64,000 nucleotides of DNA, taken from positions 7,151-71,150 of the forward strand of contig JAFGIX010000052.1 in assembly GCA_016929395.1 (NCBI GenBank), read 5' to 3'. Under the pieces are notes generated by a model. That model did no database searches and had not been told where the DNA came from. It worked only from the letters and a program-made list of their open reading frames with translations. Each line of letters begins with the position of its first letter. Position 1 is the first letter of the stretch. Position numbers and translations under genes: made by a program. Positions 1 to 64,000 of the stretch are shown in pieces. This DNA comes from Candidatus Zymogenus saltonus (GTDB lineage Bacteria; Desulfobacterota; Zymogenia; Zymogenales; Zymogenaceae).

Positions 1-148
1 CGTACAAATTCTTGCAGGCCTCAAACGTCTTGGCCTTATCGGTGGGGGAGGTTGAAATGTAGTAGAAAAACGAGACCGAAGCAATAGCTATCACCGTCAA
101 AACACCTAAAGTTATTAGTCTTTTTTTCCTTTTCTCATCTTTGGCCAT
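1..148 (-). CDS. hypothetical membrane-anchored protein, N-terminal part only (gene continues beyond window start)
   Basis: ATG at 146-148 (rc); open frame to window edge; MAKDEKRKKRLITLGVLTVIAIASVSFFYY = basic N-term + one TM helix. Confidence 0.35.
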   Translation of the reverse strand, partial: MAKDEKRKKRLITLGVLTVIAIASVSFFYYISTSPTDKAKTFEACKNLY

Positions 149-215
149 TTTTACTGTCCCCCGTTGAACTCAGTTATTAGGGCTTTTTTATAAAACTGCC
201 AATATTATACTTCTC

Positions 216-244
216 TTGACATCATTGGTCAAATACTTTATACT
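216..244 (+). promoter_or_regulatory. sigma-70-like promoter TTGACA-N17-TATACT
   Basis: TTGACA 216-221, 17-nt spacer, TATACT 239-244; ~310 nt upstream of pilin ATG. Confidence 0.4.
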
Positions 245-344
245 ACAATAAATATTGACGCATTTTTACCTTCAACCCATCAAGTTTTTCCGATCTTTGA
301 AATGATTGTAGAAATCAGTGTGACGCTTTTTTTATAAAAAATAG

Positions 345-366
345 CAAATACGCAAATTAATTTGCA
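345..366 (+). promoter_or_regulatory. enhancer-like palindrome GCAAATTAATTTGC with extra GCAAAT half-sites
   Basis: perfect 14-bp palindrome 353-366; GCAAAT also at 345-350 and ~412; ~150 nt upstream of sigma-54 promoter. Confidence 0.4.
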
Positions 367-485
367 GATTTACAAAATTTCGAGCTAAAACAACAAAGAA
401 TAAAAATAATAGCAAATTCAATTTAGAATAAAATCAATAATATTAGCGGTTTACAGGGCAAAAAAAAAGTGTGCAATGGACTAAA

Positions 486-501
486 TGGTATGTCTTTTGC
501 A
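486..501 (+). promoter_or_regulatory. sigma-54 (RpoN) -24/-12 promoter TGGTATGTCTTTTGCA
   Basis: GG-N10-GC spacing and TGGYAY..TTGCA match the sigma-54 consensus; ~50 nt upstream of pilin ATG at 554. Confidence 0.6.
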
Positions 502-553
502 ACTATATACAATATGGATTTGTATCCTATACATCTATAGGAGATTTTGCGCT

Positions 554-979
554 ATGAAAGTTTTTACAAAAAAAATCTTAGGGGATAAAAAAGGTTTTAC
601 CCTGATCGAGCTGATGATCATGGTAATGATCTTGACCATCCTTACATCGTTTGCAATACCGATTTTCTTCAAATACAGATCGCAATCTATGCAAACCGAA
701 GCAACCATTCTTCTGGCCAGTATTTGGACCAATGAAGTCACTTATTTCGGCGAAAAGAGCGAATTCTCCATGGAAAACTCCGTACTCAGCTTCGATCCGA
801 TCACAGATCCGAAATTCTACCATAACTGGTACATAAATGTCTGGGATGATGGTTTGCATTTTATCGCCACGTGCTCCACTAACCTCGATAACGACATCTT
901 TCTCGATTCGTGGAGGGTAACGGACACCGATAAAGCCCCGTTTAACTTCTATGACGATATTTCCGATATGTCTCACTAA
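554..979 (+). CDS. type IV pilin / pseudopilin (prepilin-type N-terminal cleavage/methylation domain)
   Basis: MKVFTKKILGDKKG|FTLIELMI... = prepilin leader, cleavage after Gly, Glu5, hydrophobic helix; in-frame ATG inside listed ORF 485-979. Confidence 0.8.
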   Translation: MKVFTKKILGDKKGFTLIELMIMVMILTILTSFAIPIFFKYRSQSMQTEATILLASIWTNEVTYFGEKSEFSMENSVLSFDPITDPKFYHNWYINVWDDGLHFIATCSTNLDNDIFLDSWRVTDTDKAPFNFYDDISDMSH

Positions 980-990
980 GTGTCTTAAAA

Positions 991-1265
991 GGTGAGATGG
1001 GGATTGGGAGATTGGAACGTTAGTAAGCTGGGATTGTCAGGTCATTGGAGGATTGGAACAATGGGGAGCCGGGGCGTTGGGGGTTTGGGAGATTAGGACA
1101 TAGGAACATTGGGCTTTTGGAGCGGAGAATCAGGAAATTGAGGGATTGGGGGGCAGTGGGGCGTTGGGGGATCGGGGCAGCGGGGGATTGGGGCAACAAA
1201 GGATTGGGAGATTAGGGCGTTAAGGAATTAGGGCATTTGCGTTTTGGGAGATTGGGGCGGCGGGT
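991..1265 (+). repeat. G-rich degenerate ~20-bp tandem repeats (GGGATTGGGAGATTGGGGCG-like units)
   Basis: about 12 imperfect units of GGGRTTGGGRGATTRGGRCR read directly in sequence; no ORF. Confidence 0.8.
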
Positions 1266-1315
1266 AAATATTCGATATAGAATATAGATAAAGTCTCGGA
1301 ATTGAGTTATTATTA

Positions 1316-1346
1316 TAAAAAAAGGCCTTCAAAAGGCCTTTTTTAT
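1316..1346 (+). terminator. rho-independent terminator (AAAGGCC-loop-GGCCTTTTTT)
   Basis: 7-bp GC stem plus T-run, flanked by A-run (potentially bidirectional); downstream of pilin and its repeat tract. Confidence 0.6.
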
Positions 1347-1851
1347 TGGAAGACAAAAGCGTTTTATATAGGTTTTATATAAAAATATAGGAGCGGAACC
1401 GGGAATGTGAAAGGGGGCGCGTTTTCAATCTACCCGTCCATCCGGAAAGAACAAAACCGCTTTTCCCCGTCAAGTCTTACAACAAGATAACGTAATTAAA
1501 AAATTCAACGGATAACGCCACGCTTCACCTCAATCAATCTCCATCAATTTCAACCCATTTCAATCAAATTCGATGAATGAACAAAAAACATCCCCTTCCG
1601 TCCCTGAAGCGATATCTAAATGTATTCAAGAGATGACTTTTTTGTTTCCCATCCGGAATCACCGTGTCGTAATCCGAGAATGAATTACCATCCACCCCGT
1701 TAAAAAATCGTTACCGCACTTACAAAAACAAGAGATGCAGGCAAAAACCCGCAAATATCATTTTCTGGAAGGAACTCATCCCCTCGATTCATTAAGGTTC
1801 TGTTCCTTAAGCGGTTTTCAAACTGCGCCATCTTGCCGTTTGAATCTTCCC

Positions 1852-3303
1852 TCAGTCATCTATCCATATTTTCCTCAGGGGCCTTTTGAACTTCACAAGC
1901 CCAGTCAGGCGATAAACCAACATCAGGACGATGTACATTGCCAGAACTCCGATCAGGGTCTGCCAGTAAGCCGCCGGATTCACCGTCTGCCAGCTATCCC
2001 CGACGACTTCAACTCCCTTGAGAGGCAAGTTTATCATGAAAAGGAGAGGGGCGCACAGCGGCAGCGAGATGGCGCTTGTGTAGACGAGGTCCTGGGCCAC
2101 GGGGGTCTCATACTCCGGATCAACCATCCTGAGGAGGATAAGACCGGTGTTGATAGTGCCTGTGAGCATTCCATATATCGCTATCGCCCGCTCAAAGGGA
2201 AATTTGTCGTAGGAGCGCTTGGCGTACCAGAAACAGAAGTAGAGGGTGACCAGCCCTACCGCAACCCCCGTAACCAAGATTGGGACGATAAAGTCGATGA
2301 CCACGGCCAGAGATATGGCGGCTATGGAGCAGACCACAAGGAAATCGACCGAGAGGCCCGCTATGCGGCTCATGGTGCCGTTGTCTATGATGTGTCCCAA
2401 TCCTATCTTGTGGACTATGATCCTCGCAAGGAGTGTCAAAAGCGTCGCGAAGATGAAGAAGAAACCCTCAAGGGTGCTTGCAATACCTGCGGCCCCGACA
2501 CCGATCAACAGGTTGATAATCGGGAACATTATAATATAGGTAATCAACATCATGAGTCCTATCAGGGCCACGTGAAACGCAAAAGATTCGATCGCTTCCG
2601 AGGTGGTTGTCAGCTTCCCCGCTATGGGCCTCTTGCTGTCCTTCGAGAAAAAGCCCGTATAAACGTCCCTGCTCAAGTGGGATTTGTCCTTGACGAGGGT
2701 CGCCCATCCCTTCCTTATCCCGATGTTGACGAGGGGAACTCCGATGAAACAAGCCCAAAAGTAACCGAACGCGGCGAGGGTAAGGCCAAGGTTTCCCGCA
2801 TGTTTAAAATTGAAATTCGTCTCCCAGCCGTTGGCTATGGAGAAGGTAAGGCCGGGACCCTGTCCGAATCCCAAGGGGGCAATGGCGCCAAAGGTCGGAA
2901 AAAGACCGGGGTAGATGGTGTACATAAGCAAAAATCCCAGCCCGATTCCCACAACCCCCTGGAGGGCGTAAAGGGTCGATGAGCTGACCCCCATGGCCAC
3001 GGCGTCCCTCCCCCTCTTTTCCCCCTCCGGCTTCCTCCAGGCCATGGCGATAAACGTAATCGCCAAAAGATGATAGACGTAAACTCCGAGCCTGTCTATG
3101 TCAAAGGGAAGAGAAAGATAGGGAGCGATCTTGCCTATGAAGCTCTCGTTCATAAGCATGGCCAGAAAGCCCCCGATCAAGGCCACGGGAACGAGAAAGT
3201 TCTGTAAGAACTTTATTTTGGCCCTGAGGTACGATCCCAAAAGTAAAAAACTGAACAAAATTGAAACCTCGACTAAAATATCCCAACATAAATTGGTGCT
3301 CAT
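1852..3303 (-). CDS. polytopic membrane permease, probably sodium/glutamate symporter (GltS/ESS)-like
   Basis: about 12 predicted TM helices; GxGTxxTG-like motif region resembling GltS; start set at MSTNL with GGAGGAAATAATG RBS (ORF 1852-3357). Confidence 0.5.
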   Translation of the reverse strand: MSTNLCWDILVEVSILFSFLLLGSYLRAKIKFLQNFLVPVALIGGFLAMLMNESFIGKIAPYLSLPFDIDRLGVYVYHLLAITFIAMAWRKPEGEKRGRDAVAMGVSSSTLYALQGVVGIGLGFLLMYTIYPGLFPTFGAIAPLGFGQGPGLTFSIANGWETNFNFKHAGNLGLTLAAFGYFWACFIGVPLVNIGIRKGWATLVKDKSHLSRDVYTGFFSKDSKRPIAGKLTTTSEAIESFAFHVALIGLMMLITYIIMFPIINLLIGVGAAGIASTLEGFFFIFATLLTLLARIIVHKIGLGHIIDNGTMSRIAGLSVDFLVVCSIAAISLAVVIDFIVPILVTGVAVGLVTLYFCFWYAKRSYDKFPFERAIAIYGMLTGTINTGLILLRMVDPEYETPVAQDLVYTSAISLPLCAPLLFMINLPLKGVEVVGDSWQTVNPAAYWQTLIGVLAMYIVLMLVYRLTGLVKFKRPLRKIWIDD

Positions 3304-3509
3304 TATTTCCTCCAAGCAAAAGACGAAAAATTGACATAAAGTCTTAAAAAACGACATATTATATAATATTTTTATACCTTTACTGTCAAGATAATAAAAT
3401 CCGCCAAAATATGCACGCCAATGACCTTAATGTGTTGACTTTTTAGATTGTATACGATTAAATTAACTAATCCATCTCGTTAACATTATTTGCAGATTAT
3501 GAGGACAAA

Positions 3510-4823
3510 ATGAAACTTTGTATCATCGGGACCGGGTATGTGGGATTGGTCACGGGAAGCTGTTTTGCAGATATGGGAAACGACGTCATCTGCGTCGACA
3601 AGGACAAGGCCAAGATCGATGCATTGAAAAAGGGAGAGCTGGGCATCTACGAGCCGGGCCTGAGCGATCTCGTCAGTCGAAATTACTCCAGGGGACGGCT
3701 CATATTCACAACGAACCTCGAAGAGGGCGTAAAAAACTCCCTCATATGTTTTATCGCCGTAGGCACCCCCGAAAACGAGGACGGCAGCGCCGACCTCAAA
3801 CACGTATTGGATGTTGCGGGAGCCATCGGCAGGGTGATGGACGGCTACAGGATTATCGTGGACAAGAGCACCGTCCCCGTGGGTACGGCCGATCTCGTGG
3901 CGCAGGTAATAAAGAAAGAGACAAACAACGAGTTCGACGTGGTCTCCAATCCCGAATTCCTTAAGGAGGGAGCGGCGGTCGACGACTTCATGAAGCCCGA
4001 AAGGATAATCATCGGGACCGACGACGTGCGTGTGGCCGAGATAATGAAGGAGCTCTATGCGCCGTTTATCAGAACAGGAAATCCGATGTATATCATGGAC
4101 GTAAAATCCGCGGAGCTGACGAAATACGCCTCGAACGCCTTTCTGGCCACGAAAATATCCTTTATGAACGAGATCGCAAACCTCTGCGACAGGCTCGGGG
4201 CCAACGTCGAGCACGTCAGGAAGGGGATGGGGTCCGACTCGAGGATCGGGCCGAAGTTCCTCTTCCCGGGAGTAGGATTTGGCGGCTCCTGTTTCCCGAA
4301 GGACCTGTCGGCAATCATCAAGACCAGCGAAGAGGCGGGCTCTCCCTTAAGGATTGCAAAATCCGTCATGGATGTAAACCGCGCCCAAAGGGAGGTCTTC
4401 ATTGAAAAAATCTCTTCCCATTTCGAAGGTAAAATAGAAGCTCTCACAATTGCCGTCTGGGGCCTCTCTTTCAAGCCCCAGACCGACGACATCAGGGAGG
4501 CGCCCTCCATAATTATTGCGGAAAGGCTCCTCGAAAGCGGCGCCAAGCTCAGGGTCTTCGACCCGGCGGCGATGGACAACTTTAAAGAGATCTTCGGGAA
4601 GAAGGTCTATTTTGCCAAGGATGCTTATGACGCTGTAAGCGATTCCGACGCCATGGTCCTTGTAACGGAGTGGAACGAATTCAGAAACCCCGACTTTCCG
4701 AGGATCAAGAAATTGATGAAAAGCCCTGTCATATTTGACGGCAGGAACCAGTACAACCGGGACGAGATCGAGAGGATCGGCTTCACATACTACTGCATTG
4801 GGAGGCCCGGGAGAAAGGGATAG
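3510..4823 (+). CDS. ugd: UDP-glucose 6-dehydrogenase
   Basis: MKLCIIGTGYVGLVTGSCFA... NAD-binding N-term, GGSCFPKD catalytic Cys motif. Confidence 0.9.
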   Translation: MKLCIIGTGYVGLVTGSCFADMGNDVICVDKDKAKIDALKKGELGIYEPGLSDLVSRNYSRGRLIFTTNLEEGVKNSLICFIAVGTPENEDGSADLKHVLDVAGAIGRVMDGYRIIVDKSTVPVGTADLVAQVIKKETNNEFDVVSNPEFLKEGAAVDDFMKPERIIIGTDDVRVAEIMKELYAPFIRTGNPMYIMDVKSAELTKYASNAFLATKISFMNEIANLCDRLGANVEHVRKGMGSDSRIGPKFLFPGVGFGGSCFPKDLSAIIKTSEEAGSPLRIAKSVMDVNRAQREVFIEKISSHFEGKIEALTIAVWGLSFKPQTDDIREAPSIIIAERLLESGAKLRVFDPAAMDNFKEIFGKKVYFAKDAYDAVSDSDAMVLVTEWNEFRNPDFPRIKKLMKSPVIFDGRNQYNRDEIERIGFTYYCIGRPGRKG

Positions 4824-5762
4824 ATGAAAAAGCGGGTTCTCATAACCGGTGGTGCGGGCTTTATCGGATCACATCTTATCGAGAGACTTATGGGGTCGGA
4901 CGTGGAGGTAATCTGTCTCGACAATTTCTTCACGGGTGAGAAGGAGAACATCGGCAAGTTCCTGGGACAGCCGGAGTTCGAGCTTATCCGCCATGACATC
5001 GTGGAGCCGATACTCCTCGAGGTCGACGAGATCTACCACCTGGCGTGTCCGGCCTCCCCCATCTACTACCAGCACAATCCGGTAAAGACGATCAAGACGA
5101 ACGTGATAGGAACCCTGAACATGCTGGGTCTGGCAAAGAGGGTAAGGGCCAAGCTCCTCCTCACCTCCACGTCGGAGGTCTACGGCGATCCCGAGGTCCA
5201 CCCTCAGGTGGAGGAATACTGGGGGCACGTAAACCCGATAGGCCTGAGAAGCTGCTACGACGAGGGGAAGCGGGTGGCGGAGAGCCTGATGGTCTCCTAC
5301 CGCCAGCAGAACGACGTGGAGATCCGAATAGCGAGGATATTCAACACCTACGGCCCGAACATGTCGATAGACGACGGGAGGGTTATAAGCAACTTCATCT
5401 GGGCCGCTCTATGGGAAAAGCCGATCACAATCTTCGGAGACGGGAGCCAGACCCGGTCTTTCTGCTACGTCTCGGACATGGTGGAGGGCCTGATCAGGCT
5501 CATGGAGTCCGCCCCCTACACAGGACCGATGAACCTGGGCAACCCGAAGGAGATGACGATATTAGAGATTGCCGAGAAGATAAGAGAGATGACAAAAACC
5601 AGATCGGAGATTGTCTTCGAGCCGCTGCCGGAAGACGACCCCACCCGGCGCTGTCCCGACATCTCAAAGGCGATAAGGGAGCTCAACTGGGAGCCGAAGG
5701 TGACGTTCGACGACGGGATAAAAAGGACGATAGACTATTTCAGGGGATTGAAGGGGAATTGA
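4824..5762 (+). CDS. uxs: UDP-glucuronate decarboxylase (UDP-xylose synthase), SDR family
   Basis: VLITGGAGFIGSHL... YxxxK region, strong UXS-like sequence; ATG abuts ugd stop. Confidence 0.85.
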   Translation: MKKRVLITGGAGFIGSHLIERLMGSDVEVICLDNFFTGEKENIGKFLGQPEFELIRHDIVEPILLEVDEIYHLACPASPIYYQHNPVKTIKTNVIGTLNMLGLAKRVRAKLLLTSTSEVYGDPEVHPQVEEYWGHVNPIGLRSCYDEGKRVAESLMVSYRQQNDVEIRIARIFNTYGPNMSIDDGRVISNFIWAALWEKPITIFGDGSQTRSFCYVSDMVEGLIRLMESAPYTGPMNLGNPKEMTILEIAEKIREMTKTRSEIVFEPLPEDDPTRRCPDISKAIRELNWEPKVTFDDGIKRTIDYFRGLKGN

Positions 5763-6149
5763 AGGCGATTTTCTCCTCGAATCCGAAAACGGCGGTTGGT
5801 TTAATCTCGAATTCATCAGGGGAGGGAGTTAAAGCAATCGTTGGTGGCAGTCAAAAAGACCGGTGAAATCCTAATTATAACCATTTTGGTATTGGTAAGA
5901 TCGGAAAGTATATTTTTCAAGTATTGGAGCTGACCCAAGTTTTTTTAAATCGGTTGTCAATAAATTGCAGTATGCCTTCCCCCGTTAAAAAAACGTTAGT
6001 GTCTTTCAGTCATTGAGAATCCCGAAAGACCTGAATATTTAACAAACCATCCTGCCGGCCTACCGGCCTGTCTTTAATTGAACTGCTGCACTAAAGAATT
6101 GAGTCCGTATATTAATTGTAATTGCAATCCATCGCCTACAATTTGACCG

Positions 6150-7586
6150 TTACTCTCCCGAATCCCCCACCGCCCTCAAGAACTCCCCGTAGTCGTAGAC
6201 CTTCTTCAACGCAGAGAGCGCCCGCTCCGGCGAGGGAAACGTCGGCACCCCACCCTCGATGAACTCCGCCTCCATCCTGTCGTCACCCACGTTCTTCGTA
6301 AACTCCTCGAGGGTCACGGCGATAAGCGCCTTCTTCGTGTCGTTCTTGGCAGAGATAAGCTCCCTCCTGTACACCTCGTTCATCTCCTTGTAGAACGTTC
6401 CCCCGATGATAACCACCGAGTCCACGTTCGGGTCCTCAAGGAGATACCTCGCAGGGAGGGTGTACTGCTCCGAGATTCCCGAGGCCCCCAACCCCACATC
6501 GACCGGGTTTTTCACGCTCGTCCCCTCTCCAGGAATGACCTTCGCTATCTTCCGCTTCGTCTCTTCGGTGAGGGCGGCAAGAGCGAGCCCCTCCCTGGCA
6601 ACAATATCGGCGGCGGAAACCGCAAGCCCCCCCGGCCCCGATAGGATCGCGACCCTCTTCCCCAGGGGATAGGGAATAAACTTGAGCGCCATCATCGCGT
6701 CGACGATCTCGTCCATCCCCTGGGCGGTCACGGCTCCCAGCTGTCTCAGCGCGGCCTCCCACAGCTCGGAATTGCCGGAGAGCGCCCCGGTGTGGGAGAG
6801 GGCCGCCTTTGCGCCCAGATCGGTAAGCCCCGCCTTCCAGACCACGACCGGCTTTTTGGGCGTGACACCCTTCAGGGTTTCGAAAAACCGCCTCCCCTCC
6901 GGGATCCCCTCGATGTAGGAGATGATCACCTTCGTCTCGTCGTCCCCGGCGAAATATGAGGCAAAATCGGAGGGCGTCAGGTCGCAGGCGTTCCCGAAGC
7001 TTATCACCTTGCTGAAGTAGAGGTGGCGGCTTGCCGCCCGCCAGACGGTCATCGAGGCGAGCGACCCTGACCCCGCCACAAACGATACGTCCCCCGGCGT
7101 CGTCGGCATCCCCGGGAAAAAGGACATCCCCGCCTTCGGCGAGTAGACCCCCTGGCAGTTGGGGCCGATGAGCCTTATCCCCGCCTTCCCCGCCCTCTCC
7201 ACCAGTAGCCTCTGCTCTGAGGCGCCCTCCTCCCCCAGCTCGGCGAGGCCGGCCGTGAAGATGACGGCGGCTGTGGTCCCCACCTCCCCCAGCTCATCGA
7301 TGATGCCGGGGAGGTGCTTCTTAGGAACGAGGACGATTGCCAGATCGATCGGTCCGGGGATCTCCCGCGTCCGCTTGATCACCTTTATCCCGTCTATCTC
7401 GTCCGCCCTCGGGTTTACGGGATATATCTTTCCCTTGTATCCTGAAGCGACCAGCCCCATCAGAAAGAGCCTCCCCATCTTCGGCCCCTCCGGCACCCCA
7501 ACCACCGCAACGCTCTTCGGATTGAATATCGCGTCCATAAGCCCATTCAGGCTTTTGCCTCCGACACCGGCAGAGAGAGCGGTCAT
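6150..7586 (-). CDS. CoA-binding protein / acetate--CoA ligase (ADP-forming) family, fused alpha-beta type
   Basis: KSVAVVGV.. CoA-binding Rossmann, LIGPNCQG, succinyl-CoA synthetase-like ligase-CoA domain. Confidence 0.75.
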   Translation of the reverse strand: MTALSAGVGGKSLNGLMDAIFNPKSVAVVGVPEGPKMGRLFLMGLVASGYKGKIYPVNPRADEIDGIKVIKRTREIPGPIDLAIVLVPKKHLPGIIDELGEVGTTAAVIFTAGLAELGEEGASEQRLLVERAGKAGIRLIGPNCQGVYSPKAGMSFFPGMPTTPGDVSFVAGSGSLASMTVWRAASRHLYFSKVISFGNACDLTPSDFASYFAGDDETKVIISYIEGIPEGRRFFETLKGVTPKKPVVVWKAGLTDLGAKAALSHTGALSGNSELWEAALRQLGAVTAQGMDEIVDAMMALKFIPYPLGKRVAILSGPGGLAVSAADIVAREGLALAALTEETKRKIAKVIPGEGTSVKNPVDVGLGASGISEQYTLPARYLLEDPNVDSVVIIGGTFYKEMNEVYRRELISAKNDTKKALIAVTLEEFTKNVGDDRMEAEFIEGGVPTFPSPERALSALKKVYDYGEFLRAVGDSGE

Positions 7587-7789
7587 AAATCGCCTCCGAA
7601 ATTTTTGTGCGTGCTATTTTCCATATTTTCCCTTTAACATCTACCACAAAGGGGAGCCGATGTAAAGTTACAAGAGCGCATCTTCCCACTCATTACGCTT
7701 TTGACGGGTAAAAACCATCCAATCCGATTGACACCCTCGGAAATGCGGTTTAAAATAGGGGCCTGTAATACTTTTTATGGAGGTCTAAA

Positions 7790-8902
7790 GTGAAAGGCAA
7801 GATCCTGATGTTATTTCTGATTTTTGCCCTTTTATCTACACTTTTTGCGGCCGCGCCCGCATTCCCCAAGGAGCTCAAGGTCGTCACCATCAACGTCTGG
7901 TCGGGCCTAGACTACGAGGGGACGTTAAAGATGGGGGAGTACGAGTCGAAGGAGGTGAGGATGGGGAGGTACAACCTCCTCGTTAAGGAGTTAAAACGCC
8001 TCGACCCTGACGTGATCGCGATCAATGAGGCGAACCTCCTCCCCAGGTACGCCCGCAGGCTGGCCAAAGACCTCGACATGGACAAAATCCACTCCGTAGG
8101 CCTCGGGGGAATCCACTTCGGCTACATCGGGATACCGGTGAACTTCAGGGAGGGTGACGCCATCCTCGCTAAAAAAGAGCTCAAGCTCAAATCCCTCGGA
8201 AGGAAGAGGCTCTCCGGCGGGGGGATCATAAATAACTTCATGACGTTCCACCTGACCGACGCCTGCCAGATAATCGGTGGCGTGATAAATTTCGACGGCA
8301 GGGACGTCTACATCTTCAACACCCACACCCACGCAAGCCCCCCCAACGAGCCCTGGTTCATGGAGAGGCTGGAGGGGGCGAGGGCCGAGGGGAGGCTCAC
8401 CGAGGAGGGACTCAGAATCGCAAAAGAGTCGGTCGTTGAAGACCAGAAGTGGCGGATGGACGAGATAACGAAGCTCCTCAAGTGGGTGTCCGAGGTTGTG
8501 CCCAGGGGTAGGCCCGTTGTGCTCGTGGGGGATTTCAACGCGGAGATTGACACCGTCGAGATGAGGCAGGTTATAGACGCCGGGTTCATCGACACACACG
8601 CCGTCGCAAACCCCGACTCGGTATCCATGGGCTACACATGGAATCCCGAGACGAACCTCAATATAATCAAATACTACGATGCAGAAGCGGCAAGGACGTT
8701 GAGCGAGGCCGACGGCGCAAGCCCGAAGAAGATCGCCGACAAGCTGGATGACTTCATCCAGAAACGCCTCGACTTCATCTTCGTGTCGGAGAGCATAGGG
8801 GCGGAGAACGTCATCGAGAGCGCGGTCGTCTTGGACAGGGAGGAGGGGGGACAGCACCCGTCCGATCACTACGGCGTTATGAGCGTAGTCAATATTGAAT
8901 AG
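7790..8902 (+). CDS. secreted endonuclease/exonuclease/phosphatase (EEP) family protein
   Basis: signal peptide; TINVWSG...VLVGDFN...SDHYGV EEP motifs. Confidence 0.8.
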   Translation: MKGKILMLFLIFALLSTLFAAAPAFPKELKVVTINVWSGLDYEGTLKMGEYESKEVRMGRYNLLVKELKRLDPDVIAINEANLLPRYARRLAKDLDMDKIHSVGLGGIHFGYIGIPVNFREGDAILAKKELKLKSLGRKRLSGGGIINNFMTFHLTDACQIIGGVINFDGRDVYIFNTHTHASPPNEPWFMERLEGARAEGRLTEEGLRIAKESVVEDQKWRMDEITKLLKWVSEVVPRGRPVVLVGDFNAEIDTVEMRQVIDAGFIDTHAVANPDSVSMGYTWNPETNLNIIKYYDAEAARTLSEADGASPKKIADKLDDFIQKRLDFIFVSESIGAENVIESAVVLDREEGGQHPSDHYGVMSVVNIE

Positions 8903-8924
8903 TTGCGGAAGGACGATACTCCCC

Positions 8925-9371
8925 ATGAAAAACAGCAAAACTGTTTCCGTCATCGCTGTAATGCTTCTTGCCGTCTCTCTCTACATGATACTCCCACCGA
9001 CGGCCAAGGGGGAAGGGACGGCCCTTGTCAAGGTCAAGGGAATCCCCCTCACGGTGGAGATAGCGGATAAACCGGCCGAGCGCTCCCTTGGCCTCATGTA
9101 CCGCAAAAACCTCCCGGAAAACAAGGGGATGCTCTTCATATACAAGAGGCCCGCAACGATGAACTTCTGGATGAAGAACACCTACGTCCCCCTCTCCATC
9201 GCCTATATCGACACTAACGGATACATCATCGCGATATTCAAGATGGAGCCTCTGAACGAAAAAAAGATCTACTCGTCGCCCGCCCCCGCAATATGGGCGC
9301 TTGAGGTCAACCAGGGGTGGTTCGAGAAAAACGGCGTAAGGGTAGGGGACAGGGTGAAGCTATACAAGTAG
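8925..9371 (+). CDS. DUF192 (COG1430) domain protein
   Basis: signal/TM N-term; GLMYRKNLPENKGMLFIY...MKNTYVPLSIAYID typical of DUF192; start chosen at MKNSK (ORF from 8895 overlaps upstream stop). Confidence 0.75.
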   Translation: MKNSKTVSVIAVMLLAVSLYMILPPTAKGEGTALVKVKGIPLTVEIADKPAERSLGLMYRKNLPENKGMLFIYKRPATMNFWMKNTYVPLSIAYIDTNGYIIAIFKMEPLNEKKIYSSPAPAIWALEVNQGWFEKNGVRVGDRVKLYK

Positions 9372-9418
9372 CAGATTTCAGCTACAGCGGTTTTTTTTAA
9401 ATCGCAATGCTCATTAAA

Positions 9419-9455
9419 AGGGGCCGCCCCGTGACCAAAACCGGGCGGCCCTAGC
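9419..9455 (-). terminator. GC-rich hairpin terminator between convergent genes
   Basis: GGGCCGCCC / GGGCGGCCC 9-bp stem, 13-nt loop. Confidence 0.5.
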
Positions 9456-9491
9456 TTCTTCAGCATGTATCCAAGGCGCAACATATTAAAA

Positions 9492-10289
9492 TCACCTCCC
9501 CTTGAACTTCGCCGGCCTCCTCTCGAAAAAGGCGGCGGCCCCCTCCCTCAAATCCTCGCTGTTCAGGGAATCCGTTATCATCTTTTCGATCTCCGGGTAG
9601 TCCTCCTCGGAGATTCCCTGGTGGGAAAGGAGCCTGTTGAATATATGCTTGTGCCCCTTGAGGGCCAGGGGGGCGTTCGATGCAATCTCCCTTGCCATCT
9701 CGTAGGTGAAGGCGCCAAGCTCCTCCCTCTTAACCAGATAGCTCACCATACCCATCTCCAACGCCCGCTCCACCTCGTAAAACCTACCGGTGAAGAAGAG
9801 CTCCTTGGCGTTTGCCAGCCCCACTACGTTGATGAATCTCTGTATCCCTCTGGGATGATAGACGAGGCCCAGCCTCGACGGGGGAATGCCCATCCTCGAC
9901 CCGACGGAGGCTATCCTGATGTCACACGTCACGGCCAGCTCGCACCCCGCCCCGAAGGCGTATCCGTCTATCATCGCAATGGTCGGATACCGAAAGTTCT
10001 CCACCGCATCGAGGCCTATCTCGAGGGGGCTCCTCTTCGCCAGCTCCTTCTTCTGCTCTTCCGAGAGCCCAGTAGGTATTTCGGCGATATCGTAGCCGGA
10101 GGAGAATGACCCCTCCCCCGCTCCCCTGAAAACCACGGTCCTCACCTCATCGTCCTTGGAAAGCTCCCCCAGATGCTCCGCAATCAAAAGCAGCATCTCG
10201 GGATTCAATGAATTTTTCCTCTCGGGGCGATTGAGAATTACGGTGGCCACAAACCCCTCCCTCTCTATGAGAATGGAATCGTTCGACAT
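9492..10289 (-). CDS. enoyl-CoA hydratase/isomerase (crotonase) family protein
   Basis: VATVILNRPERKNSL...FRGAGEGSFSSGYDI...GYAFGAGCELA crotonase motifs. Confidence 0.85.
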   Translation of the reverse strand: MSNDSILIEREGFVATVILNRPERKNSLNPEMLLLIAEHLGELSKDDEVRTVVFRGAGEGSFSSGYDIAEIPTGLSEEQKKELAKRSPLEIGLDAVENFRYPTIAMIDGYAFGAGCELAVTCDIRIASVGSRMGIPPSRLGLVYHPRGIQRFINVVGLANAKELFFTGRFYEVERALEMGMVSYLVKREELGAFTYEMAREIASNAPLALKGHKHIFNRLLSHQGISEEDYPEIEKMITDSLNSEDLREGAAAFFERRPAKFKGR

Positions 10290-10493
10290 CTTCGGTCTCC
10301 TGACAAGAAAATATTAAAACTCGGCGTCCAAACCTCAGCGATTGAAGACGATCTCAAACAGCCGTCATTCAAAACCAATATCACCAAAGACACAGAGGTG
10401 TCAACGGAATTTGTAAGAAACTTCTCACCTTCGCCCAGGGCGGCAAAAGAAAAAGGGGTGGAAATTAAATACTACCTTCGCTATAATGATAAC

Positions 10494-11246
10494 ATGATGA
10501 ACTTAAAATCAAAAAACCTACTTTTAATCACTCTCCTAATCTCCCTGACGCTCCTCCTGCCCCGATGCGCCCACGTCCCCCTGTACGACATCACGTCCTC
10601 CGTAGACCTCAAGAGCGGCGACCGCCTCTTCATCACGAGACTGAAGCACGGAACCTACAGGGCGAAGATAGTGACGGCCGAAGAGATCGTAGGGGAGAAG
10701 TTCGCCCGGACAAGGGAGATCCTCAAGGCCACAAAGGCCGACATCTGCCTCAACGGGAGCTTCTTCGAGCTGGACGGCTCCCCCAGCGGCCTCTTGATAA
10801 CAAACCGCGAGGAGAAAAACCCCTTCGTCCCCGGGGTGGGGGACGGCGTCCTCTTCACAGACAAAGACGGGGAGCTTCACCTTGTGTCCATAGAGGACTT
10901 TCTGAAATACGAAAACGACGACTTCGTGGACGCCGTTCAGCTAAACCTGCTGAGCGTAGACGACAACCTCCTCTACCGGTGGTGGCGGTGGTACGCCAAG
11001 GAGGTCCCCAGAAACCTCATCGGGATAAACGAGCGGGAGGTCGTTGACGTGATCTTCAAAAACACCAACCTGGTTTTGGGCGACGAATACATGAGGCACG
11101 TTCATAAATGCCGCGTCGTGGGGGCGCTGGACGGCGGCGGGAGCGCGTCCGCCGTCGACAGGCTCGGCAGGGGCAGCAGCGACGACGAAAGCTACGAGCG
11201 GCGCGAGGCCCGCGTCCCCATATTCATATTGATATACCTGAAGTGA
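10494..11246 (+). CDS. lipoprotein, phosphodiester glycosidase (DUF2233) family
   Basis: lipobox LLLPRC; LNGSFF ... ALDGGGS motifs. Confidence 0.6.
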   Translation: MMNLKSKNLLLITLLISLTLLLPRCAHVPLYDITSSVDLKSGDRLFITRLKHGTYRAKIVTAEEIVGEKFARTREILKATKADICLNGSFFELDGSPSGLLITNREEKNPFVPGVGDGVLFTDKDGELHLVSIEDFLKYENDDFVDAVQLNLLSVDDNLLYRWWRWYAKEVPRNLIGINEREVVDVIFKNTNLVLGDEYMRHVHKCRVVGALDGGGSASAVDRLGRGSSDDESYERREARVPIFILIYLK

Positions 11247-11294
11247 ATCGACACATCCCTCCCCTCACACCCCCAAAAAGACCAAATTTTTTTC

Positions 11295-11324
11295 TTGACA
11301 TGTCCCACCCTCACCCCATATAAT
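11295..11324 (+). promoter_or_regulatory. sigma-70 promoter TTGACA-N18-TATAAT (lexA)
   Basis: consensus -35 and -10 hexamers read directly. Confidence 0.6.
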
Positions 11325-11329
11325 GTTAC

Positions 11330-11343
11330 CCAACACCAGTTGG
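11330..11343 (+). promoter_or_regulatory. candidate LexA operator, palindrome CCAAC-N4-GTTGG
   Basis: perfect inverted repeat immediately downstream of -10 of the lexA promoter; Cheo-box-like (GAAC-N4-GTTC) architecture. Confidence 0.35.
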
Positions 11344-11378
11344 TCTATTTGACAAAACGCTATTGAGCCAATTTTAGT

Positions 11379-11475
11379 CCCTCAAGCTGAGGGTGTAGTG
11401 GAAAGATGGGAGTGGTGGCAAAACGGGGTTGGGGCCTTTTGGGGGTGGCAGAACGCTATTGGGGCACTTTCCGTC
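11379..11475 (+). repeat. G-rich repeat tract in lexA leader (GGTGGCARAACG..GGGG units; AACGCTATTG x2; CCCTCAAGCTGAGGG hairpin)
   Basis: direct repeats at 11356-11365 and 11452-11461; hairpin 11379-11393. Confidence 0.6.
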
Positions 11476-11522
11476 CCACTGAGCTTCCAATCAAAGAATT
11501 ACCATTGAAGGAGAATTTCCCT

Positions 11523-12254
11523 ATGACAGGCTCTTCGACAAAAAACAACCCCAAGGGGGCCGGGAGGCTCACCGACCGGCAGAGAGAGGCCCTTGACATC
11601 ATCCGCACCTTCATCGACAAGGAGGGCTACCCCCCCACCGTCAGGGAGCTGGCCGACACCATGGGGATATCGGGGCCGAAGGGGGCAAAAGAATACATGG
11701 ACATCCTCGAGCGAAAGGGCTACATCGAAAGGGTCCACCAGAGCCCGAGGGCGCTCAAGATCGTAGACCTAAAGCCCGGAGATACGGGCGCCGCCAGCGA
11801 GGGAGTAGAAATCGAGGGGGCAACGAGGCCGCCCCTGTGGCTCAGAGACATCCCTGTCATCGGGCGGGTGGCGGCGGGAGAGCCGATCACCGCCGTAGAG
11901 AACATCGAGGGATACTTCTCCCCCGACAACAGAAAGGACGACCTCTTCATGCTCAGGGTCAGGGGGGAGAGCATGATAGACGTCCACATCGCCCCGGGAG
12001 ACATGGTCCTGGTAAGGCCGCAGCAGCACGCCGAGAGCGGAGACATCGTGGTCGCCCTCCTTAACGGCGAGGCCACCGTAAAGCGCTACAAGATGGGGTC
12101 GGGGCGGGGGCCGGAGGGCGCCGGCGCGATGCTCTTTCCCGAAAACAGGGACATGAAGCCTATCGTCGTCGAGGGGGAGGACGACTTCTCCATCGTGGGG
12201 AAGGTCGTCGGCGTGGTGAGGGACATGGAGGGGGACCTTGTGGTCCCGGAATAG
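11523..12254 (+). CDS. lexA: LexA repressor
   Basis: wHTH N-domain (TDRQREALDIIRTF..YPPTVRELADTMG), S24 peptidase C-domain with Ser (GESM) and Lys (KRY) dyad; RBS GAAGGAGAA. Confidence 0.9.
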   Translation: MTGSSTKNNPKGAGRLTDRQREALDIIRTFIDKEGYPPTVRELADTMGISGPKGAKEYMDILERKGYIERVHQSPRALKIVDLKPGDTGAASEGVEIEGATRPPLWLRDIPVIGRVAAGEPITAVENIEGYFSPDNRKDDLFMLRVRGESMIDVHIAPGDMVLVRPQQHAESGDIVVALLNGEATVKRYKMGSGRGPEGAGAMLFPENRDMKPIVVEGEDDFSIVGKVVGVVRDMEGDLVVPE

Positions 12255-12326
12255 TGGAATTTCAAAAGAGAGGATGCGGGGCGATGGCCGAACCCAAAAG
12301 CACCGGCCGAGGCCCCAAAAAGATAG

Positions 12327-12578
12327 ATGGTCGTCACGATCGAGGAACAGATAAAGGTGGCCGCCGTCTTCGGCGGGGGAAAGGTGCTGCCGAGGTGGTT
12401 CGTGTGGCGCGGAAAAAAATACACGATAGCCGAGATCACCTACACATGGAAAGACAAGGAGGGAAAAGAAACCCGCCACCACTACGCCGTCACCGACGGC
12501 ATAAACCTCTACGAGCTCTGCTACATGGAGCACGACATGAGCTGGTACCTGGCGTCGGTGGAGATCGAGGGGAGATGA
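12327..12578 (+). CDS. hypothetical 83-aa protein downstream of lexA
   Basis: compact non-low-complexity ORF (MVVTIEEQIKVAAVFGGGKVLPRWFVWRGKKYTIAEITYTW...) in native GC context, co-directional with lexA. Confidence 0.45.
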   Translation: MVVTIEEQIKVAAVFGGGKVLPRWFVWRGKKYTIAEITYTWKDKEGKETRHHYAVTDGINLYELCYMEHDMSWYLASVEIEGR

Positions 12579-12677
12579 GGGGGAATAATCGGATTTATAT
12601 CTTGACATGAGGCAACTGGTGATATTAGACTAAGTTTAAGAAAAAGTTGCTTTATAAGATGTCCAGAGGACTCAATT

Positions 12678-13841
12678 ATGAAAAATCAATACAAAAAGAT
12701 TGAGTTGGAACTTAGAAGGGAACTCAATGGAAAGGAATTAAGTATATTGAAAGACCTTTCCGTTCGAATCCCCGAAGAGGATTTTTTTATAGAGCAAGCA
12801 AATGGCAATATAGTTTTAAACCTGAGAGCGCTGGACTTAAATAGTTTTGAGAGCATGGTTAAGGAATTGTCAACAAGATACCATTTGCAGGAAGATGACA
12901 ATCCGTTCCTTAAGATACGAGACAAGATACTGGCCATTGGAAGCTATGGTATTAAGGGTAAGAAGAGACTTTTTGTAGGTTATAACAAAGAAAGGAAAGT
13001 AAAGGACAGGACAAAAAAGGGAGAAGAAAGAGGCTTACATTACTATGCGATGGACGGAAATTTTAAAAAAAGGAATAATGAATTACCCGATGAATATGTA
13101 AATAGAATCATATGCGATGACAGTGAGGAGTTCCTTAAGCAGCTTCCAGAAAACAGTATCGATTTAGTATTTACCTCACCGCCGTACAATTTCGGCCTCG
13201 ATTACGACTCTGATGAGTCTGAAGATGGAGTGGACTGGCAAAAGTACTTTGATAAGCTTTTTGCGGTTTTTGATGAATGTATAAGGGTTCTAAAATATGG
13301 TGGCAGGATTATTGTGAACATCCAGCCACTTTTTTCCGATTATATTCCAAGTCATCATGTAATAAGTAACTTCTTTATGCAGAAAAAGCTAATCTGGAAA
13401 GGCGAAATCCTTTGGGAGAAAAACAACTACAATTGCAAGTACACCGCCTGGGGCAGCTGGAAAAGTCCCAGTAGCCCGTACCTGAAATACACATGGGAAT
13501 TTCTGGAGGTCTTTTGCAAGGGGACCTTAAAGAAGGAAGGTAAAACCGAAAACATAGATATCACAGGAGATGAATTTAAAAAGTGGGTTGTAAGTAAGTG
13601 GTCGATAGCCCCCGAAAGGAACATGAAAAAGTATGATCATCCGGCAATGTTCCCTGAAGAATTGGCAATAAGGGTCTTGAAGCTTTTTAGCTTTAAAAAT
13701 GACATCGTTTTGGATCCCTTTAACGGGGTGGGCACAACAACTGCAGTCGCAAGAAAGTTGCAAAGGCGTTATTTGGGAATAGATATTTCCGAAGAATATT
13801 GTCAAAGGGCGCAAGATAGAATAGGAGAGACGCTATTTTAA
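12678..13841 (+). CDS. DNA methyltransferase (beta-class amino-MTase, N4-cytosine or N6-adenine), with ~150-aa N-terminal extension
   Basis: DLVFTSPPY (motif IV) followed by DPFNGVGTT (motif I); low-GC island. Confidence 0.8.
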   Translation: MKNQYKKIELELRRELNGKELSILKDLSVRIPEEDFFIEQANGNIVLNLRALDLNSFESMVKELSTRYHLQEDDNPFLKIRDKILAIGSYGIKGKKRLFVGYNKERKVKDRTKKGEERGLHYYAMDGNFKKRNNELPDEYVNRIICDDSEEFLKQLPENSIDLVFTSPPYNFGLDYDSDESEDGVDWQKYFDKLFAVFDECIRVLKYGGRIIVNIQPLFSDYIPSHHVISNFFMQKKLIWKGEILWEKNNYNCKYTAWGSWKSPSSPYLKYTWEFLEVFCKGTLKKEGKTENIDITGDEFKKWVVSKWSIAPERNMKKYDHPAMFPEELAIRVLKLFSFKNDIVLDPFNGVGTTTAVARKLQRRYLGIDISEEYCQRAQDRIGETLF

Positions 13842-13842
13842 A

Positions 13843-14562
13843 TCAAACGTGTTTTCGCAGGATTTCTCTTATCGTGAATACCGCCTTATCTAAATTCTCC
13901 TTTTTCAGAGGTTTGTAAAATTCCGGTATATGTATGGGTTTGTCTACTTTTCTTTCACCTTCCAGTAAAGTAATTATGGTGGGGGTTATATCGAAATGTG
14001 ATATTAAAGTATGAGTCGATGGGCTGCCAAAGGTTACATCCTTTAATTTAGAATAGTCGCCCCCCAACTGACTTTCCAGCTGAATTAGAATCAAATCTAT
14101 ATTCGGATATGCTTCTTTTAATAGCGTAAAGTCAACGAGTATTCTCTTTAACATTGCATTTTCTGTGTACGCCTTGCATTCAATAGCGACAACAAATTTT
14201 TTGTCTATGTGTACATGTAAATCTGTTGAAAGGCCATAGTAGTGTCTTTTTATATTGTCTCTGATATACTGTCGTGTCTCTTCATTTTTTATCTTTTCAA
14301 TGTAATCCTTTTTGATGGGGATTTTTACTTTGCGTCTATCCATAAATATTCTTTCGTCGCTACCCCCTAATGTCTCCCACGCCAAAGACACCATTAAACC
14401 AGCGATTGCTTCCACCAGTTTACCCTTCCCCGCTCTTACTATTCCTCCGTAGGCCCTGTCATCAGAATGTTGCGCTTTTTCATCTATCCCTTTTACAACA
14501 ACTTCGTAGGCCTTGATTGCTTTTTCGATATCTTTTTCAATGCTTTTAAGACTTTCGTCCAT
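13843..14562 (-). CDS. type II restriction endonuclease (PD-(D/E)xK), putative partner of adjacent MTase
   Basis: HVHIDKKFVVAIECKAY = D...ExK catalytic core; convergent, tail-to-tail with MTase; same low-GC island. Confidence 0.6.
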   Translation of the reverse strand: MDESLKSIEKDIEKAIKAYEVVVKGIDEKAQHSDDRAYGGIVRAGKGKLVEAIAGLMVSLAWETLGGSDERIFMDRRKVKIPIKKDYIEKIKNEETRQYIRDNIKRHYYGLSTDLHVHIDKKFVVAIECKAYTENAMLKRILVDFTLLKEAYPNIDLILIQLESQLGGDYSKLKDVTFGSPSTHTLISHFDITPTIITLLEGERKVDKPIHIPEFYKPLKKENLDKAVFTIREILRKHV

Positions 14563-14682
14563 TTGCCTTAACCCCTATTTAAAAGGATAGTGGGTTTGAA
14601 TTATATATCATATAAATAGATATTGTCAAAAAATATGTAAATGAGATAACAACCATTTTGCAGCAACAAAAGGTAACCCCCC

Positions 14683-15969
14683 ATGCCCATCGACCTTGTA
14701 AAGAGCGCGTTCATAACGCCGAAGCTGAAAGGCCGGAAGATCACGGAGAACAGGTGCGTCCTCCATCTCGACATGGACGCCTTCTTCGCCCAGGTGGAGC
14801 AGGCCACGAACCCGGCCCTCAGGGGGAAGCCGATCGCCGTCGTCGGAAGCAAGAAGCGAACCGTCATCGTCACCTCCTCCTACGAGGCGAGAAAAAACGG
14901 CGTCAAGACCGGCATGACCATGGGCGAGGGGATGCGCGCCTGCCCTGAGTTGATTTTAGTTCCCGGAAACAACAGAAAGTACATCGACACGTCGGTAAAG
15001 ATCATGAAGATACTCAAGGAGTTCAGCCCGATGGTGGAGGTCTTTTCCATAGACGAGGCCTTCGCCGACCTGACGGGGTCTTTACGCCTCTTCGGGGGAA
15101 AGGAGGCGATCGGGAGACTCGTCAAGGAGAGAATAAGGGGGGAGCTAAACCTCACCTGCTCGGTGGGGATCGCCCCGAACAAGCTGATAGCGAAGCTCGC
15201 CAGCGACCTGAGAAAGCCGGACGGCCTGGTGATCGTAAACGACGGAGAAGTCCCGGCGCTCCTTGAAGACCTCCCCATCGAGGAGATCTGCGGCATCGGC
15301 AAAAAGATGGGAAAAAAGCTTCGCACCCTGGGGATCGGGACGATGGGGGAGCTCGGGAGATACCCGGCCCAGGTCCTCAAAAAGAAGTTCGGGATAATAG
15401 GGGAGCGCCTCCACTACATGGGCCTGGGCATAGACGAGAGCCCCGTCGTCCCCCTGGGGGACGAAGACCCGGCAAAGAGCATCGGCCACTCGATGACCTT
15501 TCCTGCTGACGTGGAAGAGCGCGAGGATATGAACCGCTACCTGCTGCTCCTCTCCGAGAAGGTGGGGAGAAGGGCCAGAAAACACGGCTGCTCCGGGCGC
15601 ACCGTCTACCTCTACGTCAGGTTCTCCGACTTTACCGGCACAGGCAAGAGGCAGACCGTCAAGAGCCCCGTAAACCTCGATTTCGATATATACTGCGTGG
15701 CGTCGAAGATCTTGGACACCATAGAGATCGAAAGGCCGGTGCGCCTTCTGGGGGTCAGCATCACCAACCTGGCATACAACGGAAAGCAGTTCCCCCTCTT
15801 CACCGGGGAACGCCGAGAATTTCTTCTGACGGACGCCATGGACAGCGTCAAGGACATCTACGGCGAGGACGCCCTGACCTACGCCACCGTGACGCAAAGG
15901 CAGATCGAGGCGGGGGTCATCTCCCCGGCGTGGCGGCCCCAAGGCCCGAGGCGCGTCGATCCCAAATAG
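14683..15969 (+). CDS. dinB: DNA polymerase IV
   Basis: LHLDMDAFFAQVE...KPIAV Y-family polymerase motifs, full length with little finger domain. Confidence 0.9.
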   Translation: MPIDLVKSAFITPKLKGRKITENRCVLHLDMDAFFAQVEQATNPALRGKPIAVVGSKKRTVIVTSSYEARKNGVKTGMTMGEGMRACPELILVPGNNRKYIDTSVKIMKILKEFSPMVEVFSIDEAFADLTGSLRLFGGKEAIGRLVKERIRGELNLTCSVGIAPNKLIAKLASDLRKPDGLVIVNDGEVPALLEDLPIEEICGIGKKMGKKLRTLGIGTMGELGRYPAQVLKKKFGIIGERLHYMGLGIDESPVVPLGDEDPAKSIGHSMTFPADVEEREDMNRYLLLLSEKVGRRARKHGCSGRTVYLYVRFSDFTGTGKRQTVKSPVNLDFDIYCVASKILDTIEIERPVRLLGVSITNLAYNGKQFPLFTGERREFLLTDAMDSVKDIYGEDALTYATVTQRQIEAGVISPAWRPQGPRRVDPK

Positions 15970-16009
15970 CGCGGCTCAATCCGCCCCTCCTTGTAAAAGA
16001 GAGCCGTAT

Positions 16010-16042
16010 CCGGAAGAAGGCGGTTTTTTTCCGGTTTTTGTT
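16010..16042 (+). terminator. rho-independent terminator after dinB
   Basis: CCGGAA..TTCCGG stem followed by TTTTTGTTG. Confidence 0.4.
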
Positions 16043-16145
16043 GACTGCGGAACAATTATCTAATATATTTTAACCTTAAAGTAATATCGCGAAAATATTA
16101 AATTCCATACACCCATCAAAAAATTATTACTATGGGGCCGCCAAT

Positions 16146-16880
16146 ATGAACTATATGAAGCTTATAAAAGGCGATAAAAGAAGGATTTCGATCCTTGCCG
16201 TAAGCGCCCTTTTTGTCCTTCTCCTCACAACCAACGCCTTCCCGAAGAGTCCCCTCGAGACGGGAAACCAGATCATAGCCGAGAGGGCCGATGAGCTTAT
16301 CAAGGGAGGGGGAAAGGCGGAGACCTACGCATACGGGGCGATAGCCGATAACGATAACAACCGGAATATGTTCCGCATACCCGCCCTCATCTCCGAGCTT
16401 ACGGGTCTTGATTTCGTGCCCCTGGCGATCATCGAACATATAGGGAGCGACATAGTCCTGTACGCCACGGTTGCCGGACTCCCGGACGACCTTAGGGGCA
16501 AGGAAGATGCGGTCAAGATACTGGCGAGGAGGCAGCTCAAACACTTCGAACGGACATATTACGACTCCTACTTCAAAGAGTTGAAGGGGGAAGATCACCT
16601 CACGTTTTCCAACGCCGCGGCAAAAGAGGTCTCCGAGGCCTTCACAGCCGAGTACGGCGACCTGACAGCCTCAGATCCCGAAAGCCTCGGGAGGAAATAC
16701 CCCACGGCCAAAGAGGCGTCGGAGCTGACCGGTATAGATATCTCGGCCCTTTCGAGGATCAGGGCCTTCGGTGGACTGGAGAGCCTCTTGAAGTTTCTGA
16801 GCCTCCTCCCGGAAGACCTGCCCGGCAGGGACAAGGCGATAAAGGTTGTTGCCAAGGAGAAGAGAAAGGCCGGCTTTTAA
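16146..16880 (+). CDS. secreted hypothetical protein (signal peptide; C-terminal HhH-like region)
   Basis: N-terminal signal peptide; no confident family assignment. Confidence 0.5.
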   Translation: MNYMKLIKGDKRRISILAVSALFVLLLTTNAFPKSPLETGNQIIAERADELIKGGGKAETYAYGAIADNDNNRNMFRIPALISELTGLDFVPLAIIEHIGSDIVLYATVAGLPDDLRGKEDAVKILARRQLKHFERTYYDSYFKELKGEDHLTFSNAAAKEVSEAFTAEYGDLTASDPESLGRKYPTAKEASELTGIDISALSRIRAFGGLESLLKFLSLLPEDLPGRDKAIKVVAKEKRKAGF

Positions 16881-17085
16881 TTTTTGATTTCCCCCCTTGC
16901 CTTGTTCGCAAGTGGTTTAGCTCTATGTTATCTATTGTTAATTCGGTCTCTTTAAATTGGGCTTCCGATATTGAAGTCAGCGGGTCCTCGAAGCTCATCG
17001 GGACCTGGTTTTTATTTGGGCCGGGTTTCTGATTTGTTTTTTTAATGTTCGAACTCAATAGATACTTTAAAATGAGAGACGGTAT

Positions 17086-20000
17086 ATGGAACGCAGGGCA
17101 CACAGAATAGAGGTAGGCCTTAGGCGCCGGTTCAAGGACGCCCTGGGCGACAAGATGAAAAAGAGGATCGCCGAAGACCTCAAGATCGACGTCGACTCCG
17201 TAAAGACGATAAACGTCTACACCATCGACGCCGACTTCAAAGATAGCGAGCTAACGAAGATCGCCGAAAACCTCCTCGTCGATCCTATCGTGGAGACCTA
17301 CTCGATCGACTCCCCCTTGGGCGCTCTATGGGGCGAGTTCGATTTCGCCGTGGAGGTCTCGTATCTCCCGGGGGTCACCGACAACGTGGGGAGGACGGCG
17401 ACCGAGGGCATAAAGCTCATCTTTCCGGGGAGTCTCGGCAAAAAGGAGAAGGCCTACTCCTCCGTCCAATACCTCATCTCCGGCAAAATAGACAAAGACG
17501 ATGCTGAGACGATAGCGAAGAAGCTCCTGGGAAACGGCCTAATCCAGAGGTTCACCATTTTGGACGAAGGCAACTTCAAAAAGTCGGACGGGATTCTCCC
17601 CTACGTCCCCAAGGTCACCGGCGCCCACACAAACGAGGTAAGGGGCGTTAAACTTGACGTTAGCGACGACGAGCTTATGAAGATAAGCAGGGAAGGTGTC
17701 CTGGCGCTGTCGCTCGAGGAGATGAAGGAGATTCAATCTTACGTCCACGACAATAAGGTCGTTGCGGGAAGGGAAAGAGCCGGGCTGGGAAATATGGTCA
17801 CGGATGTGGAGCTGGAGGCGTTGGCCCAGACCTGGTCGGAGCACTGCAAGCACAAGATATTCAACGCCGATATAGACTACGTGGATGACGGTAAGACAGA
17901 AAAGATCACGAGCCTCTTTGACACGTATATCAAGGGGGCCACCAAGAAGATCAGGAAGAAAAAGGGGCGCAAAGATTTTTGCCTCTCCGTCTTCGTTGAC
18001 AACGCCGGGGTTATAAGCTTCAACGAAGACCACAACCTCGTCTTCAAGGTGGAGACACACAACAGCCCCTCCGCCCTCGATCCCTACGGCGGGGCACTGA
18101 CGGGGATCGTCGGGGTGAACAGGGACCCCTTCGGGACGGGGATGGGGGCCAGGCTCATCTTCAACACCGATGTCTTCTGCTTTGCAGACCCAAACTTCAA
18201 GGGGGACATCCCCCCTAGGCTCCTCCACCCGAAGAGGGTCTACGAGGGGGTGAGGGAGGGGGTGGAGCACGGCGGAAACAAGAGCGGCATCCCGACGGTA
18301 AACGGGACGATCGTATTCGACGACCGCTTTCTGGGAAAGCCCCTCGTATACTGCGGCACGGGGGGGATAATGCCGAAGAAAGTGGGCAACCGCCCCTCCC
18401 ACAAGAAGCGCGCCCGGGTGGGCGACAAGATCGTCATGACCGGCGGCCGCATCGGCGCCGACGGCATCCACGGCGCGACCTTCTCATCGGAGGAGCTTCA
18501 CGAGGGCTCCCCGGCAACGGCGGTCCAGATAGGCGACCCGATAACCCAGAAGCGAATGACCGACATGCTCCTCGTCGCCAGAGACCTCGGCCTCTACAAC
18601 GCCATAACCGACAACGGCGCCGGCGGCCTCTCATCGTCGGTGGGCGAGATGGCAAGGGACACCGGCGGGTGCATCCTCCACCTCGAGAGGGCGCCCCTCA
18701 AGTACGAAGGTCTTCGTCCCTGGGAGATCCTCCTCTCGGAGGCTCAGGAGAGAATGACGCTTGCCGTCCCCCCGGATAAGCTCGACAGTTTCCTCGATCT
18801 GGCCGAGAGGATGGACGTGGAGGCGACTGTCCTTGGGGAATACACCGACTCCGGCAAATTCCACATCCTCTTCGAGGGGAAGACAGCGGCGTACCTCGAC
18901 ATGGACTTCCTCCACGAAGGGAATCCGAAGATGAAGCTCACGGCCAAGTGGACCCCCCCGAAACACCCGGAGCCGGGAGAGAGTGACCTTCCTCTTCCGG
19001 AAGACCTGAACGATGCACTGTTGAAGCTGCTGGGGAGGCTCAACGTTGCCAGCAAGGAGTCGGTCGTCCGCCAGTACGACCATGAGGTACAGGGGACGAG
19101 CGTCATAAAGCCTCTTGTTGGTATTAAAGACGACGGCCCCTCCGACGCCGCCGTGCTGACCCCGGTTCTGGGGAAAAGGGAGGGGGTAGTCGTATCGAGC
19201 GGCATCTGCCCGAAGTTCTCAGACATCGACACCTACCGGATGGCAAAGATCGCCGTGGACGAGGCGGTCAGAAACGCGGTCGCCGTGGGCGGAAACATCG
19301 ACTACATGGCGGGCCTCGACAACTTCTGCTGGTGCGACCCGGTGAAGAGCGAAAAGACCCCGGACGGCGAGCACAAGCTCGCCCAGCTCGTTAGGGCGAA
19401 CAGGGGCCTCTACGACATAACGACCCACTACGGGATACCGATGATCTCGGGAAAGGACAGCATGAAGAACGACTACATGATCGGGGAGACAAAGATATCT
19501 ATCCCCCCAACGATCCTCTTTTCCATCATCGGAAGGATCGACGACGTGACCAGGTGCGTCACCATGGACGTCAAGAGCGGCGGCGATCTCGTCTATGTCC
19601 TTGGGATTACCAAAGAGGAGATGGGAGGGAGCGAATACTTCGCTCATCACGGATTTATCGGAAACTCGGTCCCGACTGTGGACGAGAGGTCAAACCTCCT
19701 CCTCTACCGCGCCCTTTACAAGGCGATTCGGGCCCGCCTCGTCAGGTCGTGCCACGACGTCTCCGACGCCGGGCTCGGGGCGGCGCTGGCCGAGAGCGCC
19801 TTCTCCGGCGAGCTGGGGATGGAGATAGACCTGAAATCCGTTCCAAGAGAGGGCGTCACGAGGGACGACTACCTCCTCTTCTCCGAGTCCCAGGGGAGGT
19901 TTGTAGTGACCGTAAGGCCCAAGGACGCATCGAGCTTCGAGAGGGTTGTTAAAAAGTCGGGCTTTGCCCGCGTGGGGATTGTAACCGAGGAGAAACGCCT

Positions 20001-20088
20001 CGTCATTACTGGTCTCTCTGGGAAGGTTGTTGTTAATATAGAGATCGGGAAGTTGAAGGAGGCATGGCAAAAGCCGTTGATGTTTTGA
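17086..20088 (+). CDS. purL: phosphoribosylformylglycinamidine synthase subunit PurL with ~200-aa N-terminal (PurS-like?) extension
   Basis: SEHCKHK, AIR-synthase-related domains x2; 1000 aa; separate purQ downstream. Confidence 0.85.
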   Translation: MERRAHRIEVGLRRRFKDALGDKMKKRIAEDLKIDVDSVKTINVYTIDADFKDSELTKIAENLLVDPIVETYSIDSPLGALWGEFDFAVEVSYLPGVTDNVGRTATEGIKLIFPGSLGKKEKAYSSVQYLISGKIDKDDAETIAKKLLGNGLIQRFTILDEGNFKKSDGILPYVPKVTGAHTNEVRGVKLDVSDDELMKISREGVLALSLEEMKEIQSYVHDNKVVAGRERAGLGNMVTDVELEALAQTWSEHCKHKIFNADIDYVDDGKTEKITSLFDTYIKGATKKIRKKKGRKDFCLSVFVDNAGVISFNEDHNLVFKVETHNSPSALDPYGGALTGIVGVNRDPFGTGMGARLIFNTDVFCFADPNFKGDIPPRLLHPKRVYEGVREGVEHGGNKSGIPTVNGTIVFDDRFLGKPLVYCGTGGIMPKKVGNRPSHKKRARVGDKIVMTGGRIGADGIHGATFSSEELHEGSPATAVQIGDPITQKRMTDMLLVARDLGLYNAITDNGAGGLSSSVGEMARDTGGCILHLERAPLKYEGLRPWEILLSEAQERMTLAVPPDKLDSFLDLAERMDVEATVLGEYTDSGKFHILFEGKTAAYLDMDFLHEGNPKMKLTAKWTPPKHPEPGESDLPLPEDLNDALLKLLGRLNVASKESVVRQYDHEVQGTSVIKPLVGIKDDGPSDAAVLTPVLGKREGVVVSSGICPKFSDIDTYRMAKIAVDEAVRNAVAVGGNIDYMAGLDNFCWCDPVKSEKTPDGEHKLAQLVRANRGLYDITTHYGIPMISGKDSMKNDYMIGETKISIPPTILFSIIGRIDDVTRCVTMDVKSGGDLVYVLGITKEEMGGSEYFAHHGFIGNSVPTVDERSNLLLYRALYKAIRARLVRSCHDVSDAGLGAALAESAFSGELGMEIDLKSVPREGVTRDDYLLFSESQGRFVVTVRPKDASSFERVVKKSGFARVGIVTEEKRLVITGLSGKVVVNIEIGKLKEAWQKPLMF

Positions 20089-20172
20089 CCCGGTAAAAAA
20101 ATGAAGACGCAAATAGAAACGCGAAAAATTGTACCTTTAAAAAGCTGAACGAAAAGGATTGAAAAATTTGTC

Positions 20173-21018
20173 ATGAAAGACGGAGTAAAGGTAATAACAA
20201 TATCGGGAAACGGGACGAACTGCGAGATGGAGACCGCCTTCGCCTTCAGGCTGGCGGGGGCCGATGTCTCCGACATCGTCCACATAAGCCGGATAGTCTA
20301 CGGCGAGGTAAAGCTTGACGACTACCACATCCTCGCCCTGGCGGGCGGCTTTTTGGACGGCGACGACCTCGGCGCCGCAAAGGCGATGGCCAACAGGCTC
20401 AAGTTCTCAAAGATGGTGGAGACGGGCGAGAGGCTGATAGATTCCATCATGGAGTTCGTCTCCGACGAGAAGTTGATAATAGGAATATGCAACGGCTTTC
20501 AGCTGATGGTGAAGCTCGGTCTCCTTCCCGCGGTCAATAAGACCTACGGCACCCAGTCCACTACCATCACCTACAACGACTCGGGGCGCTTCGAGGACAG
20601 GTGGGTATATCTTCATGTGGACGAGAAATCTCCCTCCGTCTTCACGAAGGGGATTACGGACCTCTACCTCCCCGTGAGGCACGGCGAGGGAAAATTCGTC
20701 GCCGAGGATAAAGTCCTCGATGAGATGGAGAAGAAAAACCTCGTCATCTTCAGATACTCCGACGAGAATTACAATCCCACCATGGAGTACCCGAAAAATC
20801 CGAACGGCTCCTTTCGATCGATCGCCGGGATAAGCGACGAGTCGGGCCGGTTGATGGCGCTGATGCCCCATCCCGAGGGATTCATGTCGTTTACGCAACA
20901 TCCCCGCTGGACGAGGGAGTACTCCCAAAATGGCTCGTCGGATACACAAAACCGGGAGGGGAAGGGACTCCTCATCTTCAAGAACGGGGTTCGGTACGTC
21001 CGGGAAAACCTCCTCTGA
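20173..21018 (+). CDS. purQ: phosphoribosylformylglycinamidine synthase glutaminase subunit PurQ
   Basis: class-I glutamine amidotransferase, GICNGFQ catalytic Cys, HPE His. Confidence 0.85.
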   Translation: MKDGVKVITISGNGTNCEMETAFAFRLAGADVSDIVHISRIVYGEVKLDDYHILALAGGFLDGDDLGAAKAMANRLKFSKMVETGERLIDSIMEFVSDEKLIIGICNGFQLMVKLGLLPAVNKTYGTQSTTITYNDSGRFEDRWVYLHVDEKSPSVFTKGITDLYLPVRHGEGKFVAEDKVLDEMEKKNLVIFRYSDENYNPTMEYPKNPNGSFRSIAGISDESGRLMALMPHPEGFMSFTQHPRWTREYSQNGSSDTQNREGKGLLIFKNGVRYVRENLL

Positions 21019-21191
21019 TCAATGCCCGCCGGACTATTAAGTGTATTTCGATCCCCACATCCCTATCCCAATAAATTTGCCAATAATCCCTCTTAGTTGT
21101 TGATGATCTGAGGTGGCAATTTTTCAAAACAGGGCTTCTTTTGGGAAACAACCCCCTCCCCCTTCACTCAATAAAAATCAACTCAAAGTTC

Positions 21192-21220
21192 TTGACAATC
21201 TGGCCATTTAATGATTTAAT
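21192..21220 (+). promoter_or_regulatory. candidate promoter TTGACA-N17-TTTAAT upstream of rpmH
   Basis: hexamers read directly. Confidence 0.35.
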
Positions 21221-21267
21221 TATGAAGTTTTATGGTAAAATCTCATTTAGAAATAGAGGTATAGGTT

Positions 21268-21403
21268 TATGAAAAGGACATTTCAGCCAAGCAACTTAAA
21301 GAGAAAGAGAAACCACGGTTTTTTGAAGAGGATGAGCAGTCCCGGCGGCAGGAACGTTATAAAAAGGAGAAGGGCAAAGGGGAGAAAGAGGCTCTCCGCG
21401 TGA
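21268..21403 (+). CDS. rpmH: 50S ribosomal protein L34; reading frame interrupted by one extra G near 21300 in the displayed sequence
   Basis: [11 protein letters not shown] in frame 1, then [33 protein letters not shown] in the +1 frame; together a canonical L34. Confidence 0.6.
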
Positions 21404-21619
21404 TAAAAAAGCGAAGGGCGGCTCTTGATTGGATTTGTTGGGGAAGAATAGGGAAAGTGAGGGGAATGAAAGGCGGAGGAAAGGGGGAGGAGAGCAGATC
21501 CCGTTCGCGATGCTTCCTTAAATAACCGCTGTTCAAATAGTCTTTGCCTTGACCTACAAAATCCGACAAAACATTTTTTCATCTTAAGCGGCCGGTCATT
21601 ACTGCTTTAAGAGCTTTCA

Positions 21620-21658
21620 CGCCCCGGGTTATATTTTTCAGGGGCGGTTTTGTTTTTT
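21620..21658 (+). terminator. hairpin + T-run (terminator/attenuator) between rpmH and rnpA
   Basis: CGCCCC-N15-GGGGCG stem followed by GTTTTGTTTTTT. Confidence 0.5.
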
Positions 21659-21660
21659 AC

Positions 21661-21750
21661 GGTAGGGGTTGGGCGAATTTCTTGGGGTGGGCGAATTTTT
21701 TAAGGGGGAGGCAAATATTGCTCGGGGAATTTGCCTTTTTTGGGATTGGA
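21661..21750 (+). repeat. G-rich ~20-bp tandem repeats (GGGGTGGGCGAATTT-like) in rnpA leader
   Basis: four imperfect units read directly. Confidence 0.7.
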
Positions 21751-21850
21751 AACGCGGCTCAATTATCGGGGCAAGATTAGACAGGAGTGCCGATCTAATT
21801 TCAAGATATTTTACTTAGGTTTTTTTACAAACAAAACTGCCGGGAATTCG

Positions 21851-22249
21851 GTGGAAAAAAAGACTTTTTCCAGAAGCGAGAGAATCAGAAAGAAAACCGA
21901 TTTTGAAAGGTTCAAACTTTACAGGGGAAAAACCACGAAGGTGTTTGGCGGCCCCTTTGTCATCATTCAGCTTCCGAACAATCTGGACATCACCCGAATC
22001 GGAATAAGGGTGCCCAAGAAGATCGGCAAGGCGTACGTGAGAAACAGGATAAAGAGATTAATCAGGGAAGTATTTAGACAGAACAAGAAGGCCTTCCCCC
22101 CTTCGGCCGACCTCCTGATCATCGTTACGGAAAGGCCCGGTGCCCTCTCTCTGAATTTCTTCATGGAAGAAATCATCGGCGCCGTATCGAGATTATCGGA
22201 GAAGTTGAAAACCGACCGTGAAAAAGGTCAAACTGAGAATGGATTTTGA
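21851..22249 (+). CDS. rnpA: ribonuclease P protein component
   Basis: FSRSERIRKKTDFERF...GIRVPKKIGKAYVRNRIKRLIRE RnpA signature; GTG start inferred (listed ORF 21731-22249 has no ATG). Confidence 0.7.
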   Translation: MEKKTFSRSERIRKKTDFERFKLYRGKTTKVFGGPFVIIQLPNNLDITRIGIRVPKKIGKAYVRNRIKRLIREVFRQNKKAFPPSADLLIIVTERPGALSLNFFMEEIIGAVSRLSEKLKTDREKGQTENGF

Positions 22250-22345
22250 AGATTTTGATTGCTAAATAAAGTGCCGCAGATAATAAAGGATAAATAGAAA
22301 ACATGTCATTAAATTATATAATCGGAAAATATTGGAGACCCACAC

Positions 22346-24001
22346 ATGGATAAAAAGACCCTTTTGGCCATCGTCCTCTCCTTCCTTATACTTATAATCT
22401 GGCAGAAATTTCTAGTAAAGCCGCCGGAGAAACCCGCTCCCGGTGAAGAGAGCACCACCGAGGAGATTACAAAAGAAGAATCGACAAAAACCGATGAGCC
22501 GGACGCCGAAAAGACCCCCGTGGAGACCGCAAAACCGGAGCCCAAGGGGAAAAAGTCCCCGACTCCGGTCGAGGAGGCGGGGAGGGAGATCGAAATTACA
22601 ACCCCGAAATACAACGCTGTACTGACCACCGAAGGGGGAAGGATTTCCTCCTTCAGACTGAACGATTACTCGGAAGCGATAGAGGAAAACTCGCCTCCGG
22701 TCGATATAATTCTCGAAGAGGTGAAGGACCTCTCCCCTAAGATCGCCTTCGACACAAATCTCGAGGAGTTCAGCGAGGATATAGTATATGCCACAGAGGC
22801 GACGGATAAGATCGAGCTGAATGAGGGCGATGAGCCTAAAAGCGTCGTTCTTGTCTGGGAGGGGGAAAATTTCCGGGTCGAGAAGAGCTACACTTTCAAC
22901 CCCGATACCTACGGGATTGATTTTGACTTCAAGATATACAATCTAACCGACAAAAAGGTCAAGGGAGATCTAGATGTATCCCTCTTTGAATATGTGAAGA
23001 AGGAGGAGAAAAAGTCGTTCAGTCTCTTTAGTGGATACCAGTTTCCGGCGAGTTTTCTTGTTTTCATAAACGGAAAAGTGGAGAGGGAAGTTGCGGCGAA
23101 GGTAAAAGAGGGGGAGGATAAGGTCATAAAGGGTGACATATCGTGGATCGGTTTCGACTCAAAATATTTTATGCTGGCCCTTTTGATAAAGGAAGTTCCG
23201 GGAGAAACGACGGAGGCGATAAGGCTGGAGACGGAGTTGATCGAGGGCGTCTATAGAGTCGGGGACTTCTCCCTCTCCGCCGGGGAGTCTTTCGAGGGAG
23301 ACATGGGACTGTACCTCGGCCCCAAAGACCCAAAGGCGATGGATGAGGTCGGCCATTCCCTGAGCGAGGCGATCGACTACGGTTTCTTCGCATTCCTCTC
23401 CATTCCCCTTGTAAAGCTTTTGAAGTTCTTCTTTATCATATTCAAGAACTACGGCGTCGCGATAATCCTGCTTACCGTTGTCGTCAGGCTTTTACTGTAT
23501 CCGATAACCCACAAGTCGATGAAGTCGATGAAGGATATGCAGAAGATACAGCCCCTGATGAAGGAGATCCGGGAGAAGTACAAGAACGACAAGGAGAAGA
23601 TGAACCAGGAGGTAATGCGCCTGTACCAGACCCACAAGATAAACCCGCTTGGCGGGTGTCTTCCCCTCTTCCTTCAGCTTCCGATTTTTATCGCCCTCTA
23701 CAAGGCGCTCTATGTCGCCATAGACTTGAGGCACGCCCCGTTCTGGCTGTGGATACAAGACCTCTCGGAGAAGGATCCTTATTACGTGACTCCCATCGTC
23801 ATGGGGCTCTCATATTTTCTCCAGCAGAAGCTCACACCCACCGGCGCCGATCCCACCCAGCAGAAGATTATGCTCATGATGCCGATTGTCTTTACGGTCA
23901 TCTTCCTCAACCTCCCTTCGGGATTGGTGCTCTATTTTCTCGTGAGCAACATCTTGTCAATAGCCCAGCAGCTTGTGACAAACAAGATAGTAAAGGATTA
24001 A
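22346..24001 (+). CDS. yidC: membrane protein insertase YidC
   Basis: N-terminal TM, large periplasmic domain, conserved C-terminal 5-TM core (LYKTHKINPLGGCLP...). Confidence 0.9.
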   Translation: MDKKTLLAIVLSFLILIIWQKFLVKPPEKPAPGEESTTEEITKEESTKTDEPDAEKTPVETAKPEPKGKKSPTPVEEAGREIEITTPKYNAVLTTEGGRISSFRLNDYSEAIEENSPPVDIILEEVKDLSPKIAFDTNLEEFSEDIVYATEATDKIELNEGDEPKSVVLVWEGENFRVEKSYTFNPDTYGIDFDFKIYNLTDKKVKGDLDVSLFEYVKKEEKKSFSLFSGYQFPASFLVFINGKVEREVAAKVKEGEDKVIKGDISWIGFDSKYFMLALLIKEVPGETTEAIRLETELIEGVYRVGDFSLSAGESFEGDMGLYLGPKDPKAMDEVGHSLSEAIDYGFFAFLSIPLVKLLKFFFIIFKNYGVAIILLTVVVRLLLYPITHKSMKSMKDMQKIQPLMKEIREKYKNDKEKMNQEVMRLYQTHKINPLGGCLPLFLQLPIFIALYKALYVAIDLRHAPFWLWIQDLSEKDPYYVTPIVMGLSYFLQQKLTPTGADPTQQKIMLMMPIVFTVIFLNLPSGLVLYFLVSNILSIAQQLVTNKIVKD

Positions 24002-24010
24002 GGTTCCGTA

Positions 24011-24673
24011 ATGGATTCTAACGATCACGCAGGACAGAACGAGGATTTGGGCATAGTCGTAACCGGCGTCGACCTCGAGGACGCCCTTAAAAGCGCGGCG
24101 GGTCAACTCGGATTGGATCGGAACAGCATGGAGTATCGGGTTATAGATTCGGGAGCGGGGGGAATCTTCGGGCTTCTGGGCAAGAAAAAGATCACCATCA
24201 GGGCGTGGGAGGCCGACTCCCAGAGGGCATTAAGAGACGCAATAGAGTTCCTGTCCGAGATATTGAGAAAGATGAAAATAGGCGCCAGGGTTGAGGGCGT
24301 CGAGGACGAAGACGGATTGAATCTCAATATCAGGGGGGAATCGGAAGGTTTAGTCATCGGAAGGCGGGGACAGACGCTGGACGCCCTTCAGTACATCACA
24401 AATAGATACATTCAGCGAATCCACGAGGGGAGGATACGGGTGGTCATCGACAGCGAGGGATACAGGAGCCGTCGTGAGCAATCGATCAGGAAGATAGCCA
24501 TAAGCCTCGGCAAAAAGGCAAAGAGGCTCGGGAAACCGGTTGCGGCCGAGCCTATGGGCTCCGTGGAGAGAAGGCTCTTTCACCTGGCACTGAAGACGGA
24601 TAAAGAGCTCAAGACGGAGAGCCGGGGGGAGGGCGAGAAGAGAAAGGTCATAATCTATCCGGTCAAGAGATAA
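24011..24673 (+). CDS. jag: RNA-binding protein Jag/KhpB (Jag-N, KH, R3H)
   Basis: R3H motif region and position after yidC. Confidence 0.8.
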   Translation: MDSNDHAGQNEDLGIVVTGVDLEDALKSAAGQLGLDRNSMEYRVIDSGAGGIFGLLGKKKITIRAWEADSQRALRDAIEFLSEILRKMKIGARVEGVEDEDGLNLNIRGESEGLVIGRRGQTLDALQYITNRYIQRIHEGRIRVVIDSEGYRSRREQSIRKIAISLGKKAKRLGKPVAAEPMGSVERRLFHLALKTDKELKTESRGEGEKRKVIIYPVKR

Positions 24674-24956
24674 GGGTCTTCAATCTTCGATCAACTTCAT
24701 CTTGGCATCAGACTTCAGACCGATTTGCCATTTCAGCGGGGGCTGCGGAATTTTTGACGAGGGAATATCTTTTTAGAATCAAGAGATCTAAGATAAAAGC
24801 CTACGGCCCATAGCAATCAATAGCAATGTCCGATGTCGTCTTTTTTATCACGGCTAAAAAAACTCAAAAGCTCAATATAAGATTACACCCCGGGAGATAT
24901 TCTTCGACTTATAAATTCGCTTCCAACTTTTCCATAACAGCCTTTCTTTTAAATAA

Positions 24957-26432
24957 ATGAACAGAGATTTTGACCGAAAGATCGATGCCGACACAATTGT
25001 CGCGGTGGCGACGCCCTGGGGAGAGGGTGCAATAGGGGTGGTCCGTCTCAGCGGCCCCGATTCCCTCTCCATTGGGAAAAAGCTCTTCAGATTTATCCAA
25101 AAGCCTCAAAAAATCGAAACCCACAGGATGTACCTCGGCGACGTCCTCGACTCCAACGGGAAGGCGATCGACCGCGCCCTTTTTGTCTTCATGGAATCGC
25201 CCAGCTCCTACACCGGGGAAGACGTCGTGGAGCTCCAGTGTCACGGCGGCCCCCTCCTCTTAGAGTCGGTGGTATTGGGAGCCGTGTCCGCGGGGGCGCG
25301 TCCCGCCGAAAACGGGGAGTTCACGAGGCGGGCCTTTATGAACGGGAAGCTCGATCTCGCCCAGGCGGAGGCGGTGCTGGACATTATCACCTCCGTCACA
25401 GAGAGGGGCCTTCTGGTCTCGGCGGGCCAGCTCTTCGGCGGGCTCTCCGGAGAGATCGAGGATATGAAGGAGGCGCTGGTTCTGCTCCTCGCCGACGTGG
25501 AGGCCTCAATAGACTTCCCGGACGAGGAGACCGAGATAATATCCCGGGAGGTCGTCATAAAAGAGTCGGAGCGTATCCTGAAGAGGATAGAAGAACTCCT
25601 CTCCACATACCGCCGGGGGAGGATGCTGAAAGAGGGCGCGAGCGTGGTCATTCTCGGGTGTCCCAACGTGGGGAAGTCGAGCCTGATGAACAGGCTTCTG
25701 GGGGCGGATCGGGCCATCGTAACGGCCGAGCCCGGAACGACCAGAGATACCGTCTGGGACTTTACCAGAATTAACGGCATCCCGCTCAAGATCGTCGACA
25801 CGTGCGGCATCCGGGAGGTCCTGGGCGAAGCGGAGCGGGAGGGGGTCAGAAGGGCATGGGAGGCGGTCTCGGGGGCCGACATAATCCTCCTTGTGATCGA
25901 CGTGACATCGGAAATCGGCAATGAGGAGGAGAGGATGATCTATCTCATCGAGGGCGGGGGGGCCGTAAAGGAGGGAGTCGCAACCCTCGTCGTCCTGAAC
26001 AAGGTCGATCTCCTCGATGTCAATGAACCGGAGGGAAAGGAAGATATGCGTATAAACGAGATGGAAGACCTCCCCTTTCCCTATCTCTTCACCTCAGCTC
26101 TGACGGGCCGGGGGATAGACGATTTGAGATCGGAGATCAGGAGGCTCCTCCTCGATGAGGCGGGGGGAGGCGGGGCCGCTTCCGACAGGATAATCATAAA
26201 CAACGCGAGACACCTTGAGGCCCTCTTGGGCGCAAGGAGATCCCTAACAGAGATATTAAACGGGGAAAATATCTACGGCCCGGGGGAAGGGAGGATCAAA
26301 AGACGTTTTGAGCCGGAGCTACTGGCTGTGGACATCCGCGGTGCGTTGACATCCCTTAAGGAGATTACTGGAGAGGTAGGAGCCGAAGATGTGCTCGACG
26401 CCATTTTCTCCCGATTCTGCGTCGGCAAATAG
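24957..26432 (+). CDS. mnmE: tRNA uridine-5-carboxymethylaminomethyl modification GTPase MnmE
   Basis: N-terminal THF-binding domain, G-domain GxPNVGKSSL, C-terminal CVGK. Confidence 0.9.
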   Translation: MNRDFDRKIDADTIVAVATPWGEGAIGVVRLSGPDSLSIGKKLFRFIQKPQKIETHRMYLGDVLDSNGKAIDRALFVFMESPSSYTGEDVVELQCHGGPLLLESVVLGAVSAGARPAENGEFTRRAFMNGKLDLAQAEAVLDIITSVTERGLLVSAGQLFGGLSGEIEDMKEALVLLLADVEASIDFPDEETEIISREVVIKESERILKRIEELLSTYRRGRMLKEGASVVILGCPNVGKSSLMNRLLGADRAIVTAEPGTTRDTVWDFTRINGIPLKIVDTCGIREVLGEAEREGVRRAWEAVSGADIILLVIDVTSEIGNEEERMIYLIEGGGAVKEGVATLVVLNKVDLLDVNEPEGKEDMRINEMEDLPFPYLFTSALTGRGIDDLRSEIRRLLLDEAGGGGAASDRIIINNARHLEALLGARRSLTEILNGENIYGPGEGRIKRRFEPELLAVDIRGALTSLKEITGEVGAEDVLDAIFSRFCVGK

Positions 26433-26459
26433 GGGCATTGATTATTCAAGGCATTTCGG

Positions 26460-26498
26460 GGGGCAATTGTTTCACGTGAAACAATTGCCCCTTTTTTT
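26460..26498 (+). terminator. perfect-palindrome hairpin + T7 terminator of mnmE containing parS
   Basis: GGGGCAATTGTTTCAC/GTGAAACAATTGCCCC stem then TTTTTTT. Confidence 0.7.
26468..26483. promoter_or_regulatory. parS: parS site TGTTTCACGTGAAACA (16/16 to TGTTNCACGTGAAACA consensus)
   Basis: exact match to chromosomal parS consensus; immediately upstream of parAB. Confidence 0.8.
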
Positions 26499-26519
26499 CG
26501 ACGGATCGCCCCCCGGGAG

Positions 26520-26535
26520 TGTTTCACGTGAAACG
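26520..26535. promoter_or_regulatory. parS: second parS-like site TGTTTCACGTGAAACG (15/16)
   Basis: one mismatch to consensus; 52 bp from first site. Confidence 0.65.
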
Positions 26536-26705
26536 TTTCGGCAATTTAATTCCTTATCGGCAAGACAAGCAGGGGATTTTTTTCAAATTATTGTCATTTT
26601 TATCTTATTATGTTCCATTTTCCACTTCCGATATTTAGAACTTTGTGATATATTACTTCGTATTTTTCGATCTCAATTCAATTCTGTATCAGGCTTAAAT
26701 ACAAT

Positions 26706-27479
26706 ATGGCAGCAAAGGTAATTTGTATTGCAAACCAAAAAGGGGGGGTGGGAAAGACCACCACCGCCGTTAACCTCTCCGCCTCTCTGGCTGCGGCGGA
26801 GAGAAAGACCCTCGTCATCGATATCGATCCTCAGGCCAACGCCGGGAGCGGGCTCGGAGTCGACAAGAACGAGGTCCGTGAGAGCATCTACCAGGTCCTT
26901 ATTGAAAAAACCTCCATATCGAAGATATTATTGAAGCCGAAAAGGGAGCTCCCCTTCCTGATGCTCGCCCCCTCGAACACCGACCTGATCGGAGCGGAGA
27001 TAGAACTTGTCGGGGCTATCGGCAGGGAGCAAAAATTGAAGTCGGGGATCGAAGAGATATTGGACAGATTCGATTATGTCTTGATAGACTGCCCGCCCTC
27101 CCTGGGACTTCTAACCGTAAATTCCCTCACGGCGGCACACAGCATCATCATCCCCCTGCAGTGCGAATACTTCGCCCTGGAGGGGTTGGGTCAGCTATTA
27201 AACACCATAAACATTATCAGAAAGAATATAAACAAACAACTCGTCATCGAGGGTATCCTCCTCACAATGTTCGACTCAAGAAACAACCTGTCCCATCAGG
27301 TTCAGGAGGAGGTGACAAAACATTTCGGCAAACAGGTCTTTAAAAGCGTTATTCCAAGAAACGTTAGTCTCTCGGAATGCTCGAGCTTTGGGCTGCCCAT
27401 CATCCTCTATGACATCAACTCGAAGGGGGCAATGAGCTACCTGGAGCTCACTCAGGAAATTATTCGGAGAGAGAGATAA
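26706..27479 (+). CDS. parA: chromosome partitioning ATPase ParA/Soj
   Basis: KGGVGKTTT deviant Walker A, full ParA fold. Confidence 0.9.
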   Translation: MAAKVICIANQKGGVGKTTTAVNLSASLAAAERKTLVIDIDPQANAGSGLGVDKNEVRESIYQVLIEKTSISKILLKPKRELPFLMLAPSNTDLIGAEIELVGAIGREQKLKSGIEEILDRFDYVLIDCPPSLGLLTVNSLTAAHSIIIPLQCEYFALEGLGQLLNTINIIRKNINKQLVIEGILLTMFDSRNNLSHQVQEEVTKHFGKQVFKSVIPRNVSLSECSSFGLPIILYDINSKGAMSYLELTQEIIRRER

Positions 27480-28351
27480 TGGCAAAGAGAAAGGCACTTG
27501 GGAAGGGACTCTCCGCGCTCATTCCGGACGCCGCACCGGTGGAAGAGTTCATCGAAAAGGGAGTGGGAAAGGTCACCCATGGAGATCTCTTTACGGTAAA
27601 GGTGGGGGACATTATCCCCAATCGTTATCAGCCCAGGAAGGACTTCGATGACGAAAAGATAGAGGAGCTTGCCGCCTCCGTCGAAGAGAATGGGATTATC
27701 CAACCCCTTATTGTCAGAAGCTCAGAAGACGGCTACGAGCTCATCGCCGGAGAGCGTAGGCTCAGGGCTGCAAAGAGGGCGGGCCTCGAGCGCGTTCCCG
27801 TGGTGATCAAGGATGTATCAGACTCCGAGATCCTACAGCTGGCATTAATCGAAAATATCCAGAGGGAAGACCTCAATCCGATCGAGGAGGCCAACGCCTA
27901 TCTTAGGCTGATCGAGGAATTCGATATTACCCAGGAGAATTTGGCCGGGCGCGTGGGCAAGGACAGGTCCACCATAGCAAACACCTTGAGGCTCCTTTCC
28001 CTTCCCGATGTCGTAAAGGAGGATGTGGCAAGGGGAGTCCTTTCCTCCGGTCACGCAAGGGCTTTACTTTCCCTAAACGACGAGAGGTCGATCCTCAAGG
28101 CGAGGGAAAGGGTCACGTCCAAGGGGATGTCCGTGAGGGAGACGGAGTCTTTGGTTAAGAGAATGAAAGAGGGCGAGCCTGAAAAATTGGCGAGGGAGGT
28201 AGATCACCTTCTCCTGGACATCGAAGACGAGCTTACCCGGACCCTCGGAACAAGAGTAAAGATCGTCTCCAGGGGAGCCGGCGGGAAGATAGAGATAGAG
28301 TATTATTCAGACCAGGAACTGGAGAGATTGACGGATATCTTGAAATCTTGA
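27479..28351 (+). CDS. parB: chromosome partitioning protein ParB/Spo0J
   Basis: ParB box GERRLRAAK, HTH, C-terminal dimerisation; TAATG overlap with parA. Confidence 0.9.
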   Translation: MAKRKALGKGLSALIPDAAPVEEFIEKGVGKVTHGDLFTVKVGDIIPNRYQPRKDFDDEKIEELAASVEENGIIQPLIVRSSEDGYELIAGERRLRAAKRAGLERVPVVIKDVSDSEILQLALIENIQREDLNPIEEANAYLRLIEEFDITQENLAGRVGKDRSTIANTLRLLSLPDVVKEDVARGVLSSGHARALLSLNDERSILKARERVTSKGMSVRETESLVKRMKEGEPEKLAREVDHLLLDIEDELTRTLGTRVKIVSRGAGGKIEIEYYSDQELERLTDILKS

Positions 28352-28472
28352 ACCGTTAAATGAACCTATTTTTTCGGTCTAATTCAGGTTTTCCGGCGGA
28401 ACGGTAAGGTGCGAATATATATTTTTTTTGTTCGGTTTTTTTATTTTAAAACTTCTGTTGGGGGATAATATC

Positions 28473-28952
28473 ATGTTTGGAAAAGTCAAGATCATCGGCG
28501 GCAAGAAACCGGAAAGCTTCGACAAGACATCCGAGCTTAACGCTTTTTTGGGGGAGGGAACTAGCTTCGAGGGATCCCTTTCCTTTGAGGGAACGGTAAG
28601 GGTGGAGGGAAAGCTTAAGGGCGATATCTTCGCAAAGGACATCCTTATCGTTGGGCACAACGGCAAGGTAGAGGGCGAGATCGAGGTCGACACGATTATC
28701 ATCAACGGCCTTGTAAAGGGAAATATCAGGGCCGCCAGAAGGGTGGAAATCTCACCGCCCGGGAGGTTCTACGGCGAGATCGAAACCCCCACTTTTGTCA
28801 TACACGAGGGGGGCATCTTTGAAGGCAACTGCAGGATGGAGCGGATAAAGGATGAGCTTACGGCGACCAAGTTTTCAACATCGCTGAGGGAGACGGGCCA
28901 CTACATGGTCAAGGAAGTAAACAAGAGTAACAGCGGCGGCTCCACCCACTGA
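28473..28952 (+). CDS. bactofilin (DUF583) cytoskeletal protein
   Basis: repetitive beta-helical core (FEGSLSFEGTVRVEGKLKGDI...GKVEGEIEVD...) with disordered tails; start at MFGKVKI with GGGGGA RBS. Confidence 0.8.
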   Translation: MFGKVKIIGGKKPESFDKTSELNAFLGEGTSFEGSLSFEGTVRVEGKLKGDIFAKDILIVGHNGKVEGEIEVDTIIINGLVKGNIRAARRVEISPPGRFYGEIETPTFVIHEGGIFEGNCRMERIKDELTATKFSTSLRETGHYMVKEVNKSNSGGSTH

Positions 28953-29006
28953 CGGTTGACTCAATCCCGTTCTATTTGCCCGTTATTTTTACTCTTTTTT
29001 TAAAAA

Positions 29007-29035
29007 TTCCCCTTGACATAAAAAAGGGCATATGG
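29007..29035 (+). promoter_or_regulatory. promoter TTGACA-N17-TAAATT upstream of atp operon
   Basis: hexamers read directly. Confidence 0.4.
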
Positions 29036-29099
29036 TAAATTCTCTGTTGAATGACTATTCATTCATTTATTGTAACCGTTTCTTTGGGTAATATAAAAA

Positions 29100-29525
29100 G
29101 TGCTGGAACTTAATTTCACATTCTTTATACAGATGATAAACTTCCTCGCCTTTGTCCTCGTGATAAACTGGCTCCTGGTAAAGCCTATACTTAGAGTCCT
29201 CGATGAAAGGAGGAACAGGGTAGAGGGAAACGAAGAAGAGTCGGAGCGCCTTCTGGCGGAGTCGGAAAGGATATTTAACGAGTACCAAACAGCCCTCAAA
29301 GAGGCAAGAATCGAAGCAAGCAGGGAGAAAGAGCGTTTGAGATCCGAAGGGATCGAAAGGGAATCCGAAATTATTAAGACAGCCAAAGAAGAGTCCAAGA
29401 ATATGACGGATAAGCTTAAAGAGGAGATCGCAAAGGAATCGGAAATGGCCTTAGCCAAGATGAAAAATGAAGCCGATGTCCTCTCTAAAGTGATCGCCGA
29501 GAAGATCCTCGAAAGGGAGATTTAA
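29100..29525 (+). CDS. atpF2: ATP synthase F0 subunit b'
   Basis: single N-terminal TM + long charged coiled coil; GTG start. Confidence 0.7.
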   Translation: MLELNFTFFIQMINFLAFVLVINWLLVKPILRVLDERRNRVEGNEEESERLLAESERIFNEYQTALKEARIEASREKERLRSEGIERESEIIKTAKEESKNMTDKLKEEIAKESEMALAKMKNEADVLSKVIAEKILEREI

Positions 29526-29526
29526 A

Positions 29527-30195
29527 ATGAACCTGAAGATAAAACTCACTCGCTCCCTTACCGTTCTGATAATCTTTGCAGTAGTCTCCATCTCCTTGGC
29601 CCTCTATACGACGCTTCTCGCCAACGGCGTGGTATCCATCGATGCCATGCAAAATGTCGCCTTCCTGAAAAAATTTGCCCTTTCGCTTGAAAGCGACATT
29701 AACAGATTCGAGGACTTCGCATGGAGAATAGCCAACTTCTCTATTTTGATCATCATATTGCACGTTGTCCTTACAGAAAAGATTATCGATTTCTTCTCGA
29801 ACAGAAAAAAGGCCATCCGCGAGGCCCTCGATGACGCGGCGGAATCCAAGATTAACGCCGAAAAGAGGTACCAAGAGATTACCGCAAAGTTTTCAAAGGT
29901 TAAGAAAGAGGTCGAAGAGCTCAGGACAACCTTTCTCGAAGAGGGGAAAAGGGAGCGTCAACGGCTGATTGAAACCGCCGCCAAGGAGGCGGAGAAGATT
30001 CGACTTATGGCCGAAAAGAGTATTGAACATGAGCTGATCATGGCAAAGCAGGCCATCAAGACCGAGACCGTTGATTTGGCCTTAAGTATCGCGGAACAGA
30101 TACTGAAAAAGAATATCAAGAAAAAAGACATCTCGAGAATGACCAACGAATATATTGAAAACACTATTAGTGAAAAGACTGCTAAACTGACATGA
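29527..30195 (+). CDS. atpF: ATP synthase F0 subunit b
   Basis: TM N-term + coiled coil; operon position. Confidence 0.75.
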   Translation: MNLKIKLTRSLTVLIIFAVVSISLALYTTLLANGVVSIDAMQNVAFLKKFALSLESDINRFEDFAWRIANFSILIIILHVVLTEKIIDFFSNRKKAIREALDDAAESKINAEKRYQEITAKFSKVKKEVEELRTTFLEEGKRERQRLIETAAKEAEKIRLMAEKSIEHELIMAKQAIKTETVDLALSIAEQILKKNIKKKDISRMTNEYIENTISEKTAKLT

Positions 30196-30743
30196 TTCAA
30201 AAAACCGTTGCAAGAAAGTACGCACGAGCCCTGATGGAGCTTGCCAAGGAAGACAACAAAAAGGAGCAATACGGAAAGGAGATATCCTCTTTTTTCACCA
30301 TGCTTAAAAGTGACAAAATGCTCTGGAGTTTTTTTGTCGGGCCTTCGGAATCTCTGGAGAACAAAAGGGCCGCCCTTGAGGAGATTTTGCCGAAATTTAA
30401 ATTTTCAAATGTGGTGCAGAATTTCATCCGTCTGATCTTTGAAAAGGAAAGGCTCTCATTCTTGGGGGATATAGTTGAAATCTACAACACCCTTTTGGAT
30501 GAGGCGGAGGGAAGGGTCAGGGCAAGGATAATAAGCGCCTCCCCCCTGACCAAGGCGGATTTAAATAAAATTGTAAAGGGACTCTCGGCCGCTATCGGCA
30601 AAGAGATAGTCGCCGACGTCAGTCTCGATCCTGAAATAATCGGTGGTATTATCGCCCATGTGGGTGGATTGGTCTTTGACGGAAGTATAAAGACCCAGCT
30701 GAACAATATTGGTTATAATCTTAAGAAGGAATACGTTAATTGA
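30192..30743 (+). CDS. atpH: ATP synthase F1 subunit delta
   Basis: OSCP-family sequence ([15 protein letters not shown]...). Confidence 0.85.
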
Positions 30744-30744
30744 T

Positions 30745-32253
30745 ATGGAAATCAAAGCCGAAGAGATAAGCAGTATTTTAAAGAAGCAGATTCGAGACTA
30801 CGAAAAGAAACTCGAAATCTCTGAAACCGGTACCATCCTCTATGTCGGCGACGGCATCGCCAGGATTCACGGCCTCGAAAACGCCATGGCCGGCGAGCTT
30901 TTGGAGTTTCCGGGGGAACTTACCGGTATTGTTCTAAACCTCGAGGAAGACAATGTGGGCGCGGCTATATTCGGTGAGGGTTGGCACATAAAGGAGGGTG
31001 ATATAGTAAAGAGGACCGGCCGTATCGCCGAGGTCCCAGTGGGAGAGGAGCTCCTGGGCAGGGTCGTCAACGCCCTCGGTCAACCGATCGACGGAAAGGG
31101 CCCCATAAAAACCAAGAACTTCTTCCCCATCGAGGTCAAGGCCCCCGGCATCGTATATCGCCAGCCGGTAAAGGAGCCCCTCCAGACGGGAATCAAGGCC
31201 ATCGACTCAATGACACCCATCGGGAGGGGACAGAGGGAGTTGATCATCGGCGATCGCCAAACGGGAAAGACCGCCATTGCCTTGGACACCATCTTGAATC
31301 AGCGGGATACGGACGTTGTCTCTATCTACGTGGCCATCGGTCAGAAGCGCTCCACGGTCGCCCGGGTGGTGGACATCTTGAACAAATTCGGCGCCATGGA
31401 TAAAACCATTGTCGTGGCTGTGACCGCATCTGAACCCGCACCGCTCCAATTTATTGCGCCTTACTCCGGCGTCACCATGGGCGAGTATTTTAGAGACAAC
31501 GAGAGTCACGCCCTTATAATCTACGACGACCTTTCAAAGCACGCAATGGCGTATCGTCAGCTCTCGCTCCTACTGAGGAGGCCCCCGGGAAGAGAGGCGT
31601 ATCCTGGGGACGTCTTTTACCTCCATTCGAGGCTCCTGGAGAGGTCGGCCAAGCTTTCGGACGACAAGGGGGGTGGATCGTTAACCGCCCTTCCCATAAT
31701 CGAGACCCAGGCGGGAGACGTCTCCGCGTATATCCCGACGAATGTAATCTCCATCACCGACGGCCAAATATTCCTCGAATCCGACCTTTTCTACTCGGGT
31801 GTTAGACCGGCCATCAACGTGGGACTTTCCGTCTCCAGGGTCGGCGGCAGCGCCCAGATAAAGGGGATGAAGCAGGTGGCCGGCTCACTGAGGCTCGACC
31901 TCGCCCAGTACAGGGAGATGGCCGCATTTGCCCAGTTCGGCTCCGACCTAGACAAGGCGACCCAGGCCCAGCTCTCCCGGGGAAGCAGGCTCGTTGAAAT
32001 TTTGAAACAGCCCCAATACAAGCCTCTGCCCGTGGAAAAACAGGTCCTTATCATATTTGCCGCCACAAACGGCTTCGTGGACGAATACCCGGAAGATGTT
32101 TTAAAAAAGTATGAGGAAGACCTTTATCTCTTTATGGAGACCAAAAATCCCGAGGTATTAAAGGAGATAAAGGAAAAGGGAGCGCTCACGAGCGAGCTCG
32201 AAAGGCAGCTCTCCAAGATAATCACCGATTTCAAAAAGAATTTTATAGTCTAA
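30745..32253 (+). CDS. atpA: ATP synthase F1 subunit alpha
   Basis: GDRQTGKTA Walker A, full alpha sequence; start at MEIKAEEI. Confidence 0.95.
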
Positions 32254-32316
32254 TTTTACCAATTAAGCTTGGCAGAAATTTGAAAAGCTATTTAAAAGAA
32301 ATATAACGGCAACCCT

Positions 32317-33177
32317 ATGGCGAATCTCAAAGACATACGAAAACGAATCCTATCTGTAAAAAGCACCCAGCAGATCACGAGCGCCATGAAGATGGTCGCC
32401 GCCGCAAAGCTCAAAAAGGCTCAGGATAGGATAGAGAAGGCAAGACCCTACGCCGATAAGATGATGGAGGTGCTGGCGAGCATCGCGCTGAGAACCAGCC
32501 CGGATGCTCATCCCCTCCTGAAGAAAAGACCCGCGGAGAAGGTGATGCTTGTCATCCTGACCTCCGATAAGGGACTCTGTGGAGCCTTCAACCAGAATAT
32601 CATCAAATCGACCGAGCTGTTCGTCAGGGAGAACAGGAAGAGATATTCCGATATTCAATTTACGATCATCGGTAAAAAAGGATACGACTACTTCAAAAAA
32701 AGAGACATTCAAATATACAGAGACTTCGTGGGATTTTCGGGAAACGTCGATTTCGAGCTGGCGGGCAATATCTCCTCCGATATAAAGACCAGGTTTCTGT
32801 CGGGTATGGTCGACGAAATATACCTAATGTACAACAGGTTCCTTTCCGTAATGAGCCAGAAGATCGTCTTCGATCGGATCATCCCTATCGTCCCCCTTAA
32901 GGTGCCCGATGGTGAGTTGGCCCTCGAACATATCTTCGAGCCTTCCGAAACGGAGATATTGGACGATATCTTGGCGAAAAACATCGTGATTCAGGTTTTC
33001 AGGGCCCTCCTTGAATCGGAGGCCTCCGAGCTGGGAGCAAGGATGACCGCAATGGACAGCGCCACATCCAACGCCGATGAGATGATCGAAAAGCTTACCT
33101 TAAAGTACAATCGCGCCCGCCAGGAGACTATTACCAAAGAGCTTATTGAGATTGTAGGGGGGGCTGAGGCGCTTTAA
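32317..33177 (+). CDS. atpG: ATP synthase F1 subunit gamma
   Basis: MANLKDIRKRI...ITKELIEIVGGAEAL. Confidence 0.9.
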   Translation: MANLKDIRKRILSVKSTQQITSAMKMVAAAKLKKAQDRIEKARPYADKMMEVLASIALRTSPDAHPLLKKRPAEKVMLVILTSDKGLCGAFNQNIIKSTELFVRENRKRYSDIQFTIIGKKGYDYFKKRDIQIYRDFVGFSGNVDFELAGNISSDIKTRFLSGMVDEIYLMYNRFLSVMSQKIVFDRIIPIVPLKVPDGELALEHIFEPSETEILDDILAKNIVIQVFRALLESEASELGARMTAMDSATSNADEMIEKLTLKYNRARQETITKELIEIVGGAEAL

Positions 33178-33472
33178 ACTTTTAGGAAACCCGAACTTTC
33201 GGGTACAAGAGATCTTTTTGGCTTAATCGTTGTCGGGAATCATGAAGAGAGGTTAATATAATCATTTAACGATAAAGTGGTGCAAACCGGTTTTAATGGG
33301 GCTTCGAAAGGCAACTTAAATGTATTTTTGGTTATATAACTTTTTATCCAAAAGTAAAGGAAGCTTTTTCCTCCACTAAAAAGTTGTTCGGTGCTTTTTT
33401 AGGATTTGAAATTTGTGCTGTTTTCTTATATTGTTTTCAAATTCTTTTGCATATTCAAGTTACGTTGGCTAA

Positions 33473-34894
<1,422 letters not shown>

Positions 34895-34904
34895 TCCCAG
34901 CCTC

Positions 34905-35105
34905 CAAAAGAGGGGAGGCAGGGACTAATACATGGGGGGGAGGTTCTAATAAAAGGGGGGTAGGGGCTGATAGAAGGAGGGCAGGGTTTGATACATGGAG
35001 GGGCAGGATTTTATACAAGTGGGAGAGTTGATGTGAGAGGTGCGTGGTCTGATGCGATAGGGCAATGTCTGATGGAAGGGGGCAGGGTCTGATAGAAGGG
35101 AAGGC
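34905..35105 (+). repeat. G-rich ~21-bp degenerate tandem repeats (GGGGCAGGGTCTGATAGAAGG-like), about 9 units, between atpD and atpC
   Basis: read directly; no ORF. Confidence 0.85.
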
Positions 35106-35157
35106 TTTTTAACTACTAATTGGATATTTATCCTAAACCCTTAGGGGAAAAAAAGAG

Positions 35158-35568
35158 ATGGGAATCCAACTTGATATAATTACTCCTGACAGGATCGTCG
35201 CCAGCGAGGAGGTGGATAAAGTCGTATGCCCGGGTATCGACGGGGAGTTCGGAGTGCTTCCGGGCCACGTCGGTTTGATGACGAAGCTCAGGATCGGCGA
35301 GGTCAATTATTACGGAATCGACACCAAAAGGGAACACTATCTGGTGGTAACCACCGGCTACGTCGAAGTAACAAAAGACAAGGTAACTATCCTCCCCGAT
35401 TGGTGCATAAGATCAAGGGATATAGACAAAGTCCAGACGGAAATCGACCTCAACAAGGCCGAGGATATAATAAATAACGCCGAAAAGGAAACCGAGGAGT
35501 ATATTAAGGCGAAGGATGATTATCTCCTTGCCAAGGCCATCCTAAAACTCTGGGATAAGATAGGATAA
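35158..35568 (+). CDS. atpC: ATP synthase F1 subunit epsilon
   Basis: beta-sandwich + helical hairpin epsilon sequence. Confidence 0.9.
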   Translation: MGIQLDIITPDRIVASEEVDKVVCPGIDGEFGVLPGHVGLMTKLRIGEVNYYGIDTKREHYLVVTTGYVEVTKDKVTILPDWCIRSRDIDKVQTEIDLNKAEDIINNAEKETEEYIKAKDDYLLAKAILKLWDKIG

Positions 35569-35690
35569 GGGCCGCCCCTGTCGGCAAGCGAACGATATAT
35601 GGGAGACATGGGGGGAAGAAGGGGCAGGGAGAAATACGATTGGGCACGTAGGGTATGATGGGGCAAGGAGAATACGATAATAAACAGTAG
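35569..35690 (+). repeat. second G-rich repeat tract (GGGGCAGGGAGAAATACGAT-like) immediately after atpC
   Basis: read directly. Confidence 0.7.
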
Positions 35691-36068
35691 ATGCTTAACC
35701 TCATCCCTTTTTTCTTATCTAAATACTTTTTTCACAATAATTCCCTAAATCTATATCCCCGACCTTTGAATTTAACCTCGGTTCACGATGTAGACACGCC
35801 ACCCAATTTTACCAACATCGCGGCTTTCACCATTTATCTGAAAATCCCTCTTCTACCATGTAATCCACTGCCGCCGCCGAAAAGGGCCGCTGTCCTTAGT
35901 TCAATTGATCCTTCCTGAAGTACTTCTTATTCCCTCGTACTCTAAAGCCCTGATCGCTGCTTAGTTTTTTGCTGGGCAGGGCCCTATTTGTACTTTAAAC
36001 AGAGGGCCTCTCTTTTCGGCCGATGATTTTTGGCCGTTCCGTCCGGTACAATGGAAACCTTCCACCGA

Positions 36069-37592
36069 CTAAAAGACATCCCGATCCAGACTCCTGTACT
36101 GGACCGCCTCGGCCAGATGTGAGGGCGTTATATCTTTTTCACCGCCGAGGTCCGCTATGGTCCTCGACACCTTGATAATTCTCGTGTACGCCCGGGCGGA
36201 GAGGTTCAGCCTGTTCATTACCTTTTCGAGGAAGCCCCTGCACTCGGAAGAGAGTGGTGCAAAGAGCTCCAGGTCCCTCTGGGGCATCCCGGAGTTGAAG
36301 AAGTAGGGGCGATCCTTGAACCTCTCGTACTCTATCTTGCGGACGGCGTTGATCCTGTCTCTGATCGACGCCGAACTCTCGGACGGCTTCTCCGCAAGCT
36401 CCCTGTATTTCACCGCAGGCACCTCGATGTGGATGTCTATCCTGTCCATGAGTGGTCCCGAGATCCTCTGCCTGTACTGCCTGACGCGGTTAAGGTTACA
36501 GGTACACTCGTTGTTTCTATCCCCGAAATAACCGCAGGGGCAGGGATTCATCGCGGCGATAAGCATAAATCGTGATGGATAAGTAATGCTCGTTAAGGCT
36601 CTGGATATAGTAACCTTTCCATCCTCCAGGGGCTGCCGCAGCACCTCGAGGGCGTTCTTCTTGAACTCCGGTATCTCGTCCAAGAAGAGCACTCCGTTAT
36701 GGGCAAGGCTCACCTCCCCCGGATTCGGGATGTTGCCGCCCCCGATGAGCCCCACATCGGATATGGTGTGGTGGGGAGACCTGAAGGGCCTCGTGGCAAT
36801 TATGGGCTTCCCGTCCATCTTTCCCGCGATGCTGTGGATCTTCGTTGTCTCCAGCGACTCCTCGAAGCTCATCTCCGGCAGGATGCTCGACACCCTTTGG
36901 GCGAGCATGCTCTTCCCCGCCCCGGGCGGCCCTATCATGATGAGATTGTGTCCGCCGGCGGAGGCGACCTCGAGAGCCCGTTTTGCGTGGCTCTGGCCCC
37001 TCACCTCCGAGAAATCAACCCCGTACTCCTTGTTCTCGTTGAATATCTCGTCGCGATTTACCCTCTTGGGCGGTATCGAAAGCTCCCCCCTGAGAAAGCC
37101 CACCCCCTCCTCGAGGCGTTTTATCGGTATTACGTCGATTCCCTCCACGAAGGCCGCCTCCTCGGCGTTACCGTCGGCGACCATAATGCCGGAAAATCCC
37201 CCCTCCCTCGCCGCCAGCGCCATAGGCAAAATGCCGTTTATCGATTTCAGGCCTCCATCGAGGGAGAGCTCGCCTACAAGGATATATTTGAGGGGTGTGT
37301 CCTTTGGGATCTCTCCCGAGGCCGCAAGGATGGCGATCGCCATCGGCAAGTCAAACGCCGACCCCTCCTTCTTAATATAGGCGGGGGCGAGGTTGACCGT
37401 AATCTTCTTTTGCGGAAAATCGAATCCTGAATTTTTTACGGCGGCCTTGATCCTGTCCTTGCTCTCCTTTACGGCGGCATCCGGAAGCCCCACGGTGGAA
37501 AAGAGGGGCAAGCCGCCGGCAAGATCAACCTCCACGTCCACAACGTAGGCGTCAATCCCCAAGACCGCGCTGCTCTTTACAAGAGAAAGCAT
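36069..37592 (-). CDS. YifB/ComM family Mg-chelatase-like AAA+ ATPase
   Basis: Lon-like N-domain, Walker A GPPGAGKSM, C-terminal Mg-chelatase domain. Confidence 0.9.
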   Translation of the reverse strand: MLSLVKSSAVLGIDAYVVDVEVDLAGGLPLFSTVGLPDAAVKESKDRIKAAVKNSGFDFPQKKITVNLAPAYIKKEGSAFDLPMAIAILAASGEIPKDTPLKYILVGELSLDGGLKSINGILPMALAAREGGFSGIMVADGNAEEAAFVEGIDVIPIKRLEEGVGFLRGELSIPPKRVNRDEIFNENKEYGVDFSEVRGQSHAKRALEVASAGGHNLIMIGPPGAGKSMLAQRVSSILPEMSFEESLETTKIHSIAGKMDGKPIIATRPFRSPHHTISDVGLIGGGNIPNPGEVSLAHNGVLFLDEIPEFKKNALEVLRQPLEDGKVTISRALTSITYPSRFMLIAAMNPCPCGYFGDRNNECTCNLNRVRQYRQRISGPLMDRIDIHIEVPAVKYRELAEKPSESSASIRDRINAVRKIEYERFKDRPYFFNSGMPQRDLELFAPLSSECRGFLEKVMNRLNLSARAYTRIIKVSRTIADLGGEKDITPSHLAEAVQYRSLDRDVF

Positions 37593-37601
37593 AAGTGTGG
37601 A

Positions 37602-38063
37602 TTAAAAATTCCCTGCCATGTGAAGAAAGGCCTTGATCTTCTCGTTGGTCTCCCTCAGACGTGAGGAAAAGGTTCTTACAAAGGCCCACAAAATCTTGTA
37701 CGCTATGTCCTTGTCAAAAAAGAGGAGGTCGTCGAAGTCCTTCTTCGAAATCACGAGAAGCTCGGTATCTTCGTGTACTATCAGATCGGCGGACCTCGGG
37801 GCGTCATCTATAAGGGCCATCTCACCGAAGTACTCCCCCTTTTCGAGGATTGTCAACGCCTCCTCTCCTGCCCCGCCTATGGCCTGGCTCACCCTGACGG
37901 AACCGGTGCGTATGATATAGAATTTATCACCCTTGTCCCCTTCCTTAAACAGGGCGTGGTCCTTCGGGAATTTTTCCTCCGACACTATCCCTGCAACCTT
38001 TGTGAGCTCTTCGTCGTTAAGGTCTTCAAACAGATAAATACTCTTAAGAATCTCTGCTTCCAT
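37602..38063 (-). CDS. cyclic nucleotide-binding domain protein
   Basis: cNMP-binding fold (GEYFGEMALI...RSA). Confidence 0.8.
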   Translation of the reverse strand: MEAEILKSIYLFEDLNDEELTKVAGIVSEEKFPKDHALFKEGDKGDKFYIIRTGSVRVSQAIGGAGEEALTILEKGEYFGEMALIDDAPRSADLIVHEDTELLVISKKDFDDLLFFDKDIAYKILWAFVRTFSSRLRETNEKIKAFLHMAGNF

Positions 38064-38207
38064 TCAAACACCTCATAATTACAAATAACGTATATCAGAG
38101 ACTTGCCCTTAATACAATGTAAAAAAACGGCTTTTGCATAAAAAATGGTGGCGACGAAGATAAAATTTTGACTTTACACCAACTTTTTCCTCTGTTATAT
38201 TTGTTTT

Positions 38208-38804
38208 ATGGAACCGATGGAGCAAATCAGACTCTTGGAGGCAAAGCTCGCGGATCTCAAGGTGGAATACGACAAGTACTTTTCCGGCGTTGAGAAGATT
38301 GAGCCCACCAAGCTCAAAGGCGAGGTCCAGAAAATCGTCCGGCGCCTGAGCACCCTCTACATCAACAACACTGCAATTCGGTTCAGGAAAGACAACATAA
38401 TTGCCCAATACAACTCCTACAACCAGTACTGGAACAGGATATTGAGGCAGATCGAAGAGGGGACCTATGTTAGGGACATCTTCAAGGCGGACTACAGGGA
38501 CAGGTTAAAATCGATTAACTCCCAGACAGGCCGCCCCCCCTCCGAAGGGGGCGGGATGCCGGGGGGAAGAGCGGCCCGACCGTCCGGTTCAGGACCGAGG
38601 GAGTTCGAGGGCGTATTCTCAAGCCTCATAAAAACGAAAGAGAGGCTCGGGGAATCCACCGTCAACATCGACTACAACGTCCTCTCGTCAAACCTGAAGA
38701 AGCAGTCCGACGCGATAATGAAGAAGTACAAGGTCTCCCGGGTTGATTTCACCGTGGAGGAAAAAGACGGCAAGGCGATTATAAAGGCGCTTCCCAAGAA
38801 ATAG
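38208..38804 (+). CDS. conserved hypothetical protein (deltaproteobacterial-type)
   Basis: coiled-coil N-term, Gly/Pro-rich linker, basic C-terminal domain; no confident family. Confidence 0.5.
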   Translation: MEPMEQIRLLEAKLADLKVEYDKYFSGVEKIEPTKLKGEVQKIVRRLSTLYINNTAIRFRKDNIIAQYNSYNQYWNRILRQIEEGTYVRDIFKADYRDRLKSINSQTGRPPSEGGGMPGGRAARPSGSGPREFEGVFSSLIKTKERLGESTVNIDYNVLSSNLKKQSDAIMKKYKVSRVDFTVEEKDGKAIIKALPKK

Positions 38805-39432
38805 TATTATTTCCTCCCCCCCTTTCCCTCTTTGTCTCTTTCCCTCTTCGGCTCTCCCTTTTATATATTATCCTCTGACTCTCACTTTTTTATAAGCTTA
38901 AAGGACATTCCGCATCCCACCTGCTATTTCAGGTCGCATCCTTTCGTGCTTCCACCCGTCGTGGGCTGTTGTTTCCGAGATACAACTGCGTTTTCCCAAT
39001 CCGTTTACGGCCCGAAACCGCATCCCCTCGGCTCAAAACACTTATTGCCCCGCCTTATCCCGCAGTTCACCGCCCCCCCAAACACTAACCAATCCACGGA
39101 CCCACCGACCTTCATGTACTTTAACTGTCTAAAAAAATGTGTAATCTATCTTCTCTCATCCCCATTGAAACCGAGAAACATCGAAGCCTTTTTTTAGCTA
39201 AATTTTATTTCCCGGCCGTCGTCTGAAACTGAAATCTCGATATATAAAAACAGGTGTTTCCTTAAAAATACAGCATAATTAGACATTTTTCTTTTCACAT
39301 GTATTAATATCGGCCGCCGACCATAACGATTTTCAGCGACCCGACACCACAAATATGACCGCGAGCAAGGGACCCGAATTAGTATCTACAATAGCATTAC
39401 GTCCCGGCTAAAAAAATTTTTCCAACCCCCGT

Positions 39433-40578
39433 TTACGACAGGTGAATCGTCCTGTCCTTCCAGACTATCCCCTGCTTGCTCATCACAACGAGCATCGCCC
39501 TTATGAACATCCCGACCCAGATGAGGGCTCCCAGTGGTAGAAATATTGCCTCGCCGAAGGTCAGTCCGAAGTTGCCCACGGCGGTCACAAACATGATGAT
39601 TCCGAGCAGTATTTGTACTATCGGGGCGATAAGCTGGAGCCCCGAAAAATCCGCCGTGAAGGGGAGCACCAGGATTTTAATTGCCGGATAGACGAAAATG
39701 GCGAAATAGAGAAGGGCAAGGAGCATCGACGCGATGATCGATCTGTTCGCCATCGAGTACAGGTATCTGGTAAGCCCCTCCCAGAGCTCGGGTGGCTTGC
39801 CGTGAACCTTCGCCTTCGCCAGGGATGCCCCGGAGAGGAGGCGTATCTTCCCCCCTTTTTTCTTCATGGCCCTGGCCAGCGCCACTCCTTCCCTTATACT
39901 CTCGCTCCCGGAGCTATGCCCGCCTATCTTCTTGTATGCCTCCCTTTCTATCATCATGCACTGTCCGTGGGCGTAGGCGGCAAGGGGCTCCCAGGGCCAA
40001 TCCATGGCGTAGGAGGGAAAGAGCAGAAAGAGGTGAAAATATTTAAAGGGCGCTAAAATTCCCTCGATAAATCCTTCTTTTGTCTGAAAGGGGATCATAG
40101 AGACTATCCCAGCGCTCCTCTTTTTCGCCGCGGACACCATCATCGACAGCGCCTTCCTGTTCAAGACCACGTCCGCGTCCATGAAGAGGAGGTATTTCCC
40201 CCGGGAGACCTGGGCAGCCTGAAAGGAGGCGTAAGGCTTTCCAATCCAGTGGGGGGCGATCTCCCTCCCCCGTGCCAGCCTGAATCGGTCATTCCTTGAG
40301 GCGATCTCGTTTGCCAGCTGGAGGGTTTTATCGGTGGAGGCGTCGTCCACGACGATTACCTCGAATCGGGGGTGATCCTGGGCCGCCAGTGCGTTGAGAC
40401 ACGCCTTTATATTTTTTGCCTCGTTCCTCGTCGGGATAAGGACCGAGACCGAGGGCAAGGCGTCCCTCCCGAGGTTTTCCTCGGGCTCCTTAATCCTCAT
40501 CTTATTCATTATGACGTTTACGAAGAGCAATACGGTCAAGACAATGAGTAATAAATCCAAAAATGATGCATATTCCAT
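39433..40578 (-). CDS. glycosyltransferase family 2 (membrane-bound)
   Basis: VSVLIPTRNE...VIVVDDASTD DxD architecture, C-terminal TM helices. Confidence 0.85.
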   Translation of the reverse strand: MEYASFLDLLLIVLTVLLFVNVIMNKMRIKEPEENLGRDALPSVSVLIPTRNEAKNIKACLNALAAQDHPRFEVIVVDDASTDKTLQLANEIASRNDRFRLARGREIAPHWIGKPYASFQAAQVSRGKYLLFMDADVVLNRKALSMMVSAAKKRSAGIVSMIPFQTKEGFIEGILAPFKYFHLFLLFPSYAMDWPWEPLAAYAHGQCMMIEREAYKKIGGHSSGSESIREGVALARAMKKKGGKIRLLSGASLAKAKVHGKPPELWEGLTRYLYSMANRSIIASMLLALLYFAIFVYPAIKILVLPFTADFSGLQLIAPIVQILLGIIMFVTAVGNFGLTFGEAIFLPLGALIWVGMFIRAMLVVMSKQGIVWKDRTIHLS

Positions 40579-40725
40579 ATTAATCCCCGGAATTTCCCTT
40601 TTTTACTATTTTTCTCAATAATAACCCAAAGAGGTGTTTTCGGTCAACTCTTTTTAATCTGAAACGCCTTCTCACCCCGCCGTTTTCGAAGTTTTCAGCG
40701 ATGTCTTGAGGCACAAATTTTTGAT

Positions 40726-42156
40726 TTATTGAGCTATCCCCGCAAGCTTTTTGACCAGCCGCTTCTTCTCCTCGATGTCGTACGTCCCCATGATGGCGAT
40801 GTTCTCCATCACCGGGGAGCCTCCGCCGTGCACCCCGGCGTACTGCAGAACGCCCCCCAGGGCGGAGACGCTCACGTCGGAGATGAACCTGAAGCATCTA
40901 TACTGGTCTTCCGCCGATACATCGTCCTTCCTCTTGATATACTTCTTCAGGAGGTGTCCCACCTCCGGGCTCAAAAACTCTTCGTCGTAGGGGAGGGTTG
41001 CGGGAAGCCCCCCGGCGAGGTCGCAGACGGTCTCGTATTCGTGATAGATGTTGAGCCCCGCGTGACGCCTCCCTACGTTGCAGTAGACCACGTTCGGTAT
41101 CTGCGTCCCAGAGGGGTGCTTCGTGCTCTCCACCGCCGCGGCTATCCCCGCCGAATACGTGAGCTCCGCAACGCTCACCAGCTCGGCCAATTTATCCCTG
41201 ACGTGAGTCGACCTCTCTATGCCGTTGTATTCGCTGACCAGGGCCGCCGCACCCATCATGATATCGGTCACGGCCGGCTTGCAGCCGGTGTAGCTGTGCC
41301 TGTGAAATAGGGCGAAGAGGAGTGCGAGCCTTCCGCCGTACTCGGTCTCCCCGCAGAGAAAGACCCTCTCGTTCGGCACGAAGACGTCATCGAAGACAGT
41401 CAATGAATCGGCCGCCCCCAGTCTCACGTACGGGGCGTCTATCTCCGGTCTCCTCGGCCTTACTGAGGTCACCCTCGTCAGGAGCCTTACCCCCGGGGTG
41501 TCCGCGGGGACTGCGAAGGCCACGGCCCAGTCGGTCTCTTCCGGGGTCAAAAACCGCGTTGGGATCGCGATTATCTCCTCCGCGTAGGGCGCCATCGTGT
41601 TGTGGGCCTTGGCCCCTCTCACCACGATCCCGTCCTTTTTCCGCTCCACAATCCTCAAATAAAGGTCGGGGTCGGTCTGTTGATGCGGCCTTTTCGTTCT
41701 GTCTCCCTTGACGTCGCTCTGGGCGCAGCAGCCTACCATGTTGCCCTTCTGAAATCTCTTCAGAAACTCCAGGAAACGTCCGTTGTACTCCGTTCCCCTG
41801 TCCTTGTCACAGTCGTAGGTGACGGCGGAAAGGGCGTTTATCGCGTCTACCCCCATGCAGCGCTGGATACAGCTTCCGCAGTCCCGGCAGAGGATTCTCG
41901 TCATCTTCTGCTTCGCCAGAAGGTCTTCCATGCCCCGGTGTACGTGGGTGAACCGGTTTATATTCGCCCCGTCTAGGTGGGATGTGGCGGTGACGAGCTC
42001 CTTTCTCTCCGAATCTTCCTGGGCATCGAAGGTCAGGGCTATTATGTTTTTGCCCGGCTGGATCCTCGGATCGTCGCGGCCGACGACCTCACCGCCGATA
42101 TAGATATTCGGTTTCAGCCCCTTTAGATCCTCGAAATATTCATCCTTGGTTCTCAT
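40726..42156 (-). CDS. 4-hydroxybutyryl-CoA dehydratase / HpaB-family flavoprotein-like
   Basis: ~476 aa acyl-CoA-dehydrogenase-like fold, Cys cluster CRDCGSCIQRC; family-level call only. Confidence 0.5.
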   Translation of the reverse strand: MRTKDEYFEDLKGLKPNIYIGGEVVGRDDPRIQPGKNIIALTFDAQEDSERKELVTATSHLDGANINRFTHVHRGMEDLLAKQKMTRILCRDCGSCIQRCMGVDAINALSAVTYDCDKDRGTEYNGRFLEFLKRFQKGNMVGCCAQSDVKGDRTKRPHQQTDPDLYLRIVERKKDGIVVRGAKAHNTMAPYAEEIIAIPTRFLTPEETDWAVAFAVPADTPGVRLLTRVTSVRPRRPEIDAPYVRLGAADSLTVFDDVFVPNERVFLCGETEYGGRLALLFALFHRHSYTGCKPAVTDIMMGAAALVSEYNGIERSTHVRDKLAELVSVAELTYSAGIAAAVESTKHPSGTQIPNVVYCNVGRRHAGLNIYHEYETVCDLAGGLPATLPYDEEFLSPEVGHLLKKYIKRKDDVSAEDQYRCFRFISDVSVSALGGVLQYAGVHGGGSPVMENIAIMGTYDIEEKKRLVKKLAGIAQ

Positions 42157-42250
42157 AAAAAATTCCTCCTTTGATACGATTTATCTTCTATCAACAGATT
42201 CGTACCTCTTGAAAATGTCATTTAAATGTTCAATGTGATAAAAGGTGAAT

Positions 42251-42668
42251 TTAGAGCGAGAGAAGGGAGATAGCATTTTGTCCCAGGATCATATCCACCT
42301 CCTCAGCCGTAAGCCTGTCCTCCTCGGGTCGGTCGTGACGAAGGGTATTATCCTGTCCCGGTACTTTTTGCGGCGCTGAAAACCATCTCGTTTCGCTCCT
42401 CGATGGACACCTCCCCCTCGCCGAACAGAAGGCCTGTGTCAAAGGGCAATAAGACGGTCTTGTCGATCCCCGCCTCCTTAATGGCGGCGACGTGCTTCCG
42501 GCCGTCCTTGTCGAAGCAGACGGGAAAGATGTCTTTCACCACCGTATCGACATCGGCGTCAACGTCCATCCTCTTGATGATTGGAAGCGCCATCTTCGCA
42601 AAGCCCCTCCAGTAGACCTCCGCGAAAAATCTCTCATCTACCAGACGCCCGTGGATGTCGATTGTCAT
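42251..42668 (-). pseudogene. amidohydrolase (TIM-barrel metal-dependent hydrolase) remnant, frameshifted and internally deleted
   Basis: N-term MTIDIHGRL... in ORF 42348-42668; C-terminal ...AEEVDMILGQNAISLLSL in different frame (42251-42442); total far shorter than family (~280 aa). Confidence 0.4.
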
Positions 42669-43059
42669 TGCCCACCTTAATTATTCAGCCATTACATGAA
42701 ACTTGACGCCAAAAGAAGTGAATATGTTGTCAAAAACAATGGTATTATTGGATAATTTCTTTGTCAAGCCAAAAAATAATTCACCATTTCCCCCTAATTT
42801 AGTTGATAATATAGATATAATGTTATATATTAATACAATTGTGATTAGAACTTAGTTAAAATTTCATTTGTGACATTCAACACAGACCGGCCGGCTCAAT
42901 TGGATTTATAAAAGGATTTAATAAATAGGGAGGGTAATGGGCAGTTTTAAGTTTTTAATATGTTTTCCATGACTTGATGCCATGCCTGGATTTATGATGG
43001 ATTCGAGAACACTTTTCGTTTCAATTGAAAAAAGTAGAAATTAGGGGGCAAAATAGAAT

Positions 43060-43971
43060 ATGAAAGCAATCAGCGCCGCAGGTCTTTTCAAGGACTACCC
43101 AAGGGTAAGGGCGTTATCGAATCTCGGTCTTCATGTTGAAGAGGGAGAGATATTCGGATTTCTCGGGCCCAACGGGGCCGGTAAGACCACGTTCGTAAAG
43201 ATAATTCTGGGACTTGTATTCCCCACCGCCGGGGACGTCTCTGTTTTCGGTCTCCCCGTCGGGGGAAAGAAGATGAGGAGGAAGATCGGGTACCTTCCCG
43301 AGAACATGAGGCTTCACGGCTTCCTGAAGGGACACGAGTTTCTCGACCTTGCGGGAAGGCTGTACGGATTATCTTCGTCCGAGCGGAAAGAGGGGATAGA
43401 TAAATACCTCGATGTCATGGGTCTTGCCGAGGCCGCCGATAGGCCGCTGAGGGAATATTCCAAGGGAATGCTTCAGCGGATAGGGATAGCCCAGGCCCTC
43501 ATTCACAACCCGGAACTCCTTCTTCTGGACGAGCCCACCTCCGGTCTCGATCCAATAGGGACGAAAGAGGTTAGGGACATAATCTTGGAAGAGAAGAAGA
43601 AGGGCAAGACAGTTTTTATAAATTCCCACCTCCTCTCCGAGATTGAGCGAACCTGCAACAGAGTGGCGATCCTGAACAAGGGGAAGCTTGTCAAAACCGG
43701 AACTTTGGGCGAGCTTTCCGAAAACGTCCCCACGATTCTGGTCGAAGTGGAGGAGGGATCGCAAAAACTCCTGAAGGGATTGGAAAAGGTCTCCAAGAGT
43801 GTAAGGGTCGATGGCAATAAATACCACCTGACTCCCAAGGACAAAAACACCAAGGCCGCAATCCCCGAGATAATCGTCAAAGCGGAGGCCAGGCTGGTTA
43901 CCATCTCCGAGGAGAGGGAATCGCTTGAGGATATTTTCTATCGTGTAGTAAAACAGGAGGGGGGAAATTGA
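43060..43971 (+). CDS. ABC transporter ATP-binding protein
   Basis: Walker A GPNGAGKTT, signature LSGGMLQR-like, Walker B LLLDEP. Confidence 0.9.
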   Translation: MKAISAAGLFKDYPRVRALSNLGLHVEEGEIFGFLGPNGAGKTTFVKIILGLVFPTAGDVSVFGLPVGGKKMRRKIGYLPENMRLHGFLKGHEFLDLAGRLYGLSSSERKEGIDKYLDVMGLAEAADRPLREYSKGMLQRIGIAQALIHNPELLLLDEPTSGLDPIGTKEVRDIILEEKKKGKTVFINSHLLSEIERTCNRVAILNKGKLVKTGTLGELSENVPTILVEVEEGSQKLLKGLEKVSKSVRVDGNKYHLTPKDKNTKAAIPEIIVKAEARLVTISEERESLEDIFYRVVKQEGGN

Positions 43972-44780
43972 AACAGATACTCGCTATTGCAGGCAACACT
44001 ATCAAGGAAGGATTGAGAAACAAGCTGTTCTATATCCTCCTCGGCATCGCTCTCCTCTTTCTGCTGTTGGCCCGTGGGTGTATGTCCGGTGATATGCAGA
44101 TCCAATCTAGGCAGCTCACCCCTAATGAGGTTGCGGCCTTTGGAACCGTAATGGGCTTTCACGTTATAATTTTTTGGGGACTCACCCTGGCGGGGCTTCT
44201 CTCCATGGGGGCGCTTTTGGGGGATATCGAGACGGGCGTAATTACGGTCTTCATCTCTAAGCCGATCTCCCGCTTCCAGTATCTCATGGGAAAATTTATA
44301 GGCGTATCGGCCGTTGTTCTCCTCAACATGGCTATACTGGGAACGGGATTTTTCCTCCTGGCCTACCTGAAGGCGGGGACCTGGCCGTTCGAGCTGTTTA
44401 TCGCCCTCGGGATATTTACCCTGAATATCTTTATGCTGATCTCCTTCATATTCCTCGTCTCTCTTGCCACGGCAAGGATTATCGCCATGGTATTCGGGAT
44501 TGTTGGCTACGTCTTCAGCATAGGGATTGACATCCCGTTTTATTTCGATGCCATCAGAAAAGGTATGGAGGAATCCGGTTCGAATGTCACGCTGATTATC
44601 GTTAAAGTACTTTACTTCGCCTTTCCCCAGTGGGGCTCGACGCAGTTTTACGCCGCGTCCTTCGTTGGCGATTTATTCGGAAATTCCGTAATGTCATTCT
44701 GGCCGGTGATTCACACCCTTGTATACACAATGTTGTTCTGGCTCCTTATGGTCCTCTTTTTCGGGAGAAAGGAATTTTAG
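43968..44780 (+). CDS. ABC-2 family transporter permease
   Basis: 6 TM helices; ATGA overlap with ATPase gene. Confidence 0.8.
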   Translation: MKQILAIAGNTIKEGLRNKLFYILLGIALLFLLLARGCMSGDMQIQSRQLTPNEVAAFGTVMGFHVIIFWGLTLAGLLSMGALLGDIETGVITVFISKPISRFQYLMGKFIGVSAVVLLNMAILGTGFFLLAYLKAGTWPFELFIALGIFTLNIFMLISFIFLVSLATARIIAMVFGIVGYVFSIGIDIPFYFDAIRKGMEESGSNVTLIIVKVLYFAFPQWGSTQFYAASFVGDLFGNSVMSFWPVIHTLVYTMLFWLLMVLFFGRKEF

Positions 44781-45021
44781 TTCGAGATTTTTCTATCGAG
44801 GGATAAAGACTCGAACGGTGAGCGGAATCAATACCATCCATTCCTTTGATAGGAGATGAAGGGTCTGGCCTATTTTTGCCGTCTTGGGAGCTTCCGGCCC
44901 GAGCGGTTTTAAGGGGAAGTTCCTTGACCATGAAAAAACTTATTGGCAAGAATAACTAAACGGGATTTGATATATAATCTTATGTTACTTTATTTCAGAT
45001 AATCGATCTTCCAAGCAGGCC

Positions 45022-46518
45022 ATGTCATCGCAAGAAGCAACTTTTAGGGGAAATCTTAAAGATATTCCCTTCCCGAAGCTCCTCTCGGAGATTTACGGGA
45101 TGGGCATCAGCGGGAACCTTACCTTGAGCAGGGGTAAGGTAAAGAAGGACATTTCCGTCAGCCGTGGAATGCCGTTAAAAATAAACTCCAACCTGCTCCA
45201 GGAAGTCCTTGGACGGTATCTCGTCAAGATCGGGAAGATCACCGAAGAGCAGTATCAAAGGACATTGAATGCCGCCTTTGAAACCAAGACGATGCACGGC
45301 GCCGTTATGGTGAATTATTCTCTCTTGACGGATGAAGAGCTTAAGAAATATTTGAGAACCCAATCGTTATATAAGCTCTTAAACCTCTTCAAATGGAATG
45401 ACGGAGAGTATTCCTTTATCAAGAGGGACCTGGCCCCGAAGGGGGGCGATCTTGACGGAATATCAATGCCCACAATTATCATCAGGGGAATAAAGTGGGG
45501 CTATTCCCTCGACAGGATTATAAAGGCTATGGGGCCCTACAATAACTATTACCTGTATCCCGGCGAAAGCAAGCTCTTTTCGAAAAACATGATGGGTTTG
45601 AATCCCCAAGAGGAGTGGCTGTTAAACCAGATCGACGGAACCCGAACCGTGAGAGAGACCATCCAGATGTCGCCTTTGGAGTTCATCGAATCAAACAAGC
45701 TCCTCTACGCGTCGATAATAATGCACATACTCGACGTAAAACAGTCTCCGACACCCTCTCCTTTGAGCTTTGATAAGGCCGAAAAACAGGATGAACTATC
45801 CACAAAGATCCTCAAGAAGTATCAGAAGATGGCGAGTCAAAATTATTTCGAGGTCCTCGGGGTCGATCAGGACACTCCCCTCCCCGATATTAAGAAGGCC
45901 TATCTTCATCTCGCAAAGAAGTATCATCCCGACTCCTTCCCGCAGGATGTGCTGCCCATGGTGGAAAAAACGGTAAACAGGATCTTCGACACCGTCAACA
46001 AGGCGTACAGGGTTCTCTCAAACGAAAAGGAGAGGGATCTGTACATACGCTCCATGTCAGCCCCCGAGGAGAACATGACCGAATCGAAGCTTCAGGACGT
46101 CACAAACGCCGAGCTTCAGTTTCAAAAGGGAAAGATATATTTGAAGAAGAAGGACTACAGGAACGCAATGGAGGCCTTCAAGTGGTCGGTTAAGCTCGTT
46201 CCGGACGAGGGGGAATATCTGGCGTACCTCGGCTGGGTCCTTTTCCTGTCGGCGGAAAACAAGAAGGGGGACGACGCGGTCAGGGCCATAACGTACTTGA
46301 AAAAGGCCGCGGCATTGAATCCCTCCATCGAAAGCCCTTCCATCTTCCTTGGGATTATCTACAAGGTTCAGAATCTGAAAGACGTGGCTATACTCCAGTT
46401 TAAAAAGGCCCTGGAGATCAATCCCGACTCCATCGAGGCGCGGCGGGAGCTAAAGGCCATCGGTATCATAAAATCAAGAGAAGAACATAGAGGATTATTT
46501 GGTAAAAGGAAAAAATAA
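45022..46518 (+). CDS. DUF4388 - DnaJ(J-domain) - TPR repeat protein
   Basis: N-term DIPFPKLL..GNLTL (DUF4388), J-domain YFEVLGV...HPD, C-terminal TPRs. Confidence 0.75.
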   Translation: MSSQEATFRGNLKDIPFPKLLSEIYGMGISGNLTLSRGKVKKDISVSRGMPLKINSNLLQEVLGRYLVKIGKITEEQYQRTLNAAFETKTMHGAVMVNYSLLTDEELKKYLRTQSLYKLLNLFKWNDGEYSFIKRDLAPKGGDLDGISMPTIIIRGIKWGYSLDRIIKAMGPYNNYYLYPGESKLFSKNMMGLNPQEEWLLNQIDGTRTVRETIQMSPLEFIESNKLLYASIIMHILDVKQSPTPSPLSFDKAEKQDELSTKILKKYQKMASQNYFEVLGVDQDTPLPDIKKAYLHLAKKYHPDSFPQDVLPMVEKTVNRIFDTVNKAYRVLSNEKERDLYIRSMSAPEENMTESKLQDVTNAELQFQKGKIYLKKKDYRNAMEAFKWSVKLVPDEGEYLAYLGWVLFLSAENKKGDDAVRAITYLKKAAALNPSIESPSIFLGIIYKVQNLKDVAILQFKKALEINPDSIEARRELKAIGIIKSREEHRGLFGKRKK

Positions 46519-46530
46519 TGGAGTTTTTAT

Positions 46531-47448
46531 ATGGTTGACAAAGTTTCCAAAATATGGATGGACGGTAAGCTTATCCCGTGGGAGGAGGCCAACGTCCATA
46601 TTCTTACCCACACACTGCATTACGGCCTTGGTGTTTTTGAGGGCATCCGCTGTTACAAGTGCAGCGACGGGAGATCGGCCATCTTCAGGTTGAGGGAGCA
46701 CGTCGATCGGCTTTTCGGATCGGCCAAGATCTCCTTCATCGACATCCCGTACTCTGAGGATGATATCGCCGAAGCCGTTATTGAGACGCTCAAGGTAAAC
46801 AATATGGAAGAAGGCTACATAAGGCCCATCGTCTTTATCGGCGACGGAGCCATGGGCGTTCACCCGCAGAAAAATCCCATAAGGACGGCCATAGTAGTCT
46901 GGAAGTGGGGCGCTTACCTGGGTGACGACGGTCTCTCGAAGGGGATCAGGGTAAAAACCTCCTCCTTTACCAGACACCACGTAAATACAAGCATGACGAA
47001 ATCCAAGACCTGCGGTTACTACGTCAACTCCATACTTGCAAAGCTCGAAGTCACAAAGGCCGGCTACGACGAGGCATTAATGCTCGACACGGAGGGATAT
47101 GTCTCCGAGGGGAGCGGCGAAAATATTTTTATCGCGAAAGGGAACAAGATCAAGACCCCGCCCCTGACATCCATCTTGAACGGAATAACGAGGGACGCCA
47201 TCATTACCCTGGCCGAAGAATTGGGCTATAAAATGAAGGAAGAGAGGTTTACCAGAGACGAGCTGTATACGGCGGATGAGGCCTTTTTTACGGGAACGGC
47301 GGCGGAGGTCACTCCCATAAGGGAGATCGACGACAGGGCTATCGGAAATGGGACCGCCGGCCCGATAACCAAAAAGCTCCAAAAAGTCTTTTTCGATTCG
47401 GCCATGGGTAAAGACAAGAAGCACGAAAGCTGGCTCACTTACCTTTAA
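46531..47448 (+). CDS. ilvE: branched-chain amino acid aminotransferase
   Basis: PLP fold-type IV; canonical IlvE sequence. Confidence 0.9.
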
Positions 47449-47606
47449 TACTTTTGAGTACGAGCCGAGGGGGGGAGCGTGACATTTCACATTAAAGTAC
47501 TTACAGGTACTTTTATTCACCTCTTGGGACCTTCGGACCCGAAAGTTGTGTTTAATAGAAGATATTTTGACTTATCTCAAAGGGGTGGACTGACGCCCCA
47601 TTTTTT

Positions 47607-48521
47607 TTGACGGAAGACAGGATGACATTGGAGGAGATCCGCTTCGGACCCGTAGTGCTGATCCCGGGAGATAATCTTGGAAGATACCCCTACTGCCACT
47701 CCCTCTACATAGAAGGGGAAACGAGGGTGATAATCGATCCGGCGTCAAACCGGGGGCGTCTTGCCGAACTAAAAAAAGGCCCCGGCGTCGATCAGGTCTG
47801 GCTCTCCCACTACCACGAGGACCACTTTACCCACCTGGATCTCTTCTCCGACACCGAGCTCTGGATGTCGGACCTGGACGCCCCCGCCGTGGAGGACACG
47901 GAAACACTCCTCTATTTCTACGAGCTTGACAAAAGCGACAAGCACGATCTCTGGGTAAATTATTTGGTCGACTTTTTCAATTACGCGCCCCGAAAGGTGG
48001 AAGGCCGATTTGAGGGCAACGACGACGTCGAGGTCGACCTCGGAGGCATAACGGTCAGGGTCATACCTACCCCGGGCCACACCGCCGGCAATCTATCTTT
48101 TTTCTTTGAAGATCTGGGCCTGCTCTTCATCGGGGATTACGACCTTCAGAGGTTCGGCCCCTGGTACGGCGACAGGTACTCGAGCATAGATGAGACGATA
48201 GAGTCCATAAACAAGCTCAGGGAGATCCCAGCGAAGGTCTGGATTCCATCCCACGGTAAAGACATTTACGACTCCGATCCGGGGGAGCTCTGGGACAGGT
48301 ACCTCTCCGTCATTGATACGAGGGAGTTTAAGCTTCTCGATCTTTTGTCCGAGCCGCACACGATGCAGGAGATAGTGGATACAAGGATCGTCTATAAGAA
48401 GTCTTTGGAGCCGAAGCTCTTCTTCGATTTCGGAGAGTGGGCATTGATGAAGAAGCACCTGGAGAAGCTCGTAAATATGGGGTCTGTAAAGGAGGAAAAT
48501 GGCCGATTTGTGAGAATATAG
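47607..48521 (+). CDS. MBL-fold metallo-hydrolase
   Basis: HYHEDHF zinc motif. Confidence 0.8.
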   Translation: MTEDRMTLEEIRFGPVVLIPGDNLGRYPYCHSLYIEGETRVIIDPASNRGRLAELKKGPGVDQVWLSHYHEDHFTHLDLFSDTELWMSDLDAPAVEDTETLLYFYELDKSDKHDLWVNYLVDFFNYAPRKVEGRFEGNDDVEVDLGGITVRVIPTPGHTAGNLSFFFEDLGLLFIGDYDLQRFGPWYGDRYSSIDETIESINKLREIPAKVWIPSHGKDIYDSDPGELWDRYLSVIDTREFKLLDLLSEPHTMQEIVDTRIVYKKSLEPKLFFDFGEWALMKKHLEKLVNMGSVKEENGRFVRI

Positions 48522-48911
48522 TAACGACCCAGTGTCCTTCCTTCTCTTGAAGAGACGTGATATTTTAAATTTAGATTGCAGTAAGATTCCCTCCCTTTGC
48601 GGCTTTATTCTCCCGCCTCTTTCCCGTTGCGATTTCAGTTCAACCGTTGACCCCATCGCAAAACGTTGTCACTTATAAACAACCGGCTAGCCCCTGTCGT
48701 CTTCGAGCGACCTCGATCAGAACAGGCTTATCCCGCCCCCCGTTCAACTTTTCTCCCGTTCAACCCTGCTGAAAATCTCTCCCCAACAGCTCATCAACCC
48801 GCTATTTTGACATATCAAATAAGCCTTCCCTTCCCGCAAAGCTCAATTAGATGATAACAGAAACCCGTAATCCCCCCTCCATTTTCTTCTGAATGGGCTT
48901 TCAAGAAAAAA

Positions 48912-48945
48912 ATAACCCCCTCATTTTTCGAGGGGGCTCACGATG
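48912..48945 (-). terminator. rho-independent terminator of alaS (GAGCCCCCTCGAAAAATGAGGGGG + T-run on minus strand)
   Basis: hairpin read directly. Confidence 0.7.
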
Positions 48946-48983
48946 TCACCGTAAAATATTTGTCTGTGAGATGCAGCTCATAA

Positions 48984-51626
48984 TCAGACACAGTCGAAGA
49001 CCTTTTGTATCGCTTCTTCAACCCTGTCGCCGTTCGGGCCTCCGGCCTGGGCCATGTCGGGGCGCCCGCCGCCCTTTCCGCCGACCACCTCCGCCATCTT
49101 CTTTATGATCTCCCCCGCCTTGTATTTGTCGGTGATGTCTTTCGTTACCGAGACGAGGAGGATGGCCTTCCCGCCGGAGTTTGACCCAAGGACCACAATC
49201 CCCTTCTTGAGGCGGTCCTTTACCTTGTCGGAGAACTCCCTTAGGGACTTCGGGTCCATGTCGTCGATCACCCTGGCCACCACCTTTATCCCGTCCCTCT
49301 CTACCGCACTTTCTATCAGGTCTGAGACGGATAGGGTGGACGCCCCGCTCTTGAGCCTCTCCACCTCCTTGGTCAGCGTCTTTACCTGACTCAGGAGCTT
49401 CTCTACCCTCGTCGGGGAGTCCTTAGGGGTCGTCTTCAATAACTCGGTAATCTCCCTGATTATCGCCTCCTCTTCCCTTATATGCCTTACGGCGTTCTCT
49501 CCCGTCACGGCCTCGATTCGCCTGATGCCGGAGGCTATGGAGCCCTCGTGCACTATCTTGAATGTGCCGATCTCCCCGGTGGTGTCGGCGTGGGTGCCGC
49601 CGCAGAGCTCCATGGAGACTCCGGGGATATTGATCGTCCTCACCTCGTCGCCGTACTTCTCCCCGAAGAGGGCAATCGCTCCCGCCTCTATCGCCTTGTC
49701 GTATGGAAGGCTCTTTACGATGACTTCGTGGTTGTTTCTTATCTCCTCGTTTACAATATCCTCGACCCTGTCGAGCTCGTTCTTCGAGACCTGGCCGTAG
49801 TGGGTGTAGTCGAAGCGGAGCCTCTCCGGGGATACGAGGGAACCGGACTGTTTCACGTGGTCGCCCAGGACCTTTCTCAGCGCCGCCTGAAGTAGGTGCG
49901 TCGCGCTGTGGTTGGCCTCCGTTTTTTCCCTTAGGTTCGAGTTTACCTTGAGCGCTGCCTCGTCGCCGACCTTGACCTCCCCTTTCTTGACTATCCCCAT
50001 GTGCACGATGAGGCTTCCGGCCGGATTTTCCGTCCTCACGACCTCGAATAGGGAGGATTTCGTCTCGATTGTGCCGGTGTCGCCGACCTGGCCCCCCATC
50101 TCGGCGTAGAACGGGGTTCTCTCCGTCACTATCCCCACATCATTGCCGTCCTCTCCAGATTTTACCGAGATCACCTTCTTGCCGTCTTTTATAATCGAGA
50201 TCACCTTCGATTTCAGGGAGACCTCGTCGTAACCTTTGAAGGAAGTCCCAAGCCCTTCAGATACGAGCTTCATGTAAACTTCGGCGACCTTCTCGTCCCC
50301 CGACCCCTTCCAGGCGGCCTTGGACTTGTCGCGCTGTTTCGCCATCGCCTCCTCGAAGCCGCCGATGTCTATCTCTATACTCTCCCCCTTGATGATGTCC
50401 TCGGTGAGGTCGAGGGGGAATCCGTAAGTGTCGTAGAGCCTGAAGGCGACATCCCCGGACAGCACTTTTTTCTTTCCCCCCTTTGCCTTTATCTCGTCAA
50501 CCTCTTCGTTTAATATCTTTAGACCCTTGTCCAGGGTCTCGATGAACTTCTCCTCCTCGGCCCTGACCACCGAGGCTATAAAAATCCTGTTCTCCCTTAA
50601 CTCCGGGTAGGCCTCCGCCATGATGTCCACGACAACGTCCGCCACCCTGTACATGAAGGGATCGGAGATGCCCAGGAGCTTTCCGTGTCTCGCGGCGCGG
50701 CGCATGATCCTCCTTAGGACGTATCCCCTCCCCTCGTTTGCCGGGATTATTCCGTCCGCAACCAAAAAGGCCTGGGCGCGGCAGTGGTCGGATATTGCCC
50801 TGATCGAGATGTCCTTTTCGGCGTCTTCTCCGTATTCGGCCCCGGCTATCTCCTCCACGGCAGAGATAATCGGCGTGAAGAGGTCGGAGTCGTAGTTGCT
50901 CTTCACTCCCTGAACAACGGCCGCTATCCTCTCAAGACCCATCCCCGTGTCTATGCTCGGGGCGGGAAGCGGCGTCATCTTTCCCGACTCGTCCCTGTTG
51001 AACTGCATGAAGACAAGGTTCCATAGCTCCAGGTATCTGTCGCAGTCGCACATTCCGATTCCGCACTTGTCCCCGCAGGCCATGTCCTCGCCCTGGTCTA
51101 TGTGGATCTCCGAGCAGGGGCCGCAGGGGCCTGTCTCCCCCATTGCCCAGAAGTTGTCTTTCTCCCCCATCCTGACTATTCTGTCCGCCGTAACCCCTAT
51201 TTTATTCTTCCATATCTCGAAGGCCTCGTCGTCGTCCTTATAAATCGTGATCCAGAGCTTTTCCTTTTCGAGGCCCATGTCCACCGTCAGGAAATCCCAG
51301 CCGAAGAAGATGGCGTCGTCCTTGAAGTAATCGCCGAAGGAGAAGTTCCCCAGCATCTCAAAGAAGGTGTGGTGTCTCGCCGTCACACCAACGTTTTCGA
51401 GGTCGTTGTGTTTGCCGCTTACCCTCAGGCACTTCTGGGAGGACGCGGCCCTGACGAAGTCCAGCTTCTCGTCGCCTGTAAAGACGTTTTTGAACTGGAC
51501 CATCCCGGCGTTTGTAAACAGCAGGGTGGGGTCGGCCTCCGGGACGAGGGACGACGACCGCACCCTCCTGTGCCCGTTATCCTCAAAGTATTTCAGAAAC
51601 TTCTCTCGAATCTCGCTTCCCTTCAT
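48984..51626 (-). CDS. alaS: alanine--tRNA ligase
   Basis: full AlaRS (class II motifs, editing domain HxxxH/CxxxH, C-Ala); start at MKGSEIREKFL. Confidence 0.95.
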   Translation of the reverse strand: MKGSEIREKFLKYFEDNGHRRVRSSSLVPEADPTLLFTNAGMVQFKNVFTGDEKLDFVRAASSQKCLRVSGKHNDLENVGVTARHHTFFEMLGNFSFGDYFKDDAIFFGWDFLTVDMGLEKEKLWITIYKDDDEAFEIWKNKIGVTADRIVRMGEKDNFWAMGETGPCGPCSEIHIDQGEDMACGDKCGIGMCDCDRYLELWNLVFMQFNRDESGKMTPLPAPSIDTGMGLERIAAVVQGVKSNYDSDLFTPIISAVEEIAGAEYGEDAEKDISIRAISDHCRAQAFLVADGIIPANEGRGYVLRRIMRRAARHGKLLGISDPFMYRVADVVVDIMAEAYPELRENRIFIASVVRAEEEKFIETLDKGLKILNEEVDEIKAKGGKKKVLSGDVAFRLYDTYGFPLDLTEDIIKGESIEIDIGGFEEAMAKQRDKSKAAWKGSGDEKVAEVYMKLVSEGLGTSFKGYDEVSLKSKVISIIKDGKKVISVKSGEDGNDVGIVTERTPFYAEMGGQVGDTGTIETKSSLFEVVRTENPAGSLIVHMGIVKKGEVKVGDEAALKVNSNLREKTEANHSATHLLQAALRKVLGDHVKQSGSLVSPERLRFDYTHYGQVSKNELDRVEDIVNEEIRNNHEVIVKSLPYDKAIEAGAIALFGEKYGDEVRTINIPGVSMELCGGTHADTTGEIGTFKIVHEGSIASGIRRIEAVTGENAVRHIREEEAIIREITELLKTTPKDSPTRVEKLLSQVKTLTKEVERLKSGASTLSVSDLIESAVERDGIKVVARVIDDMDPKSLREFSDKVKDRLKKGIVVLGSNSGGKAILLVSVTKDITDKYKAGEIIKKMAEVVGGKGGGRPDMAQAGGPNGDRVEEAIQKVFDCV

Positions 51627-51884
51627 GATCTTAAAACCAAACCTCACTGAAAACTGAAACTTAAAAATAAAACCGGGGAGAACTCCCCAGACCTTGGAAA
51701 TAAGCCTTGTATTTGTAACAAGCTTTTGCCGATTGCTGTTTTAATTAAACCGTTTCGTTATTAGTTTAATATTATAAACGGCTATCTAAAATCAAGTCAT
51801 TTAGATAAATCAAATAACCTAAATGATTTGAACAGTCAATGCCTTCAATCAGGATGTGCAACGGCCGGATCAGCGTGACTATTT

Positions 51885-52090
51885 ATCTACCCCCCTCCCT
51901 ACCCCCAAAGCCTTCAATCCCTTTTTACACCCCGAATTCCACCAGGCCTCTACATGTCCCGCCCCAACCCCCCCAACCTTTCCCCAACCCCCACGACTTT
52001 TCCCCAACCCCCACGACCTTGCCCCAACCCGCCCCAACCTCGTCCCGACTTTACTCTAATATTGGTCAACCCCCCACCAACACCCCTTGC
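51885..52090 (-). repeat. G-rich (minus strand) GGGGTTGGGG-type tandem repeats in alaS 5' leader / recX 3' flank
   Basis: plus strand reads CCCCAACCCCCACGAC.. repeated about 8 times. Confidence 0.85.
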
Positions 52091-52561
52091 TCAGATCCTC
52101 CTTATCGCCTCCTCTATCACTTCCCAGCCGAAGCCCCTCCTCTTGAGCTTTACGATTATCTCCTCCTTGAAACCTTCCTTCAATCCTTCCCCCCTCCCCT
52201 TTTCGATCGACATCCTCTTTTCCACGAACCGCTTCGCCCCTGAAATCTCCCTTTCCAACACATCGGGACTTTCAAGCGCACCGTCCACTATCTCCCTCGA
52301 AACGCCCCTCTTTTGAAGCTCCGCCCTTATCTTCATCTTTCCCCAGGACTTTCTCACGAGCCCGTATTCGAGAAAGCGCTCCGCAAAATCAACGTCGTCG
52401 AGGTATTTATCCTCCTGAAGTCTATGCAACACATTTATCACGGCCCCTTCATCCATTCCCTTTTTTAGCAGCTTGATTTTAAGTTCATATACGCTGTGGG
52501 GGCGCCTGCCGAGGCTTTTTAACGCGGAGTCCAGTACTCTTTCTTCTTCGGCCTGATTCAC
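52091..52561 (-). CDS. recX: recombination regulator RecX
   Basis: three-helix-repeat RecX sequence; GTG start abutting pilT stop. Confidence 0.85.
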   Translation of the reverse strand: MNQAEEERVLDSALKSLGRRPHSVYELKIKLLKKGMDEGAVINVLHRLQEDKYLDDVDFAERFLEYGLVRKSWGKMKIRAELQKRGVSREIVDGALESPDVLEREISGAKRFVEKRMSIEKGRGEGLKEGFKEEIIVKLKRRGFGWEVIEEAIRRI

Positions 52562-53728
52562 CTAAAACCTGTCTATCTTGATCTCTTCATCTCCCCCCTT
52601 GTCCTCGTCCTGCTCGGAGATATCCTTGTCAAACTCGTCCCAGGTGGAATCGCTTGTGGACGAGATCCCCTTGATCCTCAGGGCGAAGTCGTCCGGGTTG
52701 GTGCTCTGGCGCATGGCCTCCTCGTACGTTATCAATCCCCTTCTGAAGAGGAACATCAGGGATTGGTCGAAGGTCTGCATCCCATGGGTGGTATATCCCT
52801 TTGAAATTGCGTCGTGAATCTCCTTTGTCTTCTCCTTGTCGGAGATGCACTCCCGAATAAGTCCCGTCGAGACCAGCACCTCCACGGCCGGGACCCTCCC
52901 CTTTCCATCGGCCCTCGGCACGAGGCGCTGGGAGACAACCCCTTTTAGGATTCCCGCAAGCTGAAATCGTATCTGCTGCTGCTGATAGGGCGGGAAGACC
53001 GAAATTATTCGGGTTATAGTCTCCGTGGCGTCCACGGTGTGGAGGGTGCTCAAGACGAGGTGCCCCGTTTCCGCCGCGGTAAGGGCCGTCTCTATCGTCT
53101 CGAAGTCCCTCATCTCCCCCACGAGGATCGTGTCCGGGTCCTGCCTCAGGGCGCTCTTCAGGGCCCCGGCGAAGTTCTGGGCGTCAAAGCCTATCTCCCG
53201 CTGGTTTATGATGCTCTTCTTGTCTCTGTGAAGAAACTCGATCGGGTCCTCTATGGTCAATATGTGACATGTCCTATTAGAGTTGATATAATCTATCATG
53301 GCGGCCAGGGTCGTGGATTTCCCCGATCCGGTTGTCCCGGTAACAAGGATCAGACCCCTCGGCTCGGACGCTATCTTTTCCAGCACGTTTGGCAGGTTGA
53401 GTTCCTGGACGTTTTTGATCTTTACCGGGATAGAGCGAAGGACGATCCCCAGCGTTCCCCTCTGTTGAAAGACATTGACCCTGAACCTCCCCAGACCAGG
53501 CACCCCGTAGGCGAGATCGACGTCGTTGGAGTCTCTGTACCTTTCCATCTGCTTCTTGTTCATGATGCTTTCCGCCATGCCCGTTATCTCGTCGGGAGTA
53601 ATACGCGGGGCGTTCTTCAGCGGAAACAGGGATCCGTCTATCCTCAACACGGGCGGAAGGCCCACCTTGAGGTGAACGTCGGATGCACCCTGCTTCACGC
53701 CCACTTTCAATATCTCATTTATGTCCAT
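52562..53728 (-). CDS. pilT: type IV pilus retraction ATPase PilT family (with acidic C-terminal tail)
   Basis: GPTGSGKST Walker A, Asp box, His box, AIRNLIRE-like motif (LIRECISD); 14-nt overlap with recA. Confidence 0.85.
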
Positions 53729-54761
53729 CTCCTAACTCCTCCAGTGGTGGTTCGGAAATTCTCTTCTTAAGCCCGTGCTTTTCCAGCACCTTTGACTCTA
53801 TAGTGTCAAAGATGTTTTTGTTTTCCTTAAGAAAGACCCGGGCGTTTTCCCTTCCCTGGCCGATCCGCTCGTCGCCGTACGAGTACCAAGTGCCGCTCTT
53901 CTCTATAAGGCCATCCTCCACCGCCAGGTCCAAGAGATCCCCCTCCTTGGAGATACCCAGACCGTAGATTATATCGAACTCCACCTCTTTAAACGGCGGG
54001 GCTATCTTGTTTTTTACCACCTTGACCTTTGTACGGTTTCCGACAACCTCCTGGCCGTCTTTCAGGGCGCCTATCCTCCTAATGTCGAGGCGTACACTGG
54101 AATAGAACTTGAGGGCGTTGCCACCGGTCGTCGTCTCCGGGCTTCCAAACAAGACGCCTATTTTCATACGGATCTGGTTTATAAATATTACGGATGTCTT
54201 CGACTTGGAGATTGAAGAAGTAAGCTTCCTCATTGCCTGGGACATGAGCCTCGCCTGAAGTCCCATGTGGGAATCTCCCATATCCCCCTCGATCTCGGCC
54301 CTTGGAACCAAGGCCGCGACCGAGTCTATAACCAGCACGTCCACGGCCCCGCTCCGAACAAGGATGTCGGTGATCTCCAGGGCCTGCTCCCCCGTGTCCG
54401 GCTGGGAGATTAACAGCTCTTCCGTGTTGATCCCCAATGCCTTGGCGTATGATATATCGAGGGCGTGTTCAGCATCGATGAAGGCCACAACGCCGCCGAG
54501 CTTTTGGGCCTCGGCTATGATATGGAGGGCGAGGGTCGTCTTGCCGGAGGCCTCCGGCCCGTATATCTCGATTATTCTCCCCCGGGGAATTCCACCCACT
54601 CCCAGGGCAATATCTAGACCGATGGAGCCGGTGGGTATTACCGGCACAGCGGCGATCTCGCCGCCCTCGCCGAGCTTCATTATCGCCCCCTTGCCATACT
54701 GCTTTTCTATCTGAGACAAAGCCAGGTTCAATGATTTCTCTTTTCTCTCATCCAATGCCAT
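53715..54761 (-). CDS. recA: recombinase RecA
   Basis: GPESSGKTT-type Walker A (GPEASGKTT), L1/L2 loops; full length. Confidence 0.95.
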
Positions 54762-54776
54762 AAGAAACCCTCCCGT

Positions 54777-55358
54777 TTATCCAAAGGGGTAATAAAAGAG
54801 GGAGGTGTAAACCGCCCCCGTGGGTCTTAGATCACTCTTGAATAGGTGCAGCCCCGAAACCCGAATATCGCCCAAGATAATATCTTTCATTCCCTCGATT
54901 CTCTCGATCATCCGTCGGTCCGCCCTGCCCTTGACCCTCCCGAGCGTCAGGTGGGGCCTGAAATCCCGATCCTCTCTGGGAAAGCCTATCTTTGAAAATG
55001 TCTCCTCCAGGGAATCCCGTATCGCCCCCAGCCTCTCGATATCACCGTCAAGCCCGACCCATATCACCCTGGCCCCCCTTGACTTATTTCCGCCGGGGAA
55101 GGTCCCCAACTCCTTGACGGTAAGAGATATATCGTCCATCCCCTTAAAACCTGATACCCCCTCCTCCCCCGCCTCGGTTACCTTTTTTAGATCGCCCTCT
55201 TTGACGCTCCCTAGAAATTTAAGCGTCAGGTGAATCGCCCCGGGCCTTACCCACTTCACACCGTCTTCGGGGGATGAGAGCTTTTCTATCAGCTCCCCGA
55301 GTTTTGATCTCATCTCCTCTGTTATCTCCGCTGCAATAAATAGCCTGAGATCAGCCAT
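54777..55358 (-). CDS. thpR: RNA 2',3'-cyclic phosphodiesterase (2H family, ThpR/LigT)
   Basis: two HxTx motifs (HLTLKF, HLTLGR). Confidence 0.85.
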   Translation of the reverse strand: MADLRLFIAAEITEEMRSKLGELIEKLSSPEDGVKWVRPGAIHLTLKFLGSVKEGDLKKVTEAGEEGVSGFKGMDDISLTVKELGTFPGGNKSRGARVIWVGLDGDIERLGAIRDSLEETFSKIGFPREDRDFRPHLTLGRVKGRADRRMIERIEGMKDIILGDIRVSGLHLFKSDLRPTGAVYTSLFYYPFG

Positions 55359-55524
55359 TAATCACCGCTCCACGACTCAATATTAATATCTCCAATAACT
55401 TCAATATCTCTACATCTATCAATATCTTTCCGGCCCCTACCTTGTTTGCCGTCACCGCCTACAATCCCCTGACCCTCATATATTGTAAAACTAATTACAA
55501 AAACAGTCTATAAATATTTGAAAT

Positions 55525-55552
55525 AATCTTCGCGCCAAAAAATCTTCGCGCC
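55525..55552 (-). promoter_or_regulatory. direct repeat AATCTTCGCGCC x2 (16-bp spacing) upstream of thpR-recA
   Basis: two identical 12-mers at 55525-55536 and 55541-55552. Confidence 0.3.
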
Positions 55553-55745
55553 CCCATCATGCTTGGATGAATCGTGAAAACTCCCCTTCCACCGTATCTG
55601 GCTTATCTACAAACTTTTAATCCAATTTCCGACATCTCTGTATTCTCATTTAGCCCGTTCTAAACGCCGTTCTCCTTCAAACTGCTGGGTTTGTGCCACC
55701 CATTTTCACACAAACTTCTTCTCCCCGTTCTCTCCCCTCCGCATG

Positions 55746-57053
55746 CTATCGACTCCACCTCTCCCCCACCTCGGACACCTTCTTTCCGAGGAGACAGCGC
55801 CGGAGCCACTCGAGGGCCATCTCCGACGAGATAAGCCTTATCCTCCCCCTGTCACCGATAAACTTGTATCCCTTTGAGACGACGATCTCGCTCCGCTTTC
55901 GCTTGGCGCCCCGGTCATCGTCGTAGGCCAGGCCGATGAATACCGTCCCCACCGGTTTTTCCTCGGTACCACCGGAAGGCCCGGCGATTCCCGTTATAGA
56001 GATGCCTATATCTGTCTTGGCGCTCCTCTTGACCCCCAGGGCCATCGCCTCGGCGACATCGGAGCTTACGGCGCCCTTCGTCGAGATGAGTACCGGATCC
56101 ACCCCTATAAGGTAGCTTTTTGCCTCGTTGCTGTAGCTCACAATCCCGCTCTTGAAGTAGGCGGAGCTTCCGGGCACTTCCGTGAGCCTCTTGGACAAGA
56201 GCCCCCCGGTGCACGATTCCGACACCGCCAAGGTCAATCCCCCTGTTATGAGCATTCCGGAAACGACCATATCGAGGGTCTCGTCATCCTCGCCGAATAC
56301 CCTCTCCCCGAGCTCCACCCTCATTTTCTTCTCTATCCCCTCCACCAGCTCTTCGGCTCTCTCCATAGATTCTTTGGATCTCGCGGTTATCGTGACGTGG
56401 TTCTCCGGGAATATGGGGAGAAATCCCACCTTTATCCTGTCCCTGTCGTACGGGATATCCTTGACGCGCTCGTAGACCTGGGACTCCGTAAGGCCGAAGA
56501 CCTTGAGCACCTTTTTCGCCACGAAACTTCCCCGCCTCAATCTTTCAGCTATAATCGTCAGCACCCCCTGGTCCATCATCACCGTCATCTCCTCGGGAAC
56601 GCCGGGAAGGACGAACACGTGCTTTTCGTCCTGAAGGATATGGTAGCCCGGGGCCGTGCCCACCGGATTTGTGATCATCTCCGATCCCGCAGGCATAAGG
56701 GCCTGTCTCTCGGCTCCCGGTCCCAGCTTTATCCCCCTTTTTTCGTACTTCGCCTCGATCTGATCGAGGGCTTCCGGGAAGAGGACGAGCCTCAAGCCCA
56801 TTCCCTTGGCCACGGCCTTTGAAGTAATATCATCGGGCGTGGGACCCAAACCTCCCGTCACCACGACCACGTCGGCCCGGGATACAGCTGTCTTCAACGA
56901 TTCGACTATTCTAACTTCATCGTCCCCGACGGTCGTTATTTGAATGGTCTCTATTCCGAATTGGAAGAGCCTGTCCGCGATGAATGTAGCGTTCGTGTCC
57001 GTCACGTGTCCAGAGAGGAGCTCGTTTCCAATGGTGATTATCTCCCCCCTCAA
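55746..57053 (-). CDS. cinA: competence/damage-inducible protein CinA (MoCF-binding + PncC-like deamidase domains)
   Basis: MRGEIITIGNELLSG...; full two-domain CinA. Confidence 0.9.
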   Translation of the reverse strand: MRGEIITIGNELLSGHVTDTNATFIADRLFQFGIETIQITTVGDDEVRIVESLKTAVSRADVVVVTGGLGPTPDDITSKAVAKGMGLRLVLFPEALDQIEAKYEKRGIKLGPGAERQALMPAGSEMITNPVGTAPGYHILQDEKHVFVLPGVPEEMTVMMDQGVLTIIAERLRRGSFVAKKVLKVFGLTESQVYERVKDIPYDRDRIKVGFLPIFPENHVTITARSKESMERAEELVEGIEKKMRVELGERVFGEDDETLDMVVSGMLITGGLTLAVSESCTGGLLSKRLTEVPGSSAYFKSGIVSYSNEAKSYLIGVDPVLISTKGAVSSDVAEAMALGVKRSAKTDIGISITGIAGPSGGTEEKPVGTVFIGLAYDDDRGAKRKRSEIVVSKGYKFIGDRGRIRLISSEMALEWLRRCLLGKKVSEVGERWSR

Positions 57054-57523
57054 AGGGCCCCCCTCACAATGATGACGGCCCAGAGGACGATATTGGTGTA
57101 GACGCCGGCGATCACATCGTCGAGGACCACCCCGATGCCGCCGCCCACCTTTTTATCCACCATGCCCGCGGGATATGGTTTTAAAATGTCAAAGAACCGA
57201 AATACTATAAAGCCAGCCACGAGATACTCGACCGTGTCCGGGATCAGCAACATCGAAACGAGGTAGCCGACTATCTCGTCGATCACGATCTTCTTTGAAT
57301 CGTGCTCCCCGAAGAGGACGTTGGCATCGCCCGATATTTTTACCGCGGCGATCCCGAGAACGACGACCCCGGCTATGTACACGGGAAACCCCCCTAAGTT
57401 CAACAGGAGGCATATCCCGACGCCCAGAAGACTTCCGAAGGTGCCGGGCATAAGGGGGATGTACCCGATCCCCAGGCCGGTCGCGGCGGCCTTTATAAAA
57501 AAATCTTTCACTTTTTGCCGCAA
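57050..57523 (-). CDS. pgpA: phosphatidylglycerophosphatase A
   Basis: GLGIGYIPLMPGTFGSL PgpA signature; ATGA overlap with cinA. Confidence 0.85.
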   Translation of the reverse strand: MRQKVKDFFIKAAATGLGIGYIPLMPGTFGSLLGVGICLLLNLGGFPVYIAGVVVLGIAAVKISGDANVLFGEHDSKKIVIDEIVGYLVSMLLIPDTVEYLVAGFIVFRFFDILKPYPAGMVDKKVGGGIGVVLDDVIAGVYTNIVLWAVIIVRGAL

Positions 57524-57540
57524 TCTCCCATAAAATTATA

Positions 57541-59028
57541 TTAGCAAACGTCATCATTGTCAAGCCGATCCACGACCCTGAGGAAGGCCTCCACGACCCT
57601 GGGGTCGAACTGGGTGCCGGAATTCGACTTTATCTCCTCGATGGTCTTTTCCCTGCCGATCTTCTCCCTGTACGCCCTCGTGGAAGTCATGGCGTCGTAG
57701 GTGTCGGCAACGGCGATTATCCTCGACAGCATTGGTATATCCTCGCCGACAAGCCCCTCCGGATACCCCTCCCCGTTATATCGCTCATGGTGGTAATACA
57801 CTATCTCGGCGATATCCTGAAACTGGGAAATCGGGGCAAGTATATCCCTCCCTATCACCGGGTGAGATCTCATCTCCTCGGACTCTTTCGTGTCCAATTT
57901 CCCGTTTTTATTTAGCACCAACTCGCTTATTCCTATCTTTCCGATGTCGTGCAATATGCCCGCCTGGGCGAGCCTGTCTATTTCCTCCTGGGGAAGGTTC
58001 ATCTCCTTTGCTATTATCAGGGCATATCTCGTTACCCGCTCGGAGTGGCCGCTGGCGTATTTGTCCTTGACGTCCAATGTCTTGGCAAAGCTCTTTACAG
58101 TATCTCCCAGAATATTTACGATATCCTCATAAAGCCTTGCGTTCTCGATGGCCACGGAGACGTTGTTTACGAGGATCATGAGGGATTTCTTGACCCCCTC
58201 GGTAAAAATGAATCCCCTTGTAAAAGAAAATTGGGCAACAAAACCCATCGTTTTTTCTTTTATCCTCATGGGAAGCAGAAGGACCGACTCGACACCGGAA
58301 AGATCCTTAATCAGCTCGTCGAGCTTTTTCAGCTCTTTACCGGCGAAAATCATACCTTCCTTACCATCGATAAAGGAAAGTATCTTTCTCCAATAGATAA
58401 TTTCATTTACCCTGCTGGATATTCCCATATCCTTTGCCTTTACCAGTCTGTATTTATAGTCTTTCATCGACGTGTCCAGGACACAAAAACCGACCGCGTC
58501 GGCCTCCCCCTCTTTAAACAACACATCCACGAACATTGAAAGGACGCTGTCCAGCTGAAGGTTGGAGCTTATGGCCATGCTTATATCATAAAGGGCCATG
58601 GTCTCCTTCAACTCGAGGTTTTCCTTTATCAGCTTCTGCTTTTCTACGGCATGTTCTATTACCCTTAAAAGATCGGAGAACTGGAACGGCTTCATTATAT
58701 AATCATAGGCGCCCTTCTTTATCGCCTCCACGGCGGTCTCGACCGTCGCAAATCCCGTCATCATGATGGTGATTATCTTTACCCTGAGGTTGTTTATCTG
58801 GTACAAAAGTTCCATCCCCCCCATCCTCGGCATCCTCATATCCGTGATGACGAGGTCCGGCGGCTCCCGCCTGATGATATGAAGGGCTTCGATTCCGTCC
58901 TCCGCCGTTTTGATGTTATACCCCTCTCCTTCCAACACATCGCTCAGGATATCTCGGACGCTGAACTCGTCATCGACAACAAGTATGGTGTACTTTCCCT
59001 TGCCGGTTTCCATAAGATCTTGCCGCAT
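57541..59028 (-). CDS. response regulator with REC - GAF-like - HD-GYP domains (c-di-GMP phosphodiesterase type)
   Basis: ILVVDDE...D..MP REC; HD...HHERYNGEGYP HD-GYP motifs. Confidence 0.85.
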   Translation of the reverse strand: MRQDLMETGKGKYTILVVDDEFSVRDILSDVLEGEGYNIKTAEDGIEALHIIRREPPDLVITDMRMPRMGGMELLYQINNLRVKIITIMMTGFATVETAVEAIKKGAYDYIMKPFQFSDLLRVIEHAVEKQKLIKENLELKETMALYDISMAISSNLQLDSVLSMFVDVLFKEGEADAVGFCVLDTSMKDYKYRLVKAKDMGISSRVNEIIYWRKILSFIDGKEGMIFAGKELKKLDELIKDLSGVESVLLLPMRIKEKTMGFVAQFSFTRGFIFTEGVKKSLMILVNNVSVAIENARLYEDIVNILGDTVKSFAKTLDVKDKYASGHSERVTRYALIIAKEMNLPQEEIDRLAQAGILHDIGKIGISELVLNKNGKLDTKESEEMRSHPVIGRDILAPISQFQDIAEIVYYHHERYNGEGYPEGLVGEDIPMLSRIIAVADTYDAMTSTRAYREKIGREKTIEEIKSNSGTQFDPRVVEAFLRVVDRLDNDDVC

Positions 59029-59034
59029 GTTTTT

Positions 59035-60267
59035 CTACTTAACCATCTCGGCTCTTCCCTTTTTATTCCTCTCCAGATCGATGATGACAATTCTGTAGAC
59101 CTCTTTGACGGGAAGGCCGGATTTTTGAGATATGGCTTTTATATCCTCGTATTCGGGGTGTGCCCCGAAGAGTTTATTTTTAGTGTCGGACGTAAACTTT
59201 ACCTTCACGGGGCCAAGGGACGTTCCCACCTCCTCGATCCACCTTTTAAGCTTTAGACGCCTCTCCCTCCTGTACCTGACGCCCGATGTGGTGCTCTCGG
59301 AGAGGACGATCTTGGTCATCTTGAGACAGTCTTTCGGCTCCATCATGACGGTCAATTCCGTCCCCGGCCTCCCCTTTTTCATAATAAGGGGGGCAAGGGT
59401 GACGTCCAGGGCGCCCGCCTCAAAGAGCCTTTCCGTGAGCGGCTCGTAGAATTGCGGATTCATGTCGTCAATATTTGTAGTGACGACAATAACCTCGTCT
59501 TCGTAATAGGTATTTTGAAAGGCGGTAGTCCCCTCGGCGCCCACGATAAGCCTCAAGAGGTTCGGGGGGGCGCTGTCACCGTTCGAGTATTTAAAGACCT
59601 TGTCTCCGGCGCCGTAACCTATCTCCTCCACGACCATGTCGGTTATCCCCCCGAAATCATCCACGACCGCCTTCAGGACGGCGGCCCCTGTCGGGGTCAC
59701 AAGCTCCCCCAACACGTCCGTTTTTCTTACGGGAATCCCCTTTAGGAGCTCCATCGTCGCCGGCGCCGGCACCGGTAGTTTTCCGTGCCGTGTATCGACG
59801 AATCCGGAGCCCAGAGGCACGGGCCCGGAGATAAACTTAGTGGGCTTAAGAGATCCGAGGCCCAAACCCGCGCCGACTATATCCACGATGGAGTCCACGG
59901 CGCCCACCTCATGGAAGTGAACATCTTCCACATCTATCCCGTGGACTTTAGCCTCCGCCTCGGCGAGAATTGCAAAGATCTCAAGGGCGATATCCTTGCC
60001 GATACATGGGGACATCTTTTCTTCAAGCATCCCCCTTATCGACCGGTAGTCCCTCGACTTCTCTTTCTCCCGGTCGTAGGATACTTTAAAGTCGACCGCA
60101 TCGACCGATCCCCTCTTTATCCTCTCCACATGAAGCTCAGCCCCGATCCCCATTCGGTCTATCTCTTCCTTAAGCCCCTCGACGTTAAATCCCGCGTCGA
60201 TCAAGGCCCCGAGGAGCATATCGCCGGATATTCCGGAAAATGTGTCTATGTATACTATTTTCCCCAC
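59035..60267 (-). CDS. larC: nickel-pincer cofactor biosynthesis protein LarC (DUF111 nickel insertion)
   Basis: YIDTFSGISGDMLLGALIDAG N-terminus; GTG start inferred (ORF extends to 60336). Confidence 0.8.
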   Translation of the reverse strand: MGKIVYIDTFSGISGDMLLGALIDAGFNVEGLKEEIDRMGIGAELHVERIKRGSVDAVDFKVSYDREKEKSRDYRSIRGMLEEKMSPCIGKDIALEIFAILAEAEAKVHGIDVEDVHFHEVGAVDSIVDIVGAGLGLGSLKPTKFISGPVPLGSGFVDTRHGKLPVPAPATMELLKGIPVRKTDVLGELVTPTGAAVLKAVVDDFGGITDMVVEEIGYGAGDKVFKYSNGDSAPPNLLRLIVGAEGTTAFQNTYYEDEVIVVTTNIDDMNPQFYEPLTERLFEAGALDVTLAPLIMKKGRPGTELTVMMEPKDCLKMTKIVLSESTTSGVRYRRERRLKLKRWIEEVGTSLGPVKVKFTSDTKNKLFGAHPEYEDIKAISQKSGLPVKEVYRIVIIDLERNKKGRAEMVK

Positions 60268-60408
60268 TGCGGTAAAAATCAACTCCTGATGTATATAAGA
60301 TAAATAAGACAACAATAAACGCCGGCCCGTCCCCATAACCTCATCTCGAGTCGACCTTTTACGCCGTGTAAATATAAAAAAAGGGACTTTCTCAAGAATA
60401 TCGGTCGA

Positions 60409-61155
60409 CTACCGATTTATCAACGAGGCGACATAACCCCCGCTGAACCCGTTGTCGATGTTTACCACGCACACCCCAGCGGCGCAAGAGTTGAGCATCC
60501 CCAAAAGGGCCGATATCCCGCCGAGCGCCGCACCGTATCCTATGCTGGTCGGCACGGCCACCACCGGACGCTCCACGATTCCCCCGACGACGCTCGGAAG
60601 CGCCCCCTCCATACCCGCAACCACGACAAGGACATTGGCCGACCTGATGTCTTTCCCCCTGTACATGAGCCTGTGGATTCCCGCGACCCCGACATCGTAG
60701 AGCCTCTCGGTGCGGTTTCCCATCAGCTCACACACGAGGACCGCCTCCTCCGCCACCGGTATATCGGAGGTTCCGGCGCAAATCACCATTATAGTGCCGC
60801 GTCCTTTCTCCTCGACCTCCCTTACCTTGAGAACGAGGCACCTCGCCCTCTCGTGATGCGTAATCTCGGGGATTATTTTCCTTACCACCGCCGCTTTTTC
60901 ACCGTCCACCCTGGTAACAAGGACGTTATTGGTTCCGCCGGAGAGGCTCCTTACGATTTCGGCGATATCCTCAGGTCTCTTTCCCTCACCCAAAACGACC
61001 TCGGGAAAGCCCTGCCTTATCGCCCTGTGGGTGTCGGGCATGGCAAAACCGAGATCCATAAAGGGGAGCCCCTTCAGCTCCTCCAATCCCTCTTCCACCG
61101 TAATCTCGCCGTTTTTAACCATCGACAGGAGCCGTTTTAGCTCGTCTCGGTCCAT
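60409..61155 (-). CDS. larB: nickel-pincer cofactor biosynthesis protein LarB (PurE-like carboxylase/hydrolase)
   Basis: N-terminal extension + PurE-like domain (VAGMEGALPSVV...). Confidence 0.8.
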   Translation of the reverse strand: MDRDELKRLLSMVKNGEITVEEGLEELKGLPFMDLGFAMPDTHRAIRQGFPEVVLGEGKRPEDIAEIVRSLSGGTNNVLVTRVDGEKAAVVRKIIPEITHHERARCLVLKVREVEEKGRGTIMVICAGTSDIPVAEEAVLVCELMGNRTERLYDVGVAGIHRLMYRGKDIRSANVLVVVAGMEGALPSVVGGIVERPVVAVPTSIGYGAALGGISALLGMLNSCAAGVCVVNIDNGFSGGYVASLINR

Positions 61156-61755
61156 CTATGCTTTCCCTGTGAATGTATCTATCGAATCCGGCTTTAAGAG
61201 AAATAGGAAGGGCACCCTGACATTTCCGTTACCCACGACAAAATCGCAGGCGATCATCAAGGCCCTGCTTGGAATGTCCGTGTTTTCTGAAATGTACTTC
61301 TGAACCAGGCCGCTGGATTCCAAAAAGGAAAGGCGGGGGACCGAGGGCATAAGGATGTCCCCGAAGTATTTCCCTATGGCTGTGATATAGGTCGCCGCCA
61401 GGATATTTCCTATCTCCCCCAGGACGGAGTTTTTTACATCCTCGCTTATCTCCCCGTGGGTCCTTCTCGAGGCCAGATCGGTCGTCAATACTTCGGCATC
61501 CTTCGAACTTGGGAGAAGAAATATCTCTCCCTTCAGCTTGCCCTGAACGTTCAATTTTACAAGGCTGATCCTGCCGTTGACATTCCCGTAGAGATTGTTG
61601 ATTCTTCCAATTTCCACGACATCGACGACGGAATTCCCCACACTCACCGGCCCGCCGGAAATATCCGACAGCGCCAGAGCCGTTTTCTCCGCGGCGTCTT
61701 CCGAATGTGCCTTATAGATCTCGTCTTTCTGCGATAAAATTTCTCTAATGTTCAA
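61156..61755 (-). CDS. cheC: chemotaxis phosphatase CheC family
   Basis: two CheC-type repeats (GE.GNIL.. motifs). Confidence 0.75.
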   Translation of the reverse strand: MNIREILSQKDEIYKAHSEDAAEKTALALSDISGGPVSVGNSVVDVVEIGRINNLYGNVNGRISLVKLNVQGKLKGEIFLLPSSKDAEVLTTDLASRRTHGEISEDVKNSVLGEIGNILAATYITAIGKYFGDILMPSVPRLSFLESSGLVQKYISENTDIPSRALMIACDFVVGNGNVRVPFLFLLKPDSIDTFTGKA

Positions 61756-61764
61756 GTCTTCAAA

Positions 61765-63843
61765 TCAAAAAAGGTTTACTACATCGAGGATTAAAATCGG
61801 TCTGCCGTCCCCCAGGACGGTGACCCCCGAAAAGCCGGGGAGTTTTTCGAGGGGATTCCCCAGCGATTTAATGAATATCTCCTCGCTCCCCTTAATCTCG
61901 TCGACCTCAAGTCCTATATGCCTGCCCCTCACCTCCGTTACGATCATGTTGATTTTCTCCTTCTCCTCTTTTCCATTTTTCATCCCGAGAACGTCCACCA
62001 GTCTGTAAAGGGGGATCATCTCGCCGTTTATCAAGACCACTCTCTGGTTTTGGCTCTTCTGAACGGATTCCTTTCTTATCTCTGCCGACTTTATCGTCTT
62101 GCTCAAGGGAAGGGCAAATGTCGCCCCCGCCGCTGAGATCAGAAGGGCCTGAATAATCGCCACCGTCAGGGGCAGAATCAGTATGACTTTTGTTCCCTTG
62201 CCTATGTCCGATTCCAGCTTTATGTTTCCGCCCAAAGACTCGACCTTAGTCTTTACAACGTCCATGCCCACCCCCCTGCCGGAGATGTCCGACACCTCCT
62301 TTTGGGTGGAAAGGTTTGGCATACAGGACAGCATGAGGATATCATCTTTGCTCAACAGCGCGGACTGCTCCGCCGTTATAATTCCCCTGGACACGGCGGC
62401 TTCCCTGATCTTTTCCGGGTCCATCCCCCTGCCGTCGTCCGTGGCCTCGATGAAGACGAGGTCCCGCTCCCTGTAGGCGTTGAGTGTCACGGAGCCCCGG
62501 CGGGGTTTGCCCATCCTCTCCCTTTCTTCGGGGAACTCGATGCCGTGGTCTACGGCGTTTCTGAAGATATGCACAAGCGTGTCGGTCAGCTCCTCCAAGA
62601 TCGACCGGTCAAGCTCGATATCCCCTCCGGTGATGGAAAAATCTATCTCCTTCCCCTTCTCCCTAGCGAGGTCCCTGATCAACCTGGGCATCCTCGAAAG
62701 GATGCTCTCGAGGGGCATCATCCTCACCGTTATGACCTTTGCGTGAAGCTCCCTGATCAGATATTCGAGCCTGTTTACCGACTCGTCCACCGAGGGCGAC
62801 CCGAAGCTTTTCGTCGACTCGTAGATCCTCGCCTTGGTGATCAAGAGCTCCCCCACGAGGTTAATAAAGCTCTCCAGAAGATTCGTGCTTATCCTGACGG
62901 AGCGGGGGAGCTCGGCAAGGGCCTCTCCCGAAGGGAGCAGGTCTTCCACCCGGGGAGCTTCCTTCTTTACTACATCTTTCTTAGAGAGGGGAGGTGTTTC
63001 CGCCCTCGGAGCTACTTTTTCGGCTTTTGGGGTCTCCGCCTCCTGTTTAACATGATTAACATGAGCGGCATCGGGAATATCTTCCCTCGTAATCTCCTCG
63101 CCGTCCACTTCCCTTTCCTCGATTATCTTTACATCGAAGTCGGAGATGTCCGGAAGCTCCTTAAGGGCCCTTTCAATATCGTAATCCCTGACCCCTGTGA
63201 TGACCTTGACCCTGACCTCGCCAGTGAAAGCTCCTTTTTTTATCTCGGACAGGGGAGGGGACAGCCCCACCACCTTTCCCAGCTCGGATACCTTCTTTAC
63301 GCCGAGGAGCGACTTAACGTTCGCCTTAGGCAGATCAGAATCCACCCGTATCGTTACGAGAAAGATAGACTGACCCTCTTTGGGCCCGGATACCTCCTCG
63401 TCCTCCTCGTCATCAGCCGTTTTTTTTTCCGTGGTATCTTCGGATTCTGTCTTTTTTTTGAGCCTCCCCTGAGATACCTCGGAGATCATATTGAAGATTT
63501 CATCCAATCCCACGTCAAGCTCTTCGTCCTTTTCAACGGCCATAAGCTGTGACTCGAGTATATCCACCGACTTGAGGATGACATCGACCACCTGAGATGA
63601 TATGGAGATCTCCCCCTTTCTGACAAAATCCATTAAATCCTCGACCTTGTGGGTGAGCTCCGAGATCGGCAGATACCCCATGGACGCCGCCATCCCCTTT
63701 ATGGAGTGGGCCTCCCTAAAAATCGTGTTTACGACATCCATGTTACCGGGATCTTTCTCAAGATCCAACGAGAGCTGGCTCAATTTATTAAGATGTTCCC
63801 TGGACTCTTCCATAAAGATCTTTTTATATCTCGACATATCCAT
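61765..63843 (-). CDS. cheA: chemotaxis histidine kinase CheA (Hpt, dimerisation, HATPase, CheW-like)
   Basis: HSIKG Hpt His, G1/G2 boxes, C-terminal CheW domain. Confidence 0.9.
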   Translation of the reverse strand: MDMSRYKKIFMEESREHLNKLSQLSLDLEKDPGNMDVVNTIFREAHSIKGMAASMGYLPISELTHKVEDLMDFVRKGEISISSQVVDVILKSVDILESQLMAVEKDEELDVGLDEIFNMISEVSQGRLKKKTESEDTTEKKTADDEEDEEVSGPKEGQSIFLVTIRVDSDLPKANVKSLLGVKKVSELGKVVGLSPPLSEIKKGAFTGEVRVKVITGVRDYDIERALKELPDISDFDVKIIEEREVDGEEITREDIPDAAHVNHVKQEAETPKAEKVAPRAETPPLSKKDVVKKEAPRVEDLLPSGEALAELPRSVRISTNLLESFINLVGELLITKARIYESTKSFGSPSVDESVNRLEYLIRELHAKVITVRMMPLESILSRMPRLIRDLAREKGKEIDFSITGGDIELDRSILEELTDTLVHIFRNAVDHGIEFPEERERMGKPRRGSVTLNAYRERDLVFIEATDDGRGMDPEKIREAAVSRGIITAEQSALLSKDDILMLSCMPNLSTQKEVSDISGRGVGMDVVKTKVESLGGNIKLESDIGKGTKVILILPLTVAIIQALLISAAGATFALPLSKTIKSAEIRKESVQKSQNQRVVLINGEMIPLYRLVDVLGMKNGKEEKEKINMIVTEVRGRHIGLEVDEIKGSEEIFIKSLGNPLEKLPGFSGVTVLGDGRPILILDVVNLF

Positions 63844-64000
63844 CTGGTGGATCCTCCTGGGAAAATCTGATTATCTCCTCGGAAACCTCTACCGGTGAAA
63901 GGATCTTATCCACGAGACCGCTGTTTAGGGCCTGTCCGGGCATTCCGTACACGACGGCTGACTCCTCATCCTGAACGACAGTGATTCCCCCCATCTCCTT
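63824..64000 (-). CDS. cheB: chemotaxis methylesterase CheB, C-terminal part only (5' end beyond window)
   Basis: ...GGITVVQDEESAVVYGMPGQAL... CheB catalytic-domain C-terminus; stop overlaps cheA start. Confidence 0.75.
   Translation of the reverse strand, partial: KEMGGITVVQDEESAVVYGMPGQALNSGLVDKILSPVEVSEEIIRFSQEDPPDGYVEI

Follow-up and report, generated by a model that had tools for sequence, protein, structure and literature searches.

The GGGGA(C/T)T repeats of Nostoc/Anabaena overlap with the STRR repeats of cyanobacteria. Together with the GGGAATC repeats of Xanthomonas, they have been described as G-quadruplex (G4)-forming heptameric intergenic repeats, which are found at the same loci in related species, vary there in length and sequence, and have no function found for them (Rehm et al., 2015, PMC4692102). 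A class closely analogous to the G-rich intergenic tracts considered here has already been published (Rehm et al., 2015, PMC4692102). The composition of G-rich and C-poor RNA is also of interest with regard to transcription termination. The signature of Rho loading, known as the rut rule, is a C>G 'bubble' with regularly spaced YC dimers, and high values of %G, %GG and %GGG are inversely correlated with Rho termination (Nadiras 2018, PMC6144790).

The sequence analysed in this study, referred to as the window, is a 64-kb stretch of the MAG of Candidatus Zymogenus saltonus (Desulfobacterota, class Zymogenia), and it was compared with a few relatives. The window's AlaS and PurL match proteins of this MAG with 100% identity. 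Pfam searches with the window proteins identified the genes flanking the tracts as those coding for a pilin-like protein, LexA, RnpA, AtpD, AtpC, AlaS and RecX. All six G-rich tracts that had been proposed are present at their predicted coordinates, as established by reading the sequence at each of them, and the window contains more G-rich spacers than these six, namely 21404-21500 on the plus strand and approximately 48600-48900, approximately 55440-55745 and 38818-38855 on the minus strand. The genes and G-rich stretches are the following.

485-979, plus strand: pilin-like gene (Pfam)
991-1265, plus strand: tract A, a degenerate period-8 array (autocorrelation at lag 8 of 0.55 vs a null 99th percentile of 0.41)
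11395-11475, plus strand: tract B, G-rich and aperiodic, between a sigma-70 promoter and the lexA start
11523-11525, plus strand: ATG start codon of lexA, according to our reading of the sequence
21269-21403, plus strand: rpmH, a 44-codon ORF
21404-21500, plus strand: aperiodic purine- and G-rich stretch directly after the rpmH stop, with 21429-21499 flagged by G4Hunter
21661-21750, plus strand: tract C, about four loose 18-20-nt units GGGGTGGGCGAATTTTTT, within the rpmH-rnpA spacer
33491-34894, plus strand: atpD (Pfam)
34905-35105, plus strand: tract D, about ten degenerate 21-nt units (autocorrelation of 0.52 vs a null 99th percentile of 0.43)
35158-35568, plus strand: atpC (Pfam)
35590-35675, plus strand: tract E, downstream of atpC and made of three to four GGGGCAGGG...ACGAT units, within the 35569-35690 originally delimited
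38818-38855, minus strand: short (AAAGAGGG)n array with a period of 8 or 16 (TRF)
39433-40578, minus strand: glycosyltransferase gene
48600-48900, minus strand: aperiodic G-rich, C-poor spacer downstream of alaS
48984-51647, minus strand: alaS (Pfam)
51885-52090, minus strand: tract F, G-rich, starting 5 nt past the recX stop
52091-52561, minus strand: recX (Pfam)
55440-55745, minus strand: aperiodic G-rich, C-poor cinA-ligT spacer with a sense-strand skew of +0.51

On the sense strand, the six tracts are characterized by a G fraction of 0.39-0.52 and a C fraction of 0.07-0.15, with A at 0.18-0.32 and T at 0.14-0.33. Summed over the tracts, GGGG occurs 66 times vs about 42 expected from base composition, which indicates that the Gs are clustered into runs. 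An assembly artefact is an unlikely source of these sequences because the independent Logan contig L001 is identical to the window over 10,945 bp, both tracts around atpC included, and the spacers at these positions are G-rich in relatives from other samples too. In the coding regions, Arg is encoded by AGG in 51% of cases and Gly by GGG in 36%, and the sense strand is also rich in G-runs, which come from the preference for AGG, GGG and GAG codons. The Rfam search over the whole window at gathering thresholds matched no family, and no tRNA or tmRNA genes were found in the window.

The tracts differ considerably in their anatomy. Tract A begins 12 nt past the stop codon of the pilin-like gene and is composed of the units GGGGATT, GGGAGATT and GGGGCGTT, which follow the pattern GGGRNRTT; TRF reports a period of 8 at 1150-1195, and canonical G4 motifs are present at 1063-1089 and 1142-1193. 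The tract lies upstream of a GGCCTT-CAA-AAGGCC hairpin with a T-run (about 1318-1345), which was read by eye and was not flagged by the hairpin scan. The gene at 1852-3357 codes for a membrane protein on the minus strand, the overlapping plus-strand ORF not being the real gene, and the pilin tract therefore sits in a convergent spacer. Upstream of tract B, a promoter at 11295-11324 matches the sigma-70 consensus at 12 of 12 positions, and the tract ends about 50 nt upstream of the lexA ATG. Because it is placed between this promoter and the lexA start, tract B probably lies inside a lexA 5' untranslated leader of about 190 nt. The location of rpmH at 21269-21403 means that the tract attributed to rnpA falls within the rpmH-rnpA spacer, which is unusually long (447 bp), has a skew of +0.28 and contains 16 runs of three or more G vs 2 runs of three or more C. 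Tract D occupies most of the 263-bp atpD-atpC spacer, with its first G-run 17 nt past the atpD stop and its end 53 nt before the atpC start. Its unit has the consensus (A)GAAGGGGGCAGGGTCTGAT, and TRF detects 5.3 copies with a period of 21, plus 2 copies with a period of 20 at 35060-35100. Tract E carries a canonical G4 motif at 35601-35629. The core of tract F consists of 3.9 copies of the 20-nt unit GGGGGTTGGGGAAAAGTCGT at 51962-52040 with 86% matches (TRF), and the tract is located upstream of a promoter-like site (51800-51771) and of a conserved hairpin in the alaS leader. With respect to the additional stretches, the long spacer that follows the glycosyltransferase gene carries the (AAAGAGGG)n array at its far end, and the spacer at 48600-48900 is found beyond an apparent intrinsic terminator of alaS, its orthologous spacer in the relative L095 being G-rich as well.

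The units of 19-22 bp that had been attributed to all tracts are present at 34905-35105 (21 nt) and at 51962-52040 (20 nt), but not in the other four tracts. Significant tandem periodicity, as judged by autocorrelation against the null 99th percentile and by TRF, was observed in only three of the six tracts, and neither method revealed it at 11395-11475, 21661-21750 or 35569-35690. A coding remnant or small ORF was considered and rejected, as the atpD-atpC units contain in-phase TGA/TAA/TAG and the ORF scan found no ORF of at least 80 aa across the tracts.

The sequence relationship between the loci is of key importance for the interpretation of the tracts. In the whole-window repeat search, no family spanned two loci, and the alaS, pilin and atpD-atpC tracts were each recovered as a family of a single locus (D2, D6 and D14, respectively). 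The number of 8-mers shared between tracts was equal to the dinucleotide-shuffle expectation for all pairs but the two atpC tracts, which share 7 8-mers vs 2.4 expected; 12 of 300 shuffles reach 7, and the excess is marginal. The bracketing of atpC on both sides was confirmed, and the units of tracts D and E are related, aligning to the common consensus GGGGCAGGG-N-YGAT, with the YTGAT linker as the best-conserved part. The sequence GGGGCAGGG has three occurrences in the window, two of which are in the atpC tracts and the third in a coding region, and GGGGTTGGG is shared by the lexA, rnpA and alaS tracts and was also found twice in coding regions. The skeleton thought to be common to all loci is thus thin: it survives as GGGGCAGGG-N-YGAT between the two atpC tracts, but elsewhere 8-mer sharing does not differ from that in shuffles. 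For every other pair the units proved unrelated, and the tracts therefore represent a compositional class, not the dispersed homologous repeat that had been postulated as a novel family. The motif GGRGATTGR was also evaluated as a dispersed signal and was rejected (11 matches vs 5.5 ± 2.4 expected, four of them inside the pilin tract).

The occurrence of several superficially similar loci within 64 kb might suggest a dispersed mobile or REP/MITE-like family. Such a family, however, is contradicted by the absence of homology between loci and of inverted repeats or hairpins, and the alternative of an assembly artefact is contradicted by the identical independent Logan assembly and by the G-rich relatives from other samples. 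Judged on these comparisons, the mobile-element or artefact explanation is largely refuted, and we give it next to no credence. Arrays of binding sites are another explanation, in which the tracts would be a CsrA/RsmA-type GGA sponge or, in the case of the atpC tracts, operators for a TGATA-linker regulator. Consistent with this, the pilin tract has an excess of GGA (21 vs 13.2 ± 2.8), YTGAT is the best-conserved element of the atpC-tract units, and the distant relative L101 has a similar GATAGAGGGGG motif in its atpD-atpC spacer. On the other hand, GGA/AGGA is not enriched in the other five tracts, hairpins with GGA loops are absent, the unit sequence is different at every locus and no Rfam family is matched, and we consider binding-site arrays very improbable. 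A CsrB/RsmZ-type CsrA sponge in particular was rejected on account of GGA enrichment in the pilin tract only, structure not exceeding that of shuffles and no Rfam match. To judge from their sequences, the tracts are micro- or minisatellite-like arrays, each of which has arisen at its own locus, and not copies of a dispersed element. The array unit comprises one G-run or a pair of G-runs together with an A/T-rich linker, and replication slippage or unequal recombination of such a G-run unit would be the origin of the arrays.

The position and orientation of the tracts are far more uniform than their sequences. All six tracts have their G-rich side on the sense strand of the neighbouring gene or genes, as had been partly recognized in the original prediction. 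The sense-strand skew amounts to +0.61 at 980-1415, +0.52 at 34895-35157, +0.47 at 51627-52090 and +0.51 at 55359-55745, and strongly skewed spacers always have their excess of G over C on the sense strand of the gene that ends just upstream. Among co-directional spacers with strong or moderate skew, 5 of 5 have G>C on the sense strand, which corresponds to p ~0.03 in an orientation test that is based on n=5 co-directional spacers and is confounded with the co-variation of gene strand and skew. Coding regions have a G>C skew of +0.095 on the sense strand, and gene strand and skew co-vary along the whole window. A mutational bias linked to replication or transcription could generate the observed orientation without selection. 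The six divergent spacers contain no tract and few or no runs of three or more G or C. The pilin, atpD and recX tracts begin 5-17 nt past stop codons, and the tracts end 50-260 nt upstream of start codons; a role as Shine-Dalgarno sequence or standby site was rejected because of this latter distance. Phased DNA bending was set aside: 20-21 bp corresponds to two turns of the helix, but a period of 8 bp is at odds with it. From the gene order, the one promoter match and the terminator positions, we infer that the tracts are transcribed with their flanking genes. The stretch downstream of alaS lies beyond the apparent intrinsic terminator, and thus not every tract need be part of a read-through transcript.

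The clustering of Gs into runs raises the question of quadruplex formation. The pilin, atpC-downstream and alaS tracts contain canonical G4 motifs (loops of up to 7 nt); motifs with loops of up to 12 nt are additionally found in the rnpA and atpD-atpC tracts, and the lexA tract has no motif even at 12-nt loops. Whole-tract G4Hunter scores range from 1.04 to 1.56, and in G4-aware folding the minimum-energy structure of five of the six tracts includes RNA quadruplexes. The prediction of G4-forming elements was thus borne out with respect to motifs and in silico folding, each in five of the six tracts, but no arrangement beyond the shuffle expectation was detected. Against dinucleotide shuffles within 500-bp blocks, the window contains 14 motifs with loops of up to 7 nt vs 10.0 ± 3.2, and 31 motifs with loops of up to 12 nt vs 30.7 ± 4.9. 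The G4-inclusive folding energies of the tracts are equal to those of shuffled tracts (z from -1.7 to +0.2), and the tracts contain no base-paired RNA structure beyond that of shuffles (folding z from -1.5 to +3.0). In coding regions, 18 G4 motifs are on the sense strand vs 2 on the antisense strand. The density of G4 motifs is 0.48/kb in the window vs a median of 0 in the other compared loci, L090-L095 included. As the counts and energies are equal to those of shuffles, the quadruplex potential follows from composition. These results also bear on the proposal that DNA or RNA quadruplexes are regulatory elements controlling transcription, translation or decay for lexA, rnpA, atpC and alaS. The motifs in five of the six tracts, the whole-tract G4Hunter scores, the excess of GGGG over base composition, and the decrease of the minimum free energy when G4s are allowed (pilin tract, -44 to -71 kcal/mol; alaS tract, -32 to -84 kcal/mol) are in line with it. 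However, motif counts and G4-inclusive energies do not differ from shuffles, tracts ending 50-260 nt before the starts do not overlap with ribosome-binding sites, the lexA tract is devoid of motifs, and the spacer of the relative L097 is C-poor and purine-rich, yet has few G-runs. We therefore regard dedicated G4 regulation as unlikely.

Comparison with related genomes covered the recX-alaS, cinA-ligT, alaS-downstream, atpC-downstream and atpD-atpC spacers in L090/L095, L097, L100, L101 and L096. The lexA and rnpA tracts are outside this cross-species comparison, the PurL relative L098 not being syntenic around rpmH, rnpA and lexA; downstream of purQ, L098 has a tract with G-runs about 32 nt apart. 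The JGI metagenome scan with AtpC returned distant relatives only (at most 41% identity). The relatives and their spacers are as follows.

L090/L095: AtpC 78% and AlaS 89% identical to the window; syntenic
L097: AlaS 86%; recX-alaS spacer purine-rich and C-poor (G 0.28, C 0.09), with few G-runs
L100: AlaS 70%; recX-alaS spacer starting with GGGGATG-like repeats
L101/L102: AtpC 63%; atpD-atpC spacer of 118 bp (G 0.33, C 0.06)
L096, the same genome as L101: AlaS 74%; cinA-ligT spacer with G 0.47, recX-alaS spacer AT-rich
L002: AtpD 86%; atpD-atpC spacer of about 25 bp
P0001: AtpC 89% identical; atpD-atpC spacer of 182 bp

In L090, the closest species, the atpD-atpC spacer has 153 bp, no G tract and a skew of +0.07, which shows that a G>C skew is not obligatory for this spacer; a different G-rich stretch is present downstream of atpC. 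The more distant L101 has an atpD-atpC spacer with GATAGAGGGGG units resembling those of the window and a skew of 0.70, compared with 0.52 in the window. Across 73 other genomes, the median length of the atpD-atpC spacer is 27 bp, none exceeds 147 bp, and the skews range from -0.33 to +0.29. The recX-alaS spacer of L095 is G-rich without the 20-bp array, and its skew of 0.46 is accompanied by values of 0.47 in the window and 0.31 in L100. Relative to L095, the window contains about 110 bp extra in this spacer, which aligned to a single GGTTGGGGGGG seed there; on this alignment, the 20-bp recX-alaS array arose by expansion in place, by about 110 bp. The cinA-ligT spacer, 491 bp long in L095, has a skew of 0.51 in the window, 0.50 in L095, 0.68 in L096 and 0.43 in L100, and its sequences are unrelated. 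Taken together, it is the composition at particular spacers that is kept across Zymogenaceae, and the sequence, length and tandem arrays that are species-specific. The tracts had been called lineage-specific, and this description fits the individual arrays, which are specific to the species, but not the trait of G-rich spacers, which is common to several Zymogenaceae genomes.

The comparative data can be interpreted in neutral terms, with the tracts being functionless by-products of a lineage-specific, strand-biased mutation and of slippage-prone G-runs in unconstrained spacers. Several observations agree with this: sequence and length turn over fast between species, L090 has no atpD-atpC tract and the L002 spacer there is only about 25 bp long, G4 counts and G4-inclusive energies are not above those of composition-matched shuffles, coding regions are likewise G-run-rich on the sense strand owing to codon preference, and no function was found for the Xanthomonas/Nostoc analogues. 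However, the same spacers retain the skew down to about 70% AlaS identity, where the sequence is unalignable, which fits constraint better than drift. Moreover, cytosine deamination on the non-template strand predicts T>A, which the tracts do not show, and the divergent promoter spacers are without tracts. Purely neutral origin is, in our view, rather doubtful, although nearly as likely as the reading that we favour; a dedicated G4 function is less likely.

The favoured explanation, which we put forward tentatively and with somewhat less than even confidence, is that the tracts are locally generated slippage arrays in C-depleted, transcribed, Rho-refractory spacers. The spacers would be co-transcribed with the flanking genes. 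Judging by composition, a C-depleted, G-rich RNA without a C>G bubble would not allow Rho to load, and in the absence of Rho loading the long untranslated spacers may be read through without polarity. The untranslated stretches concerned are the spacers of atpD-atpC (263 nt), rpmH-rnpA (447 nt) and recX-alaS (about 460 nt) and the lexA leader (about 190 nt). The C-rich antisense RNA, in turn, would be an excellent Rho substrate and would be terminated. As a by-product, RNA quadruplexes may arise, and they could in addition hold up 3' exonucleases. It is improbable, on the sequence evidence available, that the sense-strand G-run spacers constitute a selected, orientation-dependent insulator, which would block Rho and perhaps 3' exonucleases on the sense side, thereby allowing essential operons to contain very long untranslated spacers such as those of atpD-atpC and rpmH-rnpA, terminate antisense transcription and use array length to tune the expression ratio of neighbouring cistrons. 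If the skew is selected, composition, and not sequence or structure, would be the conserved feature of a non-coding element, and a testable function (Rho evasion or protection of RNA 3' ends) would be available for this class of bacterial G-rich repeats. If the skew is a mutational by-product, the results amount to a descriptive note on an uncultured lineage of unusual composition.

Among known systems, CRISPR arrays share with the tracts the intergenic location and short-period repeats. They are, however, built of near-identical 24-48-nt repeats in alternation with unique spacers of similar length, whereas the 8-21-nt units of the tracts abut directly and are 71-90% alike; no cas genes were found among the scanned window proteins, and the original exclusion of CRISPR is thus upheld. 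REP elements stabilise upstream mRNA. The REP/BIME elements of enterobacteria resemble the tracts in their intercistronic and 3'-flanking positions in operons, but they are palindromic, form hairpins and occur as homologous dispersed copies, whereas the tracts are non-palindromic, C-poor, unstructured and unrelated between loci. In relation to rut sites, each tract is matched on its complementary strand by an extended C-rich, G-poor sequence with regular YC dimers, and the sense strand is the opposite of a rut site, with a skew of +0.47 to +0.61 over 260-460 nt in the main spacers; this likeness is one of composition only, and the rules come from work on E. coli and Salmonella.

The closest similarity is to the repeats described by Rehm et al. 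(2015). As in those repeats, units consisting of a G-run and a short A/T-rich linker are arranged head-to-tail in three of the six Zymogenus tracts, the atpD-atpC (21-nt) and alaS (20-nt) units having two G-runs and a linker each. Both groups are found mainly in non-coding DNA, chiefly between co-oriented ORFs and just after stop codons, are depleted between divergent ORFs and are not tied to mobile elements. Literal GGGGATT units of the Nostoc type are present in the pilin tract, and GGGGATG-like units in the recX-alaS spacer of L100. The Zymogenus arrays differ in that there is no single genome-wide heptamer, the periods being 8, 20 and 21 nt with a locus-specific consensus, in that their copies are far more degenerate (71-86% matches), and in that several tracts are only compositionally G-rich and aperiodic. 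The repeats of Rehm et al. (2015) prefer four units and fold in a K+-dependent manner. In the few Zymogenus arrays, with unit numbers of about 4, about 10 and over 20, no preference for four is visible, and folding is predicted in silico. As in Xanthomonas and Nostoc, the tracts of Zymogenaceae occur at the same spacers across relatives with differing sequence and length, and they are the counterpart, in this family, of the G-rich simple repeats found between genes in these bacteria.

The coding regions of the window are characterized by unusual codon usage, with AGG accounting for 51% of Arg codons, GGG for 36% of Gly codons and GAG for 70% of Glu codons. Because of this richness in AGG, GGG and GAG, runs of at least four G are found there at 7.8 per kb on the sense strand versus 3.9 on the antisense strand. 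The G-quadruplex motifs of the same coding regions are distributed as 18 sense and 2 antisense.

Repeats were also found outside the G-rich tracts, and their positions are as follows.

Window 1529-1567: 3.9 tandem copies of a 10-bp unit similar to ATTGATTGAG; the minus strand is the G-rich one
Window 4814-4834 and 14473-14493: arms, 9.6 kb apart, of a perfect 21-nt inverted repeat, AAAGGGATAGATGAAAAAGCG

The tandem repeat lies 3' of a minus-strand transporter gene (1852-3357), across a central hairpin from the G-rich array that follows the pilin-like gene. Therefore, the 3' flanks of both convergent genes are repeat-bearing, with G exceeding C on each gene's own sense strand. The inverted repeat is far beyond the length of a chance match; for the gene at 4824, both the start codon and the ribosome-binding site fall within the first arm, whose partner is located near the 5' end of a minus-strand gene (13843-14562).

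Upstream of lexA, a further element accompanies the promoter.

Window 11246-11343: C-rich stretch with promoter

A perfect sigma-70 consensus promoter (TTGACA-18-TATAAT, 11295-11324) is placed within this stretch and is directly followed by the palindrome CCAACACCAGTTGG (11330-11343), which lies approximately at the expected lexA transcription start. This palindrome is a candidate LexA operator.

The alaS gene is likewise preceded by a distinct element, which recurs in related genomes.

Window 51673-51690, minus strand: GC-rich hairpin, then U-run, upstream of alaS
L095 (closest relative species) 9936-9965, also L096, L097 and L100 (Zymogenaceae relatives): alaS-upstream hairpin

In all five Zymogenaceae genomes examined, such a hairpin with its U-run precedes the alaS start codon at 25-60 nt, and the window and L095 copies are identical. 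A promoter-like site (51800-51771, minus strand) is present upstream of the hairpin in the window. The hairpin may act either as an attenuator within the leader of alaS or as the recA-recX terminator.

Another conserved element was noted in comparison with the closest relative species.

Window 38960-39240, minus strand: conserved intergenic stretch, ~280 nt, aligned with L090 13680-13930

Located 3' of a glycosyltransferase gene, this stretch is highly similar between the two species, and identical columns follow one another over long segments of the alignment. The remaining spacers compared with this species were mostly unalignable or had only short segments in common. An Rfam search of the stretch gave no match at E ≤ 1; it may represent an unannotated non-coding RNA or leader.

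The gene order toward the atp operon begins with the following features.

Window 21269-21403: rpmH, 44 codons
Window 21404-21850: rpmH-rnpA spacer, 447 bp

The rpmH gene is masked by a spurious longer ORF on the opposite strand (21283-21582). Normally, rpmH and rnpA form a tight pair, and the spacer is unusually long. The genes that follow (22346-35568) are ordered yidC-jag-mnmE-…-parA-parB-bactofilin-atp operon. Such an arrangement after rpmH-rnpA is typical of the vicinity of a chromosomal replication origin. No dnaA was found within the 64-kb window, and its GC skew simply tracks gene strand.

A more distant relative, L098 (ENA ERZ24794679 contig; PurL 76% identical), carries G-runs at ~32-nt spacing 3' of purQ (5475-5800), together with a repeated element.

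L098 spacers, e.g. 7572-8217, 8980-9416 and 10604-11798: palindromic element …caagacaatgggcttaagcccattgtcta…, multiple copies

This element looks like a dispersed repeat of the REP/MITE type.

Follow-up and report, generated by a model that had tools for sequence, protein, structure and literature searches.

In the E. coli-type cluster, recA is followed by recX and alaS, while in the Deinococcus/Thermus-type operon it is preceded by cinA and ligT. In Geobacter sulfurreducens, a PilT paralog gene, pilT1 (GSU0146), lies between recA and recX, an order conserved in the Geobacteraceae, and is co-transcribed with recA as judged by RT-PCR (Speers et al. 2016, PMC5065972). PilT1 fails to complement a P. 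aeruginosa pilT mutant, and a G. sulfurreducens pilT1 deletion has no biofilm phenotype (PMC5065972); both results fit an accessory motor that depends on PilT. In Myxococcus xanthus, MXAN_1995 (PilU, 468 aa) is a second pilus retraction motor with a C-terminal disordered region, encoded in the context helicase-rplM-rpsI-pilU-...-recX (Rahman et al. 2026, PMC13584747). It is required for pilus-dependent S-motility, and pili are still formed in its absence; the protein is polar, its localisation depends in part on the pilus machinery, and a truncation lacking the tail and terminal motif restores motility to a frameshift mutant (PMC13584747). Each organism also has a separate canonical PilT encoded next to pilB and pilC, PilT4 in Geobacter (PMC5065972) and MXAN_5787 in Myxococcus (PMC13584747).

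The locus described here lies in a 64-kb stretch of DNA from Ca. Zymogenus saltonus, referred to below as the window, and combines the E. coli-type and Deinococcus/Thermus-type arrangements in the order cinA ... thpR-recA-[pilT]-recX-alaS. Six genes lie head-to-tail on the minus strand, and their ORF coordinates and profile matches bear out the order and identities proposed in the initial annotation, pgpA-cinA-thpR-recA-pilT-recX(-alaS). The outermost gene, pgpA (57050..57523, TTG start), encodes phosphatidylglycerophosphatase A (PF04608, 129 bits) and is followed by a full-length cinA (55746..57053, TTG start; NF001813, 431 bits) with three domains (MoCF, KH and CinA). The RNA 2',3'-cyclic phosphodiesterase gene thpR/ligT (54777..55358; TIGR02258, 133 bits) precedes recA (53715..54761; TIGR02012, 561 bits), pilT (52562..53728; TIGR01420) and recX (52091..52561, GTG start; RecX_HTH1 and RecX_HTH2), and alaS (48984..51647, likely start ATG 51626) is the conserved downstream neighbour on the same strand. 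Relative to these two known arrangements, the window has a pilT paralog inserted between recA and recX, pgpA fused upstream of cinA and a gap of 387 nt between cinA and thpR.

The junctions around pilT are very tight. The recA TGA (53717-53715) lies within pilT, so that the two genes overlap by 14 nt; a GGAGGAG Shine-Dalgarno site precedes the pilT start codon, ATG 53728, and the pilT TAG (52564-52562) abuts the recX GTG at 52561. Both the overlap and the abutting stop and start had been noted before and are read directly from the sequence, while the spacing between thpR and recA is 15 nt. At the pgpA/cinA junction (cTTTGA), the start codon of cinA, TTG, runs into the stop codon of pgpA, TGA; the overlap reads TTGA, not ATGA as first described. 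The initial annotation does not mention the AT-rich intergenic gap (55359..55745) that splits cinA from thpR. This gap has neither a convincing ORF nor an Rfam match, and it is only 62 nt in the relative L001. Within it lie a tandem 16-nt direct repeat (55552-55521) and a promoter-like site, TAGACT-17-TACAAT (55510-55482), with which a palindrome, TTGTA-N8-TACAA (55500-55483), overlaps. The site may be a second promoter for thpR-recA-pilT-recX, and since the gap holds it, pgpA-cinA and thpR-recA-pilT-recX may be separate transcription units. Just upstream of pgpA, overlapping the 3' end of a response-regulator/HD gene, a minus-strand sigma-70 promoter-like site (57535..57563) matches the consensus TTGACA-17-TATAAT at 12/12 positions. 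A scan of the minus strand finds no promoter-like or terminator-like site within recA-pilT, nor one separating recA from pilT or pilT from recX; a single weak (9/12) promoter-like match lies near the recX 3' end. The tight packing of recA, pilT and recX makes their co-transcription likely. Shortly after recX, the transcribed (minus) strand carries a G-rich tract (51962..52080) with a 20-nt tandem repeat in about four copies (TRF array 51962-52040) and 13 runs of at least three G within 150 nt, which is predicted to be G-quadruplex-prone. A GC-rich minus-strand hairpin followed by a T-run (51673..51690), with an analogous hairpin in L001, lies upstream of the alaS start and could be the recA-operon terminator, an alaS leader attenuator, or both.

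The 388-aa product of pilT is a genuine PilT/PilU-family ATPase, as the initial annotation had it, scoring 483.9 bits with TIGR01420 pilT_fam, whose cutoff is 319.1. All catalytic motifs are kept, and an alignment of 28 members of its clade shows no variation at the residues of the Walker A (GTTGSGKS), Asp box, Walker B and His box. The AIRNLIRE motif is reportedly required for PilT function in P. aeruginosa (Aukema 2005); in the window protein its position is taken by LIRECISD, a replacement that counts against the retraction role favoured below. The acidic C-terminal tail ends in KIDRF. The tail motif is present in 59/80 complete clade proteins across phyla, as [ILVM][EDQ][RK][FY] in 45 and as the Acidobacteriota form F[ED][FILV] in 14, and its presence shows no correlation with having recX (Fisher p = 0.38) or recA (p = 1.0) as a neighbour.

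Across the whole ATPase, the protein is 48-52% identical to solved PilT structures and is nearer to these than to gammaproteobacterial PilU (40-41%). Canonical PilT of P. aeruginosa (3JVU), G. metallireducens (PilT4, 6OJX) and Aquifex (2GSZ) has the same two-domain architecture, length class and catalytic boxes, with 48-51% identity and E-values of 1e-100 to 1e-111, but differs in its Walker A (GPTGSGKS), in having AIRNLIRE where the window protein has LIRECISD and one extra residue, and in GMQT(L/M)(D/N) in place of GMQTFDQ. The window protein is further set apart by its added acidic tail, by a gene located away from pilB/pilC and by its separate clade. P. aeruginosa PilU (9N32) shares GMQTFDQ and the absence of AIRNLIRE, and it too is extended at the C-terminus, where acidic residues occur and RF stands close to the terminus (...DDDPAGRRFR). 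Gammaproteobacterial PilU has the same proposed role, that of an accessory retraction motor; its Walker A is GATGTGKS. The best match among solved structures is T. thermophilus PilT (PDB 5FL3; 383 bits, 52% identity), which has the same longer variant of the AIRNLIRE region (YVRELLKDEEKT versus 12 residues); its Walker A is the canonical GPTGSGKS, and the crystallised chain lacks the acidic tail.

For phylogeny and synteny, 82 loci encoding the closest relatives were compared with the window. In neighbour-joining trees all of them, together with the window protein, are monophyletic in 100% of 300 bootstraps and separate from both canonical PilT and gammaproteobacterial PilU, so that this copy does fall outside the motility PilT, in a clade of its own, a point the initial annotation had raised. 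T. thermophilus PilT is the sister of this clade in 85% of bootstraps, and gammaproteobacterial PilU joins it in only 9%. Internally the clade branches along phylum lines; on these trees it is a distinct, vertically inherited group of predicted hexameric PilT-family ATPases. It contains the recA/recX-flanked Geobacteraceae loci, with PilT1 as the G. sulfurreducens counterpart, and M. xanthus MXAN_1995. The M. xanthus authors group MXAN_1995 with other PilU proteins (PMC13584747), whereas the simple trees used here do not, and the label PilU therefore rests on function and not on orthology. Since G. sulfurreducens itself is outside the locus sample, its equivalence to the window protein rests on gene context (recA-pilT-recX-alaS in both), on clade membership, with Geobacter/Geomonas/Pelobacter recA+recX loci 62-69% identical to the window protein, and on the published pilT1 primers (PMC5065972), which encode MELNDIL... 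and ...IEKF* and match the clade N-terminal consensus and tail motif. The window differs in its 14-nt recA/pilT overlap and in having thpR directly upstream of recA; among Desulfuromonadia, thpR is detected in only a few loci (L017, L057), none of them of the Geobacter type. The M. xanthus locus in the sample (L014) fits the description of MXAN_1995 (Q405; helicase, rplM and rpsI upstream, recX downstream). Its protein and that of the window are 71% identical over residues 1-372 and have in common the GTTGSGKS variant, the AIRNLIRE replacement and the terminal motif (DDDFQIERF versus EEIKIDRF). Unlike in the window, rplM-rpsI and not recA is upstream, recX is about 730 nt downstream and does not abut pilT, and the disordered tail has about 112 aa compared with about 35 aa.

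Across these loci, the complete recA-pilT-recX order is present in 36/69. Directly upstream of pilT, recA is present in 45/75 evaluable loci (from the 82); downstream, recX directly follows in 54/76 (56/76 by a more sensitive search) and alaS is found in 57/74. The loci come from Desulfuromonadia, Nitrospirota, Acidobacteriota and Myxococcota, and recA-pilT-recX(-alaS) is present in 14/14 Desulfuromonadia loci with both flanks readable and in 7/7 Nitrospirota loci. The relative L001, whose PilT is 84% identical to that of the window, has an identical nine-gene order. Acidobacteriota keep pilT-recX-alaS, with pilT and recX paired in 10/14 loci and recA not adjacent. Where recA is lacking in Myxococcales and Acidobacteriota, rplM-rpsI or an aminotransferase lies upstream of pilT, and comEA, comEC, dprA and pil genes are absent among the conserved upstream neighbours checked. 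The arrangement had been called unusual, but in Desulfuromonadia and Nitrospirota it is where this ortholog group normally lies, and it has been published for Geobacteraceae since 2016; judging from gene order, the clade had this context ancestrally in several phyla. Since the position is normal and already published for one conserved PilT paralog, this locus is one more instance of a known arrangement.

Two distant genes are as first named by their sequence motifs: a ComM/YifB-type Mg-chelatase ATPase on the minus strand (36069-37592), and a plus-strand ORF (554-979) with an N-terminal methylation (pilin) motif and a sigma-54-like TGGTATGTCTTTTGCA upstream. They lie 15 kb and 51 kb from the recA cluster in separate transcription units, with many other-strand housekeeping genes between. 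The window holds no further pil or com genes; canonical pilT, pilB, pilC and pilMNOPQ are not found in it, and comEA, comEC, dprA and pil genes are missing in or beside the recA-pilT-recX cluster. The suggested co-regulated module for DNA uptake and recombination is not supported by this layout. Nor is the suggested DNA-damage (SOS) inducibility: the window carries its own lexA with a palindrome at the lexA promoter, and no copy of this palindrome or of the Geobacter LexA box lies near the recA operon, a weak negative.

Pilus-dependent motility in M. xanthus (PMC13584747), not transformation, is the only experimentally characterised function in the clade. The window protein is probably the local ortholog of PilT1 (GSU0146) and PilU (MXAN_1995) and probably an accessory ATPase for type IV pilus retraction; inherited synteny would account for its co-expression with RecA and RecX. 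By analogy with the M. xanthus genetics it would be a PilU-like accessory retraction motor of a type IVa pilus, its hexamer sitting at the cytoplasmic base of the pilus machine, probably alongside a canonical PilT, where ATP hydrolysis would pull pilin subunits back into the membrane. The partner machine is assumed, not seen, since the window has none of its canonical genes. Placement in the recA operon would lead to co-expression with RecA and RecX, and the simplest reading is an ancient insertion of pilT into the widespread recA-recX-alaS cluster, retained since. An unlikely alternative is that the recA-embedded paralog retracts a pilus or pseudopilus that imports DNA into the periplasm, with a fixed proportion to RecA and RecX that lets incoming ssDNA recombine, a coupling on which Speers et al. 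2016 (PMC5065972) also speculated. Tight recA-pilT-recX packing kept in Desulfuromonadia, Nitrospirota and other former Deltaproteobacteria fits such a coupling, as do the pilT-recX pairing that survives without an adjacent recA, comM and the pilin-like gene elsewhere in the window, and the lack of a detectable pilus or biofilm phenotype for PilT1. PilT is also reportedly needed for transformation in Neisseria (Wolfgang 1998). However, competence and pil genes are missing around the cluster and among the upstream neighbours checked in recA-lacking relatives, comM and the pilin gene are distant and separately transcribed, and the one phenotype reported for a clade member concerns motility. To our knowledge, natural competence is not established for the taxa concerned. 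Furthermore, alaS is kept in the cluster equally strongly, and we know of no functional tie between alaS and recombination; with pilT likewise read as a retained insertion, its placement does not argue for a machine dedicated to DNA uptake and recombination.

Two other readings were considered. We give little credence to the window protein being the main or only retraction motor of the organism: its complete catalytic motif set, its greater similarity to PilT than to PilU and the absence of a second pilT in the window are in favour, but the view covers 64 kb of the genome, Geobacter and Myxococcus each have a separate canonical PilT besides the paralog, and PilT1 is no substitute for P. aeruginosa PilT. 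It is more doubtful still that the PilT-like hexamer works away from the pilus, recruited to RecA filaments, RecX or DNA, with the conserved acidic tail, which ends in [IV]-[ED]-[RK]-[FY], used as a docking peptide much like the C-terminal tail of SSB. Persistent recX adjacency, the lack of conservation of AIRNLIRE, the spread of the tail motif across phyla and the failure of PilT1 to power retraction in P. aeruginosa can be cited for this role. Against it stand the polar position of M. xanthus PilU, its partial reliance on pilus assembly proteins and its requirement for pilus-driven motility, the function of the truncation that lacks tail and motif, the missing correlation between tail motif and recX or recA adjacency, and the whole-length similarity to bona fide PilT motors. 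The accessory retraction motor, inherited in place, is thus preferred. Even so, the gene order, held over four phyla and including Acidobacteriota pilT-recX without an adjacent recA, is conserved more strongly than inertia usually yields, and a functional link outside this explanation may lie behind it.

The 388-residue protein encoded between recA and recX at 52562-53728 (-) belongs to the PilT/PilU family of ATPases. It matches TIGR01420 with 483.9 bits (cutoff 319.1), residues 3-347 aligning with positions 2-343 of the 343-position model, and it scores only ~155 bits with the PilB and GspE models, whose cutoffs exceed 600. The protein is of the short form: its T2SSE domain starts at residue 3, and it lacks the extra N-terminal part of the assembly ATPases PilB and GspE. 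Walker A (G131-TTGSGKS-T139), the Asp box (E160-DPIE164), Walker B (D199...G204-E205) and the His box (H223/H230) are invariant in an alignment of 28 members of its clade. Since the TIGR01420 score is above the cutoff and the catalytic residues are all present, the PilT-family identity proposed in the initial annotation holds, and the alternative of a non-PilT AAA ATPase fails. An identity of 48-52% to PilT proteins of solved structure leaves no doubt about the PilT fold; an AlphaFold2 model made from the 28-sequence alignment was poor (mean pLDDT 58, pTM 0.45) and was not used. The database entry MBN1573563.1 (Candidatus Zymogenus saltonus; Deltaproteobacteria, Ca. Zymogenia) is identical to the window protein.

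In trees built by neighbour-joining only, with 300 bootstraps, the window protein and its closest relatives from 82 loci form one group in 100% of the replicates, which places them, as had been raised earlier, in a clade separate from the motility PilT. The branching within the clade follows phylum, as expected from vertical inheritance, and its sister is the PilT of T. thermophilus (5FL3), with 85% support and 52% identity. Canonical-type PilT, represented by four sequences (three solved structures and a second PilT-like ORF from the Acidobacteriota contig L059), forms its own group in 69% of the bootstraps. Between the clade and canonical PilT (of P. aeruginosa, Aquifex and, as PilT4, G. metallireducens) the identity is 48-51%. 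It falls to 40-41% with PilU of P. aeruginosa and with another PilU-like structure, and these two join the clade in only 9% of the bootstraps, which speaks against orthology with the gammaproteobacterial PilU. As references, the P. aeruginosa PilT sequence is identical to PDB chain 3JVU, and that of PilU was checked against chain 9N32.

Sequence motifs also distinguish the clade from canonical PilT. Walker A reads GTTGSGKS in the clade and GPTGSGKS in canonical PilT, while the AIRNLIRE segment of canonical PilT is (L/V)IRECIxDKEKT in the clade, the window segment being one residue longer; GMQTFDQ is a further clade signature. The canonical gene lies beside pilB and pilC, whereas the window gene lies beside recA and recX, and neither pilB nor pilC was found within the 64-kb window. 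The window protein is thus not the canonical motility PilT: it has no AIRNLIRE, falls in a separate clade and has no pilB/pilC neighbours. Two tandem PilT-family genes are present on the L059 contig; the product of the first (12-1031), ~42% identical to the window protein, groups with canonical PilT, and the second (1179-2288) belongs to the recX-linked clade.

Two members of the clade are known from experiment. The pilT1 gene of G. sulfurreducens (GSU0146) has recA and recX on either side (Speers et al. 2016, PMC5065972), an arrangement kept in other Geobacteraceae, and RT-PCR showed, within the clade for this species only, that it is co-transcribed with recA (PMC5065972). A P. aeruginosa pilT mutant is rescued by PilT3 and PilT4 and not by PilT1, deletion of pilT1 leaves biofilm formation unchanged, and a DNA-uptake role for PilT1 was offered by Speers et al. 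as speculation (PMC5065972). The published pilT1 cloning primers encode MELNDIL... and ...IEKF*, in agreement with the N-terminus and the tail motif of the clade (PMC5065972). The other member is MXAN_1995 of M. xanthus, named PilU, which is needed for the pilus-dependent S-motility, with pili still assembled (Rahman et al. 2026, PMC13584747). This protein is found at the cell poles, in part dependent on the pilus machinery, and has a disordered C-terminal region of ~112 residues; a stop at Q405 that deletes this region gives motility back to a frameshift mutant (PMC13584747). The gene context is DNA helicase, RplM, RpsI, PilU, RecX and BamD (PMC13584747). Within the clade, genetic evidence for retraction activity and for its dependence on PilT comes only from M. 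xanthus.

The M. xanthus locus among the relatives, L014 (strain AM003), encodes a 471-residue protein with 71% identity to that of the window and a Gln at position 405; helicase, rplM and rpsI lie upstream and recX ~730 nt downstream. Its gene context and Q405 identify L014 as MXAN_1995. A canonical PilT, considered because of the 71% identity, is ruled out for this locus by the helicase/rplM/rpsI neighbours, the length of 471 residues, the Pro/Ala-rich tail and Q405. The window protein is monophyletic with the recA/recX-linked PilT of Geobacteraceae and with MXAN_1995 (100% of 300 bootstraps; 62-72% identity), and its gene has the recA-pilT-recX-alaS order found in this group. Clade, context, tail and primer matches together make the window gene an ortholog of both Geobacter PilT1 and Myxococcus PilU. 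Our literature search found no paper that links the two.

Past the conserved core, members of the clade carry a net-acidic tail with a median length of 28 residues. Among the matches listed, 45 of the 80 complete proteins have [ILVM][EDQ][RK][FY] within the last 12 residues, and 14 more, from Acidobacteriota, have an SPFEF-type variant. The C-terminus of the window protein (tail at 52562-52670), KIDRF, fits the motif; other examples, among L003-L082, are DDDFQIERF in Myxococcota, IEKY or IEKF in Geobacter and KIERFGK in Nitrospirota. P. aeruginosa PilU ends in ...DDDPAGRRFR. The motif is associated neither with recX adjacency (Fisher p = 0.38) nor with recA adjacency (Fisher p = 1.0). The M. 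xanthus PilU tail has been called myxobacteria-specific (PMC13584747); unlike that description, the terminal motif is spread far wider than the myxobacteria.

The gene order around pilT was compared by scanning one genome per species for the best 80 PilT matches (60-72% identity), with neighbour genes found by tblastn and recX by an iterated RecX profile; the counts describe the closest relatives only and not the outer limit of the clade. Among the matches listed, recA lies directly upstream of pilT on the same strand at 45 of 75 evaluable loci (median spacing 58 nt), recX directly downstream at 54 of 76 (56 by a more sensitive pass) and alaS downstream at 57 of 74. Both recA and recX are present at 14/14 loci of Desulfuromonadia and 7/7 of Nitrospirota among these matches. 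The Acidobacteriota loci listed have recA adjacent in none and keep pilT-recX(-alaS) in 10 of 14, and most Myxococcales loci listed have rplM-rpsI upstream, with recX near or adjacent. At eight loci without an adjacent recA, a housekeeping gene takes its place upstream: a branched-chain aminotransferase-like ORF in the Acidobacteriota L035, L046, L050, L051 and L069, and rplM-rpsI with a UvrD-like helicase in the Myxococcales L005, L010 and L014. None of the eight has a pilus gene there. Closer to the window, L001, from the same family and with a PilT of 84% identity, repeats the window's order of nine genes, and the more distant L002 (73%) has thpR-recA-pilT-alaS. The recA/recX/alaS neighbourhood is the site of this pilT ortholog group in at least four phyla. 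The initial annotation had called recA-pilT-recX unusual; with pilT flanked by recA and recX at 36 of 69 loci among the matches listed, and the Geobacteraceae case published in 2016, that description has to be dropped.

In the window, pilT is part of a run of nine head-to-tail minus-strand ORFs (60336 to 48984), identified with Pfam and NCBIfam. The run begins with a gene for a LarC-like nickel insertion protein, and a response regulator with an HD domain is encoded upstream of pgpA (57523-57050); then come three-domain cinA (57053-55746), thpR/ligT (55358-54777), recA (54761-53715; TIGR02012, 561 bits), pilT (53728-52562; TIGR01420), recX (52561-52091) and, as the last ORF, alaS. The gene order of the proposed pgpA-cinA-thpR-recA-pilT-recX operon is correct, with every ORF on the minus strand and every domain identity upheld, and so is the tight packing around pilT: recA runs 14 nt into pilT before its stop, and the pilT TAG abuts the recX GTG with no nucleotide between, as read from the sequence. 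The pilT ATG is preceded by a GGAGGAG ribosome-binding site, and thpR and recA are 15 nt apart. Two details of the operon claim need correction, since the pgpA/cinA junction, given as ATGA, is TTGA (TTG start, TGA stop), and an AT-rich gap of 387 nt between cinA and thpR (55359-55745) was overlooked. At this locus the PilT-type ATPase gene is intact, fits tightly between recA and recX, and occupies the place that is ancestral for its clade.

The cinA-thpR gap contains a promoter-like TAGACT-17-TACAAT, a tandem 16-nt direct repeat, GGCGCGAAGATT(T/A)TTT, at 55552-55521, and a perfect palindrome, TTGTA-N8-TACAA; the palindrome shares bases with the -10 of the thpR promoter-like site and may be a regulator binding site. 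In L001 the gap is only 62 nt. A small-ORF search of the 387 nt gave nothing convincing, and Rfam gave no hit anywhere in the window at gathering thresholds, nor in 51500-57700 even at E-values up to 1. A perfect TTGACA-17-TATAAT at 57535-57563 (-) overlaps the final codons of the response-regulator/HD gene; with only ~12 nt between it and the TTG of pgpA, either the leader is very short or the start codon is further downstream. With promoter-like sites upstream of pgpA and in the cinA-thpR gap, the six genes may be transcribed as one unit or as two. From thpR to recX, the sole consensus match on the coding strand is a weak (9/12) promoter-like site near the recX 3' end, and the sequence scan revealed no terminator-like sites. 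Judging from this absence of promoter-like and terminator-like sites and from the 14-nt overlap, pilT and recA are likely to be co-transcribed here.

Just past the recX stop, at 51962-52080 (-), the transcribed strand carries a G-rich tract (53% G; 13 runs of at least three G within 150 nt) with ~4 copies of a 20-nt tandem repeat (TRF array 51962-52040); GGGTTGGGG is found 4 times in the tract. The tract is G-quadruplex-prone; G-rich sequence follows recX also in L001 and not in the other ~50 loci. Close to the alaS start, on its upstream side, is a GC-rich hairpin followed by a T-run (51673-51690, -); a promoter-like ATGACT-18-TATAAT precedes it at 51771-51800 (-), and L001 has a comparable hairpin ahead of alaS. 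The hairpin of the window may terminate the recA operon, act as an attenuator in the alaS leader, or do both.

The initial annotation had joined the cluster with comM (36069-37592) and a pilin into a co-regulated uptake and recombination module, possibly inducible by DNA damage. Both genes are real. The pilin-like ORF (554-979, +) is isolated, has a pilin-type N-terminal methylation motif and is preceded by a sigma-54-like -24/-12 element, TGGTATGTCTTTTGCA, at 487-502 (+); no other pilus genes are near it. The module itself is not supported, since comM is 15 kb and the pilin-like ORF 51 kb from the cluster. Among the genes in between, on the opposite strand, are the ATP synthase operon, parAB, yidC, mnmE and purL, and no further pilus or competence genes, including comEA, comEC and dprA, occur within the 64-kb window. 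The window has its own lexA (about 11524-12254), in a locus (11406-15969) where it is followed by a 118-residue ORF that no Pfam family matches and by genes for an N6/N4 DNA methyltransferase and for a Y-family polymerase. Within 11300-11530, the palindrome CCAACaccaGTTGG comes after a promoter close to consensus, and GRCARAACGCTATTGRGSC occurs as three direct repeats in the lexA leader, the number expected by chance being 0.13. No good copy of this lexA-promoter palindrome, CCAAC-N4-GTTGG, occurs near 55359-55745 or 57524-57600, and the direct repeats are absent from the upstream regions of the recA operon. The LexA box of Geobacter, GGTT-N10-AACC, which may not be that of this host, occurs 0 times in the window. 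SOS control of the recA operon is unsupported by these searches.

The window protein is probably an accessory type IV pilus retraction ATPase, co-expressed with RecA and RecX through inherited synteny; the co-expression is suggested by the operon position of pilT. The inability of Geobacter PilT1 to stand in for the PilT of P. aeruginosa agrees with such an accessory role. That the protein should instead be the main retraction motor of Ca. Zymogenus saltonus has a slim chance, and a role away from the pilus is more improbable still, next to the S-motility phenotype and polar location of M. xanthus PilU. A role in DNA uptake coupled to recombination, to which the position beside recA and recX first pointed, is unlikely, because no com or pil genes are co-located and comM and the pilin-like ORF are distant. 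We know of no link between alaS and recombination, and since alaS is kept in the cluster equally well, gene order alone is weak evidence for a functional tie. A wider proposal would make the whole clade a DNA-uptake retraction motor, with RecA/RecX co-expression marking unrecognised natural transformation in Desulfobacterota, Nitrospirota, Acidobacteriota and Myxococcota and with the C-terminal [IV]-[ED]-[RK]-[FY] as a docking or regulatory link to recombination proteins; we consider it quite doubtful. What stands of the original interpretation is the PilT-family protein, its distinct clade and its likely co-transcription; its rarity and its place in a DNA-uptake module are not supported.

The locus is a new example of the arrangement published for Geobacteraceae in 2016, and no new kind of system. 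What keeps it of interest is how widely the synteny extends, and the link between Geobacter PilT1 and Myxococcus PilU, which joins two separate literatures, on "PilT1 in the recA operon" and on "PilU, the second retraction motor", around one ortholog group. Genetic tools exist for both G. sulfurreducens and M. xanthus, so that the transformation, recombination and DNA-damage phenotypes of pilT1 and pilU mutants are directly measurable. The question is thereby sharpened to why a pilus retraction ATPase has been kept beside recX, and usually recA, across such evolutionary distances.
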